Source: a virus (taxonomy: Duplodnaviria; Caudoviricetes). Taken from it: a DNA stretch of 64,000 nucleotides. The stretch covers positions 1,510 to 65,509 of the IMG/VR virus record IMGVR_UViG_3300030108_002876. One strand, written 5' to 3'. Position 1 is the first letter of the stretch, and each line of letters opens with the position of its first letter. The position numbers and the translations under genes were made by a program. Under the pieces are notes generated by a model. The model did no database searches. It saw nothing but the letters and a program-made list of their open reading frames with translations, and was not told where the DNA came from. Below, one piece after another: positions 1-64,000 of this stretch.

Positions 1-249
1 GGAAAAATTGAAGAACCTACTATGTATAATATCAAAGGCGGTGGTGAGTGGTATGACGCTTCTTATCACGGCTTATTGGTCCACAGGGACTACGAAGCTA
101 AAACGGTTAAAGCGAAAGTACTCAAGGTTAAATTCCAAAATCTAGGTGAGAACGGAGCTGAAGCTCATTTCACGTGGGAACCTAGATCTGGTAGTTTTGT
201 ACCTATGATGGCAGACGTTGCTGAACAAGAAGCTATGCCATGGGAATAA
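1..249 (+). CDS. C-terminal part of T7/Twinkle-type primase-helicase (5' truncated)
   Basis: YNIKGGGEWYD...VLKVKFQNLG resembles the SF4 helicase C-terminal motifs; the matching N-terminus is at the window end (63607 onward). Confidence 0.75.
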   Translation, partial: GKIEEPTMYNIKGGGEWYDASYHGLLVHRDYEAKTVKAKVLKVKFQNLGENGAEAHFTWEPRSGSFVPMMADVAEQEAMPWE

Positions 250-515
250 ACGATAAAAAGAAAAATAAAAAAGTTTTAGGTAGAGCGCCTGAAGCTATAC
301 CTTATACTGATGATAACATGAAGCATATTGCTTGGTGTATGAACAATAGTATAGTCGTTGGTTTTTCTCCGATATGGGCTTCAGAAGATGATTGGACTAT
401 TGATATAAAAATCAACAACAAATCAAGCGTTGATCCTAACACGTACACAGGAGAAGAAGTTATGGCTAAAGTTTATGAATACTATAAATACTACTACGAT
501 AAATATGAAAAATAG
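240..515 (+). CDS. hypothetical protein
   Basis: 91-aa ORF overlapping both neighbours in operon style. Confidence 0.6.
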   Translation: MGINDKKKNKKVLGRAPEAIPYTDDNMKHIAWCMNNSIVVGFSPIWASEDDWTIDIKINNKSSVDPNTYTGEEVMAKVYEYYKYYYDKYEK

Positions 516-1149
516 ATTTTATAATGCAGACTCTGCTTTCACTTATTTTTTAAATGAGATCAGATGTAATGGTATAGAGTTTGGTGATACTAAAGCTTTA
601 TTCAATATAGGTTTTACTATGGAACAACCACGTGATATGTTTATATTAAACAAAGAACGTGAGTGGAACAGAGAGTATGCTGAAGCTGAATGGCAATGGT
701 ATTTATCAGGTGATCGTAATATAAACAAGCTAGGTGACTTATATGGTAAGGTGCCGCCGATATGGACGCGTATGGCTGACAAAGATGGTAATGTTAATTC
801 TAACTATGGCTGGCAGTGGAATCGTAATAATCAACTTACAAAAGTTATAGATAAATTATCTAACCCAAATACTAGACAAGCAGCTATATCGATATACGAT
901 GGCAAAGAAATAGATATGTATGACACCGATACACCGTGTACTTACGCTGTGCAGTTTACGATAATGCCTAAAACTAATAAGCTTAACATGGCTGTAGTTA
1001 TGCGATCAAACGATTTATGGTTTGGCTTCTGCAACGATCAGTATTGTTTTGCTAACTTGCAAATGCTTGTAGCATACGAGCTAGGTATTGATGTCGGTGA
1101 GTATTATCATTATGCACACAACTTACACTTATATAATAACAAGCTATGA
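505..1149 (+). CDS. thymidylate synthase-fold enzyme, T4 gp42-like dCMP hydroxymethyltransferase type
   Basis: NSNYG, catalytic PC, MRSNDLWFGFCND and HNLHLY motifs; ATG at 505 is more plausible than the ORF-track start at 430. Confidence 0.8.
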   Translation: MKNRFYNADSAFTYFLNEIRCNGIEFGDTKALFNIGFTMEQPRDMFILNKEREWNREYAEAEWQWYLSGDRNINKLGDLYGKVPPIWTRMADKDGNVNSNYGWQWNRNNQLTKVIDKLSNPNTRQAAISIYDGKEIDMYDTDTPCTYAVQFTIMPKTNKLNMAVVMRSNDLWFGFCNDQYCFANLQMLVAYELGIDVGEYYHYAHNLHLYNNKL

Positions 1150-1955
1150 CATATTGCATATACCATATACCAGGTAAAAAAATCGGTGTAACAAATAACC
1201 TGGAAGAACGAGTTACACGACAACAAGGTTATACAGAAGATGAATATGAAATACTAGATATGTCAGACGACATTTGCTACATATCTCACAGAGAGATAGA
1301 GCTGCAAAAAGAATATGGCTATAAAGTAGATCGTAAACTGTATAAAGATTTAAACCCTATAAAACAAGAATTAAATTCTATGAATATAAACATAACAGAA
1401 CAAACAACTACGTTTCCATGCCCAGTAAATAAGCTTAAAGGCAGACTTATGGACGAGATAGGTATGTGCTGGAAAACAGATCACGGTAGATGCTGTATCG
1501 ACGCTGACTCTATTAAATGGATTATGGAAAACGTAAAGACATCTATGTATAACAACGATAGATGCTACGTATATAATAAGGCGTTTGCTAGGTACTTTGA
1601 TAACAACGATTGCTGTAAGACAAATACAGGCGCGTTAAACATGAGTGGTCGTAGAGCGCCAGATCGTTTTGATCTAATCAGAACATGGGCAAATGAACGA
1701 GGCTTGTATGATAAAGGCGATACTAAAACTCAATACTTAAAGCTTATGGAAGAAGCTGGCGAGCTTGGTAGAGCTATACTAAAGAACGACGAGCCTGAGT
1801 TTATTGACGCTATCGGTGATATGGTTGTAGTACTAACTAATCTAGCTAGACTAGGTGGCGTATCAATTGAAACTTGTATTGATTCAGCGTATGACGTTAT
1901 TAGTAAGCGTACAGGTAAAATGGTTAACGGTACATTTGTAAAAGATACACTATGA
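1146..1955 (+). CDS. MazG-like dNTP pyrophosphohydrolase with GIY-YIG-like N-terminus
   Basis: C-terminal KLMEEAGEL...DAIGD all-alpha NTP-PPase motif; N-terminal CIY..KIGVTNNLEER. Confidence 0.7.
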   Translation: MTYCIYHIPGKKIGVTNNLEERVTRQQGYTEDEYEILDMSDDICYISHREIELQKEYGYKVDRKLYKDLNPIKQELNSMNINITEQTTTFPCPVNKLKGRLMDEIGMCWKTDHGRCCIDADSIKWIMENVKTSMYNNDRCYVYNKAFARYFDNNDCCKTNTGALNMSGRRAPDRFDLIRTWANERGLYDKGDTKTQYLKLMEEAGELGRAILKNDEPEFIDAIGDMVVVLTNLARLGGVSIETCIDSAYDVISKRTGKMVNGTFVKDTL

Positions 1956-2233
1956 GCGATAGAGAAATAATGAATGCTAAGTCATCTACTAAAAAAGTAA
2001 TGATGAAGTTTCGCGATCCAGTAGTACAACGCGTTTGTGAAAAGTTTACGCAACGATCTGACGAAGGCTATGCTAAGTACGGTCGTACGTTAAGCGATGA
2101 AATGCTAGGCGGACATAAACATCTTGATGGTTATCTCAACGATATACAAGAAGAGCTTATGGATGCAATACTGTATATACAAACAGCTCGTGAGTTAATA
2201 GACCATATCATTGGGCCGCAAGACGACGCATAA
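1952..2233 (+). CDS. hypothetical protein, possible all-alpha nucleotide pyrophosphatase-like
   Basis: KYG...IQEELMDAILY acidic helix motif. Confidence 0.5.
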   Translation: MSDREIMNAKSSTKKVMMKFRDPVVQRVCEKFTQRSDEGYAKYGRTLSDEMLGGHKHLDGYLNDIQEELMDAILYIQTARELIDHIIGPQDDA

Positions 2234-2669
2234 AACCAAGAGCAGGAAACGAGGACCAGTTAAGTCAAAAAAGGTTACCTATGATGGGATAACCTTTGCC
2301 TCGGGTCTTGAGCGTTATATGTATCAAGCACTAAAGAAAGCTAAGATCAAAGCCGAGTACGAGCCGGAGACATTTGTTCTTCAAGAAGGATTTATGTGCG
2401 ACATACAATGTTACGAGCGTCAAAGCAACGGTAAAGGCGACATGGTTAATCGCGGAGAAAAGAAAATACTACCTATCAAGTACACTCCTGATTTTATCGG
2501 TAATGGTTTTATAATAGAAACAAAAGGCAGGGCAAACGAAAGTTTTCCTATGCGTTGGAAAATGTTTAAGAAATACATTAACAAACATAATATGCCTGTG
2601 ACTTTATATAAACCCCAAAATCAAAAGGAATGTGATAAAGTTATAGAACTAATAAAAAGCAAACAATGA
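2211..2669 (+). CDS. PD-(D/E)xK endonuclease (T7 endonuclease I / DUF1064-like)
   Basis: FASGLE and YTPDF...IIETKG motifs. Confidence 0.75.
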   Translation: MGRKTTHKTKSRKRGPVKSKKVTYDGITFASGLERYMYQALKKAKIKAEYEPETFVLQEGFMCDIQCYERQSNGKGDMVNRGEKKILPIKYTPDFIGNGFIIETKGRANESFPMRWKMFKKYINKHNMPVTLYKPQNQKECDKVIELIKSKQ

Positions 2670-2815
2670 GTTGGGAATTAAGCGTTGGGTTTTACCCAGG
2701 AATAATTGTAGGATTTAGATCTTACGAACAAGAAACATGTAACAATCATGTGTTGTATTTACCTTTCGTAGATATATGTTTAACAATTTTAAAACAAGAG
2801 TATGAGTCAGATTAG
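2666..2815 (+). CDS. small hypothetical protein (49 aa, MSWELSVGFYPG...)
   Basis: Translated by hand; ATGA overlap with the upstream stop; fills the gap before nrdJ. Confidence 0.55.
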   Translation: MSWELSVGFYPGIIVGFRSYEQETCNNHVLYLPFVDICLTILKQEYESD

Positions 2816-4667
2816 CAGAGATATTTTATCAGATATTACAGTGCATATGAAGTATGCTAAGTATATACCTGAGCTTAACAGAAGAGAAACATGGGAAGAG
2901 CTAGTTACACGTAACTTAGAGATGCACGTTAAGAAATATCCTGAGCTAACAGATCAAATCAACGAAGCTTATAAATATGTATATGATAAAAAAGTTTTAC
3001 CGTCAATGCGTTCGCTACAGTTTAGTGGCAAGCCTATTGAAATATCTCCGAACAGGTTGTATAACTGTAGCTACTTACCTATTGACCACATTGATAGCTT
3101 TAGTGAGACTATGTTCTTACTTCTTTCAGGCTGTGGGGTGGGTTATTCAGTGCAGCAGCACCACGTTGGAAGATTACCACACATCATTAAACCGTTTGAA
3201 AAGCGACACAGGCGTTTTGTAATTGGTGATAGTATTGAAGGTTGGGCTGATGCGGTTAAAGTACTTGTTGAGTCGTACCTTGGTGGTCGCAGATGTTCTA
3301 AAGTAAAGTTTGATTACTCAGACATCAGGCCTAAAGGTGCAAGGCTAGTGACGTCAGGAGGCAAAGCTCCTGGCCCACAGCCACTCAAAGAGTGTTTAGT
3401 TAAAGTTCAAGGTATACTAGATAATAAAGATGATGGAACAAAGCTTACAAGTCTTGAAGTACACGATATCGTCTGTCATATTGCTGATGCTGTCTTGGCT
3501 GGTGGCATACGACGTGCAGCACTTATATCGTTATTTAGTGCTACAGATGAAGAAATGATATCATGTAAGTCAGGCAACTGGTGGGAACTTAATCCGCAGC
3601 GTGGTAGAGCTAATAACTCTGCTGTGTTAATGAGACATAAAGTTAAGAAGAAGTTCTTTATGGATCTGTGGAAAAGAGTTGAAGCATCAGGAGCTGGAGA
3701 ACCTGGCATATATCTAAACAATGATAAGGACTGGGGAACAAACCCGTGTTGTGAGATTGCTCTTCGTCCTTATCAGTTCTGTAACCTATGTGAGGTTAAC
3801 GTATCAGATATAGTTGATCAAGATGATTTAAATGCTAGAGTTAAAGTTGCTGCCTTTATAGGTACGCTGCAAGCAGGTTATACAGACTTTCACTACCTAC
3901 GTGAGGTGTGGAAAGATACAACTGAGAAAGATGCATTAATAGGTGTATCAATGACAGGCATTGGCTCTAACAAAGTTATGAATCTTGATATGAAAAAAGC
4001 TGCTGATATTGTTAAGCGTGAGAATACTAGAGTTGCTAAGCTTATAGGTATTAATAAAGCAGCGCGTACAACTTGTGTTAAGCCAGCAGGTACTACATCA
4101 CTAGTACTAGGCACATCATCTGGTATACACGCTTGGCATAACAAGCACTACGTACGTAGACTACGAGTTGGTAAGAACGAAGCTATTTATTCTTACCTAG
4201 TTAAGAACCACCCTGAGTTGATCGAAGATGAATACTTCAGACCTCATGATACAGCTGTAATCAGTGTACCGCAAGCGGCGCCTGATGGTTGTATTGTAAG
4301 AACTGAGTCTGCATTTGATTTACTTGAGAGAGTAAAGAAAGTATCAACTGACTGGGTATCGCCTGGTCATAGGACTGGTTCAAACACTCACAATGTTTCT
4401 GCTACTATTAGTTTAAAAGCTAACGAGTGGGACGAGGCTGGTGAGTGGATGTGGAAAAACAGAGAATACTATAACGGTCTATCTGTTTTACCATACGACG
4501 GTGGTACATATACTCAAGCTCCATTTGAAGACATTACTAAAACTAAATTTAATGAAATGGTTAAGTCACTAGATACTGTTGACTTATCAAATGTAATGGA
4601 GACCGAGGATAACACAGATCTTTCTGGTGAGCTAGCTTGCTCAGGCGGGTCGTGTGAGGTTACATAA
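2802..4667 (+). CDS. nrdJ: class II (adenosylcobalamin-dependent) ribonucleotide reductase
   Basis: TNPCCEI active site, KPAGT, C-terminal CSGGSC redox pair; no adjacent beta subunit gene. Confidence 0.88.
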   Translation: MSQISRDILSDITVHMKYAKYIPELNRRETWEELVTRNLEMHVKKYPELTDQINEAYKYVYDKKVLPSMRSLQFSGKPIEISPNRLYNCSYLPIDHIDSFSETMFLLLSGCGVGYSVQQHHVGRLPHIIKPFEKRHRRFVIGDSIEGWADAVKVLVESYLGGRRCSKVKFDYSDIRPKGARLVTSGGKAPGPQPLKECLVKVQGILDNKDDGTKLTSLEVHDIVCHIADAVLAGGIRRAALISLFSATDEEMISCKSGNWWELNPQRGRANNSAVLMRHKVKKKFFMDLWKRVEASGAGEPGIYLNNDKDWGTNPCCEIALRPYQFCNLCEVNVSDIVDQDDLNARVKVAAFIGTLQAGYTDFHYLREVWKDTTEKDALIGVSMTGIGSNKVMNLDMKKAADIVKRENTRVAKLIGINKAARTTCVKPAGTTSLVLGTSSGIHAWHNKHYVRRLRVGKNEAIYSYLVKNHPELIEDEYFRPHDTAVISVPQAAPDGCIVRTESAFDLLERVKKVSTDWVSPGHRTGSNTHNVSATISLKANEWDEAGEWMWKNREYYNGLSVLPYDGGTYTQAPFEDITKTKFNEMVKSLDTVDLSNVMETEDNTDLSGELACSGGSCEVT

Positions 4668-4686
4668 TCTAAACTACCGGATACAG

Positions 4687-4718
4687 AAAAGGGGAACTTA
4701 ACGGTTCCCCTTTTTTTT
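4687..4718. terminator. bidirectional rho-independent terminator where the two arms converge
   Basis: AAAA-GGGGAAC-ttaacg-GTTCCCC-T8. Confidence 0.85.
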
Positions 4719-4764
4719 ATTTACACCAGCCGCAGCTAATGCATATTGGACATATGTGTTTCAT
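4717..4764 (-). CDS. putative 15-aa Cys-rich micropeptide MKHICPICISCGWCK
   Basis: Translated by hand; sits between the last late gene and the terminator; CxxCxxCxxC pattern. Confidence 0.35.
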   Translation of the reverse strand: MKHICPICISCGWCK

Positions 4765-4768
4765 GGTT

Positions 4769-5428
4769 TTATTTTTTTGTTTTGTCTTTACCTTCTATTT
4801 GACTAGCAACACCTCCCAACGTGCCAGTGTCACGATCAAACCAGTAGCCTAAATTACCAAGACTTCTAATAACATCACTAGCTTTGTCTCCTTGGAACGT
4901 TAAGCTTTTACCAAGATCTTTACCACCTTTAATAAAATCAAAAGCTTTACCTCCTGCAGGCGGAACTACATTAAGCACTGCAGCAGTATTGTATGCAGCA
5001 CCTTTCAGGTGTTTAGCAGCATCACTAAAAGATCGAGGTCTATTAAGTCCTATAGTCGCATCAATACTTCTTCCAAAACTAGCAGCAGCGTTTCCAATGT
5101 CAAAATAAGGATTTCCTACCCCGGCAAAAGACGCTCCTATTTGACTTTTATCTTTTACGTCTTCTGTTTTTTCATATCTTTCTTTATCTTGCTCAGGTGT
5201 TTGACCTAATAGCTTTCCAACTAAAGATCTTTTTTCATAGGCTTCATCAAACTCTTTTTGCTCTTTTTCGAGCTTTTCAAAATCAGCCTTTGGATCTGCT
5301 ACAGCTTCGTCGCTATGTGAATGGTCAGCAGGAAGAGACATATCGACATGTTTAAGTGGAGATATTTTACCTCTTGATCGGTCACTTTTTACTAGCCCAG
5401 CAAGACCATATACTCTTTTTCCATTCAT
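4769..5428 (-). CDS. hypothetical protein (possible virion cargo)
   Basis: Likely start MNGKR at 5428, coupled to the upstream stop; has an SPLK motif near the N-terminus. Confidence 0.6.
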   Translation of the reverse strand: MNGKRVYGLAGLVKSDRSRGKISPLKHVDMSLPADHSHSDEAVADPKADFEKLEKEQKEFDEAYEKRSLVGKLLGQTPEQDKERYEKTEDVKDKSQIGASFAGVGNPYFDIGNAAASFGRSIDATIGLNRPRSFSDAAKHLKGAAYNTAAVLNVVPPAGGKAFDFIKGGKDLGKSLTFQGDKASDVIRSLGNLGYWFDRDTGTLGGVASQIEGKDKTKK

Positions 5429-5790
5429 TTTTCTCCACACTTTTTGCTTGGGTTGCCAACTTGTACCCAGTTTTCTTTTTGAAACCAATCACGTAATGTA
5501 GCTCCTTTTTTACGAGCACCTTTAACATTACTCTTACTTGAGCGTTTATACTTACCACCTTTAGCTGCAGATCTTTTAGCGCGTACTACTTTATTTCGTT
5601 CTGACTTGCTCATGCTTCTAACTTTAGCAGCAGGCAAACAAACCTTTTTAGTACCACCACCTTTAGTTTTCTTAGGCATAGCAGAAATAACGCTGTCAAT
5701 TTTTTTTGCTTGACCAGCGTGGGTTTTACTAGCTTTTTTTAGTTCTTTAGATACTGCCTGCAACACAGGTTTTTTCATCTTAAACGCCAT
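5425..5790 (-). CDS. small basic protein with MAFKMK N-terminus
   Basis: Lys/Arg-rich 121-aa ORF. Confidence 0.7.
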   Translation of the reverse strand: MAFKMKKPVLQAVSKELKKASKTHAGQAKKIDSVISAMPKKTKGGGTKKVCLPAAKVRSMSKSERNKVVRAKRSAAKGGKYKRSSKSNVKGARKKGATLRDWFQKENWVQVGNPSKKCGEK

Positions 5791-6248
5791 TACTTATTGT
5801 GTTTTCTTTTTAATTCTTTTTTAGCAGCTTTAGCTAAGCGAGCTTGCTCCATTTTACCCATGACTCTAGCGCGTTGCTCTAATACAGTTAGTATCTGTAT
5901 TTTTCTAGCGTAAGGTTTGTTAATACGTTTTACTTTAGCTATAGTTTTTCTAGCATCAGATACTGTAGCAAACTTAATTGATACTGTGTCTTTAGGATTT
6001 TCGTCTGTGTATAGTCTTCTACCGCTACCTTTAGGCTTTTTGCCTGTACCTTTTTTAGGATCAGCTTTCTTTTTCTTAGGTGAAGGTCTATTAGTCTGCA
6101 TATTTATAAACCAATTTGCTAATTGTTTATCTCTTGGTGTAGCGTCTTTACGATTTTTAAGCTTACGAGCTTTTTCAACTGTAACATCACCGCCGTATAG
6201 CTTAGATATTCTAGCTTTCAACACGCCTCTATAAGCTTTACTTGCCAT
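5790..6248 (-). CDS. small basic hypothetical protein
   Basis: Lys/Arg-rich; coupled overlaps with neighbours. Confidence 0.7.
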   Translation of the reverse strand: MASKAYRGVLKARISKLYGGDVTVEKARKLKNRKDATPRDKQLANWFINMQTNRPSPKKKKADPKKGTGKKPKGSGRRLYTDENPKDTVSIKFATVSDARKTIAKVKRINKPYARKIQILTVLEQRARVMGKMEQARLAKAAKKELKRKHNK

Positions 6249-6525
6249 CTTTCTTCTTACCTAAACGCTTACGAACTATATTCATAACTGTTTTCATTTT
6301 ACGAGCATAGCTAGGTTTCTTTTGTCTATTAAAAACATACTGTTGGTTAAGGCTACTAATAATTTTAGATAAATTACCTTTTCTAGTTTTAATAAGCCAT
6401 GATGCTAGTGCTGATGGAGATAAATCTTTAAACTTACCTTTAGCATCAGGAGCATCTGAATCGTGCCACGTAATAGACTTTTTAGTTTTTTTCTTTTTAA
6501 CAGGTGTTGATCTATATATAGCCAT
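6238..6525 (-). CDS. small basic hypothetical protein
   Basis: Lys-rich 95-aa ORF within the operon. Confidence 0.65.
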   Translation of the reverse strand: MAIYRSTPVKKKKTKKSITWHDSDAPDAKGKFKDLSPSALASWLIKTRKGNLSKIISSLNQQYVFNRQKKPSYARKMKTVMNIVRKRLGKKKDGK

Positions 6526-7070
6526 TATATTTTGTCTTTAATATGATTGTACATATCTAAACCTAGCTTTTTACCAAACACAGAGTCTGATTTGTAGTGA
6601 GCTCTAGCAGAGTTTCTACTGTCAGATATATCTTTAGCTGTCTTCATAAACTGCGACTTAGCTTTAGGATACATCTTGCTTAACGCACTACCTATTAAAT
6701 ATCCTTGAGCTGAGTGACCTGACGGATATGCAGGCGTACGCATAGAGTTTAGCTTAACAGTTTCCATTTTGATATTCATCTTCTTAGCTAAAGCTCCAGG
6801 CCTAGGTCTTTTAAAATGTCTTTTTAGTTTCATTATAGGCGAGCTAGAATCATTAACTAATTTTTTAACTAAATCTTTAGGAAAGTCGACACCAGCTTTT
6901 TTTGCTGTCTTTTTAAATGATCCTGCAACGTCGTCTTTTTCTGTAATAAATTTTTTATTAATAGGAGTTTTAGCAAGCTGCTTTATTTCTTGAGCAGTTT
7001 GAAAAGAGCTATCAGCCGGAGGCTTGTTACTCTTAAATTTTTCTACGCTATAATCCTTAAATAAAGACAT
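6525..7070 (-). CDS. PAP2-superfamily (acid phosphatase/haloperoxidase-like) phosphatase
   Basis: All three motifs present: K-x6-RP (KRHFKRPRP), PSGH, SR-x5-H-x3-D (SRNSARAHYKSD); no TM segments. Confidence 0.85.
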   Translation of the reverse strand: MSLFKDYSVEKFKSNKPPADSSFQTAQEIKQLAKTPINKKFITEKDDVAGSFKKTAKKAGVDFPKDLVKKLVNDSSSPIMKLKRHFKRPRPGALAKKMNIKMETVKLNSMRTPAYPSGHSAQGYLIGSALSKMYPKAKSQFMKTAKDISDSRNSARAHYKSDSVFGKKLGLDMYNHIKDKI

Positions 7071-7417
7071 TACTTTTTCTTTTTACCCATCTTACTAGGT
7101 CCGCCAGCTCTAGTACAACGCACACCCCAACCTGAAGCATAAGCACTAGGCCATACTTTAAATTTACGCTTAGCTGCAGACTTACAAGGTCCACTAATTT
7201 TAGTGCGCTTAATTTTCTTTTGCATAGGCGACTTCATTTTAGCTGGCGCTGTTCCTTCTTTAATTATTTCAGGACCATACTGTCCTCCTACTCCTATTTC
7301 TTTGTGACGGTGACCGTCAATTTCTTCGCCATGATACTTAGGCTTAGTCATATCAACAGAAGTTTTGTGCTTCATTGCCGATGAAAAAAACATCGGGCCT
7401 TTCATTTTAAATGCCAT
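7070..7417 (-). CDS. small basic protein with MAFKMK N-terminus
   Basis: MAFKMKG, SAMK, SPMQ; C-terminal KFKVWPSAYAS segment. Confidence 0.7.
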   Translation of the reverse strand: MAFKMKGPMFFSSAMKHKTSVDMTKPKYHGEEIDGHRHKEIGVGGQYGPEIIKEGTAPAKMKSPMQKKIKRTKISGPCKSAAKRKFKVWPSAYASGWGVRCTRAGGPSKMGKKKK

Positions 7418-7428
7418 GATTTATTATT

Positions 7429-7836
7429 TTAACAATTCCATCTACGTCTAGCTGCACGACCTCTTTTGCTTTTCCAACCTTTTGATCTAGCGCAGAACGA
7501 TTTTCTACGTTTAGCAGCTTTGCTGCCTGGTTTTAATTTAGATGGTTTAGTAGTAACAGCTGTTTGTAACTTACTACCAGGGTTTTTACGTCTATATTCT
7601 TTTACACCTTTCTCAGTCATACCTCCACCAGCAGCAGCACCAGTACCAGTTGACTTAGCTTTATTAAAGTTTTTACCTGGACCTATAGTTCTACGTACGT
7701 CAGGCTTACGTTTACGCTTACGCTTTTCAAACGGAGAGTCATCAACCATCTTAATAGGATTATCAGTGGTTTGAAAGTTTCTACGTCTACCGCAAGACGT
7801 TACAGCAAAAGGATTATTTTTTTGTACGTATGCCAT
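7429..7836 (-). CDS. small basic hypothetical protein
   Basis: Arg/Lys-rich; RRKSFCAR...RRWNC C-terminus. Confidence 0.7.
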   Translation of the reverse strand: MAYVQKNNPFAVTSCGRRRNFQTTDNPIKMVDDSPFEKRKRKRKPDVRRTIGPGKNFNKAKSTGTGAAAGGGMTEKGVKEYRRKNPGSKLQTAVTTKPSKLKPGSKAAKRRKSFCARSKGWKSKRGRAARRRWNC

Positions 7837-8297
7837 TACATTAATTCATAATGTGTCTTACCATTTTTCTTAACGGCTTTAAGACACCTGTGTCTATTGT
7901 CTTCTTCAGATACATAGCTAACATGTATCCATGCAGGGTTTTTATCATCGCCAAACTCCCAGATCATTTGATCGTAGTCTAAGTGATACCGCATCCATTT
8001 AAACATAGAAGCATTAGTTCTATGTCCATATGTATCATCAAGATCTATAGCTTGGCCTTTACAGTGTTGAGAGTTTTTACTACCACCAATAGCCACGTTT
8101 AGTTCAGGTGATCTATAAAAACTATTTATTTTAATTGGTCCACCTACGTGTTTGCGTAATGGTTCAAAAACTTTCTCAGCTATAAGCTTCATGTTCTCAA
8201 GCTCTTCAACGTCTGGTATATTATCTATACCTCTACGCAAAGCCGTGTTTGAGCGAGTTGCTTCCTTATAACTTATATGATCACTTATTTTATCCAT
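7836..8297 (-). CDS. peptidase M15A family zinc peptidase (probable endolysin)
   Basis: SFYRS, SQH-x6-D (SQHCKGQAID) and WIHVS motifs. Confidence 0.85.
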   Translation of the reverse strand: MDKISDHISYKEATRSNTALRRGIDNIPDVEELENMKLIAEKVFEPLRKHVGGPIKINSFYRSPELNVAIGGSKNSQHCKGQAIDLDDTYGHRTNASMFKWMRYHLDYDQMIWEFGDDKNPAWIHVSYVSEEDNRHRCLKAVKKNGKTHYELM

Positions 8298-8602
8298 TAT
8301 TTTATTATTATTGATAACGGCGTAGAACCTCCTAACCCAGCTCCAGCTGTAGTTATTTTAAGAGCTAACACAGAATTATTAAACGATACGTTTTCTAAAA
8401 ATATACTTGATTTACCTGGTATATCTGTTTTTAATATATAACACTTCGTTCCAGATGTGTCTTCTAAAAACAAATCAACTGTAACATCTGTGCTCGCGTG
8501 AGCGTTTGTTAATCTAATAGAACTAATACTACCTTTTCCTTTATAAAAATCTATTAACGTAGTTGTTGTAGCACTTGTTATATTATATAATCCTTTTTCC
8601 AT
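8297..8602 (-). CDS. hypothetical beta-rich structural protein
   Basis: Thr/Ser-rich 101-aa ORF. Confidence 0.55.
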   Translation of the reverse strand: MEKGLYNITSATTTTLIDFYKGKGSISSIRLTNAHASTDVTVDLFLEDTSGTKCYILKTDIPGKSSIFLENVSFNNSVLALKITTAGAGLGGSTPLSIIIK

Positions 8603-8608
8603 TACGTA

Positions 8609-9241
8609 TTATATTGTTGCTATTGTTACTGTTGCACCATATATTAATGTATTAGTAGTTCCTGGAGCTACTTTTATTACTAAATCTTGCGTTGCACTAG
8701 ACGGTATATCTGTTATATCAATGTTAGCGTTAAAATCGCCAGATGTTGAGCTTACGTTATTGTCAGCTCCAGTTTGATAGTTAAACGACTTAACTGTAAC
8801 AGCGCTAGATGTACTTGCGCTCGCGTGAACTTGTACGTGAGTTGCTTTGTATCCACTAGGTAATTTTTGAAACGCGTAACCTTCTAAAAGAGAGTTAAAA
8901 AACACTATACCTAAAGTATTTGATGTATCATCTTCAATATATCCCCAAGCTCTAGTACTATCATCATTAGGCACAAACTGATCTGGCATTATTTTAATAA
9001 CAGTAGTGCTAAATGGATCTGCTGTTACTCCACCAGCAGCTGCATTAATACGATCATCAATAGCAGCTGAAGTCATAATGCTAGTGTTGTTATCAGCAAA
9101 CGATTCAGCAGATGTTTGCACAGCATTTATAGTTGCGCCATCAATTCTAAGATCACCATCTAAACGTGCAGTGCCACTTACTTGCAAGCTACGAAACCTA
9201 GCTGCAAGGTTAAATACACGTTGACCAATATACTTAATCAT
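8609..9241 (-). CDS. putative tail fibre/spike-related protein
   Basis: FADNNTSIMTSAAIDDRI fibre-like segment followed by a beta-rich C-terminus. Confidence 0.5.
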   Translation of the reverse strand: MIKYIGQRVFNLAARFRSLQVSGTARLDGDLRIDGATINAVQTSAESFADNNTSIMTSAAIDDRINAAAGGVTADPFSTTVIKIMPDQFVPNDDSTRAWGYIEDDTSNTLGIVFFNSLLEGYAFQKLPSGYKATHVQVHASASTSSAVTVKSFNYQTGADNNVSSTSGDFNANIDITDIPSSATQDLVIKVAPGTTNTLIYGATVTIATI

Positions 9242-11541
9242 TTAACAACTCTCTTGACAACAACGCGACCGTTCCAAACAATACGTAACATATACATTCC
9301 TGGAGGCCATAGGGACGCGTCTATCGCGTTCGTATTTGTTTTAGATAATAGGATACGTCCGTTTGAATCGATCACGTCTATGTCAACGTTTTGATTTATG
9401 TTTAACACATTACTAACTGGGTTTGGATAGACAACTAAGTCATCACCAGCTAGTATGGATTCTATACCTGTTACACTGCAGTAGTCATATGTTGCTTGAC
9501 AAGTATTGTCCCACTCTTCACTACAGCAATATGGATCTGCTTCAATTACCCACGCATAACACAAGTCGTTTAACCAGTACGGTTCGCCAGGTCCACCAAT
9601 ACAACCAGCATCATATAAACAGTTATCAGTAGATTCATTTGCAAGTTCATTATAGTTGTACGCTAGTGGGTCCATACAGTCGACCACCACTTCTTCGCAC
9701 GAGCCATTATCAGTATTAGCAGCTGGATCATAATTAAAAGCGCTACTGTCAGTACAGCCATAAATGTAAGGGATACAGCTACCATCTTCAGCGTTAGCTT
9801 CTGGATCATAATTAAACATTGTTGCGTCCGTGCAACCGTAGACAAAAGGTATACAGCTATCATCGTCAGTATTAGCGGCCGAGTTGTAATTGAAAGCAAG
9901 TGGGTTCATGCAGCCTAACACTACAGGTATACAACCCTCGTTATCAACGTTTGCTTCTGGGTTATAGTTAAATGCTTCTTCGTCCATGCAACCAAATACT
10001 GCTAGCGTCTGACAGTCACCGTTATCGTAATCAGCTTCGTAGCCTTGCGTATAATATTCTAAGTAACCCGCTTGAGTACAACCAGCTTGATAGTAGCAAC
10101 TACCATCTTCTGTATTTACTTCAGCGTTATAGTTTTGTGCTGCTTCATCTGTACAACCATATGAGTATGGCTCACAGTAGTTACCACACCTTAAATATGG
10201 AGTATAAGTTTTATTAGGTTCTACAGGATCAAGCCAAGGATTAGTGCCTTTATCAAATACAATATCTCCGTTAGGTTTAATAAGTTTAAATCCTACTTGT
10301 GATATATCTGTTACAGTTCCGCCTTGACCAAAGAAGCCGCCAAACTCTACAGGATAAAATGTAAACTCAACATGTGTTAGTGAGCTTACTGTAATATTAT
10401 AAAACGCATCTTGATCTGTACATGTAAATGCGCCAATAGGTTCGCCATCTTGTACTACACCTAAATATGAGTTATCCCAACCATCACCACCACCATCAAA
10501 CAACATAAGCGTGTACTCACACTCAGGCACTAAGTCCATGGTATTAGCTAGTGAGTCATAGTTAAAAGCGTTTTCGTTTATACAACCTGGTATTGCAGGC
10601 GTTATACACTGGCTTTGATCGTTATTTTCTGCAAGAGAATTAAACTCTAAATAATTAGGGTCTAAGCAACCAAACGGTGGATTTTCTGGTGGACAAGGAT
10701 TAAGTAAGTTAGGCACGCTATTAGCTTCATAACCAAAGTCTGGATTTTGCCCTTCAAACGGTAGTATACTGTATATAACGTTACCACACTCTGTGTAAAC
10801 TAATACATCACCATCAGCTGATCCACCTGTAGTAGAGCCAGCAAGACCATCACCATACGAGTCGTATATATTAAACGTAAACTCTACGCCTAACGGTATA
10901 CAATACTCTGTAGTAACGTTAAGCCCAGCAGTTTCATAAAAACCTTGTTCTTCGCTAGCTAAAACAATAGGCACGCTGTCCGTAGTTAATATTTCCCAGC
11001 TAGTTTCCCACTGTGAAAACGTATCACCTGTTATACTTACATAAACGTTTTGAGTTAGCGTATCACCGCACTCAGATACATTACCGTACAAACAAGACTC
11101 TTCAAACTCAGACTCAATACCAGCAAATGGATTATAGTTAGACGCTAGCGGATCCATACAACCAAGACCACAATTAGGATTATCTAATACAAGAGTATCC
11201 ATAATACCGCCAGGTGATTCTACTATAAAGTAATATTCGCTACTAGATACAGGCGTAGATTGTGCATAGCCATAAAAGTAATTACCAAACCAAGGGCCAT
11301 AAGGTATAAACTGTAGATTATCTAAATCATCGCCTCTATAAAATCCTACAGGCTGACAACCTGGTGGCGCTTCCCAGTTTACGCTTAGCTCACCTTGATT
11401 AGGCGACCATGGAAAACAAGATATCTCACCTTGTAAATTTGTTATACCACAAGGTGGTGGCGGTATAGTATCTACTTGAGAAAATACACAACTCGCTAGT
11501 AGCCAAAATATTACTACAAATACGTACGCTAACTTCTTCAT
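9238..11541 (-). CDS. secreted Cys-repeat protein with T9SS type A C-terminal sorting domain
   Basis: N-terminal signal peptide; about 10 GCxDxxAxNY...DGSC repeats; C-terminal VYPNP...GMYML...KRVVK. Confidence 0.85.
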   Translation of the reverse strand: MKKLAYVFVVIFWLLASCVFSQVDTIPPPPCGITNLQGEISCFPWSPNQGELSVNWEAPPGCQPVGFYRGDDLDNLQFIPYGPWFGNYFYGYAQSTPVSSSEYYFIVESPGGIMDTLVLDNPNCGLGCMDPLASNYNPFAGIESEFEESCLYGNVSECGDTLTQNVYVSITGDTFSQWETSWEILTTDSVPIVLASEEQGFYETAGLNVTTEYCIPLGVEFTFNIYDSYGDGLAGSTTGGSADGDVLVYTECGNVIYSILPFEGQNPDFGYEANSVPNLLNPCPPENPPFGCLDPNYLEFNSLAENNDQSQCITPAIPGCINENAFNYDSLANTMDLVPECEYTLMLFDGGGDGWDNSYLGVVQDGEPIGAFTCTDQDAFYNITVSSLTHVEFTFYPVEFGGFFGQGGTVTDISQVGFKLIKPNGDIVFDKGTNPWLDPVEPNKTYTPYLRCGNYCEPYSYGCTDEAAQNYNAEVNTEDGSCYYQAGCTQAGYLEYYTQGYEADYDNGDCQTLAVFGCMDEEAFNYNPEANVDNEGCIPVVLGCMNPLAFNYNSAANTDDDSCIPFVYGCTDATMFNYDPEANAEDGSCIPYIYGCTDSSAFNYDPAANTDNGSCEEVVVDCMDPLAYNYNELANESTDNCLYDAGCIGGPGEPYWLNDLCYAWVIEADPYCCSEEWDNTCQATYDYCSVTGIESILAGDDLVVYPNPVSNVLNINQNVDIDVIDSNGRILLSKTNTNAIDASLWPPGMYMLRIVWNGRVVVKRVVK

Positions 11542-11913
11542 TTAAAAATCACTATATATTATTTCATCAACTACGTCTTGCACTTCTCTACGCGTAGCTT
11601 CTAGTTGCATCATAATGTTTGCTTGAAATCTTTTAACTTCTTTTCCGTTAAAAACTATGATTGTAGGTACTACTACAATTTCAAAATCATTTTGATAAGA
11701 ATCATCATCATCAATATTAAGATTCATTACCTCACAATCAGTTAATTCATCAAGATAATCAACGCTATTGTTTGCGTTCCAGCTAGCGTTAAACTGTACG
11801 ACGCAGATATCACTGTCGCATAGATTTTGCCCAAGCGCTGTGCCTGCTACAAACACAAACAACATTACCAGAAGATATGTTATCACTGATCCAAAGTTCA
11901 TTGTCTCTTCCAT
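11542..11913 (-). CDS. exported thioredoxin-fold protein lacking CxxC
   Basis: Hydrophobic N-terminus; VVQFNASWN where WCxxC is expected; VVPTIIVFNGKEVKRF cis-Pro segment; start may be 11901. Confidence 0.7.
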   Translation of the reverse strand: MEETMNFGSVITYLLVMLFVFVAGTALGQNLCDSDICVVQFNASWNANNSVDYLDELTDCEVMNLNIDDDDSYQNDFEIVVVPTIIVFNGKEVKRFQANIMMQLEATRREVQDVVDEIIYSDF

Positions 11914-12050
11914 GCTTTCTTATTAATTATAATACTACTAATAGAGTATATAGCTATAAAAGCTATAGCGTATATAATACTTGGGTGCCCATGATAATCA
12001 CACGTATGACTATCACACATACCAAAGAAGTGTTGTGTAAATTCTTTCAT
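11898..12050 (-). CDS. small membrane protein (50 aa)
   Basis: Translated by hand: MKEFTQHFFGMCDSHTCDYHGHP + TM helix + KKAWKRQ; ATGA coupling to the next gene. Confidence 0.5.
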   Translation of the reverse strand: MKEFTQHFFGMCDSHTCDYHGHPSIIYAIAFIAIYSISSIIINKKAWKRQ

Positions 12051-12061
12051 TACTTATTTAT

Positions 12062-12271
12062 TTATGATGCTTCATCATGTGGATCCATCATGTACTTTTC
12101 AAGAGCTTCTCTAGCTTGATCTAAATCTTGTTTAGTTTTCTCGTTCTTATCTTTGTTATACTGTTTTTCGAAAGCCTCTACATCAGATTGTAATCTATCA
12201 AGTTCTTTTGAAGGGTGAGACTTGAGCGCAGACACATCTTGCATAGGAAAACCTTTCATCTTAAACGCCAT
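12062..12271 (-). CDS. small coiled-coil protein with MAFKMKGFP N-terminus
   Basis: 69-aa ORF with SALK motif. Confidence 0.65.
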   Translation of the reverse strand: MAFKMKGFPMQDVSALKSHPSKELDRLQSDVEAFEKQYNKDKNEKTKQDLDQAREALEKYMMDPHDEAS

Positions 12272-12273
12272 GA

Positions 12274-12558
12274 TTATTTTAATTTATCAATTTTTTCTTC
12301 AATACGATCAAGATCTTCTTTGAGCTCAGACACATCTTCTTGTGTAGTCATAATAGTCTGACGCACTAGTTGATCTTTCATATCAAACTCCATGCGAGTT
12401 ATATCTGGTGGTAGTGGTTCAGGTAGTTCTTTTGCTAAAGCTATATCAGCTTGTAGCGTAAAGTACATACCAATTAAAGCAGCTAAACCTGCTGCAGCCA
12501 TACCTATTGTTTTGAGGTCTAATGTTACTTTAGTATCCTCACCTATTTGCTTTGCCAT
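12274..12558 (-). CDS. single-TM coiled-coil membrane protein
   Basis: One hydrophobic helix followed by a heptad C-terminus. Confidence 0.65.
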   Translation of the reverse strand: MAKQIGEDTKVTLDLKTIGMAAAGLAALIGMYFTLQADIALAKELPEPLPPDITRMEFDMKDQLVRQTIMTTQEDVSELKEDLDRIEEKIDKLK

Positions 12559-12561
12559 ATC

Positions 12562-13605
12562 TTAAAAGATTACATAGTTTGCTCCACACTTAAAGTTGTA
12601 CCACTCTCTGTTCCAGTACTTATAGTATCTACCTTCAAGAAATACACCTATGTGTTTATTAAATCTGTGTCCGTATATTAAACCAGCTGAGTAGTCAAGC
12701 CACTGACCACCTACTGTATTGTGATACATATATTCACCTCCAGTGTCGTAATGGTAGGGTAAAACATTTCCCCATGTGTGGAACCAGAAGTCGTCTGTAA
12801 AGTGATAGAAGTCGAAGCCGGCAACCACCGAGTAATTCCATTGACGAGAGAGTTCACTTCTTTTTCTAGTAGTATATTCAGATAAGATGTTAGGGATAGT
12901 GACTGCTTCCCAGACTTCAGTGTTTGTTGCAACGACTGTTCCGTCAGGAGCGAGGTACTCGCCTGTAACAAGGTTGTGTGAATATCCTTCTTCAATTGCG
13001 AGGTAAGTATAGTGTATGTCTCCTGTTGCCAACTTCCACTCTTCAAGTGGATCATACCCGTAAGGTTCTGAGATACGTTGTGCGATACCTGCGTGCAAAG
13101 AAAACTTGTTACCGAGCTTAAGTCTAAATCGTTGTGATCCCTCAAAGTACTCAATGTCTGCAAACCCGTCTTCAAGGTATTCAACCTTTGCCATAACTTT
13201 GTCTCCGATGTAACGAAAAAAGTGGTGCTGATTAAAGAACTCTTTACCTTGTTGTCTTTCGTATGTAACCTCTCCAAGAAACTCTATGCCGTTACGCTTA
13301 CCTATATTAGCGTCAGCAGACCAAGATGTTTCTGATCCGTCATAAAAAGCATTAGCTCTGTTTTCATAACCAAACCTAGCGATCTTACGCACACCCATAG
13401 ATAAACTATAGTCAAATGGTGTTGCTATAGTCTCTTGAGTTAACCCGTCAGTAACAGAGTATATAGTTTGATCTGACACAGAGTTACCTCCGTTAACAGC
13501 TGCATAGAACGTAGAAAACTTAAATGCTTTCTTTAACTCTTGAGCATGTAGTACCGTACAGCTAAATAGTAAGGTTAGTAATAAACTTAATCGTGGTAGT
13601 AACAT
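12562..13605 (-). CDS. putative outer-membrane beta-barrel protein
   Basis: Signal peptide ending VLHA-Q; aromatic-rich alternating strands; C-terminal GANYVIF ending in Phe. Confidence 0.6.
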   Translation of the reverse strand: MLLPRLSLLLTLLFSCTVLHAQELKKAFKFSTFYAAVNGGNSVSDQTIYSVTDGLTQETIATPFDYSLSMGVRKIARFGYENRANAFYDGSETSWSADANIGKRNGIEFLGEVTYERQQGKEFFNQHHFFRYIGDKVMAKVEYLEDGFADIEYFEGSQRFRLKLGNKFSLHAGIAQRISEPYGYDPLEEWKLATGDIHYTYLAIEEGYSHNLVTGEYLAPDGTVVATNTEVWEAVTIPNILSEYTTRKRSELSRQWNYSVVAGFDFYHFTDDFWFHTWGNVLPYHYDTGGEYMYHNTVGGQWLDYSAGLIYGHRFNKHIGVFLEGRYYKYWNREWYNFKCGANYVIF

Positions 13606-16600
13606 TTTCCTGATTTGTTTTTAGTTTTCATTTTACAACGCTTGCCGTTTGATTTTATATGTGAGCACTGAACTTCGTTAGCTTGTTGAGGAACCTCTTG
13701 GTGTATTGTGCAGTAGGTTTCGCCTGGCAATACTTTATTGCTACATCTTTTACCACTACGCGTAACAGCAGCACATTGTATTTCTTCTTCAGCTACATTA
13801 TTATCTCTTTGCTCTTGCTGTTCATCGATATGACCTTGAATTACAGCTTCGTTAGCAGCTTGTTTTTCAGCTTCTCTTTCTTGTTTCTTTTGTTCTCTTC
13901 TTTCTTCTGCTTCTTCAGCTTTGATTTCTTTTAGCTCTCGCTTAGCACCTAGCACGTCTTGATTTTGTATACCAAAACTCCAACGGCTCCAACCTAAAAA
14001 CATAGCTACACGTTTGTAAGTTTCGTTTTCAGAGTCTAACGCTGCTCTAATATTTTGTACCTTGTTATATAACCTACTTAACGGAACATTAGTTACAGCT
14101 TCAGTTGCAGCAAAGCTAGCATCATATATAGGATTATCTAGATCTGTTTTAGGCATATAATCAATTACATCTTGATTATACTCCCAAGTTCGCATACCAC
14201 TAACTAGCTTTCTAGCTTTAATACCTACAGGTGGAGATAAGTTTAAAGCTTCAATAAGCACGTCTGTTTCGTTATACTCTGTCATGTAAACATCGTCATC
14301 TTCTTTAGCTTTTTGCTCAAGATGTTCTATAATAACGTTCTTAACAGTAGCTACAACTGCACCTCCAATACCAGCTCCACGTAGTAAGCTGTCTACCATA
14401 CCGTTAACTACTCTTTCTTTTTTAACGTCAAGATCATCTTCTTCTTCGTCGTCGCCAAACATAACGCTAAATAATGCGCTTTGTAAACCGTAGAATATAG
14501 CACTTTGCACTGCGCCATAGTAAATTATTTTAGAAATATTAGCTCTGTTATCTCCCCTACCGTTTATTAAATCTTGGGCAGCACGCTTTATAATTCTATT
14601 ATACTGCATTGGCGTATTCTGAAAAGCTAGTATCCACTTACCTAATGGCGAAGCTTGTTGCTGAGATATTTTATCAGGTCTAGTAGACTGTTGAGTTTCT
14701 TCAGCTACTTCTCTCATATCTTGAAAAGCTTTTGTCTCGGCTTCTTGTTGACTCATACCTTGCTCTAAATAAGTATTAAGTCTATTTCTATACATAGTAG
14801 CACCACCTGTAGCAATAGCTAAACTATCCGCTGCTTGTGTAGGTGTAAAACCTAATTGAAGCAAGTAGCTAATAGCTGTTTTCATAGGGTTTTTAGAACC
14901 TTGAAGTTCTTTTAAAAGCTCAGCTGCGTTTAAGTCAGTACCAATACCTGCTCTTCTTTGTTTTAAGAAATCAGAGTTAAATATCATAGATACATCAGTC
15001 CAATATTGTTTTTGATTAGCAAAAGCTTTACCAGCTGCTAGTAAGTTGTTGTCACTCCAGTTTATAAAATTAACGTTAGATATCATTTGTAGCATAGCAG
15101 ATCTAGCGTTAAAGAACATTGTAGTACCAATAGATCCATTAAGCCACTGTGTAAAGCCGTTTACTAATCTATTAGAACCAAAGTTTCTAGTACTACCAGT
15201 TTTCATACGGTATATACTATCTTCTAAAGCTTCTCTGTAGTTGCTACCAAATACAGCTTCTAGCTTATTTAAATTCTGCTCGCTAAATATAACGTCAACA
15301 TTGTTGTTCCACTCTTGTAGTAAGGTTTCTCTTGAAGCGTCTATAGTTTCCATGATATCCATAGATATAGTACCTCCTAACCAGTTATCACCTGGCTCTA
15401 CAGTAGCTTCTGCTTTATCTAATATTTGTTCAAGACCGTTAGCAAAACTTGTAAGTTGCGGATCTGCCTTAACTGCTTTAGTTAATTTATTTAAATCTGC
15501 TTGTGATAAACCAGGTACTTCAACTCCGTTTCTATTCCAATTAAAAACTCTTATAGCTTGCTCATACGTAAACTCTGTACCTGGTACTTTACGTTTTAGC
15601 TTTGACTTAACGTCTTTATGCGTACGTTTTAAAGCTCTTAAGTCACCGCTAGTCTCTTGCTGCAAAGCATTTAAACGTCTCATGCCGTTAGAATACGGAT
15701 CAAATAAGTTTTCTTTAAACCATTGGTGATGCTGTTCTCCAATTTGTCCTTTACCTAGCATAGGATACATAAGTCCTTTAAAGTCTTCTGCTGAAGGTGG
15801 TAAGAAAAATTTAAACTTACCTTTATTTTTACCACGTTGTTTAGCTTTAGCTGGTGAAAACTTTTTCTTACGATCTACATCTTTTGTTTCTTCTAATATA
15901 ATATTTAAATCTGCATTTAAATCAGCTTCGCCTTGACCTATTATTTCGCTTACACGAGCAGGAGCAGATCTACTAAATAAAGTTTTAGCTTGTTCAACTT
16001 TACCTTTAATATCAAACTCATCAAAAACTTTTCTAACAGCTTCAACGTTTTGCAAAGCGTCGTCTGCAAACGCAATATCATTATAGCCTTGAGCGTGCTT
16101 ATCTAGCAACCATCTAGCTTTAGCTTCACCTGTAGAATTACCTAGACCGGTAATATTTTCAATAGGTATATTTAAACCTAGTGAATCTAAAAACTCTTTA
16201 ATAGCTGGTGCAGATTCAGGCGCTCTTGCTGTAAGTATAAATGTATCTTGAGTACCATACTTCTTTGCACGCCTCATAGCTTTATCAAAGAAAGGTCCTG
16301 GAGTACCGCCAGTAACTTTATTAAACTCAGAAAAATCTGGCACCCAACCTTCAGCTACAAGATCAGCACCCTGAGTAGCAAAATCTTCAGCGCTTACTAT
16401 TTTAGTTTCACCGTCTTTATTAAATATAACGTTTGATTTAGTTCTAGCTAGAGTGTCATCAAAGTCCCAAGCTGTCATACCTTTTTTCTTACCAGTCCTT
16501 GAGTATAAGCTTTTTTCTTTATTAGCTTTTTTAGCGTTACTTCTTGTCTGCTCTATAGTGCCTACGTCGTTACCACCTAATGGTCCTAAAGCATCTTTAC

Positions 16601-19600
16601 GTTCTTTATTTACTCTGTTCCAATTATCTATAGTAATACCAGCATCACCGCCAATACTAACGCCTGTAGACAACATGCTAAGTTCAAGATCAAACCCAGC
16701 TGCTAGTAGCTGTGGACCATAGTATCTACCAAGTGGCGACATGTCTGATGTTTGCCAATAAGGAACAGTTGACTTGTAAAAAAGATTTACAATATCATCG
16801 TACTTTTTAGGCAAATAAGCTAACCTATAGTTGTCCATAGTTTGGTCAAACTGTGTTTTCTGATCAGCATTACCAGTCGCTATATACCTTAACGCTTGTA
16901 AATTTACTTGCAGCGCTGGAGTCATATGCTCTAATGTAGCGCCAAGCATTATTGGGTTTCCTTTTGAGTCAAGCTTTGGAGTACCATCTCTATTTAAAGC
17001 AGGTTCTAACTTGAAAGGTTTAGTAGGTGCGAAATCAAATATAGCAGAAGATCTAGTTAAACCTTGTTGACTAGAATTTAACGTTTCTAGTATTTGAGTA
17101 GCTTGAGCAAGACTAATTTCCTTGCTGTCAACCATTGATCTAAGCTCTTCAACTATTTGCCTAAACGCTTTATTGTTTTCTTGTTGAGCTTTTACTATAG
17201 CATCTTTATTGTTTACGTGTTTTTTTACTTGATCGTAACTAAAGTTACCGTCCATGTAATTAGAAGGCGGTCTAGAATAATCTCCTATTTCACCTTTTAC
17301 AGCGCCAAGTAATTTTCTAGTGTCTTCTCTACCGTCTGTAAAAAAGCCTCTTTTACGAGATGATGCTGCTGCTAAACCTGGCACTAAAAATCTTTCATTA
17401 AATTCAGCGCCGTATTTTTCTGCTAGTTTTTGACCTAATTTACTAGCACCTGCTCTAGCTTTTTCAACGTCTAAAGGATTAGAAAGATCTAATACATTAT
17501 TCTCACCAACAACTGTTGTATAATACTGTCTGTGAGTAGTAATTTCATTAACTATATGACCTTGTATTATTTGACTTAAAGGCTGTTTTAATATTCCAAC
17601 ATTAACGCTTACATCTTTAACAGGTTTAAAACCACTAAACTCATCATACACTTGTTGTAGCTCACTACCTATTTTAGCAAATCTTCTAGTTATTAAAGAA
17701 ACCTCTTTCTTGCCAGCTCTACCAAACTGTTCTATAGCAAGAGCTCTAATATCTTCATCAGTAAACAAGTTATTAAAAGCTCCTTGTATATTACCAGTAA
17801 CATCTTCAATCATTTGAAGACCTTCTTCACTTTGTATTTTATTTAACACAGCTTGACCAATAGTAGAGTATTCACTTTGCAACTTATTAGCAGTTTTAGA
17901 ATACAAAGTCTTCGACTTACCGTCTTCAAAAGTAAAACCTTGACCTTTGCCTTGTTCTATTAAAGCTTCTTTAGCAGCTTGATTAGTCATAGCTTTACCT
18001 GTCTGATCAATTAAAGCTTTAATTCTAGCACTAGTATTACGATCACTTACATTAGGTTGACCAGCTGGCGTTACACCAAAAGTTTCTAAAAACTCTTGCT
18101 TTGTTATATTATCACGTTTTAATTGAGCTGCTAAACCTGCTTTACTACCTGTTTTAGATGCAGATACTCTACCACCTTTTTCATAAAACGGCTCCAATAA
18201 TACTTTATTAACACCTGTAGATTTACCTGAAGTATCGGTACCTTCTGGTAACATAGCAATCAATGTGTCAGCATGCTTCATAATAAAAGCTTGTGCGTTT
18301 TTAACGTCACCTTTAGTTAAATTACCAGGCTTTGGAACAACGCCAAACATAGTTTGAACCTGATCAGACACAGCATTACCTAGTGTTTTATAAGTTTTAT
18401 TATCTGTATTGATAGCACCACGTTTTACCTGTTGTTTAGTGTCGTCATGTATCTTCTGGCCTCTTTCACCGAACCTATCAGCTAGTCTTATGCCTTCACG
18501 AGTTCTACTTACAACTTCTGGTTCTGCGGCCGCTTCAGCAGCTACGCCTCTAGCTTCGGTTACGTCATCTTCAAACTCTGTCTTTAATATTCTATTAGCA
18601 GCTTCAATAGCTCTTCTGTCTAAGAACTTATTAATATAAGCAGCAATAGGTACTCCAGGGTTTGCGTCTTGATCATACTCTAATATCATATCAAGTATAC
18701 CTCTACGCCCAGTATTTATTTCGTCAGTAAGTAACTGTCTGTCAAAGCCTGGTACGTCTTGATATTTATTAACAAGCTTGTTTACTCTACCACCAAACTC
18801 ATCTATAATATCCATTGCAGCGCCAACGCCTTGATCTTCGTATAGAGTTTGTACACGTTCAGATGCCTCTTGTCCAGACCTTGAAAATCTCTTTTTACTA
18901 GTCTCTCCATCAAGCGTGCCTTCAATTCTACTTTTTGTAAGCTTTGAAACTTCACCGTTTCTAAACGCTTCAATATTACTTACCATAAAATTAAGCGCGT
19001 CTTTACTGTTGTTTATCGTAAAGCCTTTACCTGTAGCCATTCTGTACCAGTTGCGTAAACTAGTTCTACCAGCGGCTTTTTTAGCAGCGTTAAACTCACT
19101 CTTGAAGTACTTATTACCAAGTATATCTTGAACAGACTTTGTATATTCGTCGTAATACTCTTGACTACCTTGTTCAAGATTTAACGCATTAACCCTGTCT
19201 CTAGCAGTTTGATCTACCCATCTAAGATTTTTATCGCCATTTAAACCTGTCATTAGTTTTCTAGCAAAGTTTTCCATCTGACCCTCAGCGTTCATACCGC
19301 TTAATACGTCTATAGCGTGAGTACTTTCGTGAAGAACTACTGTGCCTTGGAGTATTTCTCCTTTATCTAAAGCGTCTTGGACTTGCTGTGTGTTAGCTAT
19401 GGTTATATACTTACCACCAGGAAGTAAGGCACCAAACTCAACGCCATCTTCAGTTGAAGACTTAAACATATCTTGCGTGTCGTCTCTAAGCGCGTCGTAC
19501 TCGTCTTGAGTAATATTGCCATTGTCAAACTCTTGCTTAATTTTTGCCATTAAGTCTTCGTTAGAGTCTGCTTGTATCACCTCAAAGTTACCAGCAACGC

Positions 19601-22600
19601 TTGGATCTGCTAGTATAGCTTCGAGTGAAACGTTACCTTCACGTGCTTGCATGGTAGTCCACCCTTTGCGAACTTGAAGTTCAGTACCATACCTATCTAA
19701 TATAGCATCTTCTGCTTTACGGTTTCTGTTTTTTCTACCGCTTTCGCTAAACTTACCTCCATAAACCTGTAGCTCTACAAACTCCATCAACTTCTCGTCT
19801 TTACGATGTGAGTTTACTCTATTGTTTCTAGCTTTACGCTGCATTTCAGTGTGAACAGCAACCGCTTTTTCTCTGTTAGACAACTGATCCCAACCAGATT
19901 TTTTAGATAGCTTGTCTTGTACTTTTAAACCTTCTTCGCCATATACATCTTCTACCACGTTACCGTCTTCGTAAGCTTGAGCAACTTCGGCATGCGTTTT
20001 ACTAATTCTATTATTAGCGCTAGATAACCTTTGATCAAAAGATTTTAAATCACCACCGCTCAGTGTAGCTCTATATTTTTTTAGTTTTTTATCTATTGTA
20101 GCTTGCGAATCAGATCCTGTAATACCAGCTTCTTGGTGTATTTTTAATAAAGCTTTATTAGCTTCTAGTGTAGTTTTTAAGGTCTTTGAACCACCAACTA
20201 AAACATCAAGCTCTAAACCGGCTTGCAAATTAGACAGTCTACCTACCTCTTGAAGATAATCTATTTTAAGAGCTTCTCTCTCAGCTGGTGTTGCGGCTCT
20301 TTCCATACTAGCTGTGATCATGTCTAGATTCGTCATTACATCATTGTAAACCGCTCTAGTGTCACTAGTCGCCATTGTAGAAGTAAACGCGTTATATACG
20401 TTACCAGCACCTTGAGTTGGGCCAGCTGATATAATAGAAGAGAAAACTACATCAAGAGCGCCAGAGTAATCTGCGTCTTGGCCTAGTATTAAACTACCAG
20501 CCATTTGATCTCCAAAGAATATTAAGCCTTCTTCAAGAACTTCACTACCAGTTTCTTTAGCAGTAGCAAGAACACCTCTGCCTACGTTTTGATACCACGT
20601 ATTAGTTGCAGTTCTAAGGACATCATCAACCTCACCTCCAAAAGCTTTTAATAATTTTTGAGAGTTTATAGCCGTACCAAAAAACGTAGTTACACCACCT
20701 TCAATAACAAGAGCTGAAGCCATAGCTGTATACAGTTCTGTATCATCTATATCTCCAAGAGCAATGGTTTTTTCTAACTCTCCTTTTTGCACTAAGTACT
20801 CGGCCATTGATATGTCGCCGCGCTCACGTTGAGCTTCTAAAGCGGTAAGCTGCTTTTGAGCTTCTTCTCCAGCAGAACGCATATCATATATCTGCTTTTT
20901 CTTTTGGCCTGCAGATCCAGTTCCAAAAATACCAAAACCAGTGGTCGCTGAGCTTCCGTATTTTATAACGTTAGCTGACGCTCCAAGCGCTTTCAAACCA
21001 CTAGATGTTACACCACCTGTACCGACAGCTACAAGTAGGTTTGGTAATTGTTGAGTAAACGTTCTAGACGCATACTCACCTTTCTGACCAATATCCCAAG
21101 CTTCACTAGCAGTAAGCATAGTTCTGTAAGCACCTGCTCTGTCATCTATTCTTTGCAAGCCCGCTATACCTTCTTCGCTACCAAAAAAAGCCGTAGTACC
21201 CCACCACATGCCCTTCCAAGCGTCCATCCAGTCTTTCCACCTTTTATCATGATCATCAAATTCTTTTGAAACAGTATTAAGCACAGCTGCATTGTCTTGA
21301 GTTTCGTTAACAAACTCTAGATATTTAAGCATCTCACCTCTAAGGCCATTCATATAGTCTGAATTTATAGTCTCGTATTGACGATATAGGTTGTCAACTT
21401 TCTTCTGAAATACTTTGCGATCTTCTTCACTGCCATCTTCTGGCATATCTATTACAAATCTGAACGTACCTTCTTCAACATTACCCTCAGAGTGATAGCC
21501 ATATCCTGCTTTAGCAACATCAGCTAAAGTGCCATTAATAGTTGTAGCTAAACTATCGCTCTTCTGCTTTAAATGGTTTTCAATAGTAGACTGTCTAGCG
21601 CTAAAAGCGTTGATCTTAGCTTGTATGTTGTGAGGTGCTGTTTTTTCGTCTATAACACCTCTTACTATATTAGCGTTTGAAGAATTTGATATCTCTCTTT
21701 CAATCAATATGCTTCTACGTCGATCAACTTGTTCATCTACAACAGATCCTACTATAATGTTTACCATATCAGAACCTGCTGTCAATGAATTTCTAACTGC
21801 TTCTTGACCTTCAAGTGATAAGTTCTTGTACATGTCAGACTCAAGCACACCGTCAAGTCTTTGCTTTTGCCAATCTGAAGCCAGTGTTTTTTCAGTATAT
21901 GTTTTTTTATAGCCCTTTACCCATTTCTCTTTCTTTGTTGTGTAGTATATAGGTTCGTTAAAATATTTTGCTATTGTAGTTATTTCTTCTTCTGGCAAGT
22001 TTGAGTCTTCTAGTACAGTTCTAATCACATCAAACGTTAGAACGTTATTGTCTTTAAGAGCTAAACTAATAGCCGTTGCACTGTACTCTGTTTCATCTAT
22101 GTCAAATGTTGATGGATCATCACGAGTAACAATATATTTATCTTCAAAAGCGGAAAGCTCAGCGTTAATACCATTAAGTACTTCGGCTTCTCTTTCAACC
22201 ATGTACTCTCTTGACTTTTGCAAAAAGTTTACGGTAGGATTGCCTTTATCATCATAGCCAAATCCGTTTTCTTCATGAAAATCTTTTGCCAAGTTCCAAA
22301 AATAGTTTTGTACTTCACCACTACTTACGCCAGCGTAATTATTGTTCATCGTACCACCAATTTCATTGGCTTCATTTTCACCTAAAGGGTTAGAATTATA
22401 GTCTTCAAAATCTTCAGGCGCTCCTCCTAAAACAACTTCGCCGTCTTTTAATACTCTATACCCTCTTATAATTACTCCTCTTCTTCCTTTTTGTTGGTTA
22501 TATCTACTACCAGAATATTGATCAAGCATATATTCACCTTGCAAATTTTTTCTCATTACTTGCACAGGATAAATTGGTTCAATAGTATATCCAGAAGCAC

Positions 22601-23621
22601 TAAGCGCTTCGTTCATACCTTCAATATCATTAAATTGATAGGCGTATTCTTCACCCGCTTGCGCTTTAGACGTGCCAAATGGATTTTCAGAAGCCCCAAA
22701 TGCTGGGTCTGCGTTACCACTATCTTTTCTTTCAAACAAAGACCATATAGGATTAGATGCTATTTTACTGTTATCACCAGTATTATACCATTCTGCAATA
22801 TTATCTACAGCTGTATCTACATGTGTTTCATCTTCATCTGATATTACTGAATACCCACCGTTTGGCTTAAATACAACAGCATGTTCGTTGCCAAATCTAT
22901 TAACATTAGTGTGACTTGCTTGCAAGTTGGGAAAAGCTGCAGTACCTTTAAAATCTCCAGCTATAGTAGAAGAAGAGTAGTTAAACTCACCTTGATACTC
23001 TCGTTTAATATTAGTTTTAAGGTCTTTAGTAAATTTATCTTCAATACCTTCAAACATACCTGGCTGATCCGCTTCATCGCCTTCAGTATAATCAGCGTCA
23101 ACTTTATCTACAAACTCGTTATACTCAGGAAACATTTCTTTAGCTATCGTGTTAGCTACGTCTCCTGAAGTCTGTGTCCAACTTGGCGCACCTACTTTTT
23201 TAGTGTAGTATATACCGTTTTCTCTTTTGTATTCATATCCATCTCCTCTATCTGAAATAATTTTAGGTGCATCTTGCGGCTCTTCAGTTACAACTTCTTC
23301 TTCTTGCCTTTGTTCTTCAATTATAACTTCTTCTTCACTACTAATATCTGTATCTACTTGATCATCATCTTCTTGCTCCAACAAAGATTCGTCTGTACTC
23401 ACTTCCGTAGTAGACTGTAAAGCGTCTGATTGCCCTTGAGTCGTTGACTCTCCGCTTGGGCTTGGCTGAGAGTCTTGATCTTTTTTTACCTGCTCGTCAT
23501 CTTTGTACTGCTTTACAAAAGCCATTATGTCAGTCTTAGCTTGTTCGCTTAACACACCGTTATTAGCAGCTTTCGCGGCATCAATCTTTTCTTGAACAAG
23601 AAGTTCTAGTTCTGGATTCAT
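13587..23621 (-). CDS. giant multidomain internal virion/ejection protein (3344 aa)
   Basis: Located after the tail genes; contains HExxH, a sigma-region-2-like segment, HAD motifs and two C-terminal C-C-C-H fingers. Confidence 0.75.
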   Translation of the reverse strand: MNPELELLVQEKIDAAKAANNGVLSEQAKTDIMAFVKQYKDDEQVKKDQDSQPSPSGESTTQGQSDALQSTTEVSTDESLLEQEDDDQVDTDISSEEEVIIEEQRQEEEVVTEEPQDAPKIISDRGDGYEYKRENGIYYTKKVGAPSWTQTSGDVANTIAKEMFPEYNEFVDKVDADYTEGDEADQPGMFEGIEDKFTKDLKTNIKREYQGEFNYSSSTIAGDFKGTAAFPNLQASHTNVNRFGNEHAVVFKPNGGYSVISDEDETHVDTAVDNIAEWYNTGDNSKIASNPIWSLFERKDSGNADPAFGASENPFGTSKAQAGEEYAYQFNDIEGMNEALSASGYTIEPIYPVQVMRKNLQGEYMLDQYSGSRYNQQKGRRGVIIRGYRVLKDGEVVLGGAPEDFEDYNSNPLGENEANEIGGTMNNNYAGVSSGEVQNYFWNLAKDFHEENGFGYDDKGNPTVNFLQKSREYMVEREAEVLNGINAELSAFEDKYIVTRDDPSTFDIDETEYSATAISLALKDNNVLTFDVIRTVLEDSNLPEEEITTIAKYFNEPIYYTTKKEKWVKGYKKTYTEKTLASDWQKQRLDGVLESDMYKNLSLEGQEAVRNSLTAGSDMVNIIVGSVVDEQVDRRRSILIEREISNSSNANIVRGVIDEKTAPHNIQAKINAFSARQSTIENHLKQKSDSLATTINGTLADVAKAGYGYHSEGNVEEGTFRFVIDMPEDGSEEDRKVFQKKVDNLYRQYETINSDYMNGLRGEMLKYLEFVNETQDNAAVLNTVSKEFDDHDKRWKDWMDAWKGMWWGTTAFFGSEEGIAGLQRIDDRAGAYRTMLTASEAWDIGQKGEYASRTFTQQLPNLLVAVGTGGVTSSGLKALGASANVIKYGSSATTGFGIFGTGSAGQKKKQIYDMRSAGEEAQKQLTALEAQRERGDISMAEYLVQKGELEKTIALGDIDDTELYTAMASALVIEGGVTTFFGTAINSQKLLKAFGGEVDDVLRTATNTWYQNVGRGVLATAKETGSEVLEEGLIFFGDQMAGSLILGQDADYSGALDVVFSSIISAGPTQGAGNVYNAFTSTMATSDTRAVYNDVMTNLDMITASMERAATPAEREALKIDYLQEVGRLSNLQAGLELDVLVGGSKTLKTTLEANKALLKIHQEAGITGSDSQATIDKKLKKYRATLSGGDLKSFDQRLSSANNRISKTHAEVAQAYEDGNVVEDVYGEEGLKVQDKLSKKSGWDQLSNREKAVAVHTEMQRKARNNRVNSHRKDEKLMEFVELQVYGGKFSESGRKNRNRKAEDAILDRYGTELQVRKGWTTMQAREGNVSLEAILADPSVAGNFEVIQADSNEDLMAKIKQEFDNGNITQDEYDALRDDTQDMFKSSTEDGVEFGALLPGGKYITIANTQQVQDALDKGEILQGTVVLHESTHAIDVLSGMNAEGQMENFARKLMTGLNGDKNLRWVDQTARDRVNALNLEQGSQEYYDEYTKSVQDILGNKYFKSEFNAAKKAAGRTSLRNWYRMATGKGFTINNSKDALNFMVSNIEAFRNGEVSKLTKSRIEGTLDGETSKKRFSRSGQEASERVQTLYEDQGVGAAMDIIDEFGGRVNKLVNKYQDVPGFDRQLLTDEINTGRRGILDMILEYDQDANPGVPIAAYINKFLDRRAIEAANRILKTEFEDDVTEARGVAAEAAAEPEVVSRTREGIRLADRFGERGQKIHDDTKQQVKRGAINTDNKTYKTLGNAVSDQVQTMFGVVPKPGNLTKGDVKNAQAFIMKHADTLIAMLPEGTDTSGKSTGVNKVLLEPFYEKGGRVSASKTGSKAGLAAQLKRDNITKQEFLETFGVTPAGQPNVSDRNTSARIKALIDQTGKAMTNQAAKEALIEQGKGQGFTFEDGKSKTLYSKTANKLQSEYSTIGQAVLNKIQSEEGLQMIEDVTGNIQGAFNNLFTDEDIRALAIEQFGRAGKKEVSLITRRFAKIGSELQQVYDEFSGFKPVKDVSVNVGILKQPLSQIIQGHIVNEITTHRQYYTTVVGENNVLDLSNPLDVEKARAGASKLGQKLAEKYGAEFNERFLVPGLAAASSRKRGFFTDGREDTRKLLGAVKGEIGDYSRPPSNYMDGNFSYDQVKKHVNNKDAIVKAQQENNKAFRQIVEELRSMVDSKEISLAQATQILETLNSSQQGLTRSSAIFDFAPTKPFKLEPALNRDGTPKLDSKGNPIMLGATLEHMTPALQVNLQALRYIATGNADQKTQFDQTMDNYRLAYLPKKYDDIVNLFYKSTVPYWQTSDMSPLGRYYGPQLLAAGFDLELSMLSTGVSIGGDAGITIDNWNRVNKERKDALGPLGGNDVGTIEQTRSNAKKANKEKSLYSRTGKKKGMTAWDFDDTLARTKSNVIFNKDGETKIVSAEDFATQGADLVAEGWVPDFSEFNKVTGGTPGPFFDKAMRRAKKYGTQDTFILTARAPESAPAIKEFLDSLGLNIPIENITGLGNSTGEAKARWLLDKHAQGYNDIAFADDALQNVEAVRKVFDEFDIKGKVEQAKTLFSRSAPARVSEIIGQGEADLNADLNIILEETKDVDRKKKFSPAKAKQRGKNKGKFKFFLPPSAEDFKGLMYPMLGKGQIGEQHHQWFKENLFDPYSNGMRRLNALQQETSGDLRALKRTHKDVKSKLKRKVPGTEFTYEQAIRVFNWNRNGVEVPGLSQADLNKLTKAVKADPQLTSFANGLEQILDKAEATVEPGDNWLGGTISMDIMETIDASRETLLQEWNNNVDVIFSEQNLNKLEAVFGSNYREALEDSIYRMKTGSTRNFGSNRLVNGFTQWLNGSIGTTMFFNARSAMLQMISNVNFINWSDNNLLAAGKAFANQKQYWTDVSMIFNSDFLKQRRAGIGTDLNAAELLKELQGSKNPMKTAISYLLQLGFTPTQAADSLAIATGGATMYRNRLNTYLEQGMSQQEAETKAFQDMREVAEETQQSTRPDKISQQQASPLGKWILAFQNTPMQYNRIIKRAAQDLINGRGDNRANISKIIYYGAVQSAIFYGLQSALFSVMFGDDEEEDDLDVKKERVVNGMVDSLLRGAGIGGAVVATVKNVIIEHLEQKAKEDDDVYMTEYNETDVLIEALNLSPPVGIKARKLVSGMRTWEYNQDVIDYMPKTDLDNPIYDASFAATEAVTNVPLSRLYNKVQNIRAALDSENETYKRVAMFLGWSRWSFGIQNQDVLGAKRELKEIKAEEAEERREQKKQEREAEKQAANEAVIQGHIDEQQEQRDNNVAEEEIQCAAVTRSGKRCSNKVLPGETYCTIHQEVPQQANEVQCSHIKSNGKRCKMKTKNKSGKCYYHD

Positions 23622-23637
23622 ATTGCTTTATTTTATT

Positions 23638-25233
23638 TTATTCTACTGGTTCTCCTGTTGGACGTTGGCGAGGCAAATTTGCATCAGCGCTAGTTCTTAG
23701 TCTAACTCTAAATTTACCACTTGGTAATTTAGTTATTATAGCTGGACCACCAAATCTAAATAATTTATCTATATCAACTTGTGACATTCCGTTGCTTCTA
23801 GCTTGTCTTTCAAATCGTCTTTGTAATTCAGTAATGTTATCACCTTCGTAAACTACATTTGTTAGCTTATTCAAAACTTGTTCAAACGTTGCTTTAATTG
23901 GTTTTTGTGTAGCAACAGTTCTGCTACCTCCTGGTGTTGATGTTTCACCTTCTGGGTTTATGTTTAGATCTATTTGTTTGAAAGTACCATCAGGTAACAA
24001 ATCGCCACGTTGTGGTTCATCAGGTTCTATTGCATCTTCACTTAAAGCCTCGTTGATTAAATCAGCTGCTTCGCTACCTTGATCTTGTGGTTCGAGTATG
24101 GTAGAATCTTCACTTTGTGCGCTAGAGTTTTGATTAGCAGCAGAGCCTGCTTGTTTATCAGCAAAACCTTTATTAAACTGTTGTATATTATTTAGTGTCA
24201 TAGCTTCAGCTATAATACTTTTAGTTACTTCTGCATTTTCTGGCCTTAACATTTCTACTACTAGCTTTTCGTAATCACCATCTTCAAAATCTGCCATAGA
24301 TATAAAGCCATCATTATTTTTATCTTCAGCGGCTCCTTTTGCTTTGCTAACAGGAAACTTAAAGTCTCTTACAGCAGGATTTGCGTTAGATACTATGGCG
24401 TCGAACATAGTGCCTGGTACACCGGCTACAACGTTTTTGTCAAGTAATATTTGCTGAACACTTGCCTTACCACTATCTATATCAGCTTCATTTTGTTTTT
24501 TAAGATCGTTATATTTTTGCATACCACTTGGCGTAGTAATATCTATAGCAGCACTAGCGTTATTTCCTTGCTCTAATAAATTTACGTTACGATCAGCTTG
24601 ATCTGCCATAAATTCTTTAGGTAGCATGTTTTTAGTAACTAAAGCTTCGTACTGGTTTTTATTTACGTTTATCACGCTACCATCAGGCATAGTAACATCA
24701 AACGTAACTGTTCCATCTTCGCTTATATTTAGTGCGGCTTTGTTGGTTTGAACTTGTTTCATAACATGCTCTTCTAATGGGTTTATTGCAGAAGAAAAAC
24801 CTAGGTTTTCATCTACACCTATTAAGCCGGTTTCTTTTTTAGCTACGTCCCAAGCAGCCATACCTTTAGCTATTTGATCTAAGTTACCTTCTGCGGCTTC
24901 TGCAGCTTCTTTGTCTATTTCACCAGTACCTACCGTAAGAGAATTTATTAAAGAATCTCTATCTTTTTCAATATATTCTCTTAATTGAGTTTTATTCTCT
25001 GCAGAAAATGTATCTCCTCCATTATCGTAAATAAAGTTCATAGCGTTATCAAACTCTTGAACTCTCTGTATGTTGTCTATTTTCTGACTAAGAGTTTCAC
25101 CTAAAGTAGTAAGCGTAGTTCTACCTTCATCAAAGAACTTTTCTTGAGCTTTGCCTACATCTCTATAACCTTTAAGCGTTGAGGCTTTTAAGCTATATAT
25201 ATTGCCTGATTGTGCTGTTGGTTTATCTGCCAT
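23638..25233 (-). CDS. putative internal virion protein
   Basis: 531-aa helical ORF between the ejection-like gene and the giant gene. Confidence 0.55.
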   Translation of the reverse strand: MADKPTAQSGNIYSLKASTLKGYRDVGKAQEKFFDEGRTTLTTLGETLSQKIDNIQRVQEFDNAMNFIYDNGGDTFSAENKTQLREYIEKDRDSLINSLTVGTGEIDKEAAEAAEGNLDQIAKGMAAWDVAKKETGLIGVDENLGFSSAINPLEEHVMKQVQTNKAALNISEDGTVTFDVTMPDGSVINVNKNQYEALVTKNMLPKEFMADQADRNVNLLEQGNNASAAIDITTPSGMQKYNDLKKQNEADIDSGKASVQQILLDKNVVAGVPGTMFDAIVSNANPAVRDFKFPVSKAKGAAEDKNNDGFISMADFEDGDYEKLVVEMLRPENAEVTKSIIAEAMTLNNIQQFNKGFADKQAGSAANQNSSAQSEDSTILEPQDQGSEAADLINEALSEDAIEPDEPQRGDLLPDGTFKQIDLNINPEGETSTPGGSRTVATQKPIKATFEQVLNKLTNVVYEGDNITELQRRFERQARSNGMSQVDIDKLFRFGGPAIITKLPSGKFRVRLRTSADANLPRQRPTGEPVE

Positions 25234-25244
25234 GATTATTGTGT

Positions 25245-25892
25245 TTAGTTACTCCCCGAGAACAAGTCTGTAAGTACGTCAGGATTTTCTGTTAAGTAGT
25301 CACCGCCCACAGCTAATAAAGCATTAAGACCCGTATTTTTTTGCTCTGTAAGACCAGCTTGAAGAGCTTGTGCATTAGCTAGCAACTGAAGATCAATACC
25401 CATTTGCGACTCTAATTTACCAAATTCCATTTGCCTTGACATTACTTCACCTTGACGCTCTGCTGTTTGGTTAGCTTGAGCCTGCTTAGCCGCAGCTAAG
25501 TTTATAGCCGCTTCTTGTTTACCTACTTGAGCACCTATTTTTTGAGCTTGCAAATCTCCTCTTTGAGCTAAAGCAGTAGCTAGAGCTGCTATACCTGATG
25601 TACCAGCGCCTTGCCTTAGTTGATCTAAAGTGTTTGCTTGAGACTGAGCTAACATATCTCTTTGCATTTCAGCTTCTTTTAGATTTACTGTAACATCTTC
25701 TAGACTATTTTCTAAGTTAGTGTAAGGGTTGCTAGTATCTAGCATGTTAAGCATTTCTCTTTGCTGATCTAATCTAGCTTGGGCTTGCTCTGCTTGCAGT
25801 CTAGCTTGCTTATTTCTACTACCACTACCAATTGCTTGAGTAAGAGGCCCAATCAATTTTAAACCGTATTCTGCTACCGTACCCCAATCCAT
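25245..25892 (-). CDS. putative DNA ejection/pilot-like internal virion protein
   Basis: Gln/Ala-rich helical protein with a Gly-rich hydrophobic N-terminus. Confidence 0.55.
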   Translation of the reverse strand: MDWGTVAEYGLKLIGPLTQAIGSGSRNKQARLQAEQAQARLDQQREMLNMLDTSNPYTNLENSLEDVTVNLKEAEMQRDMLAQSQANTLDQLRQGAGTSGIAALATALAQRGDLQAQKIGAQVGKQEAAINLAAAKQAQANQTAERQGEVMSRQMEFGKLESQMGIDLQLLANAQALQAGLTEQKNTGLNALLAVGGDYLTENPDVLTDLFSGSN

Positions 25893-25928
25893 GATGATAT
25901 ATTTTTCATTTTATTTACTCTCTTATAG

Positions 25929-25952
25929 TTACACTATTTGCCTTTTATTTAC
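25929..25952 (-). promoter_or_regulatory. putative phage-sigma (middle/late) promoter, GTAAA-N13-GTGTAA
   Basis: One of four copies with identical spacing; upstream of the internal virion protein genes. Confidence 0.6.
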
Positions 25953-26335
25953 TATTCAATACTTCCGTAGCCACTACTATCTGAAGATTCTAAGTTAACA
26001 GCAAACAGCTCGGCTTCTACTGTAGATGTATTAACCATTTTTACATTAGCATGATAACCAAGTAGTGTGCTTAGATTAGCTTTATTGTCTTTACTAAACA
26101 ACACGTATTTACTTACACCATTGTTACCAGCAAAAGGTAGTATTGTTTCACATATAACTACTGGGGAGTTACTCTGCCCGTTAGTTATTTGCCGTATTTG
26201 ACCTATTTCAACTACGTTATTATTACCGTTAGTTGTAAAACCGCCGTCACTACCTGTGTCTACATAGTATGCAGTATCTCCAACTTGGCAAGATACGTTT
26301 AGTGGCTGTGAAAATGTTAATGTTATTGATGGCAT
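25952..26335 (-). CDS. hypothetical tail-associated protein
   Basis: 127-aa beta-rich ORF coupled to the tail gene. Confidence 0.6.
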   Translation of the reverse strand: MPSITLTFSQPLNVSCQVGDTAYYVDTGSDGGFTTNGNNNVVEIGQIRQITNGQSNSPVVICETILPFAGNNGVSKYVLFSKDNKANLSTLLGYHANVKMVNTSTVEAELFAVNLESSDSSGYGSIE

Positions 26336-29300
26336 TAGCTTACTGTTATTATGTCGTCGATATAAACTTCGTGTGAAAGAGTATTATCAATATCGCCAAC
26401 TCTTAAATTACCTGTTATTACTATATTGTCTCCTACTTTCGTAGCTTCAGCGCTAATTATACTAACGTCTGTATTAGTAACTGTATTAGATAATGGGTGT
26501 GAAAACGTTAAAAAGTCGTCGTCAGAAAGTGTTACATCTGTGTCAACAACTATTCTAGTTGCACTAGTAATGCTAGCCACTTTTACAGCTACGTTGCCTA
26601 TGCTAGTGTCGTGCGTTACGTCCATACCTACAGCTATACCTCTAGTGCTATTAAGATCTATAACCTTAGCATTACTAACCGCACCGTTTACTTGCTGACG
26701 AACAGAAGTAGTAAACCCTGATATTTTTTCAGTAACGTCTACGCTACCAGTAACATTAAGCGTGTTACTATTAGGTAGTATAGTTAAAGAAAACCCTACG
26801 CAAGAAGTATTATCTTCTATGAACTTAATATCAGCGCCACTTGCAACGCTGACTGCAGCGCTTAGTATAACAGCGTTTTCTCTTACGCTAGTTACTGTAA
26901 CGCCTGCGCCAACACCTGTACCTACAACTTTCATGCCACTTACAACTCTATTTAAGTTCTTGTGATTTTTAAGAAGTATTCTGTTAGTGGTTGAAGCTGC
27001 TGATGTTTGAATGCTTGTAGAATAATAAGGAGCTGTTACATAGTCGTCGTCCTCGTATCTTGTAGGGCGTTTAATAGTTTGTGTTGGTAAAGTACCAAAG
27101 TTACCGGCTGTATCCGTTACAGGTTGTAGAGTAATTGTTTTAATACCGTGCTGTATAATAGACTTGTCACCGTCTTTAGTTGGAACTCTAGAATCTAACG
27201 TAGCTACACCACCGCTAATAGTAACAGGATATATGATTACATCGTATCTAGTATTATCAGTTACTTGAGGCAATAAAACTCTATGTATTTTCTTTTTACC
27301 GCTAGGTATTGTAGCTTCAAAATTAGTATTATCGTTAACGTCTGTTATAAAATTGTGGTTTACAAAATCATATCTACTAACTGTAGTAGCATCTGTTTCG
27401 CTGGTCTTCTTTAATAAAGATATTTTATATTTTGTATCAGCTTTACCTTTTACTGTTATAGGATAAAAACCTCCTGTGTAAGGCAGCTTTTGATCTACAA
27501 TAACGTCTGTTATTCTGTGTGTAAAACCATCTGTAGGCTCTACAGATATAACATCGTAGTTTATAAATGCGAGATGCTTTTGCTGGCAGAAACCAATTTC
27601 AGCTGGAGGATCTGCTAATAGCGGATCTTCTGGAGGAGTATATGATATTTCTACAACAATGCCAGTAGTTTGAGAGTTGCTAGTGGTTTCCGTTATTGAA
27701 GAAGAATAATAACCTTCGTAACCCAAGATACCTAGTTGGTAGTGAGCAAGCTCGTTAAACGAAACGCTTATATTTTGCAAATAATAGCCAGTGCTAGCGT
27801 TAATGGTATACTTAGCAATAACGGTACTAGTATTACTTTGTACTGTGCCAGTGTGCTGGCCTGTAAACAAATTAGGGTCAGATGCAGGAGAAACATCACT
27901 TTCAGTTATATTAGCAAGATCAGCATAAGGAGTGCCAAGAGTAACTCCAGTTTGTTCTACAATATTAACTTTTAAGCAAACGTCTCTATCGACTGATTGA
28001 CTAACTGTACCATCAATGTCTACGTATATAGTATTATTATTTGTTGGTGTGTAGCTATTTAAATGTACTCTAGCACGAACTGTATTATCGTACTCACCTA
28101 CTGTGCCAAGATCTGAGAATACTACTTTTGCCACAGGTGTATCAACATTACCACCAGTGTATTCGTTTGTAGCTGTTAAAGAACCGCTTCCTATAGTAAA
28201 GTCACTAGCTTGTATAAAGTAACCTTCAGCATTGTTTGCGCTTATCACTAAGTCTACTGTTTGAGCAGATTCAGCTGTACCAGTTACTATTTCAAAAGTA
28301 TTAGATGACACAGTAAAACCTACGTCATCAGTTGAATCCCAAGCACTACCGGTACCGTCAGCGCCAACATAACTATTAGAAGTATTGTTAGCAACAGTAA
28401 CCGTCATAGTTTCACCTAGACCGCTAGTGTCGTGTGCAAAGCTAGCAGTACCTAAACCTTGCACAGAAAACTCATGTTCATCTAAATTAGATAGCGTGGT
28501 TGTTTCACCACATATAGCGCCATAGTATTTACCTTCTCTATTTATAAACTCTATTTCTCCACTAGTTTGAAGATCAGTAGTTATGATTTCAGTATACCAA
28601 CCTGCAGTACCTGCGCTATCAGCTCCTGGTCCACCTAAGTTGTAATACTCTCCGTCTGTTATTGAGCTATTAGTCTCAAGCCCGCTGTTTGAACTATAGT
28701 TACCTGTTAACCAAGAGCTGCTGCTTTCAGTATCAAAGTTTGTTATTCTAGCGTTTGTGCCTTCGTAGCTTATAGAGTTAAATGTTTTAACTGATTGAGG
28801 GAAAGCATTAAAAGGTATGTTTACCGTAGAAGTATATTGAACTCCATAGAAATTATTTCTAGGAACAACAGCTTCTGAATCGTCTAACTCTACGTGATGC
28901 TCGTATAAATGACCTAAGTTAAAAGTAAAAAACTTATTGTTTAAACTTATACCTTTTTCTGGTATGTAAGATCTAAAGCTTGTCCAGCCACCTGTCGACT
29001 CTGCAAATGCTAATGTAGTTTGTTCATAAGGTCGAACAAAAGCTGAAGCACCGTAGTTAAAGTGATATTTATTTATACCAAGGTTGTACTCTCTTTTACT
29101 TTCGTCGTACATGCCTATGCATCTAAATACTCCTTCTCTAAATGAGTCGCGGAAATAGTCAATCATACCGACATTGGAAATAGATGTTATACCTTCAGTA
29201 GTTAACTGCAATACGTGACCACGAGCAGTGTCTGTGAAGTAAATTCTATATGGCGTTACTGCTATAGACTCTGGATTAGTTGCAACTCCGTAATCTCCTT

Positions 29301-32300
29301 GGTAAGCTGTCGCAGCACCTATAACTGCATTAGTAGCTACAACCTGTGGTTTTCCATCAGAATTAAATAAAAGGTCTTTATTAGTTTCTGCTCTAAGTAC
29401 TCTATCTTCGCAGAATACAACTAACCTACTTTCTTTATTAACTAAAGCTTGTATAGATCCATGGCCTGGATTTAAATCTTTAGTTATGTCTTCACCAATT
29501 ATAAATTGATTTAAAGCGTTTTGTTTTGATACAGAATTATAAACACCAGACCAAATCATAGAGTGTTTTCTAACTTCAGCTTTGTTAGCTCCAGCGGCTA
29601 CAGCGGACGCTTTAACGCCGTTAGATATTGTTTCTGCATTAAAATCATCGCGTATTCTATCAGACTCTACTCCATTTCCAAACGCAAAACAATTAGACCA
29701 ATTTAAAGTATGTTTCTTTGTCCATAGCTCTGCACCGACAACGTCTTCACCTCTCATACCATGTACTGTAAGCTGAGTAGCACCAGCCGCTACAGTGCCG
29801 TTTACTTTTATTTCAGCGCTAGATGTATCTGGTTTATTTATAGTTAATATATCTCCGTCTGTTATTGGAGTTAACGCGCTTAATCCAGTTGTTCCAGCAG
29901 TTTGAGAAAAGTTTACAGTATTGTCGTTAGCCCAGCTACTAATAGTATATTCAACTGTTCCTATAGTAAATGTAGAACCTAAAGGTATAACTTTTTCTTT
30001 AGTATCTTTTTCTAAATATAAAGGATTTTTGTTACTAGCTTCCCAATAAATATCTAATTCAACTTGCTCTCTTGGCTCTGTCTCCCATATAGCAGGATTC
30101 TCAGCATAGACCGCACGTCCTCTTGGATCAGTATACTGCTCTACTATCTCTATAACATCTTGATTTGTTCCATCATGACGCAAGCCTGCAACTTGGGTGT
30201 CAGCGTTGGCTGAAGTACCACGCATAGGATTATATCCACTAATACCGCTACCTATAGGTGGGTTAACCATTATCGTCCAGCGCTGTCTTAAATTTGCGCC
30301 TCTATACTGATTCTTCTTGTTACCTGTAGCATAATTTCTTATACCAAAAGCGCCTGTATGTATATTTGTTCCATGCTTCCAATACGTACCTGCTCCTGTA
30401 CTGTATCCAAATTCAGGGTAATTTGCAAACGACTCAACTGTGTAAACTGTTTCGTCTGGATCATTTTGAAACCTAAACATACAACCGGGCTCTACTAGTT
30501 CTCTTATAAACCTAGCAGCAGCTTCATAGTTATCTCCATTAACATCTTCTAGTTGGTGAGGAAATGGTTTATCACCCCAATTACTACCATTATATCCTGT
30601 ACCCATACCTGTCCACGATATATCCATACACTTGCCACCGTTCCATATACCTCTACTAGGCATACCATGATTACTCTTCATGTTACCTGTAATGTTGTCG
30701 TTTCCGTTCCAAGATGGCGCACCTTCTGGTTTATCTTGAGCGTCTGGCTCAACTGCCCAGTTACCATACGCGTCTTGGTTTTGGCCAACTGCTATACCCA
30801 TAAAGTTACCTTGAAATAAATTACCTCCAAAATAACCTCCTGGTCTATTACCAGTTCTACCAGACCATGAATATGCAGTGCATGCATCTATAAAAAAGTC
30901 TTGACGACCAGCCATTGTGGTCCAAAAATCTTCAGCTCTACCAGCGCCACCAAATCCACCTGCTGATGCGTTTTTATCGTTAACAGCTCGTATAGGATCT
31001 GCGTGCGGTCTTTCATTTTTAACTTCAGTACCCTCGTTACTCTCACCTGGTACACCACCTTCTGATTGATTACCCCACCAATAACCAGTATGGTGGCTAT
31101 AAGCAGCCTGGTTTTTTGACATGCTTTCGCCTGGCTGATTGTATATCTTAAAAGTATCGCCGCCGTTTATCGAGTGCTTAAAGTGAGTTCCATCACTAAG
31201 CTGATAAACATAGTTATCACCACCTCCCCACTCTTTAGCGTCTTCGGGTATTTCACCTAAATAACCAGCCGTACTAGCTCCAGCGTTAGGATCAAATGCG
31301 TTCCAATAACCGTTGTTGTTTATATATCTAAGACCCCAGTTTGCTTTAACACGGTACTGACCATCACCAGCTCGTAAAACGTATTGATCTAAAACACTAT
31401 CTCTTAATATTTTTACAAAAAACCTACCATCATACTCAGGTCTATTAACTACTTTGTATTCATATATATCAAAGAAAAGATAATCAACTCTAGTAGCATA
31501 TGTATCAGCAGTAGAAGTTATTAATATGTCTTCATTAAACTTACCAGCAATTTTAATTTTATAATCATCACTTTCATCAGGTCCAAGCTTAGTTATTTTA
31601 GCTATCTCGTATTCCTCTGATTCATCAGGTCCAGCAAAAAACTTAATAGTCATTCTGTCAGGAGTTCTCAACCACTCATCAGTGTCTCCAAATACATCTT
31701 CAAACGCGCTTGCAGTCACTAATATATATGTTTGATCTTCCAGTGGATAACCTCTAGTAGCGTTACCTATATCATCGTCATCATTATAAAACCTACCTAG
31801 AGTATTGATGTCAGTTTTTATATAGTCTGGAGCGTCATTTTCTATAGCTATTACTTTGTACCTAGCTTTGTCATGAACGTATTCGTCACTTCCATGACCT
31901 TTTTTAAGAGTCAAGTAATCTTCTGTATCTAGTTTATTTCTATCAGCAGAAGGAAACGATATCCAAATATTACCATCTTCAGCAAAGTACCATCTATCCA
32001 TGGCTAAGTTGTAATACTCTGAAGACGTTTCTTTTACATAGTAAGAATAATACTTAGCCCAAGAAGGTACGTAAGTTCCTTCGTTAAATTTAACAGTAAG
32101 CTTGTTTTGGGTATGTGACTGATCTTTCTCTACCCTTGTAGTTGCGAAACCATCGAAGTCACTAGACGTTAGTACAGGCGTTTCTCTACCGTACTTATCA
32201 CTAAACACAACGCCTAACTGATACGTTCGTATTGATTTAACAGAGCTTAATCCAAACTCAGAGTCAGCAATAGATGTAGAGCTATATCCTACTGTAAAGC

Positions 32301-34230
32301 GAGGCTCTTGTAATACATTGTATCCTAAAGTAAAGTTTCCGTATATAAGTCTATTAGCTGAAATTTCTTGCGCTACAGCTTTAACAGGTACAGAGTCTTG
32401 AGTTCTTATTAATTGATTACTAGGTAAAAGCTGATGCAGTAAATCTGTTTTAAGAGAATATTCTCCTCTAGCATTATTATCATAGTAAAAATCATTTTCA
32501 ATAGCAGGCCAAGCTGGGTGACCGTCTTGTTTTGTAATTGTTTTTACTATATATACAGGAGGCTTTTTATCTTCTTTGTAAAGTATATCTATAGCAGTTA
32601 CATCTTCTGGAAAACAATCTTCTTCTGCGTAGTAATTTTTAAGAACGAGCCTTCTTATTTGATTAGTCATGGCTAAGTTGTAACCATCTTTATTTCTATA
32701 CCTAAACTCACCTGGTAAAAAAGCTATGCGTGACCAAGGAGCAAATGTAGAATATTCGCCATCCTCGTATTTATATCTATACGAAAATCTAGGAAACTGT
32801 AATTCAAATAAAGGATCTGGCTTTTCCAATCTAACAAACCAGCTTGTATCGTTTTGATCTATAACTGATGAAATAGAAAGTACTAATAAATCAAAACCAG
32901 TTGAAGATAAGTTGTCAGCATCAATAACATTGGATGCTACAACTTCACATCTCATTTGATAATCTAAAAAGTTTTCTTCGTCATCAGTATCTACTTGCGC
33001 TGTAAATAACAATATGTCACCAACTCTAAAATCAACAGGCTCTGTAAAACTAAACGCTGATGAAGGTATAACATCGTCTGCGCTATATACTGATAAATCT
33101 AAACCAAGCACTTCTGTGCTCGATGGGTTTGCAACAGACTCTCCAGTAGGTATTCTATCTTCAAGATCTCTAAACATATCTATGTCTAGAGCTTTTTTAG
33201 GAGCTTTTTTAATAACAGTTACGTGTTGTTCTTCTACGTATGCAACTCTTCTAGAATCTCTTCTAAGAACTATTTGTTGGCTAGTCTCGTACTGTCCAAC
33301 TTCTTCAACAAGTCGTGTGTGAAAATATCTATTGTTACCAATAAATGTTTCAGGTGTAGGATCGCCTAAAGCATAGCCATTTACACCAGCGCCTTTAAGG
33401 TACTCAGTACCGCCAGTACCCAACTTTGACCTTTCTATATGTATTCTTTTAGGTTCAGTATGCCCGTCTGTCCAGTATATATAACCTTCATGTACGTTAA
33501 TAGCGTTAATAAGAATTTCCGGATCAAACTTTAAAACGCTATCAGCTACAAAAAAAATTGTATTGTTTTGTTGAGGAGCTGTAGGTGGAGTAAAGCTAAC
33601 TCCGTTTTGTTCTAAAAATATTTTAAAACGATCGTTGCCAGTATCATACACAATATCTGAAACAAATACCTCGTTACCAGTTCCGTAGAAAGTTCCATTC
33701 ATAGTGCCAGATAATCTCATACCTATTCTAATTCCAGTGGAATTAAACGTTTCTCCATTAGCAGATATGTATATAAAATTATCTAATGTAGTGCTACTTG
33801 CAATAAGCTTGTATTGTATTTGATATATGTCTACAAAAATATGACTAACAATATTATCTTGAGTATTGTATCTTAAGATGTGATTTATACTTCTACGACC
33901 AACATCAGCATCTGCGGGATCTCCAGTTCTTTGATTTACAAACCAATATACTGATTCTGTATTTTTATCTGCTACAGTACCTACACATGTGCAATGTTCG
34001 GTTACCGGTGTTGGATTACTAACAAGCCCGTAGTTTCCGTCAATATGCGGATTAGCCATACGTCTATGGGTAGTGTTACCTAATAAAGTCTGCAGTGTTC
34101 CTACCTCTGATGTATCAGACGTGCCAACTTGAACATTTAAAGCATCGGTATATTGACCATCAGGAACAAGTCTTTCATCAAGATCTTTATTCATCTGCCC
34201 CTGGGCAAAGCTACGTTTTAATTCTGCCAT
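26335..34230 (-). CDS. large tail (stabilisation/muzzle-like) protein, 2631 aa
   Basis: N-terminal MNKDLDERLVPDGQYTDALN resembles crAss-like tail muzzle proteins; lies after the ring-protein genes. Confidence 0.7.
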   Translation of the reverse strand: MAELKRSFAQGQMNKDLDERLVPDGQYTDALNVQVGTSDTSEVGTLQTLLGNTTHRRMANPHIDGNYGLVSNPTPVTEHCTCVGTVADKNTESVYWFVNQRTGDPADADVGRRSINHILRYNTQDNIVSHIFVDIYQIQYKLIASSTTLDNFIYISANGETFNSTGIRIGMRLSGTMNGTFYGTGNEVFVSDIVYDTGNDRFKIFLEQNGVSFTPPTAPQQNNTIFFVADSVLKFDPEILINAINVHEGYIYWTDGHTEPKRIHIERSKLGTGGTEYLKGAGVNGYALGDPTPETFIGNNRYFHTRLVEEVGQYETSQQIVLRRDSRRVAYVEEQHVTVIKKAPKKALDIDMFRDLEDRIPTGESVANPSSTEVLGLDLSVYSADDVIPSSAFSFTEPVDFRVGDILLFTAQVDTDDEENFLDYQMRCEVVASNVIDADNLSSTGFDLLVLSISSVIDQNDTSWFVRLEKPDPLFELQFPRFSYRYKYEDGEYSTFAPWSRIAFLPGEFRYRNKDGYNLAMTNQIRRLVLKNYYAEEDCFPEDVTAIDILYKEDKKPPVYIVKTITKQDGHPAWPAIENDFYYDNNARGEYSLKTDLLHQLLPSNQLIRTQDSVPVKAVAQEISANRLIYGNFTLGYNVLQEPRFTVGYSSTSIADSEFGLSSVKSIRTYQLGVVFSDKYGRETPVLTSSDFDGFATTRVEKDQSHTQNKLTVKFNEGTYVPSWAKYYSYYVKETSSEYYNLAMDRWYFAEDGNIWISFPSADRNKLDTEDYLTLKKGHGSDEYVHDKARYKVIAIENDAPDYIKTDINTLGRFYNDDDDIGNATRGYPLEDQTYILVTASAFEDVFGDTDEWLRTPDRMTIKFFAGPDESEEYEIAKITKLGPDESDDYKIKIAGKFNEDILITSTADTYATRVDYLFFDIYEYKVVNRPEYDGRFFVKILRDSVLDQYVLRAGDGQYRVKANWGLRYINNNGYWNAFDPNAGASTAGYLGEIPEDAKEWGGGDNYVYQLSDGTHFKHSINGGDTFKIYNQPGESMSKNQAAYSHHTGYWWGNQSEGGVPGESNEGTEVKNERPHADPIRAVNDKNASAGGFGGAGRAEDFWTTMAGRQDFFIDACTAYSWSGRTGNRPGGYFGGNLFQGNFMGIAVGQNQDAYGNWAVEPDAQDKPEGAPSWNGNDNITGNMKSNHGMPSRGIWNGGKCMDISWTGMGTGYNGSNWGDKPFPHQLEDVNGDNYEAAARFIRELVEPGCMFRFQNDPDETVYTVESFANYPEFGYSTGAGTYWKHGTNIHTGAFGIRNYATGNKKNQYRGANLRQRWTIMVNPPIGSGISGYNPMRGTSANADTQVAGLRHDGTNQDVIEIVEQYTDPRGRAVYAENPAIWETEPREQVELDIYWEASNKNPLYLEKDTKEKVIPLGSTFTIGTVEYTISSWANDNTVNFSQTAGTTGLSALTPITDGDILTINKPDTSSAEIKVNGTVAAGATQLTVHGMRGEDVVGAELWTKKHTLNWSNCFAFGNGVESDRIRDDFNAETISNGVKASAVAAGANKAEVRKHSMIWSGVYNSVSKQNALNQFIIGEDITKDLNPGHGSIQALVNKESRLVVFCEDRVLRAETNKDLLFNSDGKPQVVATNAVIGAATAYQGDYGVATNPESIAVTPYRIYFTDTARGHVLQLTTEGITSISNVGMIDYFRDSFREGVFRCIGMYDESKREYNLGINKYHFNYGASAFVRPYEQTTLAFAESTGGWTSFRSYIPEKGISLNNKFFTFNLGHLYEHHVELDDSEAVVPRNNFYGVQYTSTVNIPFNAFPQSVKTFNSISYEGTNARITNFDTESSSSWLTGNYSSNSGLETNSSITDGEYYNLGGPGADSAGTAGWYTEIITTDLQTSGEIEFINREGKYYGAICGETTTLSNLDEHEFSVQGLGTASFAHDTSGLGETMTVTVANNTSNSYVGADGTGSAWDSTDDVGFTVSSNTFEIVTGTAESAQTVDLVISANNAEGYFIQASDFTIGSGSLTATNEYTGGNVDTPVAKVVFSDLGTVGEYDNTVRARVHLNSYTPTNNNTIYVDIDGTVSQSVDRDVCLKVNIVEQTGVTLGTPYADLANITESDVSPASDPNLFTGQHTGTVQSNTSTVIAKYTINASTGYYLQNISVSFNELAHYQLGILGYEGYYSSSITETTSNSQTTGIVVEISYTPPEDPLLADPPAEIGFCQQKHLAFINYDVISVEPTDGFTHRITDVIVDQKLPYTGGFYPITVKGKADTKYKISLLKKTSETDATTVSRYDFVNHNFITDVNDNTNFEATIPSGKKKIHRVLLPQVTDNTRYDVIIYPVTISGGVATLDSRVPTKDGDKSIIQHGIKTITLQPVTDTAGNFGTLPTQTIKRPTRYEDDDYVTAPYYSTSIQTSAASTTNRILLKNHKNLNRVVSGMKVVGTGVGAGVTVTSVRENAVILSAAVSVASGADIKFIEDNTSCVGFSLTILPNSNTLNVTGSVDVTEKISGFTTSVRQQVNGAVSNAKVIDLNSTRGIAVGMDVTHDTSIGNVAVKVASITSATRIVVDTDVTLSDDDFLTFSHPLSNTVTNTDVSIISAEATKVGDNIVITGNLRVGDIDNTLSHEVYIDDIITVS

Positions 34231-34233
34231 ACG

Positions 34234-35163
34234 TTAGTGCTTGATTATTTTAGAGCTACCTCTAAGTACTTGAGTTAATTCTTCTAGCTTAATATTTGAA
34301 AGCCTAAGCTTAGCTTTTCTAGTTTCTGCAAACTTCTCTTTTTTAACCAACATAAGAGTAGCAGGCTCTGTATCTCTTCTAGCTGATAATATACCATACA
34401 GTATATGTTTATATATTGCCTCCTCGGCCATTTTAGGGACCATAGACGCAGTTAAATCTATTGAGCCATTGTCAGGTCCATATCCGCTAGTTACAAGTCC
34501 GTCACTGATGTATTTTAAAACAAGAGTTTTACCAGCTAAGTTTGAGCTAAAGTGAAACTTACCTGCGCTTTCGTCTATAAAAAATGTTCCGTTACCTTGA
34601 GCATATTGAGGGTCAATGCCATATCTCTGTCCTTTTAAGTGGCCATACAAGTCATCTATTTCGTCTGAGTCTGTAGAACCAATGTCGGTTGCTGCTTGGT
34701 TTTTAAACTTATCAACAGTATAAGATGTTTCATCAGTAGTTAAATCTTGATCAGTGCTAAAAGCAGATGTATCAAAAGCACCTTCACTTGTTACAGTGTG
34801 ATTAACATCTAAAGGATTTGATGTTTTGCTAGTTGGGTATATTATTCTTTGTATACCATTACCATCTGTCCAAGATAACTTAACGTAGTTTATATAATCT
34901 ATCGGTGTAACTAACACTAAAGCATCAGGTACTTCGACTTCCCAGTCTTTAGTACATTTTAATGTGTCATAACTTAACTCTTGTAAAGCTCTTGTTGCGT
35001 GGAAATTAATATCCATGTGCAACACGTTTTGACAAAGTTTATTAGGACCTACGTACGTAGCAGCGAACGAATCAATAATCTCTGCTAAACTAATGTATCT
35101 ATAGTTGCCGTGATCACCGCTATTAGCGTAGTATTGATCAGCTCTTGTAGTTAATATTGCCAT
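34234..35163 (-). CDS. tail ring/gatekeeper-like structural protein
   Basis: Synteny; PxDYINYVKL segment. Confidence 0.6.
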   Translation of the reverse strand: MAILTTRADQYYANSGDHGNYRYISLAEIIDSFAATYVGPNKLCQNVLHMDINFHATRALQELSYDTLKCTKDWEVEVPDALVLVTPIDYINYVKLSWTDGNGIQRIIYPTSKTSNPLDVNHTVTSEGAFDTSAFSTDQDLTTDETSYTVDKFKNQAATDIGSTDSDEIDDLYGHLKGQRYGIDPQYAQGNGTFFIDESAGKFHFSSNLAGKTLVLKYISDGLVTSGYGPDNGSIDLTASMVPKMAEEAIYKHILYGILSARRDTEPATLMLVKKEKFAETRKAKLRLSNIKLEELTQVLRGSSKIIKH

Positions 35164-35166
35164 GTG

Positions 35167-35904
35167 TTATGATGATTGTAATAATGTTTCAGCAGAATTC
35201 TTCGACAATGCGTACTGAGATAGTTGAGGCTTGTTGATAACTATTCCAGCTAAATCTAATATTGTATATACTAAAGTATCTTCTTCACTAACATGTAGCT
35301 CGAAGTTTACTGCTAAGTTTGAGTTGTATAGAGCTTTACTGTTAACAACTACATAAGCCCAGTTAACAGGTATAGGCCTTCTAAAACACTCAACAGTTAC
35401 TCCAGAAGTTTCTTCTTGTGCACTTCCTGCGTAAACAACTATGTCTCTACCAGTAACTCTATTGTGTGCGTATACTGGCGCTTGACCTGAAGTAGAATTA
35501 ATATGTCGTACAGAACGCTTCATACGCTCTGCTTCATTTATGCTTATATGCTGACACACTTGGTCGTTAAAAAACACGTGGCCAGTTTGAAACACTTCGT
35601 AGTTAGTGCCACTAACATCTATACTTGTTGGAAACGTATGTCCACTTGTTACAACTTCGCTAGAAGCAAATGGCCCTAGCTTTTTATGTATAAGCTCTAG
35701 CACGTCTGACTCGTCTACTTCTAAACCACCTTCGCTAGTGTCTATACGCTCACGTAAATTCATAGCATAAAAATACGATTCAAATATGCTCATTTGAGCT
35801 TGATTGGCGAGCAAGTTAAACTCCTGCGGAGTAATATAACCTCGCTGCTCTTTGTTTGCAAGAGCTAATACTCTTTGATATACTGTGTCTACACTTACTG
35901 CCAT
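35167..35904 (-). CDS. tail ring/adaptor-like structural protein
   Basis: NKEQRGYITPQEFNLLANQAQ N-terminus; synteny. Confidence 0.6.
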   Translation of the reverse strand: MAVSVDTVYQRVLALANKEQRGYITPQEFNLLANQAQMSIFESYFYAMNLRERIDTSEGGLEVDESDVLELIHKKLGPFASSEVVTSGHTFPTSIDVSGTNYEVFQTGHVFFNDQVCQHISINEAERMKRSVRHINSTSGQAPVYAHNRVTGRDIVVYAGSAQEETSGVTVECFRRPIPVNWAYVVVNSKALYNSNLAVNFELHVSEEDTLVYTILDLAGIVINKPQLSQYALSKNSAETLLQSS

Positions 35905-35922
35905 AATTCGTTTTTAAGTTTA

Positions 35923-35946
35923 GTGACCGCCCCGAAGGGCAGTCAC
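35923..35946 (-). terminator. UUCG-capped hairpin (terminator or processing stem)
   Basis: Minus strand GTGACTGCCC-TTCG-GGGCGGTCAC; weak U tail. Confidence 0.55.
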
Positions 35947-35954
35947 ATAACTAG

Positions 35955-36800
35955 TTAGTTTAATCTTTTTTCTATATTTGTATAAACTTCCATGCCTTCG
36001 TCAGTCTTAAACCACTGAGCTAACGCTGAGTATGGATGCTCGTCAAAAGGTACTGTCATAATCTTTCTATTGTTCGTACCCCACATAAAGTGTCGTTGAT
36101 CATTAGATAGTTTAATAATACCTGCTTCTGTAGCTTTGATACCAAAGTTTCTAAGAACTACATTATCGTCAGTTGCTAGCTCTAAGAACAAGAAAGGGTT
36201 TCTCTTAGCGTATAGTAACAAATCTCGTCTAAGCTCTTTAGAACTCATCTCAGATACTTTAGAACCAATTTCAACTCTCATAATAGCCTCAGCTAAATCA
36301 ATATCAATTGTTTTAGCAGTCATCAACGCTTCTACTTCAGCTTCTAATATGTCAAGCTCGTTTTCAGCGATCTCTACTGGCTTGTGTTCATAAAACAACT
36401 GACCATTGTGAGGGTGATATAAAGACAATAGTTTCTGTAAAGTTACTTCTTCTTTAGGAACAAAAAGACTACCGTCTCTAAATATAATGTGCTCTAATCT
36501 TTGATCACCTTTCATCTCATCAACAAACGGTGTTTTTTGATTTTTGCAATATTTAAGCTCTCTTTCGTATCCTAGTTCTTTGTCAAACCAGTATATACCA
36601 GAAGCTCTAATAGAGTATGATATGGGTTTTCTTTTGCTTTTTAGATAATATAATCTATCTTTAAATTCCCAACCTTTATCCTTTGGTTTTTCTACAACTG
36701 CAATAGGCTCTAGCTCTGGTTCAACAACCGGAGTTTCATCTATTACAGATTCAACTTGAGGTTCTTCTACAACCTCTACTTCTTTTTTCTTTTTAGCCAT
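35955..36800 (-). CDS. head-associated hypothetical protein
   Basis: 281-aa ORF directly after the major capsid gene. Confidence 0.6.
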   Translation of the reverse strand: MAKKKKEVEVVEEPQVESVIDETPVVEPELEPIAVVEKPKDKGWEFKDRLYYLKSKRKPISYSIRASGIYWFDKELGYERELKYCKNQKTPFVDEMKGDQRLEHIIFRDGSLFVPKEEVTLQKLLSLYHPHNGQLFYEHKPVEIAENELDILEAEVEALMTAKTIDIDLAEAIMRVEIGSKVSEMSSKELRRDLLLYAKRNPFLFLELATDDNVVLRNFGIKATEAGIIKLSNDQRHFMWGTNNRKIMTVPFDEHPYSALAQWFKTDEGMEVYTNIEKRLN

Positions 36801-36823
36801 AATATAATATAATTAAATAATAT

Positions 36824-36854
36824 AAAACTACCCCACCCGAAGGTGAGGTAGTTT
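36824..36854 (-). terminator. rho-independent terminator after the major capsid gene
   Basis: Minus strand AAACTACCTCACC-TTCG-GGTGGGGTAGTTTT. Confidence 0.75.
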
Positions 36855-36867
36855 CGTTAAATATAGT

Positions 36868-38370
36868 TTACTTCAATAACATGAAGTTGTTTGCACCTTG
36901 TACAACCAAGCAACGCTCAGTAAGCATATGCAGTTGCATAGCATCTAGAGCTGCTGTAGCTGCTCCAACAGAACCAGTAACCCAAGTCTTCATACGACGA
37001 TCGTCAGTCTGCGAAGCGCGGAAACGAACGTGTAGGAAAGGACGCTTAAGGTTTCTACCTAATGCTTGATCGTATACAGTAGAAACACCAGCTGGGATAA
37101 TAACTCCACGGATAGCATTAGCTGCGTTAGCTGAATTGATTGATCCACGAGTAGCTTTATCGTTTAAGTAACGGAAGTCAGACTTGTAGAAGTCGTAAGA
37201 TCCGCGACGGAAACCTGAGAAGCCAAGGTTTAGAGCCATGTCTTCATCATTTTCAAACACTCCGTAAGAAGTACCACCAGCACCGTATGAGTTCATTCCT
37301 GCAAGCATATCGTCGATAGCTAGAGATGTAGCACGGTTAACAAAAAGCATGTTCTCTTCAATTGCACCTTGAGCATCAAACTCTGCTAAGATAGCATCGA
37401 ACTCTGCTAAATCACCAGCGCCACTCAAACCAGTAACACCAGTTGTTACGTTTCCACGAGACTCAATAGCAGCGAATAAACCTTCTGTACCAACAGAACC
37501 AGCGCCAGCTGCAGAACCGTCAATTAGATTACTACCATCAATAGTAGAATCTGCTAAGTTCTTTTCAGCTTCAAGCATAGCCATTTCAATGTAGTCAGTG
37601 AAACGAGCACGAGTGTCTGCTTCAGCTTTTAAGTACCATAGGTATCCTGACTGTCCGTCTTCAGCGGCTACTTCAACCCAACCAATACGAGATGCATCAG
37701 AACCTGATACTTCGTAGTAGTCCTTCATGATAATAGGTTTGTTTGTAAATGACTTGAATCTTGGCTCAATAGCACCTCTTGAATCAGTAGCAGTACCGTC
37801 ACCAGCTGTTAAGTAGCTCATGCCTTTACCGTACTCAGAACCGTAAACTAATACTGTAGTAGTTAAGCTACCACCAGTAGTTGATAGTCCAGCAGTGTTT
37901 AATGAAGCGTGAGAGTAAGGCTGAACATCAATGATGTCAGTAGCTACAGCTTCAACGATACATCTTACAACGCCTTCAGAGTTTGCGATCAATACTGTAT
38001 CGTTAACTCTAATTGGAAGGCTACCAGATACTACCGCTTGCCCATCAATATCTTTTTCAAGTTGAATTTGTCCACCAGAAGCTGTACCTCCAGCGTTAGA
38101 CTCAACGTGACCTTTGAATGAAAGGTGTAGTCTGCCTTGCTCAGACCAAACAACTTGATCAGATGTCATTGACTCTTCTGCTCCTACTTGTGCTAGGAAA
38201 CCAGAAATTGTACGAGGTCCAAAAACCTCAGCTTCCTTCTCCATAAGATCCGGAAGATACTGTTGTGCCCAGTCATTAGAACCAGACGTAAAATCTAAAT
38301 AGTTTGTATTAAGCGTTTGCTTTTTTGGAGCTGGCACGCTATTTAACAAACTTCCTCCTGTAATTGCCAT
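36868..38370 (-). CDS. major capsid protein
   Basis: 500 aa; follows portal and scaffold; followed by a strong terminator. Confidence 0.8.
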   Translation of the reverse strand: MAITGGSLLNSVPAPKKQTLNTNYLDFTSGSNDWAQQYLPDLMEKEAEVFGPRTISGFLAQVGAEESMTSDQVVWSEQGRLHLSFKGHVESNAGGTASGGQIQLEKDIDGQAVVSGSLPIRVNDTVLIANSEGVVRCIVEAVATDIIDVQPYSHASLNTAGLSTTGGSLTTTVLVYGSEYGKGMSYLTAGDGTATDSRGAIEPRFKSFTNKPIIMKDYYEVSGSDASRIGWVEVAAEDGQSGYLWYLKAEADTRARFTDYIEMAMLEAEKNLADSTIDGSNLIDGSAAGAGSVGTEGLFAAIESRGNVTTGVTGLSGAGDLAEFDAILAEFDAQGAIEENMLFVNRATSLAIDDMLAGMNSYGAGGTSYGVFENDEDMALNLGFSGFRRGSYDFYKSDFRYLNDKATRGSINSANAANAIRGVIIPAGVSTVYDQALGRNLKRPFLHVRFRASQTDDRRMKTWVTGSVGAATAALDAMQLHMLTERCLVVQGANNFMLLK

Positions 38371-38381
38371 AATTGTTTAAT

Positions 38382-39560
38382 TTACTTTTTATTCTTAATT
38401 TTAAAACCATAAGAGCTTGAATCGTCACCTAGCACACGAACTTTAATACCACCAGCTTCAACCGAATTATGCGACTTACGCGGATCCATATTAATGTTTT
38501 TAGACTTAGCTACATTTTCTTTTATAGCATCTGCCTTACCTTGTTCGTAAAAATGCTGTGCAACTGCGTCAGCGTTCATAGCAGTGAATAAACTTCTGTG
38601 ATAACCTTTAGCATCTGACATTGTTTCATTTTCGTCTAAAAACTTTTTAAACATATTATTGATGTCAGATTGAGTTTCTTTAACTTGATCTACGTCGTTT
38701 ACATTAAAACGATACACCTTGTCTCCAACGTTATATTCAAAACCTTTGAACTTGTCGTTAAACAATTGATCTGTTTTTTTATTAAACGTATCTCTTTGTC
38801 TGGTTATTACTTGCTGATTTTGCTCAGACTCTTTATTGTATCTATTAAAGAAATCAACAGCCTTCTGCTGCTCTTTAGTTAAATTGCTTCCAGCTTTAAT
38901 TTCTTCATAGTATTTAGACTTTTGCCCGTCTAAGTAGGCTTTGGCCTCGGCAACTTGCTCTTTAAGGGCCAATTTTTTTCTTTTAATATCTTTAGCTTCA
39001 TCTAGCTCTTCGTCGTAAGAAAACTTATCTTCTAAAAGAAAGTTTATTTCTTCAGCGTCTAAATGAGGTTTAGTTCTTGAGTAATACTCTCGTAGCGCGT
39101 CTTGATCGTCAATATCTTTAACGTCTCTGTTAAGCCTTACATAGTCTTCTAAGCTACCACCAGTGTCAGCCATAAAGTCAACGAGTTTTTGTACACCTTC
39201 AGGTAAAGGCTGCCCAGTAGCTTCGGCTTGATCAAAAGCTTCTGATACTTCTTCTTTAAACTCTTTTACTTCTTCTAGTACTTGTACTTCTTCTTGTGTT
39301 TCTCTTTCCGGTTGTACTTGGTCTTCACTTTGTGCGGGCTCGGCGTCTTCATTGACTCCAGCCACTCCTGTGTCGTCAGTGTTGTTTTCTTCAACTTCAT
39401 TTGTTGGTGGTGGTTTGCTTAAATCTACTTTGATAATGTCTGGATTATCTTTACTATCAAATTTTTCTAAATCAAGCTCAGGAGTTACTTCCTCTACTTG
39501 CGGTGTTTCTTGTTCGACCTCTTGAATTACTTCTTCAAGATCTGTTTGTTTATTTTCCAT
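38382..39560 (-). CDS. putative scaffolding protein
   Basis: Acidic disordered N-terminus plus coiled coil; lies between portal and capsid genes. Confidence 0.65.
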   Translation of the reverse strand: MENKQTDLEEVIQEVEQETPQVEEVTPELDLEKFDSKDNPDIIKVDLSKPPPTNEVEENNTDDTGVAGVNEDAEPAQSEDQVQPERETQEEVQVLEEVKEFKEEVSEAFDQAEATGQPLPEGVQKLVDFMADTGGSLEDYVRLNRDVKDIDDQDALREYYSRTKPHLDAEEINFLLEDKFSYDEELDEAKDIKRKKLALKEQVAEAKAYLDGQKSKYYEEIKAGSNLTKEQQKAVDFFNRYNKESEQNQQVITRQRDTFNKKTDQLFNDKFKGFEYNVGDKVYRFNVNDVDQVKETQSDINNMFKKFLDENETMSDAKGYHRSLFTAMNADAVAQHFYEQGKADAIKENVAKSKNINMDPRKSHNSVEAGGIKVRVLGDDSSSYGFKIKNKK

Positions 39561-39577
39561 GATAAAATATTATATAA

Positions 39578-41950
39578 TTACGTTCCTATTTGTGGATTAA
39601 AATCATCTAATCTAATTCCTCCCTCAAGTACATCATTACCTGAAGATTCAAACTTTTTACTTGTTTGCTTTACTTTTTCTCGCTTATCTTTTCCAGCTTC
39701 TTTCATACTTTCTATTCTTTCATTAGAAGCTCGCTCTTGATCACGAAGCATACTGTTCAACTCAAACTCGTATTGCATTAGTTCTTTTTTAAGTCTAACT
39801 TCTTCTTGAAGGTAAGAAAGTTTGTTAGAAGATCTTAAAGATTCTACTTGCATGTCTGCTTCAGTTTTTGCCTGATTTTTTTGTATCTCAGCTTGAGCAG
39901 CGGCTTGTTGAGCTTGCGCATTTGCTTGCGCTTGGGCCTGCATGTTTTGTTGTTGGATTTTTTGATCTCGCTCTTGTTTTTGCTTGCGCTTTATTTTTAA
40001 AAGTTTATTTGCTAAGGTTACGTTGCGAACCTCTCTAATATCTATAGCGTCATCTAGATCTATTAATTGTTGAGCTAAAGCAGTTTGAATATTATTTTCT
40101 AATAATTGTTTTTGCTCTTCGTCTGGCTCTAACTCTATAAATATACCAAAGTCATATAAATATAATTCTGTCATTTCAGAAAGCGTAGCTACGTTGTGTG
40201 ATCCTAATGCTTGAGCAAACGCGTCTGCTGTTGGAGAGTACTCTAATATATCTGATATTCTTAGTGATAGTGATTCAGCGACAGAAGCTGTTAGATACAT
40301 AGACGACAAAAGTATATGTCGTGTAGCTACGTTTGAATTAGCCGCTGCTAGTTTTTGTACACCTACTAAAGATTTAGGGTCAGGTAAACTACCGTCACGA
40401 GCTTCATTTAAACCCGTAACATCACGTATCATTTGTAAATAATAATTGTAAGTATTAATAAGACTCTGTATCTTGCCTTGACCTGTACCATTAGCTATTT
40501 GTTGAATAGGCACTTTACCAGGATTAGGATCTCCATCTGCAGTTAAACTTCTACCAATAACACTACCAGTTTGGAAGAACATGTTAAGAGCTTCTTGTGG
40601 ATTATAGTTTGTTCCGTTACCAAGATCAACTTCAGCAATACCATCTACGTCAAGATATACACCATCTGGTACCATGCGTGACATTACTTGTTGTAGCTTT
40701 AAGTGTGTAAGTTGAATCATATCAGCAAACCCAGTTATTCTACTAACTAAAGACTCTATTTTATTATTGTACATACGTGGCGCAACAAGACTGTAATTCA
40801 TTTTAACTTTGTTAAAATCAGACTTTGATCGTATCATGTTATCGCACATACGCCACTGCAGCAGCCTGTCTGTACCTAATACTATAGCACCTTCAAAAAC
40901 AACTTCTACAGCTCTTTGAATTTTAGCAAAGTTTACTTGCTTGTCTTTAGGTGGGTTAAAGCTTTCATCTTTTTGTATAGCTTTTTCTCCACCAGACTTT
41001 GTTTCTTTAATCTTATAAACGTCGTTCATATACGTTTTATGATTAAAGTAAAGTATTTGTATTTTATTTTGATCTCTAACTTCTAATCTATTATATCTTC
41101 CTCTAGGTCTGTAAGAGCTTTTTTTAATCGACTCTAAATCTTGTTCTGTTAGATGGGGATATTGTCTTACTAGCTCGTTTATAGATATTGTTTTTACTTC
41201 TCCAACGTAGTATATATCTTCAAAATATGGAGAGTCACTATAGGAATATACTATATTAGCCGGATCTACATAATCAATAGTAACGCCATCACTTGTATTA
41301 AACCCTGTTTTTACGCACGCAATGCCTAGTACAGTTAAATCGTATAGTAGTCTACGTCTAGTTAAGTCGTATTTATTTCCATCAAGTAATACGTTGATCG
41401 CCTGCTCTTCAGCTAACTCTACAGCTTGTTTGTAGTTAAGCTGCATGTGTAACTCTAACTCTTCCTTTGTCTCTGGCAGTGTGTCTTTGTTGCTTTTATA
41501 AACATCAACGCCAAACATATCTTTTGCTTTGTCGTTGAACTTTTTAGTTGCCATGTCATCTACCATAGCTTGCATGTAAGCAGTTCTTTTAGCTACGCCG
41601 TATTGATCTTGAGAGTAAGCTTTAACGTTAAACATACGTTCAGACATACCGTTAACAACTATATCTACAAATTTAGGTATAATTGGAACTGGCTTCCAGT
41701 CAAGGTTTAAATATGATAAATCACCATTAATAGATAATTCATCTTTATACTTTTGAACAGACTGTTCACCTCTAGCGTATAATCTAAGCATATGGTACTT
41801 GTCTTGAGTATCCATATATCTATTAGAGTGTATACCATTGAACCACTCTTGCTCAATAGCGTAAGCTACTTTAAGCCCATACTCTGGACTTATTTTCTCT
41901 AAATCACTTACGATTTGAGATGGAAAATTAACATATACTTGTTGAGCCAT
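39578..41950 (-). CDS. portal protein
   Basis: 790 aa after the terminase; PIIPKFVDIVV segment and Gln-rich C-terminal coiled coil typical of podoviral portals. Confidence 0.8.
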   Translation of the reverse strand: MAQQVYVNFPSQIVSDLEKISPEYGLKVAYAIEQEWFNGIHSNRYMDTQDKYHMLRLYARGEQSVQKYKDELSINGDLSYLNLDWKPVPIIPKFVDIVVNGMSERMFNVKAYSQDQYGVAKRTAYMQAMVDDMATKKFNDKAKDMFGVDVYKSNKDTLPETKEELELHMQLNYKQAVELAEEQAINVLLDGNKYDLTRRRLLYDLTVLGIACVKTGFNTSDGVTIDYVDPANIVYSYSDSPYFEDIYYVGEVKTISINELVRQYPHLTEQDLESIKKSSYRPRGRYNRLEVRDQNKIQILYFNHKTYMNDVYKIKETKSGGEKAIQKDESFNPPKDKQVNFAKIQRAVEVVFEGAIVLGTDRLLQWRMCDNMIRSKSDFNKVKMNYSLVAPRMYNNKIESLVSRITGFADMIQLTHLKLQQVMSRMVPDGVYLDVDGIAEVDLGNGTNYNPQEALNMFFQTGSVIGRSLTADGDPNPGKVPIQQIANGTGQGKIQSLINTYNYYLQMIRDVTGLNEARDGSLPDPKSLVGVQKLAAANSNVATRHILLSSMYLTASVAESLSLRISDILEYSPTADAFAQALGSHNVATLSEMTELYLYDFGIFIELEPDEEQKQLLENNIQTALAQQLIDLDDAIDIREVRNVTLANKLLKIKRKQKQERDQKIQQQNMQAQAQANAQAQQAAAQAEIQKNQAKTEADMQVESLRSSNKLSYLQEEVRLKKELMQYEFELNSMLRDQERASNERIESMKEAGKDKREKVKQTSKKFESSGNDVLEGGIRLDDFNPQIGT

Positions 41951-44169
41951 TATTTTAGTATTCTAGAGTTAAAGCCCTCGTTATTATATTTTGCTATATT
42001 CAAGTTCACTGATGTTCTTTGTACTTTAGGATTTGGTGCGTACAAATGTCTGTTGCAAGCCATTATAGCTAGCCCAGAACTTATTGACGCATCAAACTTA
42101 GTTCTTCTGTTTATATCAAACTTAGACCAATCGTTTAGAGTTTCGTTAAAATACATAGTGCCATATTCTCCGTCTCCAATATGTCCTACGTGATTTTGTA
42201 TATACATTTCAATTGCAGCAGCGTGAGCTTGTTTAATGTCTTCACTTGAGTTTGGTATACCACCAACTTCTTTTTCTGCAACAGATAATTTTTTCCAAGA
42301 TTTATCTGGCCTATTCATACTGTACCCTCTGTAGCCTCTACGCCTTAAGTAATACAGTAATCTAGGTTTATTGTTCTCTGCAAGCAAAGGCATGCCGTAA
42401 AAAACTAGTGCCATTAAAACGTCTTCAAAGAACATCTCTGCGGTTTGTGGTCTAGCTATATATTCTAAGAAAAAAGTATTCGAAGGTACTTCTTCCATAG
42501 AAAATTTTGTTAACCCGTGTAAAGCTCCTTTAGAACCGCGACCATCAACCGTGCCGCTGATATCGTAACTATCACAACCAAAGGCGCCAACATGATCGTT
42601 GCCAGGATATTTAATTCCATTTTTTATTATTTGTTTATTCTGCAAGTGAGCTGGAGGTACCCAACTTACTTTAAACCTACCAGTTGGATCAGGGTGGAAT
42701 ACTACTTGTGTATCTTTAACACCATTAATCCAACCGAAACTTCCTACTGTAGTATGAGCGTTGTATCTACTACCTTCGTTAAAATCTATTTGCTCATATA
42801 TTTTAATTAAGTTAAATATACTATTTTTAGTTTCATCTCTAAACGCATGCTCTTCAGTGCGTGGAAACTGTCTGTAAAATTCGTTTAAAGCATCTTGATC
42901 ATCACGTAATCCATCAGCTTCGTTTTCCCAGTGATCAATAACACCTACATCTATTAATTCACCATCTGGTCCGCGTCTAACATCATCACTTCCACAATTA
43001 AAGACTGGAAGTCCGTATTCGTCAATAAATCCTTCATAGTTCCATTCCATTGGGATAAAGAGAGAATATAAGCCAGACTTCGTTTGTCCATTACGATTTC
43101 TTCGCGTGACGTCAGAATCATTGTATAGTTTTTTAAAGTTATCTCCACCTTTGTCAAGTGCGTTACTAGTACTACCCATTAAGCACTTACCAACGATTTT
43201 ACTACCTAGTCTTAAACAAGTTTTAGTAACTCGCCAGTTGTTTAATATGTTATCAGGTCTTTCCCATTTACCACTCTCATCATGAACTAGTAAACTTAGC
43301 TTTTCACCATCATAGCTATTGTCACCAGTATTTTTCCAGTCGATTGTAGTATCAAGACCTACTATTTCTTCAAGCTGCTCGTTAGTTTGTATTTTCTTAC
43401 GAGTAAACTTACTAGCCGGAACTCTATACGCAAGCTCAGACTTTGGACGATCCATACCATCTTGTATCGGCTTGAAAAAGAAAGGGTAGTTTAAAGATAT
43501 AGGTACAACTTTATCAGTAAACATTTTCTTTGCATCGGCACCAGACTTAGAGAGTATCCCATATCTACTATCACTCGATATAGTGGCTAAGTTAACTGTC
43601 TCAGCTGATGACATAAACGAGAAACCTGAACGACGGTTTTTAAGGTAGCACATCCCATAGCATCTCTTATCAGCTTTACAAGCTTCCCAGAATATAAAGA
43701 ATAGTCTGTTCGCCTCTCTAAAGTCTGGAGCTCCAACATCAATTTTGCTCCATTGCAGGTACATATAATGTGCACCTGTTATATATGTCGGTACGCCTTT
43801 ATTAACAAACCAAAAGCCTTCGTCTCTACGTTTAAACTCTTCGTCAATATAGTCGTACCACTTTTCTTTTTGTTCGTCTGGATAATCTCTCCAGTCGAAT
43901 ATATTTTTTATACGCTTAAGTTCTTTTGGATACTCAGTCTTTACCCATTTGTCTTCTTTATGTTTAAACACATTAGAGGCGGGCACACGCGGCAATGCGA
44001 TCTGCAACCCTTGTATTTCAATGACTTCTCCGATTTGTCCAGTCTTTGATATAACAACGATATCATGGTCTTTATCATAACCGTATTTCCATTTTTTACC
44101 ACGATTAAGTCTCGTGACAGTTGTTTTCTTAATTGGTTCTACAACTTTTACTAAACTCTGTTCGTACAT
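41950..44169 (-). CDS. terminase large subunit
   Basis: Walker A LKNRRSGFS, Walker B LLVHDESGKW, nuclease FGCD and KFDASIS. Confidence 0.88.
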   Translation of the reverse strand: MYEQSLVKVVEPIKKTTVTRLNRGKKWKYGYDKDHDIVVISKTGQIGEVIEIQGLQIALPRVPASNVFKHKEDKWVKTEYPKELKRIKNIFDWRDYPDEQKEKWYDYIDEEFKRRDEGFWFVNKGVPTYITGAHYMYLQWSKIDVGAPDFREANRLFFIFWEACKADKRCYGMCYLKNRRSGFSFMSSAETVNLATISSDSRYGILSKSGADAKKMFTDKVVPISLNYPFFFKPIQDGMDRPKSELAYRVPASKFTRKKIQTNEQLEEIVGLDTTIDWKNTGDNSYDGEKLSLLVHDESGKWERPDNILNNWRVTKTCLRLGSKIVGKCLMGSTSNALDKGGDNFKKLYNDSDVTRRNRNGQTKSGLYSLFIPMEWNYEGFIDEYGLPVFNCGSDDVRRGPDGELIDVGVIDHWENEADGLRDDQDALNEFYRQFPRTEEHAFRDETKNSIFNLIKIYEQIDFNEGSRYNAHTTVGSFGWINGVKDTQVVFHPDPTGRFKVSWVPPAHLQNKQIIKNGIKYPGNDHVGAFGCDSYDISGTVDGRGSKGALHGLTKFSMEEVPSNTFFLEYIARPQTAEMFFEDVLMALVFYGMPLLAENNKPRLLYYLRRRGYRGYSMNRPDKSWKKLSVAEKEVGGIPNSSEDIKQAHAAAIEMYIQNHVGHIGDGEYGTMYFNETLNDWSKFDINRRTKFDASISSGLAIMACNRHLYAPNPKVQRTSVNLNIAKYNNEGFNSRILK

Positions 44170-44447
44170 TACTTAGATCTACCTTCAGCAAAACCCTTGA
44201 AGACACGCTCTTTCTTTTCTTCTGGAGACTTACCATCTAGTAAGTTTTGTTCTTCTTGGATTCTAGCTAATATCTCAAAAGCATCAAAGATCGCAAGCTT
44301 CTTAGTAGCAGCAGCGTTTTTAAGTCTATCAGCAGATACATCATCTTCAGTGTTAGTGATGATTTTTTCTTCTGCTACTTTGATAAGCTCGTTAACAGCT
44401 ATCTGCCCAGCTTGGATTATACTCTTCTTCGTTTCCTTGATATTCAT
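44169..44447 (-). CDS. putative terminase small subunit
   Basis: Helical ORF of about 92 aa coupled to the large subunit gene; likely start MNIKETKK. Confidence 0.45.
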   Translation of the reverse strand: MNIKETKKSIIQAGQIAVNELIKVAEEKIITNTEDDVSADRLKNAAATKKLAIFDAFEILARIQEEQNLLDGKSPEEKKERVFKGFAEGRSK

Positions 44448-44982
44448 ATTTAATTGTAATAAATTGAGACGGTATACGATATAAACGTTTACCGTCAATT
44501 ACGAACTCACACTCTATGTTTGGCTTAAAACCTATAAGAGAGTTTAGCTCTGCTCTGCCATCAGTATGTTTTACAATACCAACTAAAGGTTTTTCAGTAT
44601 CAACACTTAGCTTGCTATTGTCTTTAATAGGTTGTACAAAGCAATAACCTTTTGGGCATAGCCAATTGTTATCACGCTTGTACAAAAATATTTGATCATC
44701 ATTTACAAAGTATTTATTTTCTTCATAATATGACCTACTATTACGCTCTCGACCTTTTACATCATGCCAACGTCTAAATACGTTAAAGTGAACTATAACT
44801 GTATCACCAACTTGTATTTCTGTATTGCCTAACTTTGGTATAGATATAACTTTAGCAAGCCTATTAACGTGATGATGATTAAACACATCAGTGTTAAGTA
44901 TTAGTTCTTTATCACCTACTTTTGTAGTATTGTTGTATCTTTCACCTATAGGCTCTACAACAAAGTTGTAAAGCGCTTGCAT
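44392..44982 (-). CDS. GroES-like fold protein (possibly a duplicated domain)
   Basis: MQALYNFVVEP...VGDTVIVH and a second YCFVQP...GIVKH segment resembling cpn10 barrels. Confidence 0.5.
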   Translation of the reverse strand: MQALYNFVVEPIGERYNNTTKVGDKELILNTDVFNHHHVNRLAKVISIPKLGNTEIQVGDTVIVHFNVFRRWHDVKGRERNSRSYYEENKYFVNDDQIFLYKRDNNWLCPKGYCFVQPIKDNSKLSVDTEKPLVGIVKHTDGRAELNSLIGFKPNIECEFVIDGKRLYRIPSQFITIKYEYQGNEEEYNPSWADSC

Positions 44983-45203
44983 TAGTATTCTAGATTATAT
45001 TCTACAGATATAGCCATATTCTTGTTGAAGTCTTTCCAAGGAATAACAGCTTTGTCTTTTCTAATATATATAGAATACTTTTCAGTTTCTTCTAAAATGT
45101 CACAAATGGTATGACCGCCATACACTTCCTGTCCAACAGAATAGTGCATAGCGTCGTTTTTATAGTCTTTACCAATCGTGATCTTACGAATCAGATGGCT
45201 CAT
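44982..45203 (-). CDS. hypothetical protein
   Basis: 73-aa coupled ORF. Confidence 0.6.
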   Translation of the reverse strand: MSHLIRKITIGKDYKNDAMHYSVGQEVYGGHTICDILEETEKYSIYIRKDKAVIPWKDFNKNMAISVEYNLEY

Positions 45204-45462
45204 CTTTTTTGTAGTTAATTGTACCGTCTTGAATATTTATGTCATCACAACCGTACTGTTCATTAAATTGTAATTGCATTTCATTGAGTCTTTCGTTACC
45301 TTGAAATAAAGCGTGAAGAGCGCTGTGTTTCTGTACCTCCATTACTCCAATGTCAAACTGAAGTTTATTAATTGCAGAAACTACGTTTTGCAGTTGCTTT
45401 AATTCTTCTTCAGAAATCTTTTCTGGTTTTAGGTCAATGACCTTTTCTTTCTTTTTTCCCAT
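45184..45462 (-). CDS. hypothetical coiled-coil protein
   Basis: 92-aa ORF. Confidence 0.6.
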   Translation of the reverse strand: MGKKKEKVIDLKPEKISEEELKQLQNVVSAINKLQFDIGVMEVQKHSALHALFQGNERLNEMQLQFNEQYGCDDINIQDGTINYKKDEPSDS

Positions 45463-45489
45463 AATTAAATTGTATTAAATTAAAATTGT

Positions 45490-45711
45490 TTATTGTAAAT
45501 ACCAGTCACTACTGGTGTCTGATTGCATTGTTTGAACTTGAGATTCTGTGTAAGAATCGTAAGAACTTAAGCTAGCTGGTAAAGAATCATCAAACTTAAG
45601 CATAACTCTTTTAGGGTTTTTAGCTGTATCAACAAAATTGTTTAAAATAAAATCTACTTTGTCAGCGTGATTTTCAAGTTCGGTTTCAGTGAGTATTGTG
45701 TATATAGCCAT
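45490..45711 (-). CDS. hypothetical protein
   Basis: 73-aa ORF. Confidence 0.55.
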   Translation of the reverse strand: MAIYTILTETELENHADKVDFILNNFVDTAKNPKRVMLKFDDSLPASLSSYDSYTESQVQTMQSDTSSDWYLQ

Positions 45712-45713
45712 TG

Positions 45714-46451
45714 TTAAGGTGTTGTTGTTGAGAAAGCAGCATCAGCTCTAAGAGTTCCATTACTATTACCTGCTTCATCATCAGTGCTGTTGTTCATCTT
45801 GTAGTAAAGATGTAAGTGGTCATGACCAGTTATATCTGTAGGAGCTCCGCCTCCGCCTATATCAGATATTTCACTATCTTCAAGGGCAGCATCAAAAAAC
45901 GCACACTCATCAATAAAACCATCAATAGGTGTAGTTGCAGTGCCAGCTCCATTTTGGAACCCTCCAAATCCTAGATTAATAGATGAAGTATACTGATTGT
46001 GATTAGATATACTTACCGCTAGAGTTAAAGTTCCAGCTATTTCGCTACCATTAACGTATATAGCATACGCTGTGTTACCTCCAGTCTCTGTTACTTTAGC
46101 TGCTACATGAGTCCAGTCAGTCGCTCCATCACTAAAAGTAACACCGTCTGCATTGTATAGTGCTATATCAGAATTTGCTTGATGTATAAAACTAAGTTTT
46201 CCAGTAGGATTTACAGCAAAGCCAATAATATTACCTGAAGTGCTTGCTCCAGCTATGTATTGTACAACACTAGGTTGGCCGTCGTCTAACTTAATCCACG
46301 CTGAAATAGTGAAGCTATTTCTAATCTGAGTTTGCAGCGTTGTATTAGTATCAAAAAAATCTCCACTTCCGTCTAAAACAACAGAGTGAGAGTTTGCATA
46401 TCCAGAGTCGAGTACATACGGTGACGCTAAACTAGCTCCTAAACCTAGCAT
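45714..46451 (-). CDS. LamG/concanavalin A-like lectin domain protein
   Basis: FTISAWIK, WTHVA, IYVNG and GFIDECAFFDAAL motifs. Confidence 0.8.
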   Translation of the reverse strand: MLGLGASLASPYVLDSGYANSHSVVLDGSGDFFDTNTTLQTQIRNSFTISAWIKLDDGQPSVVQYIAGASTSGNIIGFAVNPTGKLSFIHQANSDIALYNADGVTFSDGATDWTHVAAKVTETGGNTAYAIYVNGSEIAGTLTLAVSISNHNQYTSSINLGFGGFQNGAGTATTPIDGFIDECAFFDAALEDSEISDIGGGGAPTDITGHDHLHLYYKMNNSTDDEAGNSNGTLRADAAFSTTTP

Positions 46452-46849
46452 TACTCTCCTATGTAGGCTACGATGTGACCAGAGTTAACATCTATTTCTG
46501 TCCAACGACCGTAGATAGTAACTCCTTTAGGAAACGTTACTGAATCTACAACTTTACCGCCAGTACCTTCAGTAGCGGTTTCAGCTCCAGCGTCTAAATC
46601 GTGAGCTGGCTCTTCTGTAGAAATATATATATCTCCAGTTAAAGTACTTGGATCTGTAGCGCTAGCGCCTGGTACACGTACTCTTTCTGCTACTAAACCA
46701 CCGGAAGCATCAAATACTGTGTCAGCTAACATTGTTATAGCTACAAACACTTTACCACTTGGAGGATTAATTTCCTCACTAGAAGCAGTGGTGTAAACAC
46801 TACCTAATTGTCCGAAGCCATATGAGACCTCTGTTGAATTAATTCCCAT
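46451..46849 (-). CDS. hypothetical structural protein
   Basis: 132-aa beta-rich ORF with FPKGVTIYG. Confidence 0.55.
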   Translation of the reverse strand: MGINSTEVSYGFGQLGSVYTTASSEEINPPSGKVFVAITMLADTVFDASGGLVAERVRVPGASATDPSTLTGDIYISTEEPAHDLDAGAETATEGTGGKVVDSVTFPKGVTIYGRWTEIDVNSGHIVAYIGE

Positions 46850-46850
46850 T

Positions 46851-47282
46851 TTATTTTTTTACTTTTTCTATAGATCTACCAGCAAAGTACGCACCAAAAG
46901 CGGTAAGCATAAGTATCTGTAGTAAGTCTACATATGAATCTTTAACATTGAAAGGTAATGTATCTACGCTATCAAAAACCATTGTTAGCATGAACATACC
47001 CATTAGACATATAAGCGTTAGTGGTCTTATAAGCTTAGCTAGCTTTACATCGCTACCCATATCAGCTTTCCATCTTTCGCTTACATTATTTTGAAAAGCA
47101 ACCTCAGCATCTACAGCAGCCATGCCTGCCTCTGTGTCTACTTCAGGATCTTTATCAATAAGGTTTTTAACTATACCTAACGCTCCTTGATCTGGTAGAA
47201 AGTCTCCTACTACATCAAGCACATTTGGCGCTTTGTTAGCTAGCCATTTACCTAGGCCTGTTTCTTTAATTTTTTTCGGCAT
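46851..47282 (-). CDS. putative holin (GTA 3TM holin-like)
   Basis: RWKADM...IRPLTL, two clear TM helices, AYFAGRSIEK C-terminus. Confidence 0.7.
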   Translation of the reverse strand: MPKKIKETGLGKWLANKAPNVLDVVGDFLPDQGALGIVKNLIDKDPEVDTEAGMAAVDAEVAFQNNVSERWKADMGSDVKLAKLIRPLTLICLMGMFMLTMVFDSVDTLPFNVKDSYVDLLQILMLTAFGAYFAGRSIEKVKK

Positions 47283-47643
47283 CTATTGCTACTTTTTCCC
47301 ATGGAAAAGACTTGTCGCCTTCTTCTTTCCACTTACCATTATACTTAATCATACCGCTTTTTCTAGCGTATGTCTTGCCTTCCCATCTTACATAGTCATC
47401 ACCAAACGCGGCTCTACCGCTTTGTAAATCTTTTACGTGTTGAGCTTCGTGTTTTATAACTCTGTCGTACTGAGGCGTACCTTTTTTAATATCGTCGTCT
47501 ACGACAACTTTATTAGGATAAGCTTCACCCATAACTCCAGGCCCAAGCTCTTTGTGTTCTACTTTAAACTGTAAAGACTTTTTTAGCTTACCGCCTGACG
47601 CTATGCCTGGTAAAGGTTTATATTTGCCAAGCTTAAAAGCCAT
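47266..47643 (-). CDS. small zincin-like metallopeptidase with MAFKL N-terminus
   Basis: VIKHEAQH (HExxH) and a distal PWEKVA Glu. Confidence 0.6.
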   Translation of the reverse strand: MAFKLGKYKPLPGIASGGKLKKSLQFKVEHKELGPGVMGEAYPNKVVVDDDIKKGTPQYDRVIKHEAQHVKDLQSGRAAFGDDYVRWEGKTYARKSGMIKYNGKWKEEGDKSFPWEKVAIDAEKN

Positions 47644-48095
47644 TATTTAACGTCGTATGTTTTACCGTCTACTTCAAAAGTTTTAGCTCCTTTTTCTCTA
47701 GCGTCGTTTAATGCTCCAATAAAAGCATTAGCTTGCATAGGTGACATTTTTTTCATAGCTGAAGTCATTTTCATAGCAGCGTCTTGAGTAAGCTTCATGT
47801 GAGACATATCCATAGCTGAGTCTTCTTTAAGCTTCATATGAGACATGTCCATAGCTGAATCTTTTTTAAGCTTCATATGAGACATATTCATAGCACCATG
47901 AGCATGATCCATTGGTGACTTATCCATTGGTGACTTCATCTTCTTAGGTGAGTGACCCATATCCATAGGTGATTTATCCATAGGTGATTTATCCATAGGA
48001 GATTTGTCCATAGGTGATTTAAGTCTCATGCTAGATATACCTCTATCATTTTGTACCTTGTCGTACATCGCTGTACCTTTCATTTTAAACGGCAT
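47643..48095 (-). CDS. Met/His-rich repeat protein with MPFKMKG N-terminus
   Basis: KSPMD x6 and SAMDMSHMKL repeats; C-terminal AR..G.KTF...GKTY segment. Confidence 0.75.
   Translation of the reverse strand: MPFKMKGTAMYDKVQNDRGISSMRLKSPMDKSPMDKSPMDKSPMDMGHSPKKMKSPMDKSPMDHAHGAMNMSHMKLKKDSAMDMSHMKLKEDSAMDMSHMKLTQDAAMKMTSAMKKMSPMQANAFIGALNDAREKGAKTFEVDGKTYDVK
47785..48020 (-). repeat. intragenic tandem repeats (15-nt KSPMD units and 39-nt DSAMDMSHMKLxx units)
   Basis: tccataggtgattt-type units repeated on the + strand; boundaries approximate. Confidence 0.8.
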
Positions 48096-48096
48096 G

Positions 48097-48537
48097 TTAT
48101 CTTTCTTTATCTCGTATCATATCGTCTATTGCTTTGTTGTAGACTTTATCTGTATACGATTTGTTGTTATAAAAAATGCTACGTTCAGAAGTTGGTAGAT
48201 CTTCTTCGCCAAGCAATATGCGATATATTCGTGTCACTAGCTGTGAGCATTTAAACGACGTTTTAAATACAGAGTACTTAATACTTGTTCTGTTTCTATG
48301 TCGCCAAACTTCTATCCAGCCAGCTGATCGTAGTTTCTCCCACCTTTTCTTATCCCAAGAATATGTGTAAGCACCCTCGATAAATTCGTTTCGGGTAAAT
48401 CTACCCTTATGATCTAAATATATAAGTAATTCTAGATCAGCGTCAGTTAATCCATAAGTCTTACAGGCCCACTTACGCGTGAGCCTGTAGTACTTAAGGA
48501 TATTCATATCACGCAAATCATGCGCTGATAATCTCAT
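48097..48537 (-). CDS. putative winged-helix DNA-binding protein
   Basis: YGLTDADLELLIYL...KLRSAGWI, a MarR-like pattern. Confidence 0.5.
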   Translation of the reverse strand: MRLSAHDLRDMNILKYYRLTRKWACKTYGLTDADLELLIYLDHKGRFTRNEFIEGAYTYSWDKKRWEKLRSAGWIEVWRHRNRTSIKYSVFKTSFKCSQLVTRIYRILLGEEDLPTSERSIFYNNKSYTDKVYNKAIDDMIRDKER

Positions 48538-48538
48538 A

Positions 48539-48976
48539 TTATATTGCTCCGTCTACACTATTTTCAATGTGCTGCACAGACAATATGTCTTTGTGTATGT
48601 AAACAGGTTGACGTGTTGTACCATCAGCATCAGTAGTAGAGTCATCTGCTATGATTGTAATGCCATCATGATGAGGTCCTCTATTAACTGCTTGAACTAA
48701 AGCTTGCATCACTTCTTTTCCTTTACCAGCAGTGATGTTTAAAATAACGTACCCGTTACTACCGTCTACTCCATCTTCAGCACCATCATTTTGGTGAACG
48801 TTTCCTTTATTCATACCTTCAAAGTATATAATCATACGTTGATTTGAAGAATGCATCAGAAACCCACAAAGACTTGACACTGGGATTAGTATAGAATCTC
48901 CAGTTCCATCGTCATCATCTTCATCAGCTTGGTTTCTAAAGTACCAGAATCTGTCTGTATATTTTGATTTTGTCAT
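48539..48976 (-). CDS. hypothetical protein, paralogue of the N-terminus of 49005-49901
   Basis: Shared YFR..AD.D.DDG and I.AGK..EVM.A..QAVN...IADD motifs. Confidence 0.7.
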   Translation of the reverse strand: MTKSKYTDRFWYFRNQADEDDDDGTGDSILIPVSSLCGFLMHSSNQRMIIYFEGMNKGNVHQNDGAEDGVDGSNGYVILNITAGKGKEVMQALVQAVNRGPHHDGITIIADDSTTDADGTTRQPVYIHKDILSVQHIENSVDGAI

Positions 48977-49004
48977 AGTTTCTATTTTTTTTATTTATTA
49001 TCAA

Positions 49005-49901
49005 TTATACTTTAATAGCTGGCTTTCCAAACCACTTAAGATATACACCAACTTGTGGAGTACCTGTCATAGAGCTCATGTCTTCTTTAGCTGTTATATG
49101 AAAGAACGTATCACCTGTTTGTCTACTTACTTTAGCAGCAGATCCTGAGTGAACTATAAGAGGATCGTTTGCATCCGAGCTAATATCAAGGTCTACATCA
49201 GGAATAGATGTATTGCCTGAAGCATCTGCGCCAACGAACTCAGTACCACCAGAAGCAGCATCATCTGCTATAGCAGCGTTATGATACTCTAAAGCTACTG
49301 AACCTACGTTATTAGTTGCTCCAGAAATAGAAATCAAAGCCGCTTCTAATAGAATAGCATTATTGAGTTTAATAGAAAGCGAAGCAGCAACGTCATCGTC
49401 GTCTGCTGTCATAGGTGTAACAACCTCAAAGTACTCGTGGATACCACGGTGTTGCGATGAATAAGTAGCAAGCGTATTTCCACAAGAATTAATAAACGGA
49501 GATATATATTCTGCTTCAACAGTATTATTGTTAACGTCTGTAGTCACGTCATCTGCAATTACAACAAACCCGTCTTTATTAACGTAACTGTTTACTGCTT
49601 GAGCGATAGCCGTCATAACCTCTTGAGTTTTTCCTGCTACTATATCTAACTTAGCTCCATCATGCCCTGTGTTACTATGATGGTATCCTACTTTATGTGT
49701 ATTAGGATCTTCTGGATATCTTATAGGGCTAAAATGAACCATTACATTTGTATCGCTGTTTGGTTCCAAGTGCAATAATTTCGATGCTGGCACACACATA
49801 CTAGTAGGGTTCTGATCAAGCGTCGTAGTATCCCCATCATCGTTGTCTGCGTCTGCGACAGTACGAAAGTAAAGCCAATTTTCAACTTTATTAACTGACA
49901 T
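49005..49901 (-). CDS. hypothetical protein (probably structural)
   Basis: N-terminal domain paralogous to 48539-48976, plus an extra C-terminal domain. Confidence 0.7.
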   Translation of the reverse strand: MSVNKVENWLYFRTVADADNDDGDTTTLDQNPTSMCVPASKLLHLEPNSDTNVMVHFSPIRYPEDPNTHKVGYHHSNTGHDGAKLDIVAGKTQEVMTAIAQAVNSYVNKDGFVVIADDVTTDVNNNTVEAEYISPFINSCGNTLATYSSQHRGIHEYFEVVTPMTADDDDVAASLSIKLNNAILLEAALISISGATNNVGSVALEYHNAAIADDAASGGTEFVGADASGNTSIPDVDLDISSDANDPLIVHSGSAAKVSRQTGDTFFHITAKEDMSSMTGTPQVGVYLKWFGKPAIKV

Positions 49902-49977
49902 TTTTTAAATTTTTAATTAGTTATTGTTTATTTACCGTGTAAGGTTTATGATGTAAAGTTTAGGTCTAATATATATA

Positions 49978-50001
49978 TCACACGTTTAGCGAAGTAGTTA
50001 C
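49978..50001 (-). promoter_or_regulatory. putative phage-sigma promoter, GTAAC-N13-GTGTGA
   Basis: Same spacing as the other three copies; overlaps the groES stop and the intergenic region that follows. Confidence 0.55.
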
Positions 50002-50267
50002 TCCACTAACACTACATCTCTTGCTCGGATTACATGGTACATTGTGTCTGCCCAGGTTATACCATGCCCAGCATGTTTGTCGTAATATATAATATCGTTA
50101 TCTTTTAGGCCTTCAACTAGATTACCTGTAGAGATAATCGTAGCTTTAATATACCTATTGCTTTCGTCTAGTTCTTCAGTAAGAAGTAAGCCACCAACTT
50201 TCTTAGGACCCACTTTCTCTACGTCTACTACTATGTAATCATTGATTGCTTTCATCTGCTCTAGCAT
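49998..50267 (-). CDS. groES: co-chaperonin GroES
   Basis: cpn10 pattern KAINDYIVV...GGLLL...TG...DVV; adjacent to groEL. Confidence 0.8.
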   Translation of the reverse strand: MLEQMKAINDYIVVDVEKVGPKKVGGLLLTEELDESNRYIKATIISTGNLVEGLKDNDIIYYDKHAGHGITWADTMYHVIRARDVVLVE

Positions 50268-51810
50268 TTGATATTACACAATCAGCTGATATAATAGTTG
50301 ACACTACTGATACAGCGTTCTTTAATGCAGACTTAGTAACAAGTACTGGATCTACAATACCTGCTTCAATCATATCTACACACTCACCAGTTATTACATC
50401 GATGCCACAGTACTCTTGATCGTCGCATACCACACCTGTAATACCTGCGTTATCTAGTATTGTATCGAAAGGAGCTTTAATAGCTTCTAGCAATACTTCC
50501 TCACCCGCGTTAGCGGGAGAAATTTTTTGAGCAGCCCACCATAGTGCTGAACCGCCGCCAGGTACTATGCCTTCTTTTAGTGCAGCTTTAGTTGCGTATA
50601 TAGCATCTTCAACCCTGTCTTTCTTTTCTTTGAGTTCTACTTTAGAACCTGCACCCACTTTGATAATACCTACAGAGCCTGATAGCATAGCTAAACGTTC
50701 TTCAAGCTTCTTTTTAAAAAACCCGTTTTTTTCTTCAGCTACTTTCTTAGACACTTGCTCAATACGTTCGTTAATTTCCTCTGTCATTTCTTCAAGAGTT
50801 ATTACTGTATTAGTATCGCTAGTTACCGCGTACTCAGCTTCACCAAGATGTTCTACACTTATGAGATCTAAGTCATCACCTAGCTCTTCATTAATAACAG
50901 TAGCGCCTGTCATAATAGCTAAATCTTCTGTAGCATCTTGCTTAGTAGGTCCAAAGCCAGGCAAGTCAACGATGTTAACTTTAATATTACCTTTTACCTT
51001 GTTCATCATAAGCGCTGACTTGACGCCTTGCGCTACTGGAGCTATAATAAGTAAAGCCCTACCTTTTTTAATGACATGCTCTAATACGCTTTGTATCTTA
51101 CGTACATTAGGTATCTCACTTGACACAATAAGTACATATGGATTATCTAGCTCTGCTAGATGTTTATCAGTGTTAGTGACGAAGTGCGGCGACGTAAGCC
51201 CGCAGTCAAACTGCACTCCGTCAACTAACTCAACATGCGTTTCATCGGTGTCACCTTCCTCCATAAGTACGACACCATTCTTACCTACTTTTTGGTAAGC
51301 TTCTGCAATAATGCTTCCAAGGGCTTGATCATTATTACAACTAATCGCGCTAACAGCGCTAAGCATGCTCCCTTCAACTTCAATAGCCCTTCCTTCCAGA
51401 TGTTGCACAACTTTGTCCAGGCCTGAGCTAATACCTGCTTTGATTTCTCTAATAGATTCATCAGCATATTTTTCTTTGTTTACTTCTTTTAAAAGTGCTT
51501 CAGCAAGGACAGTAGCTGTAGTAGTACCGTCACCTGCTTCTTTCACTGTATTGTTAGCTGCCTCCTTAATTAAGGTTGCACCTATGTTTTCGACCGGATC
51601 ATATAAGACTACGCTTTGGGCAACGGTTACTCCGTCTTTTGTTATGACCGGCTTGCCGCGAGCATCTTCGTATATAACGCATTTACCCGATGCGCCTAAT
51701 GTACTCTTTACGGCTTGCGCTAGTTTAGTTACACCAGCAATTACTTTATCTTTAGCGATTTGACCAAAGTCTAAACGTTTGATCAACTCACTAGGTAAGT
51801 TGTATTCCAT
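50239..51810 (-). CDS. groEL: chaperonin GroEL
   Basis: TLG, ITKDGVTVA, AGDGTTTATVLA and GIVPGGG motifs. Confidence 0.95.
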   Translation of the reverse strand: MEYNLPSELIKRLDFGQIAKDKVIAGVTKLAQAVKSTLGASGKCVIYEDARGKPVITKDGVTVAQSVVLYDPVENIGATLIKEAANNTVKEAGDGTTTATVLAEALLKEVNKEKYADESIREIKAGISSGLDKVVQHLEGRAIEVEGSMLSAVSAISCNNDQALGSIIAEAYQKVGKNGVVLMEEGDTDETHVELVDGVQFDCGLTSPHFVTNTDKHLAELDNPYVLIVSSEIPNVRKIQSVLEHVIKKGRALLIIAPVAQGVKSALMMNKVKGNIKVNIVDLPGFGPTKQDATEDLAIMTGATVINEELGDDLDLISVEHLGEAEYAVTSDTNTVITLEEMTEEINERIEQVSKKVAEEKNGFFKKKLEERLAMLSGSVGIIKVGAGSKVELKEKKDRVEDAIYATKAALKEGIVPGGGSALWWAAQKISPANAGEEVLLEAIKAPFDTILDNAGITGVVCDDQEYCGIDVITGECVDMIEAGIVDPVLVTKSALKNAVSVVSTIISADCVISNARADESNQ

Positions 51811-51840
51811 GAATTATATTAAATTAAATTGTATTGGTTT

Positions 51841-52368
51841 TTATTGTTTAGTTCTAGGATTTCTAGGAGGAGTGTTAGCTTTTTCAAGAAACTCACCTGG
51901 TTCTCCTGGATTAGCCATGCGATCAACAGCTGGATAATTAGGAGATCCATCGTCTTTAAGAGGAACGCTTTTACCTGCTCTTCTAATTTTTATAAACTCA
52001 TCTTTAAGTCCTTGATCAGAATACTCTTTGCCACCTATGGTAACAGTAGTATCTCCTATCTTTTCTATGTTAGAAGGATTTTTCTGATTATCAGGTGGAT
52101 TCTCTCGCTCGTGCTCCTTATCAAATGGGCTAAAGCCTTTCATCTTAAATCCTGATTTTAATTTCTTTATTTTAGCTTCGTATTGTTCCTTAGTTAAGTA
52201 TCTCGCTGTGCCAGGATTCTTTTTCGCAAATTCCTCGTAACTCATAGTTGGCTCTTTAGTCTTTGACTTACCTGTTGCCATTGACTTTAGTTCTTTCTGT
52301 AAGTTTTTTTCAGCTTGTACTCCGCCTATGCCTGATAGTTTCGGAAAGCCCTTCATTTTAAACGGCAT
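51841..52368 (-). CDS. hypothetical protein with MPFKMKGFP N-terminus and internal FKMKGFSPF copy
   Basis: 175-aa ORF. Confidence 0.7.
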   Translation of the reverse strand: MPFKMKGFPKLSGIGGVQAEKNLQKELKSMATGKSKTKEPTMSYEEFAKKNPGTARYLTKEQYEAKIKKLKSGFKMKGFSPFDKEHERENPPDNQKNPSNIEKIGDTTVTIGGKEYSDQGLKDEFIKIRRAGKSVPLKDDGSPNYPAVDRMANPGEPGEFLEKANTPPRNPRTKQ

Positions 52369-52369
52369 G

Positions 52370-52639
52370 TTATACTTCTTTTTTAATTTTACCTTTCTTA
52401 GTTATCTTGTATTGAGTAGAACTACCTCCTGTAGGATTAATAACTTTTCCTTTAGGGTCTTTTGCAATACCACCTCCTTCGATAAAGTACGTGTCACTAC
52501 CGCCAAATCGAGTTAATTGCTCTGATGTAACTAGTTTACCTTTTTTAGCTAGTCTATCTCTTCTTCTTTGTGCTCTTTTAGAGTCTATATCTTTGCCGAA
52601 GTTACGCTCCATCGGTGAACTTCTCATTTTAAACGCCAT
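52370..52639 (-). CDS. small basic protein with MAFKMR N-terminus
   Basis: 89-aa ORF with SSPM motif. Confidence 0.7.
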   Translation of the reverse strand: MAFKMRSSPMERNFGKDIDSKRAQRRRDRLAKKGKLVTSEQLTRFGGSDTYFIEGGGIAKDPKGKVINPTGGSSTQYKITKKGKIKKEV

Positions 52640-52650
52640 ATTTCTTGTTT

Positions 52651-52941
52651 TTAAAAAGTTTTTACAACTTTAGGGCCTTTTGTAGCCTCTAATTTTTTTG
52701 AAAAGTAGTCAATGCTACCGTCAATTGCAGATTCTGCGCCTTCCATAGTCTCTCTACGTGTAACTGCGTGCCAATTATCGTCAATTGAAGGGTGAGAAAC
52801 CTCTGTTTGGTAGTATCCGTTAGGTAATTGGGTGATTCGCCAGTTACTTTTGTCCGACATGTGCGTCCATTCAGTAATTTCTTGTTTACTAGGTTTAGTA
52901 GTGTGCGTCGTAGACGACGTCTTGTAGTATAAATAGGTCAT
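52651..52941 (-). CDS. hypothetical protein
   Basis: 96-aa ORF with WRITQLPNGYYQTE. Confidence 0.65.
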   Translation of the reverse strand: MTYLYYKTSSTTHTTKPSKQEITEWTHMSDKSNWRITQLPNGYYQTEVSHPSIDDNWHAVTRRETMEGAESAIDGSIDYFSKKLEATKGPKVVKTF

Positions 52942-52974
52942 ATTTATTGGTTTTTAGTTTAAATGTTATGTTAA

Positions 52975-53382
52975 TTATCCTTTTACCCACCAACCGTACT
53001 CTGCAACGACTGTACCAGACGATGCTTGTAGTTGTACTCCTGCTGAATGGCCACCGCAAGGTAGAAAACAGAACTCATCAGCAGCAAGTTTCGCAAAAGG
53101 TACGTCACCTGTTAGCTCTACGTTTAAAGTTTCTGTTGTTGCAGAAGATCCATCAGACGTACCGGTGTGCTTTACGTATATATAGTATGTCTGACCGTCT
53201 GTACGAGGCTGCACAATGTTATTTGCGCCTGTAGTCGATACGGTAGTTCTAGATATACCATGCGTTTCTTGCCCAATAGTGAGCTCGTCGGTGACAGTTA
53301 GACTTAGAGTTTCGTCTTCGCTAACTCCTGCTGATCCTCCAGTACTTGCTAATGTTAATGTTGGTGTTAATTTTATAGCCAT
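52975..53382 (-). CDS. hypothetical beta-rich structural protein
   Basis: Thr/Gly-rich 135-aa ORF. Confidence 0.6.
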   Translation of the reverse strand: MAIKLTPTLTLASTGGSAGVSEDETLSLTVTDELTIGQETHGISRTTVSTTGANNIVQPRTDGQTYYIYVKHTGTSDGSSATTETLNVELTGDVPFAKLAADEFCFLPCGGHSAGVQLQASSGTVVAEYGWWVKG

Positions 53383-53393
53383 TGTTTAATTCT

Positions 53394-53801
53394 TTATAGT
53401 TCCATTGCTCCGGTACTTGATTCTTCGTAGCCTTGTTCAAATAGTTTTCTTTCTTTTTTTCTTTTTGCACCTTTTGCTAACGCTATACCCCCACCTATTA
53501 CCGCTGCTGCAGCTAGAGCTATCCAGCCTACTGGGTTACTTACGCCTATAGCTGCTGCTCCTTTAGCACCTAGACCTAGCGAAGCTGACTTACCTATAGC
53601 ATATCCTGCTCCTGCTGCTGTCTTTGCTTTTCCGCCTAGGCCAAACGTATTCTTTATATCTGATGTTACGTTCTCTTTTCTTTGTGCTTTTAGTTCTTCT
53701 GGGTTTTGAGATAAAGGTGCACCACTAGAGTCAACATACTTCATTGGAGAGCATGATGATCTTCTACGTCTTTGTCCGTGCATAATTCTTCTTTTACCCA
53801 T
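53394..53801 (-). CDS. hypothetical protein with Gly/Ala-rich TM segment
   Basis: Likely start MGKRR at 53801; SPMK motif; NPVGWIALAAAAVIGGG. Confidence 0.6.
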   Translation of the reverse strand: MGKRRIMHGQRRRRSSCSPMKYVDSSGAPLSQNPEELKAQRKENVTSDIKNTFGLGGKAKTAAGAGYAIGKSASLGLGAKGAAAIGVSNPVGWIALAAAAVIGGGIALAKGAKRKKERKLFEQGYEESSTGAMEL

Positions 53802-53811
53802 AAGTATAGTA

Positions 53812-53835
53812 TTACACACTTAATCTGCTATTTAC
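53812..53835 (-). promoter_or_regulatory. putative phage-sigma promoter at the start of the late arm, GTAAA-N13-GTGTAA
   Basis: Exact-spacing motif just upstream of the first late gene. Confidence 0.6.
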
Positions 53836-53841
53836 AAAGTG

Positions 53842-53885
53842 TGACACAAGCCTACTACTAGGATACTATTAACTAGCTATTGTCA
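53842..53885. promoter_or_regulatory. operator-like inverted repeat TGACACAAGCCT-N20-TAGCTATTGTCA
   Basis: A related copy lies at 60378-60419. Confidence 0.55.
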
Positions 53886-53925
53886 TACTTTTTTGGGATA
53901 TTATAAATTTTGGAGTAAAATGTAG

Positions 53926-53950
53926 CCCCCCTCCCCCGCCCCCTCCCCCC
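53926..53950 (-). other. G-quadruplex-forming mirror repeat (C6-T-C5-G-C5-T-C6 on + strand)
   Basis: Read directly: four G-runs with 1-nt loops on the minus strand. Confidence 0.7.
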
Positions 53951-54002
53951 TGCCAGGAAAAGTCGCGACTCTAAGCCAGCCCCGCCTCTTATTTTTACAC
54001 TT

Positions 54003-54034
54003 TACAAACTAAATACGACTTCACTTGGATAATA
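54003..54034 (+). promoter_or_regulatory. early promoter-like repeat, copy 1
   Basis: TACAAACTAAATACGA-N8-GGATAATA. Confidence 0.75.
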
Positions 54035-54064
54035 TATATGTAAACAAAATCTAATAACTACAAA

Positions 54065-54268
54065 ATGAAAAAGTTAAACTACAAATTAAAAACTCTTATA
54101 ATTACTAAAATAGCTAAAAACTTCAGAAAAAAGTTACCAATCGCTCGCAATCTCAAAGTTCAAAATATTGATTACATGTATGAATATAGCTTTATTCAAC
54201 TATTCAAAACATTAATCGACTCATTCAAACTTGAACCTCAACACTTCAATAACATGTTTATCAAATGA
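54065..54268 (+). CDS. early hypothetical protein
   Basis: 67-aa ORF after repeat copy 1. Confidence 0.55.
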   Translation: MKKLNYKLKTLIITKIAKNFRKKLPIARNLKVQNIDYMYEYSFIQLFKTLIDSFKLEPQHFNNMFIK

Positions 54269-54403
54269 GACAAATACTTGAATCAATAGCAATAATTATA
54301 CTTATACTACTAAGTTGTTGTGTGTACTAAAAAAATTGTACAATCACACTCGCGGCAGAAGACTACTCTAGTAAAATTGTATACTAAACAAAACATACTC
54401 TTT

Positions 54404-54435
54404 TACAAACTAACAACGACACTCGTTGGATAATA
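54404..54435 (+). promoter_or_regulatory. early promoter-like repeat, copy 2
   Basis: TACAAACTAACAACGA-N8-GGATAATA. Confidence 0.75.
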
Positions 54436-54472
54436 ATAATAACTAATTTAAAAATTCTAAAATTTACATATC

Positions 54473-54718
54473 ATGTCAAATTCTAATAACACTCTAATCT
54501 CAAAGCGTTTCGTACTACGTCAGTCACTTGTTGGCAAAAATGCTATCATCACTGTCAACTTCAAAAATGGCAAAACAGTTACTTACTCACACGACAAAGC
54601 ATTCACTCTTATGCAGTCTGCACTCGAAGCAATGCCATGTTGGGCAAAGTACAAGTCGTACACTGCTACTAACAATGTGCCAAAGGCAATTCGTGAAACT
54701 GAAGCAATTGTTGACTAA
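54473..54718 (+). CDS. early hypothetical protein
   Basis: 81-aa ORF after repeat copy 2. Confidence 0.65.
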   Translation: MSNSNNTLISKRFVLRQSLVGKNAIITVNFKNGKTVTYSHDKAFTLMQSALEAMPCWAKYKSYTATNNVPKAIRETEAIVD

Positions 54719-54837
54719 TGATTAGTGCCAGCAAACTCCGCAAGTTGTCAGGCTTGTACCGCTTCCGCAGAGTATAAACAAATAATAGTCCAGTTAGTTG
54801 TATGTTTACTGGTAAATCAAATATGAACATACACACA

Positions 54838-54911
54838 TAGTAGTCCTTGGCGGAATTGGCGGCGATTTTACCGTAGCATTGCAATTACGAGTTCGATTCT
54901 CGTGCTACTAC
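54838..54911 (+). ncRNA. tRNA-like element 1 (degenerate tRNA or mimic)
   Basis: Acceptor TAGTAGT/GCTACTA, perfect T-arm ACGAG-TTCGATT-CTCGT, D-loop-like TGGCGGAATTGG; no canonical anticodon arm. Confidence 0.55.
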
Positions 54912-54934
54912 TAACAATTAAATAAATAGAAAAC

Positions 54935-55033
54935 ATGAAAACATTTTTCAAAAATCACTATGTACTTATCGTACTTGGCTTCTGGCTAACAACTTTAATG
55001 TGTCTATCTTCTTGCTTAGGCGTTACAAACTAA
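54935..55033 (+). CDS. 32-aa signal-peptide-like ORF with lipobox LSSC
   Basis: Translated by hand: MKTFFKNHYVLIVLGFWLTTLMCLSSCLGVTN. Confidence 0.4.
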   Translation: MKTFFKNHYVLIVLGFWLTTLMCLSSCLGVTN

Positions 55034-55055
55034 GCACGAACGCTAAAGGATAATA
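55024..55055 (+). promoter_or_regulatory. early promoter-like repeat, copy 3
   Basis: TACAAACTAAGCACGA-N8-GGATAATA. Confidence 0.75.
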
Positions 55056-55060
55056 ATAAT

Positions 55061-55366
55061 ATGATATTCGATACTAAACTACGAGCTGAAGTAAAAATAC
55101 AGCGTGATGCAGTGCATCAATTACTCAAGCACCACTTACCAAAGTGTGAGCTAACGCTAATCGGTGACAGCGAGATACAACTCACATGGCACTCAAATCC
55201 TCACTGTATACGTGAAACATTACTTACATGTAGCATGTATGGCGACTGGCAGTTCGAAGAGCACCAGTGGGAGTCGTTCGATAACTATCATTACTCAACA
55301 GACTTAAACGTCGACTACACGTCACCTGCTAACGAAGTTGTTAACGCATTAATGAAATTACTATGA
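55061..55366 (+). CDS. early hypothetical protein
   Basis: 101-aa ORF starting 6 nt after repeat copy 3. Confidence 0.65.
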   Translation: MIFDTKLRAEVKIQRDAVHQLLKHHLPKCELTLIGDSEIQLTWHSNPHCIRETLLTCSMYGDWQFEEHQWESFDNYHYSTDLNVDYTSPANEVVNALMKLL

Positions 55367-55464
55367 GATTACTATCAATCATCGCGCTCTGCTTAGTATT
55401 TAATGCAGAGATAAATCAAGGCTGGCAAGGCTGGGTAAACTCTACTTGGGACGTAGTAGGTGTT

Positions 55465-55496
55465 CACAAACCAAATACGAAACTAAATGGATAATA
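55465..55496 (+). promoter_or_regulatory. early promoter-like repeat, copy 4
   Basis: CACAAACCAAATACGA-N8-GGATAATA. Confidence 0.7.
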
Positions 55497-55501
55497 TTAA
55501 T

Positions 55502-55693
55502 ATGAAGACAATACAATTCCTCAAAGACAAAAGAGTACAGCTCAATGGCGTAACTTTCAAGCCATACTGTATCGGCGACTTACCGCCATCATTCGGTTGC
55601 ATTGCTCACGAGCGTGACGCAGACGGCGACATTGTTAAATACGGCATAAGTGAATGGTTTGCATTCAAAGGCTTTTGCTACATACCAGAGTAA
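55502..55693 (+). CDS. early hypothetical protein
   Basis: Start revised to MKTIQF, downstream of the repeat. Confidence 0.6.
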   Translation: MKTIQFLKDKRVQLNGVTFKPYCIGDLPPSFGCIAHERDADGDIVKYGISEWFAFKGFCYIPE

Positions 55694-55695
55694 TC

Positions 55696-55848
55696 ATGAA
55701 AATTACAGTATTAAATTTTGAAGTGTGCGAAGTAGATACAATAGAGCTACCAGCAGAGTTACATGGCGCACAAATCGAAGTGCTAGAAGGTTTTTTAATC
55801 GGCAAAGACTACAGTCTTGGCAATATAGAGTGGATGCAACATGAATAA
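55696..55848 (+). CDS. early hypothetical protein
   Basis: Likely start MKITVLNF. Confidence 0.55.
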   Translation: MKITVLNFEVCEVDTIELPAELHGAQIEVLEGFLIGKDYSLGNIEWMQHE

Positions 55849-56344
55849 TCAAGCAAAAAAATATAGAAAATACTACGAAGCACTCGACGCAATCGGTTGC
55901 AAGCATATATCAACGCCACGTCAAATCAAGAATGGAACACGAGTATTTCGTCTACCATTCAAAGACGCTTGGGGTCACGATATAGACTTTGCTACATACG
56001 AGTCGGGTTATGTACGCAGATTAGTAAAGGTCGGCTATTGTCCTTGCTATCAAATTAATAAAAAGTGTAAGAAATCACGTATGGTTAAAGTAGAAAGCGG
56101 TACACACAAAGGCTATTACTACAAGAGACGCTCAAACGAACGCATACTAATTGAAGGTAATGGCGATCGACTAGAGTACTTATTTAACTACATTATACGT
56201 AATTTCTTTAGAGCTAAGCCAAAATACAATAGAACTATCGACATGGAGTGGTTAAACTTCTGTGCAAAGTGGCAATACGGTGAGTTTGGCTTCAACAGCT
56301 GCACTCAACCACAACAGAATAACATACTAAAATCTTTACAATAA
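55841..56344 (+). CDS. early hypothetical protein
   Basis: 167-aa basic ORF. Confidence 0.65.
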   Translation: MNNQAKKYRKYYEALDAIGCKHISTPRQIKNGTRVFRLPFKDAWGHDIDFATYESGYVRRLVKVGYCPCYQINKKCKKSRMVKVESGTHKGYYYKRRSNERILIEGNGDRLEYLFNYIIRNFFRAKPKYNRTIDMEWLNFCAKWQYGEFGFNSCTQPQQNNILKSLQ

Positions 56345-56679
56345 TGACAAGTTACGAACAAAGAGCGTATGACGCGCTCGCAGTGAAGCTAACCGAAGCA
56401 GGTTACGCATATGAAAACACAAGCTGGGCTAATGATGCAACTGCATCTATATCAGTATCTTGTAGACGTGTAATTATATCAGAGGTTGAAGATGAAGTTC
56501 AACAATTTGAGTTTCAAATTTACATACCTAACTGTGATTACCTCGACCCAGATAACGAGTTCTTTAATACTTATGCTATCACTGACGTGATGACTGGTCA
56601 CACATATGACTTCGATCGAGCTGATGAAGTTGTAGAGCATATTCAAGACTGCTTACGAGATGTTATTTTTACAAACTAA
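56344..56679 (+). CDS. early acidic hypothetical protein
   Basis: 111-aa ORF with SWAND segment. Confidence 0.65.
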   Translation: MTSYEQRAYDALAVKLTEAGYAYENTSWANDATASISVSCRRVIISEVEDEVQQFEFQIYIPNCDYLDPDNEFFNTYAITDVMTGHTYDFDRADEVVEHIQDCLRDVIFTN

Positions 56680-56701
56680 ATACGATTACCTCTGGATAAT
56701 A
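56670..56701 (+). promoter_or_regulatory. early promoter-like repeat, copy 5
   Basis: TACAAACTAAATACGA-N8-GGATAATA. Confidence 0.75.
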
Positions 56702-56706
56702 ATAAT

Positions 56707-56919
56707 ATGAAATGTCCAAAATGCAATAACACAATACAACCTGGCCGCGTGCGCCTTGGTTACAAAGTATGTATCAACTGTTCTACTGTAGAGCGTTATG
56801 GTTGTGCACCACTTATAAACCACAAGACAGGCAACTCAATACAAATTATGTCAAGCAGCGATGCTGCTCGTATTGCCAAACTTACAAGGCGTCGCGGTTA
56901 TGGTACAATGCTAAAATAA
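56707..56919 (+). CDS. C4 zinc-finger protein (DksA/TraR finger-like)
   Basis: CPKC-x4-I-x3-R...CINC pattern. Confidence 0.6.
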   Translation: MKCPKCNNTIQPGRVRLGYKVCINCSTVERYGCAPLINHKTGNSIQIMSSSDAARIAKLTRRRGYGTMLK

Positions 56920-56926
56920 TATAATC

Positions 56927-57283
56927 ATGGATAAAGAAAATTTACAAACAAAGTTAGAAGCGCTAGAAGCTAACGTAAAAGTTAAGCAAAATGAACTAGG
57001 CATTGCTATGTCAGAAGCTCAAATGGCGCGAGAAGAACTAGCTAATGCAGACAAACCTGTGCTATCAGCAGATAAAGCGTCAGATTTAGTAGATCTGTTA
57101 CAAGGTATGTTTCACGATATACTAAATGACGCTGACACTAGCGACCTAAGTCCAGAGTTCAGTATAGACTATGGTAACGAGGTAAGACTCGACTGCATTG
57201 ACATGAGTGCGATCGAAGTACACTCAGGTGATATCGAAGCTGTACTAGAGCAGGTATTCAATATAGTGTCTGACAATAGCTAG
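56927..57283 (+). CDS. early acidic coiled-coil protein
   Basis: 118-aa ORF. Confidence 0.65.
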   Translation: MDKENLQTKLEALEANVKVKQNELGIAMSEAQMAREELANADKPVLSADKASDLVDLLQGMFHDILNDADTSDLSPEFSIDYGNEVRLDCIDMSAIEVHSGDIEAVLEQVFNIVSDNS

Positions 57284-57447
57284 TTAAGCACGACGGTGCA
57301 AGGCGTACAAGCACATGTAAACACAAAGAGCTGTTTACCTAACGTGTAAAATTTACGATAGTGTACGTAACGGGCGAAAGCCACGCATTGGCCGCAGGTG
57401 ACCTAGACGATAGGTGTCAAAGCTTCGGCGCCGGGTCAATGCTTTAC
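57284..57447 (+). ncRNA. putative structured ncRNA
   Basis: ORF-poor and GC-richer; GGC-GAAA-GCC and GC-TTCG-GC tetraloops; helices GCATTGGCC/GGTCAATGC, GCGTACA/TGTACGT, GTAAACA/TGTTTAC. Confidence 0.5.
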
Positions 57448-57448
57448 A

Positions 57449-57547
57449 TAAGAGTAACGGTTGTTATGCTTGCCTATCACAGGTAGCTTGGTGCACCAAG
57501 TGACGAGAAACAGCAAGTTAACGCAGGTTCGATTCCTGCACTCTTAC
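57449..57547 (+). ncRNA. tRNA-like element 2
   Basis: Perfect 7-bp acceptor TAAGAGT/ACTCTTA and T-arm GCAGG-TTCGATT-CCTGC; 67-nt non-canonical middle. Confidence 0.6.
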
Positions 57548-57576
57548 AAACTAAATACGAATACTAATGGATAATA
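57545..57576 (+). promoter_or_regulatory. early promoter-like repeat, copy 6
   Basis: TACAAACTAAATACGA-N8-GGATAATA. Confidence 0.75.
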
Positions 57577-57581
57577 TAAAC

Positions 57582-57770
57582 ATGAAAGACTATATTACAC
57601 AAGAGCTAGCTGCGCTCGATCGAAGCATTGTAGCTACACCACACACCAAAGCAGATCTAGAATCATTTGCTAAAGCAAATCAAGGTAGTAGCGATATACT
57701 ACTTATGCAAATGGCAATGCAATACGGTTATAAACTAGCATTAGAAAACCTAGAAATAGAATTATCATGA
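57582..57770 (+). CDS. early hypothetical protein
   Basis: Start revised to MKDYIT. Confidence 0.6.
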   Translation: MKDYITQELAALDRSIVATPHTKADLESFAKANQGSSDILLMQMAMQYGYKLALENLEIELS

Positions 57771-58003
57771 GACAAACATTGTATGAAAGAATAACACCAG
57801 AGTGCAAAGAAGCTCTAGAATATAACTCTAAGCGCTGGCATGGCGCAACTAACAAAATAGTTAGCGTGCTATCGTCACATAAATTCTGGTCTGATTTAAG
57901 AGTAGGCGACGTAAACTTTATTATACAGTTCGTAGACCTACCATTTGCAAAAATAACTGCCAATACATTTGCGTTCGGCGAAAATATTATCAAAGATGAA
58001 TAA
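57767..58003 (+). CDS. early hypothetical protein
   Basis: 78-aa ATGA-coupled ORF. Confidence 0.6.
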   Translation: MRQTLYERITPECKEALEYNSKRWHGATNKIVSVLSSHKFWSDLRVGDVNFIIQFVDLPFAKITANTFAFGENIIKDE

Positions 58004-58262
58004 GAAAAAAGTACAAGAACAATTACCTAACTGGTTTCACGGTGAGGTGTATGAATTAGGCGACGAAGTTCGTAATCCATTTAGCGGCGAAACAGTATTG
58101 CTAGATGCTGCTGAGCTAAGTATGTATGACTGCGTCAAAGGTGCTGAAATGATTATGCACATGGGCGCAGCTAACATTGATGAGTGTATAGATGTTATTA
58201 ACCAAGGTAAAGACTGGTTTCTTGCTAGAAACCCTCAAGCCTACATGACACTACTTGATTGA
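57969..58262 (+). CDS. early hypothetical protein
   Basis: ORF (true start probably MNKKK) ending NPQAYMTLLD. Confidence 0.6.
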   Translation: MRSAKILSKMNKKKVQEQLPNWFHGEVYELGDEVRNPFSGETVLLDAAELSMYDCVKGAEMIMHMGAANIDECIDVINQGKDWFLARNPQAYMTLLD

Positions 58263-58338
58263 TGATTATACTTAGTATGCTAGTGTCATATATATTTTTA
58301 GAAATATTTATAGAATCAAAACAAAAATTTAAAGAATA

Positions 58339-58752
58339 ATGGCAACAAGAGCAACGATAAGGTTTGCTACACGCGAAGAAGGTGTACCTTTTGACAAACA
58401 CCCACAACAATGGCATGCGCAATTCTACAACCACTATGACGGTTATCCTGAAGGTTTAGGTGTAGAGATCGCGAAGTCATTTACTAACTACAATAAAATC
58501 AACGGCTGGGAAGTTGAAGCACTTGATATAGTTCACGGTGATATAGAATATCTGTATTACGTATGGCAGTGTCATGGTAAATCAGAGCCATGGATTAGTA
58601 TATTTCAAGTAATTGATTGGAGCGTTCCTGAAAATAATAGCGAAGGCAAATGCATCTTCGTAGGTACACCAGATATGTTATTGAAGAAGTATGCGCCTGA
58701 AGAAAGCGATCTTGATAAAATTTCTAAGCATCTTTGCGATAATACAAACTAA
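58339..58752 (+). CDS. early hypothetical protein
   Basis: MATRATI...YNHYDGYPEGLG, a recurrent motif in phage hypothetical proteins. Confidence 0.7.
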   Translation: MATRATIRFATREEGVPFDKHPQQWHAQFYNHYDGYPEGLGVEIAKSFTNYNKINGWEVEALDIVHGDIEYLYYVWQCHGKSEPWISIFQVIDWSVPENNSEGKCIFVGTPDMLLKKYAPEESDLDKISKHLCDNTN

Positions 58753-58774
58753 ATACGAACGATGACGGATAATA
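58743..58774 (+). promoter_or_regulatory. early promoter-like repeat, copy 7
   Basis: TACAAACTAAATACGA-N8-GGATAATA. Confidence 0.75.
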
Positions 58775-58788
58775 ATCTAAACAAATCA

Positions 58789-59076
58789 ATGACTGAAAAA
58801 GAATTAAACAGCTTAGCTAACAAGATCGTAGCTAAAATGATGCATCTTAAAACCATGGAACAGTGGTTTGAGCACATACGTGATACTGATGTAGCTAAAG
58901 ATGCAGACTTCTTCAGTCTACACATAAGCGAAGAGTATGAAGCTATGGGTGATCTAGCTAAGCTTATTACATTGCTTAACTTGTACACTGAAGATGAAGA
59001 ATATGAAAAGTGCGTTATCATAAAACGCCGTATAGAAACTGTAAATAAAATACTAGATAAATATGATGAGACATAA
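58789..59076 (+). CDS. hypothetical protein with UVR-like C-terminal helical hairpin
   Basis: EDEEYEKCVIIKRRI resembles the UvrB/C ClpC-interaction motif; start revised. Confidence 0.55.
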   Translation: MTEKELNSLANKIVAKMMHLKTMEQWFEHIRDTDVAKDADFFSLHISEEYEAMGDLAKLITLLNLYTEDEEYEKCVIIKRRIETVNKILDKYDET

Positions 59077-59908
59077 GCCAATGCTGGCATACCCTGTCAG
59101 CTCTAAACCAATTAACTACTACGAACCTGTATTTATACAACCTAAACTTGACGGCGTCCGCTGCCTTATACAGTGCGACAAAGGCAAGGTAACTGCATGG
59201 TCACGTACAGGTAAGCAATGGCTTAACATCGATCACATCTTGTTTAACCTTGAACCTTTCTTCAAGTTTCACCCGCAAGTTGTACTCGATGGCGAGCTAT
59301 ACAACCATGACTTGAAAAATGACTTTGAGCAAATTATTTCTTGCGTGCGTAAAACTAAACCAACCGATCAACACCGCTTTGATTCAGCTAGACTTGTGCA
59401 GTTTCACTGCTACGATCTAATTGGTAAAGGCATGCACTTACCTTTTGCTAAACGTAACGAGTGGCTACGTGATAACCTTATGACAAACCACTGTGTTAAA
59501 CGTGTACCTACATTTGCCGTAGGCTGTGAAGAGCAAGCTAAAAAATACCACCAAGATCACTTAGAGTGTGGTTACGAAGGCTCAATAGTACGTCTTAACA
59601 CAGAGTATCAAGAAAAGCGCTCGCACAGTTTGCGTAAGTTCAAAGACTTTCACGACACCGAAGCAGAGCTTGTTGGCTGGGTTGAAGGCAAAGGCAAACG
59701 TGTAGGCACGATCGGTAAGTTTCTAGCTCGTGATGCTGATGGCATCGAGTTCGGCATGCCAGTTATGGATAAGTTCAAGTACTTACAAGACAACTTTAAA
59801 GAAATGCAAACATGGGTTGGCAAGACAGCTACGTTCACATACTTCGAGCGTACTAAAGCTGGTAGCTATCGTCACCCGTTGTTTAAATGTATACGCGACT
59901 ACGAATAA
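59063..59908 (+). CDS. ATP-dependent DNA ligase
   Basis: QPKLDGVR adenylation motif, LDGELY, YEGSIVR and C-terminal RHP. Confidence 0.9.
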   Translation: MMRHKPMLAYPVSSKPINYYEPVFIQPKLDGVRCLIQCDKGKVTAWSRTGKQWLNIDHILFNLEPFFKFHPQVVLDGELYNHDLKNDFEQIISCVRKTKPTDQHRFDSARLVQFHCYDLIGKGMHLPFAKRNEWLRDNLMTNHCVKRVPTFAVGCEEQAKKYHQDHLECGYEGSIVRLNTEYQEKRSHSLRKFKDFHDTEAELVGWVEGKGKRVGTIGKFLARDADGIEFGMPVMDKFKYLQDNFKEMQTWVGKTATFTYFERTKAGSYRHPLFKCIRDYE

Positions 59909-59923
59909 ATAAAATATAATAAA

Positions 59924-60133
59924 ATGGGAAACATGAGTTACTGCCGCTTTGAAAACACACTAGCGGATATGCGCGACTGTCTATACGCGCTTCAAAATGG
60001 TTTAGACGCAGAAGAGTTATCAGATTACGAGATCAGCGCGTTACGCAACTTTGCTGATACAGCTAGACAAATAGCTGCATTTGAAAACAACATATATAAT
60101 GTAATTGAAGAGTATGAACAGATTACAGAATAG
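59924..60133 (+). CDS. hypothetical protein
   Basis: 69-aa ORF with MSYCRFENT motif. Confidence 0.65.
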   Translation: MGNMSYCRFENTLADMRDCLYALQNGLDAEELSDYEISALRNFADTARQIAAFENNIYNVIEEYEQITE

Positions 60134-60278
60134 ATTAGATGCTTACGAACGATTAGTTGAATCACAAGAAAAGACTATTAAATTACTTGAAATGCAACTA
60201 CGTAATGAAAAATTAAAGAATAACAACCTAACTAGCCTGTATAAGTCTGGTGACGGTATAAAATCAATAGAGGACTAA
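60114..60278 (+). CDS. small coiled-coil hypothetical protein (54 aa)
   Basis: Translated by hand: MNRLQNRLDAYERLVE... Confidence 0.45.
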   Translation: MNRLQNRLDAYERLVESQEKTIKLLEMQLRNEKLKNNNLTSLYKSGDGIKSIED

Positions 60279-60377
60279 TGAATAAGGATTTAAAGAAACG
60301 TATAAAAGAATTTAATAAAATACCTAATTATGATAATTCTAAAAGAATTATTGTATGTACTTTAAAACCTCAAAGCA

Positions 60378-60419
60378 TGACAATAGCCTCTAATAATACT
60401 AAGTAACAGGCTAATGTCA
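60378..60419. promoter_or_regulatory. operator-like inverted repeat TGACAATAGCCT-N18-AGGCTAATGTCA overlapping a start codon
   Basis: 11/12 palindromic arms; includes the ATG at 60414. Confidence 0.6.
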
Positions 60420-61037
60420 CAGTATGAAAGAAACTTAGAGCTGTTAAATAAAAGGCGTGTAGTGTATCGTAGACTACCTATAACAGATGTACCTGATATA
60501 GAAAACGATATGTACATGTTCTTTGAAAACGGCACGTATCAATGCTACGATCTATTTAAAAGTACAGCAAAGATAACTACGTATAAGTCTCTGAAGTGGC
60601 ATTTGCTTGTTATATGGTATTTAAACCCAGGCATAGATCAAGATGAGTTTATGGATATAGCACTTGATATATCTGCTAAAACAAACGGCTATGTTAGTTT
60701 TAATGTACCACCTAACTTATTGAACAAGATTGTTTATGAAGTTAGTATGCTTGATCTTATAGAGCCGCCGAAGAATAAACTACGTAAAGTTATATTCAAG
60801 TTGCATTGTGGTCTAGCAAAAGATGAAAAGCTACGCATTGTAGGTCAGCTTATTGGTAGATCAAATAAAACGCATCCTGATGACGTTTATCAAGCTATGA
60901 TAGATATACATGACTTAGGCCAAAAGATTACAATTAAACGTATCTCTAACGTCTTACATGTATCATCTCGAACTGTACATAGGTATATGTGCGAAGACTT
61001 GAAACGTGAAAAAGAATTATTAAATAAACAACTATGA
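60414..61037 (+). CDS. DNA-binding protein with C-terminal helix-turn-helix
   Basis: ITIKRISNVLHVSSRTVHRY HTH signature. Confidence 0.7.
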   Translation: MSQYERNLELLNKRRVVYRRLPITDVPDIENDMYMFFENGTYQCYDLFKSTAKITTYKSLKWHLLVIWYLNPGIDQDEFMDIALDISAKTNGYVSFNVPPNLLNKIVYEVSMLDLIEPPKNKLRKVIFKLHCGLAKDEKLRIVGQLIGRSNKTHPDDVYQAMIDIHDLGQKITIKRISNVLHVSSRTVHRYMCEDLKREKELLNKQL

Positions 61038-61792
61038 AATGTTATAATGTACAAAACTACATACGCTATAAAAAAGATATAAAGCAATGGAGTAAACGTG
61101 TAGACTGGTGTAGGCCATGGGACGAGATGACTCGTGATGAGCTTATAGTTAAGTTTATGCCTCTTGCAGAAAACCTAGCGCGTAAGTTTTCAACTACGCA
61201 ACAAGCTAGCGGTGTAATGACTATCAACGATCTTATACAAGAAGGTAATAAAAACTTAGTTATTGCTGCAGATAAAATAGCTTGGGATACTATATATGAA
61301 GCTGAAGACCCAGAGCAAAGGCTTAAATCATTTTTATCAAAGCGAATTAAAGGTGGTATACGTAGGGCTATAGATATAATGCGTGGCACTATGCGTATAC
61401 CAGAACATAAGATTAACGAGATACGTAAAAACGAAGGTAAAGATCGTGATGCAGTAGAAATGTTTTTCAACTCTGTATTTCAAAGTCTTGATGCTATGGT
61501 AGACGATACAACTAATATGTATGACGTACCTGAGCCAGTGCAGACTTACAACCCTGAGCTGTTAGCTTCATATCTTATTAGTCTATTGCAAATACACCTA
61601 GATCCAAGAGAGTTTGATGTAGTAGTATATAGCTACGGTATTAATTGTGATAAGCTATCTGCTAAACAAATTGCAGCTAAACTTGATATTAAAGGCGACA
61701 GTGCTTACGTACGTGTATCACAGTTAAAACGTCAAGCTATTGACAAGCTTGTTGACAATGTAGATTACTCGCAAGTGGTTGACTTTCTGTAA
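61034..61792 (+). CDS. RNA polymerase sigma-70 family factor
   Basis: Region 2 DLIQEGN...RIKGGIRRAI, MRIP, region 4 LDPREFDVV...IAAKL...VRVSQLK. Confidence 0.85.
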   Translation: MKCYNVQNYIRYKKDIKQWSKRVDWCRPWDEMTRDELIVKFMPLAENLARKFSTTQQASGVMTINDLIQEGNKNLVIAADKIAWDTIYEAEDPEQRLKSFLSKRIKGGIRRAIDIMRGTMRIPEHKINEIRKNEGKDRDAVEMFFNSVFQSLDAMVDDTTNMYDVPEPVQTYNPELLASYLISLLQIHLDPREFDVVVYSYGINCDKLSAKQIAAKLDIKGDSAYVRVSQLKRQAIDKLVDNVDYSQVVDFL

Positions 61793-61801
61793 TTTACTCG
61801 T

Positions 61802-61825
61802 GTAAAAACGTAAATAAACGTGTAA
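61802..61825 (+). promoter_or_regulatory. putative phage-sigma promoter, GTAAA-N13-GTGTAA
   Basis: Immediately after the sigma gene and upstream of the recombination/replication operon. Confidence 0.6.
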
Positions 61826-61852
61826 CTATATATATGCAAACCATATACCAAA

Positions 61853-62386
61853 ATGAAAGAATTAAATAACAAACTAGCTCAAGTCCAGACTAAGCTAAAG
61901 GCTAAAAAGTCTAGCTATAATTCGTTTGGCAAATACTATTTTCGTAAAAGCGAAGATATACTAGAAGCGGTAAAACCGTTTCTCCTCGAGCTCGATGTAT
62001 CTGTAGTAATTAAAGAACAGATTATCGCCACAGATCCTGTGCCAATGCTCGAGTCCACAGCAATTTTCTCGGACGGTGAAAACCAGGTAACAGCCACTGC
62101 GGTTGTAGGTGTCGACCTATCTCAAAAAGGTATGCAGACGTCTCAACAGTTTGGTGCTGCAAGTACTTACGGTAAGAAGTACGCGTTAGGTAATCTATTC
62201 TTGATCGATGATACTGAAGACGCAGATGCAACTAACACGCACGGAAAAGCTGATGTAAAACCTAGAATAACTGTCGAGCAGTTTAACAAAGCAAAAGAAT
62301 ATATAACCAATGGAGGAAACGTTAATGCGATTAAAACAAAATACAAGCTTACCTCAAAACAAGAGGAAGAGCTAACTAAGCTATGA
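61853..62386 (+). CDS. ERF-family single-strand annealing protein
   Basis: YNSFGKYYFR..EDIL, QQFGAASTYGKKYAL, DDTEDAD. Confidence 0.85.
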   Translation: MKELNNKLAQVQTKLKAKKSSYNSFGKYYFRKSEDILEAVKPFLLELDVSVVIKEQIIATDPVPMLESTAIFSDGENQVTATAVVGVDLSQKGMQTSQQFGAASTYGKKYALGNLFLIDDTEDADATNTHGKADVKPRITVEQFNKAKEYITNGGNVNAIKTKYKLTSKQEEELTKL

Positions 62387-63117
62387 GTAAAGAAATAATC
62401 GATCGACTGCGTAATGATGAAGATTATTACGGTGACTACGGTAATAAGTTTTTAAGTAACTCGCATATAGGTAAGCTACTTAAAAATCCTATGTCGTTAT
62501 ATGACAAGACACCTAATAACCCTAACTTCTTAGTCGGTGGATATTTCCACACTGCTATATTAGAACCTGATAAAATCAAGTCGTTCAAAGTAATTGAATC
62601 ATCAACTCGAAACACTAAAAAGTATAAAGAAATATCTGGTGGTGAGTTATGCCTGCTACAACACGAAGTAGACGGTATTGAACTGATGGTAGACAAGATG
62701 ATGGCAAACGATATATGCAGAGATCTGATACAGCCAGACAATGGTAGTGTCGTGTATGAAGAACCAGGTATAACAAACTTGTTTGGTAATACTTGGAAAG
62801 GCAAGGCAGATATAATTAATCATAACGAAAAACTCGTTATCGATCTTAAAACTACAGGCGATATTGACAAGTTCAAATGGTCTGCACAAAAGTTTAATTA
62901 CGACAGCCAAGCTTATATATACAGAAACTTATTTGACTATGATATGTTGTTTATAGTTATAGACAAGAACACACATCAAATAGGTCTGTACGACTGTTCA
63001 CCTGATTTTTACAGAACAGGTAGAGACAAAGTAGAAAAAGCCAGTGAAGTATATGATCTGTTTTATAAGACAGAGAACTTCGATCACAGGCAACATTTAA
63101 TAACTAAAACCTTATAA
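62383..63117 (+). CDS. PD-(D/E)xK exonuclease (RecE/DUF3799-like)
   Basis: LSNS, GYFHTAILEP, KGKAD...IDLKTT, YDSQAYIY. Confidence 0.8.
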   Translation: MSKEIIDRLRNDEDYYGDYGNKFLSNSHIGKLLKNPMSLYDKTPNNPNFLVGGYFHTAILEPDKIKSFKVIESSTRNTKKYKEISGGELCLLQHEVDGIELMVDKMMANDICRDLIQPDNGSVVYEEPGITNLFGNTWKGKADIINHNEKLVIDLKTTGDIDKFKWSAQKFNYDSQAYIYRNLFDYDMLFIVIDKNTHQIGLYDCSPDFYRTGRDKVEKASEVYDLFYKTENFDHRQHLITKTL

Positions 63118-63120
63118 ACC

Positions 63121-63291
63121 ATGCCAAGAGCAAAAATGAGAACCTGTGATGTAACAGGTATTACAACAAAAGAGTCTAACTTCTACGCGAAGCAATCGCA
63201 CTTAAAGCCTGTTGACAACCTAAGGCGTAACACAGGCGCTACAAAGGCTCAAATGAGACGTATGTTTAACCAATTAGCTGACATTAAATAA
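63121..63291 (+). CDS. small hypothetical protein (56 aa)
   Basis: Translated by hand: MPRAKMRTCDVTG...; stop overlaps the next ATG. Confidence 0.55.
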   Translation: MPRAKMRTCDVTGITTKESNFYAKQSHLKPVDNLRRNTGATKAQMRRMFNQLADIK

Positions 63292-63605
63292 TGGCAAGTA
63301 TTTTAAAAACAAGTATCAACCTTAGCGAAATACCTAAAGATAAAATCATTAACGGTAAAAAAGGTAAGTATCTACCTATTACAATTACACTTAATGATGA
63401 CTTAGACCAGTTTGGTAATCAAGGTCCTGTCTGTGTAGATCAGACAAAAGAGGAGCGTGATGCTAAGACTGCTAAGACTTACTTAGGTAACGTTAAAGTT
63501 GTATGGACAAACGGCGAAAACGTAGATGCAGCACCACGTGACGCAGCAGCTGCGCCACCGCCACCACCTCAACCACAAGCTGTAGAAGAGGACTTACCAT
63601 TCTAG
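63291..63605 (+). CDS. putative single-stranded DNA-binding protein
   Basis: Short OB-like core, Pro-rich linker and acidic EEDLPF tail. Confidence 0.7.
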   Translation: MASILKTSINLSEIPKDKIINGKKGKYLPITITLNDDLDQFGNQGPVCVDQTKEERDAKTAKTYLGNVKVVWTNGENVDAAPRDAAAAPPPPPQPQAVEEDLPF

Positions 63606-63606
63606 T

Positions 63607-64000
63607 ATGAACGTACAGGAAACAGAGATCAATGGATTTGCTATTGACAAGTTCAATCAGCATGGCCTAGATGTAGGTAAACCACAAGGGACTTGTCCTT
63701 TGTGTTCTGCAGATAGGAAACCTGAAAACCGTAAGGCTAAATGCGCGTCTTACGACTGGGAACGTGGTCTCGGCACCTGTCATAATTGCAATACTAGTTT
63801 TCAACTGCATACTTACAAGCGTAAAGGTAACAGCGAAAAGGTCTATGTTAGACCTGGAGTTGACACCATAATGAAACGTAGTACTAAAGTTGAAGATTGG
63901 TTTGCATCACGAGGCATATCTGCTCGCACCTTATCTGACTTAAAAGTTAGCGAAGGTATGGAGTGGATGCCTCAGACAGGTAAGTCCGAAAATACTATCC
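63607..64000 (+). CDS. N-terminal part of primase-helicase (3' truncated)
   Basis: Translated by hand: CPLC...CHNC zinc-binding domain followed by WFASRGIS. Confidence 0.8.
   Translation, partial: MNVQETEINGFAIDKFNQHGLDVGKPQGTCPLCSADRKPENRKAKCASYDWERGLGTCHNCNTSFQLHTYKRKGNSEKVYVRPGVDTIMKRSTKVEDWFASRGISARTLSDLKVSEGMEWMPQTGKSENTI

Follow-up and report, generated by a model that had tools for sequence, protein, structure and literature searches.

The window, by which we mean throughout the whole 64,000-nucleotide stretch of the Caudoviricetes record IMGVR_UViG_3300030108_002876 that was analysed, carries on its minus strand a structural module with the gene order terminase, portal, capsid, a muzzle-like ORF, three small ORFs and an ORF of 3344 residues, P0001 (Table 1). 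The muzzle-like ORF, of 2631 residues, matched crAss_MUZ_C at E=6.4e-6 and 27.0 bits, equal to the cut-off, and phrog_14478 ('virion structural protein') at E=3.8e-107. P0001 lies four genes downstream of it within the module, and this position, the one ground for packaging, leads us to presume that P0001 is a virion cargo or 'polyvalent' protein. An earlier note on this DNA had drawn attention to a peptide, RVNKLVNKY..., between 18590 and 18800. The peptide is real: it is identical throughout to residues 1612-1674 of P0001, which the minus strand encodes, and the plus-strand frame across the same interval is stop-rich.

Table 1. Features of the giant gene, its muzzle-like neighbour and the motif region, in window coordinates.
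Feature	Position	Strand	Basis
Bipartite promoter-like motif TTACAAACTAAATACGA-N8-GGATAATA, seven copies	54002..58790	+	Motif scan
Motif copies, start of ACGA	54015, 54416, 55036, 55477, 56682, 57557, 58755	+	
crAss-like muzzle-type protein, 2631 aa	26335..34230	-	Pfam crAss_MUZ_C and phrog_14478
Giant ORF P0001, 3344 aa	13587..23621	-	ORF list and translation
HExxH motif (HESTH), residues 1431-1435	19317..19331	-	Motif scan
Predicted sigma-2-like helical domain, residues ~1581-1679	18585..18881	-	AF2, Foldseek, ESM Atlas, predicted docking
Peptide of the earlier note, residues 1612-1674	18600..18788	-	Exact match
Acidic linker, predicted disordered, residues ~1687-1708	18498..18563	-	pLDDT <50
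Conserved domain D2, helices and beta hairpin, residues ~1713-1889	17955..18485	-	pLDDT ~85-95
HAD-like block, DxDxT (WDFDDTLA, residue 2386)	15972..16484	-	Motif scan
C-terminal conserved block, residues ~2600-3200	14022..15824	-	Homolog alignment

Several blocks can be told apart in P0001. The HESTH motif, retained as HExxH in the family consensus, is a possible zincin-like metallopeptidase site judging from its letters; no Pfam peptidase family matched P0001, and the region aligns weakly with that of phi14:2 gp65 (E=1.1). After the sigma-2-like domain, treated below, comes an acidic linker where a 341-aa two-domain model falls below a pLDDT of 50 (residues 113-134 of the model), and column conservation is low at P0001 residues 1701-1750. 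D2, of ~180 aa, is kept in all 115 homologs compared, a set that was, however, picked using the D2 region; neither Pfam nor ESM Atlas gave a lead for it (best ESM Atlas score 0.84, no family). The HAD-like block reads LDFDDTLA in the family consensus and has a weak HAD_2 match in one homolog (E=0.28), and some homologs carry extra Zeta_toxin/AAA_33/AAA_18 kinase domains. The C-terminal block is present in 94-97% of the 115 homologs at a column identity of 34-63% and has no Pfam, PHROG or PDB match. P0001 as a whole matched no Pfam LPD family and no PHROG. A clear membrane helix was considered and dropped, as no 19-residue window reached 1.6 in a hydropathy scan.

Metagenomic homologs of P0001 make up more than 822 protein clusters and are 1839-5852 residues long. 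Long contigs also carry some short family members, P0127, P0154 and P0162 among them. The best-conserved part of the family is the block that holds the sigma-2-like domain, along with the acidic linker and D2. Eighteen columns of a 51-sequence alignment are invariant, with P84, N90, R96, E99, A100, L105, F109 and D112 among the invariant residues; invariance is strongest in the last helix of the domain and the stretch after it, not on the predicted beta-prime face described below. The residues conserved in sigma factors are different ones. None of 50,697 GenBank phage records was matched by tblastn with either of two parts of P0001 (residues 1408-1874 and 2350-3344), and a scan of bacterial genomes found two MAG contigs only, in a Parvibaculum and an Arcobacter bin. 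Both are probably misbinned phage contigs, so that no host assignment is taken from them. MW202828.1, which by its terminase (64% identity) is the nearest relative in GenBank, fills this slot with an unrelated ORF of 3859 aa, which the family HMM scores at only 2.2 bits. A neighbouring ORF with a T9SS sorting domain, together with terminase relatives that infect Flavobacteriia, suggests a Flavobacteriia-type host. The stretch, or parts of it, is present in marine metagenomes from 13 studies.

Sequence and predicted fold of the segment

The peptide had been compared by eye with sigma-70 region 2. This likeness is reproducible against sigma factors that we fetched, such as the RpoD-type ORF in L013: aligned by eye, a G-x2-G, an aromatic residue, a G and a Y have the same spacing in the domain and in region 2. 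Sequence statistics do not lift this likeness above chance. Pfam Sigma70_r2 (gathering score 24 bits) had no match in the whole of P0001 and, at E<=10, none in pieces of 267 and 467 aa, in the 116-aa domain or in the variant slot sequences of eight motif-bearing genomes (0 of 8), and PF04542 remained without a match at E<=1 when the entire 65.5-kb genome was searched in six frames. When the family profile was aligned by hhalign with a small, 10-sequence alignment of trimmed sigma-2 segments, the probabilities were 0.2% and 0.1% in two runs, the second with a broader 146-sequence slot alignment. Smith-Waterman comparison with 10 sigma-2 segments gave z values of -1.1 to 3.1 against shuffled sequences, with only three of the 10 above 2.3, a marginal outcome. 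Searched against PDB sequences, the family profile returned low-complexity noise only and no sigma factor. One of 31 family members, P0140, has a weak Sigma70_r2 match (E=0.21, 11.9 bits), which is in register and covers profile positions 20-66 of 71. As to region 4, neither Sigma70_r4 nor Sigma70_r4_2 matched P0001, and PF08281 had no match in the whole genome at E<=1.

The parallel to region 2 thus finds no Sigma70_r2 homology at the sequence level, but predicted structures favour it. An AlphaFold2 model of the 116-aa piece (pLDDT 88.8, pTM 0.82) has helices at its residues 7-34, 36-44, 54-63, 68-74 and 85-105. The fold search that the earlier note had proposed, run with Foldseek against 350,542 PDB chains, put sigma domain 2 at the top of the PDB fold families: 38 of the 49 listed rows were sigma chains, with chains F, P and L of polymerase complexes taken as sigma by convention. 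All E values were above 1 (best 1.6, none <=0.001), and the sigma rows, being one family, count as one observation. For this predicted query the sigma matches (RpoS, sigma-E and sigma-S domains) had TM scores of 0.50-0.59. They include 5h6x_A, which is RpoS region 1.2+2 (TMq 0.50, TMt 0.59, rmsd 3.8 Å, 91 columns, prob 0.77), 7f0r_F (TMq 0.57), 6omf_F (TMq 0.52), sigma-E region 2 in 5or5 (TMt 0.57, 24% identity) and SigK in 4nqw_A.

With the 341-aa two-domain model, 21 of 45 listed Foldseek rows were sigma chains, all again with E above 1, and six named phage sigma factors were among 50 rows from BFVD. The top feature match in ESM Atlas (0.96) is a viral cluster with PF04542 on 14% of its members, and 11 of 30 hits fall within the PF04542-carrying set. 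Judged on these models, the resemblance to sigma-2 is more than chance, and no other PDB fold resembles the domain model as much. The peptide is likely the core of a helical domain of ~100 residues that folds like sigma-70 domain 2 (regions 1.2-2.4); a sigma-2-like fold for the domain is, on the modelling, probable.

Predicted docking on beta-prime

A complex with the beta-prime clamp helices had been suggested as a further check, and a complex with a helical hairpin of beta-prime is predicted. The domain modelled with residues 200-360 of a Flavobacterium beta-prime (RPOC_FLAJ1) reached ipSAE values of 0.70, 0.65 and 0.71, as against 0.04 for the best of three control complexes, and passed a score mark that 58 of 80 solved complexes attain, as do 2 of 110 mismatched pairs. 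At least 53% of the contacts agree between runs, and pLDDT is at least 78 for the partner in the complex and only 52 for the beta-prime fragment on its own. The beta-prime contacts fall in residues 288-319 and follow an i/i+3/i+4 hairpin pattern; from their position we infer that these are the clamp helices. On the domain, contacts are made by residues 25-29, 51-73 and 103-104, including the region-2.2-like helix. Five of 17 contact residues lie in conserved columns vs. about seven expected, so the predicted interface is no better conserved than the rest. The tool's own warning applies here, in that memory of solved sigma/beta-prime complexes may lie behind the score. On the modelling, docking of the domain on host RNA polymerase appears to us an evenly balanced proposition.

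A conserved bipartite motif

The 'early repeats' of the earlier note are real, and represent a conserved and widespread bipartite motif. In four of the seven copies, an ATG that opens an ORF of 62-101 aa follows the A of ACGA at a distance of exactly 25 nt. A scan with an 8-nt spacer found the motif in at least 119 IMG/VR stretches, and it is conserved at 87-98% of positions (373 unique sites). Start codons occur at offsets 23 and 25 from ACGA in 110 and 66 of 370 sites, respectively; these codons account for the purine enrichment 25 nt past ACGA, which does not independently mark a start site. Occurrences of the Bacteroidota -7 motif TAnnTTTG (73, with 79 expected) show no enrichment. In G006, a second complete relative, the motif lies within 50 nt of the genome end, and its absence from G003 is explained by the contig breaking off near window position 54,006, just short of the repeats. 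Two RNA-library runs hold small shares of the stretch (0.08 and 0.05), in contig form only. Since the motif itself lies within some of these contigs, they are evidence of neither transcription nor a start site.

The motif is also found in complete or near-complete genomes in which the domain slot is divergent (G009, G021 and G027) or holds nothing detectable (G008, G011 and G023), which weakens a one-to-one link between domain and repeat. D2 is detected in motif-bearing genomes that have no detectable sigma-like slot. The proposal that host polymerase is redirected to the repeats is only partly supported: the predicted beta-prime docking is in its favour, but the motif persists in the six genomes just named.

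Readings of the domain and known systems

The explanation that we tentatively favour, with slightly less than even confidence, is that an injected sigma-2-like domain captures host core polymerase for the motif. Going by gene position, the giant protein would be packaged and ejected with the DNA, and its own HExxH domain may cut it. The sigma-2-like domain is predicted to dock on the host beta-prime clamp helices through its region-2.2-like helix, and would in this way capture the host core enzyme for conserved early promoter-like elements, in a phage without a recognisable polymerase of its own. Genuine promoter-specific initiation by a virion-delivered sigma is a stronger claim and seems to us rather unlikely. 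We also consider it unlikely that a large marine clade of crAss-like architecture has swapped its virion polymerase for the sigma-2-like domain plus D2. That module would make host core polymerase into a phage-specific holoenzyme, perhaps after HExxH self-cleavage, with initiation at TTACAAACTAAATACGA-N8-GGATAATA, directly ahead of early genes that often lack a leader and lie at the leading end of the genome. More broadly, the phage may take over host transcription by an injected protein rather than by its own polymerase.

The likeness could instead be one of fold only, which is possible but not probable. The domain would then be no more than a common bundle of helices in a protein for ejection or scaffolding, would make no polymerase contact and would serve, for example, in channel formation, capsid packing or the binding of another phage protein, its likeness to sigma-2 being due to convergence or model bias. 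Such a bundle would fit the Foldseek E values, every one above 1, the uniformly negative sequence and profile tests, invariant residues other than those of sigma factors, and conserved columns that are not enriched at the predicted interface. It would also fit the crAss001 cargo proteins, which passages of PMC10172136 describe as mostly alpha-helical. Harder to reconcile with it is that the sigma idea preceded any fold search, after which sigma-2 came out as the top family (38 of 49 listed rows), that a language-model search, drawing on different information, also points to Sigma70_r2-bearing clusters, and that the complex prediction lies 0.66 above the controls. If polymerase contact is granted, the domain could still be an inhibitor, a sigma mimic that occupies the clamp helices to displace host sigma or hold the polymerase but reads no promoter, the motif being read by another factor or by host sigma. 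The predicted docking via the region-2.2-like helix, the lack of a region 4 match and the retention of the motif where the N-domain slot is quite different are consistent with this, and injected polymerase modifiers such as T4 Alt are described in parts of PMC5512222. We nevertheless regard it as improbable, since the top invariance is in the last helix and the following stretch, not on the predicted beta-prime face, and a polymerase-less phage would gain little by blocking the sole enzyme for its early genes.

A new type of virion RNA polymerase, in which the giant protein itself is the enzyme and the sigma-like domain and D2 form its promoter-recognition head, seems very improbable. The motif is as strictly conserved as the promoters of phage-specific polymerases, its upstream block contains AATACGA, also part of the T7 promoter, and P0001 retains large conserved blocks with no assigned function. 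Unlike the crAss-like virion RNA polymerase (phi14:2 gp66 type), however, neither giant ORF has a DFDxD motif, nor even DxDxD, and a search for D[FYWLIVM]DxD in ORFs of at least 80 aa found only an unrelated DVDLD in a 298-aa ORF; G006 likewise has no DFDxD-type motif. T7-like RNA_pol had no match in the genome, in a search that was silent in every control genome too. No PDB sequence, the solved N4 and phi14:2 polymerases included, was matched by the protein or the family profile, and the PHROG search of P0001 was likewise empty. An alternative to the virion polymerase of crAss-like phages, as first suggested for this locus, is in keeping with the muzzle gene and the lack of a DFDxD motif.

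Returning to the favoured reading, capture of host polymerase by a sigma-2-like domain, we compared the domain with known systems. It resembles sigma-70 sigma-2 (PF04542) in predicted helix topology, in size, in its best PDB structural match and in the predicted contact of a region-2.2-aligned helix with the beta-prime hairpin. Behind it come an acidic linker, predicted to be flexible, and then D2, an arrangement that can be likened to the sigma-2/linker/sigma-4 layout of ECF sigma factors; the ~180 aa and the beta hairpin of D2 are points of difference. Sigma factors are free proteins of 20-70 kDa, whereas this domain is embedded at residue ~1580 of 3344, with no detectable sequence or profile similarity to them, no region 4 found and other invariant residues. 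T4 gp55 is a highly diverged late sigma with a sigma-2-like part only, and its sigma kinship is mainly structural; it contacts the beta-prime clamp helices and recognises just one -10-like element. It is small, made after infection and dependent on gp33 and the sliding clamp, whereas the present domain would be delivered preformed, as part of a giant virion protein.

The crAss-like cargo genes (phi14:2 gp65/gp66/gp67 and crAss001 gp47/gp49/gp50) are likewise giant and likewise placed downstream of a muzzle gene in the structural module, and the phi14:2 record annotates g065-g067 from MS/MS proteomics. BLASTP of P0001 gave a best E of 1.1 against phi14:2 gp65 and 2.5 against gp66. Portions of a preprint (bioRxiv 10.1101/2020.03.07.982082) give gp65 a zincin-like protease domain and mention fused polyproteins, and in crAss001 the cargo leaves the virion ahead of the DNA and refolds, according to sections of PMC10172136. 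Polyvalent proteins may be comparable, in being very large and in combining unrelated domains (here putative HExxH, sigma-like and HAD-like ones and, in some homologs, kinases). Passages of Iyer et al. 2017 (PMC5512222) suppose that such proteins enter the cell with the DNA and undergo processing by a metallopeptidase domain, and injected T4 Alt reprograms host polymerase via ADP-ribosylation; the word 'sigma' is absent from the main text of that paper. Unlike T4 Alt, the domain here would act by subunit mimicry. The N4-type virion RNA polymerase (Schitoviridae gp50) is described in parts of PMC13434306 as a virion-delivered protein of ~3300-3500 aa that starts early transcription. P0001 is similar in size and, presumably, in virion delivery, but shows no similarity to the solved N4 polymerase chains, and the host enzyme would do the catalysis.

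Phage early transcription is known to start in three ways: by the host holoenzyme as it is, by an injected polymerase (N4, crAss-like) or by an injected modifier (T4 Alt). An injected subunit mimic at the sigma site would, if true, be a fourth, and would explain the start-up of crAss-like-architecture phages without a DFDxD polymerase. Given the number of protein clusters in the family and of IMG/VR stretches with the motif, it would apply to a common marine phage group. A defined protein fragment and a defined DNA element are now available for a direct in vitro test. Sigma-like folds may escape sequence profiles within giant 'hypothetical' proteins.

Location and genomic setting of the segment

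The peptide that an earlier note had likened to sigma-70 region 2 exists: it is an exact match within a minus-strand ORF of 3344 aa, and the plus-strand frame at the same coordinates has stops throughout. The virus record is 65,509 bp long, and the window covers nearly all of it. A motif scan of the giant ORF located an HExxH motif (HESTH) at residue 1431 and a HAD-type DxDxT motif (WDFDDTLA) at residue 2386, and its C-terminal Cys-rich repeats gave a weak Pfam match to zf-C3Hc3H, a 'potential DNA-binding domain' (E=0.48).

Features of the giant ORF and of other window genes
Feature	Position	Strand	Remark
Giant ORF, 3344 aa	13587-23621	-	ORF list, translation
Sigma-like peptide, residues 1612-1674	18600-18788	-	letter-for-letter match
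HAD-type DxDxT block	15972-16484	-	conserved across giant-ORF family
Two Cys-rich repeats (C-x8-RC...C-x2-H)	13590-13775	-	last ~60 residues of giant ORF
767-aa ORF	9238-11541	-	C-terminal type-9-secretion sorting domain (Por_Secre_tail, E=4.5e-11)
Four 78-nt repeats	9704-9972		internal to 767-aa ORF
GroEL-type chaperonin	50239-51810	-	
Ribonucleotide reductase	2802-4667	+	
Five genes with near-identical 5' coding sequence ATGGC(G/A)TTTAAAATGAAAGG	7388-7431, 12242-12295, 48066-48109, 52339-52392, 52610-52663	-	encodes M-A/P-F-K-M-K-G
Tandem coding repeats, 39 nt (three copies) and 15 nt (several)	47763-48019	-	within 150-aa ORF
Seven copies of TTACAAACTAAATACGA-N8-GGATAATA	54,002-58,790	+	bipartite motif

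The minus-strand order runs from the genes for large terminase, portal and major capsid through those for three small structural proteins to one encoding 2631 aa; three small ORFs separate the latter from the giant ORF. For the 2631-aa product there is a match, at the cut-off, to the Pfam crassvirus muzzle C-terminal domain (E=6.4e-6) and another to a PHROG of virion structural proteins. Cellulophaga phage phi14:2 has three large proteins at the corresponding positions, annotated in its record from MS/MS proteomics as a virion structural protein (g067), a catalytic RNA polymerase subunit (g066) and an RNA-polymerase-associated protein (g065). The phi14:2 preprint gives gp65 a zincin-like protease (bioRxiv 10.1101/2020.03.07.982082), and the crAss001 structure paper has cargo proteins of this kind kept in the capsid and leaving before the DNA (PMC10172136). 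By analogy of gene position, the 3344-aa ORF occupies the cargo slot of a crAss-like-type structural module. We found no similarity between it and phi14:2 gp65 or gp66. The DxDxD motif is absent from both giant ORFs, and no DFDxD-like motif was found in window ORFs of at least 80 aa, except an unrelated DVDLD, or in G006 (L022), a complete relative of 63,908 bp with terminal repeats whose core region is ~50% identical to that of the window phage. The GenBank relative closest by terminase, MW202828.1, has a 3859-aa ORF with two HExxH motifs in its cargo slot (L027 741-12320), with no detectable similarity to the giant ORF; its automated name, 'reticulocyte binding/rhoptry protein', must be an error. 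MW202828.1 also encodes groEL and a 10-kDa co-chaperonin.

The closest GenBank terminases come from phages of Flavobacterium, Cellulophaga, Tenacibaculum and Maribacter. Together with the sorting domain of the 767-aa ORF, a phage protein bearing a Bacteroidota secretion tag, they point to a host that is probably in Bacteroidota.

With residues 1400-1900 as query, at least 822 of 8000 scored candidates passed E<=0.001; they are proteins of 1839-5852 aa, nearly all of them unnamed metagenomic sequences. Some homologs (P0027, P0034, P0078 and others) add P-loop kinase domains (Zeta_toxin/AAA_33/AAA_18), and a kinase paired with a HAD-type phosphatase would be reminiscent of RNA repair by polynucleotide kinase-phosphatase. 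Residues 1408-1874 and 2350-3344 had no tblastn match in 50,697 GenBank phage records, and among 185,579 species genomes the family turned up on two MAG contigs only. When BLAST matches of 115 homologs, five close relatives being left out, were mapped onto the giant ORF, two conserved blocks emerged, residues ~1551-1900 (fully covered by construction, as the homologs were selected with this block) and ~2351-3200; the first ~1500 residues are not common to these homologs. In alignments of 51-73 sequences conservation is highest in the sigma-like segment, with 18 invariant columns in the 116-aa piece used for modeling, including L56, E60, G64, R66, Y75, P84, A86, N90, L93, R96, I98, E99, A100, L105, F109 and D112.

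Comparison with sigma region 2

The proposed similarity to sigma region 2 was not recovered by sequence and profile tests, but probably holds in predicted-structure comparisons. Pfam Sigma70_r2 matched neither the giant ORF, nor its pieces (E<=10), nor the domain alone, and a six-frame genome search with PF04542, which was positive in 11 of 14 control genomes, had no hit here at E<=1. Among 31 family members P0140 alone matched Sigma70_r2 (E=0.21), in the homologous place and over profile positions 20-66 of 71. Against region-2 segments cut from ten sigma factors of two MAGs, hhalign gave the family profile a probability of 0.2%, a weak negative given the small sigma profile, and a broader 146-sequence slot alignment 0.1%. 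Smith-Waterman z scores against these segments ran from -1.1 to 3.1 (300 shuffles), the only alignment in the register of the earlier note having z=2.4. The family profile searched against all PDB sequences returned low-complexity noise only.

The 341-aa core (residues 1575-1915) was predicted as two domains with a disordered acidic linker (mean pLDDT 78.3, 55 sequences). Its 116-residue N-terminal piece modeled alone reached pLDDT 88.8 and pTM 0.82 (51 sequences), with helices at 7-34, 36-44, 54-63, 68-74 and 85-105. Foldseek found no PDB match to this piece at E<=0.001 (best E=1.6), but sigma chains account for 38 of the 49 matches listed, every one at E>1. They include an RpoS region 1.2+2 fragment (5h6x_A; TMq 0.50, TMt 0.59, rmsd 3.8 Å over 91 columns), 7f0r_F (TMq 0.57), 6omf_F (TMq 0.52), 5ipl_F (TMq 0.50), sigma-E region 2 (5or5; TMt 0.57, 24% identity) and the ECF sigma SigK (4nqw_A); in polymerase complexes, sigma was assigned to chains F, P and L by convention and chain length, and all sigma rows, as one family, count as one observation. 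The sigma hypothesis was set before the search, and no other fold family competed among the matches listed. For the two-domain model, sigma chains were 21 of the 45 PDB matches listed, the low TM (~0.19) reflecting a different orientation of the domains. In a viral structure library the sole significant match was a family member (E=3.7e-8), and six named phage sigma factors stood among the 50 rows listed (E 0.35-1.0). The top match of an ESM Atlas feature search (0.96) was a viral cluster of 118-aa proteins, 14% of whose members carry PF04542, which may be the giant ORF's own family; 11 of 30 matches fall within the PF04542-bearing cluster set. On these models, the domain very likely has a sigma-2-like fold.

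Predicted docking on RNA polymerase

We predicted the complex of the 116-aa domain, with its alignment, and a fragment of Flavobacterium johnsoniae RpoC (residues 200-360). It scored 0.70 (runs 0.70, 0.65 and 0.71) vs. 0.04 for the best control. Of 80 solved complexes 58 attain the mark, as do 2 of 110 mismatched pairs; for a pair resembling solved complexes a pass means likeness, not binding, as the predictor warns. Contact agreement between runs was at least 53% and partner pLDDT at least 78, the beta-prime fragment's own pLDDT being only 52. Confident beta-prime contacts cover residues 288-319 in a helical-hairpin-type pattern, which we take, from its position in E. coli numbering, to be the clamp helices. 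Domain-side contacts (25-29, 51-73 and 103-104) include the helix aligning with region 2.2. By our own count, conserved columns hold 5 of 17 contact residues vs. ~7 expected, so the interface is not specially conserved. We consider docking of the domain on host RNA polymerase plausible, at even chances.

A fixed motif and a variable slot

The repeats that the earlier note called early are real. In four of the seven window copies, the ATG of a 62-101 aa ORF lies exactly 25 nt past the A of ACGA. The right end of G006 carries the motif five to six times, with one copy <50 nt from the terminus; it was not found in the closest relative, G003, because that contig ends at ~window position 54,006. 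At least 119 IMG/VR stretches contain ACAAACTAAAYACGA-N8-GGATAAT exactly, and flanking positions are 87-98% conserved in 373 unique sites for which ACGA-N8-GGAT was the sole selection criterion. Start codons lie 23 or 25 nt past ACGA at 176 of 370 sites. One reading of the GATAAT within the downstream block is a -10-like hexamer placed 5-7 nt ahead of start codons, and many of these genes would then be leaderless; the block may instead have a translational or regulatory role.

The 341-aa core is matched at E<=1e-5 in 17 of 30 motif-bearing contigs, and in 14 of the 21 that are at least 90% complete. A profile search of 16 motif-bearing contigs (13 without a match and three with partial ones) was positive in 10; it detected nothing in G008, G011 and G023, which are complete. 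Three contigs (G009, G021 and G027) match in the flanking region and in D2, the second conserved domain, but not in the ~100-136 residue slot between these, which has a different sequence. At least four unalignable sequence types fill this slot (L270, L273, L276, L272, L268, L271, L274), for example ...NFDPESNDSLFGWVNSQISNKAGNVYN... in G009 and ...NVAAYINQFLPQRAKE... in G016, which suggests cassette-like diversification. Given this divergence and the genomes with nothing detected, the sigma-like slot is variable, the motif fixed and D2 more constant, a pattern that does not fit a simple model of this domain alone reading the motif. Speculatively, it would fit a division of labor, with the slot binding polymerase and DNA being bound by D2 or another factor. 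A true virion-delivered sigma, offered by the earlier note as an alternative to a virion RNA polymerase, is an attractive but unproven reading that we consider improbable. In the literature searched, no virion or polyvalent protein was described as having a sigma-like domain; the word sigma is absent from the main text of a polyvalent-protein survey (PMC5512222).

Among the at least 119 stretches, contigs with the strictly conserved bipartite element tTACAAACTAAATACGA-N7-TGGATAATA (loci L149-L267) are mostly 30-72 kb, often with several copies. Many seawater metagenome contigs match only ~35 nt at the motif, with loose ends at 57544/57545 and 57579-57584. The M-A/P-F-K-M-K-G genes form a small paralogous family, also present in G003 (L024 2097-2701 and 6665).
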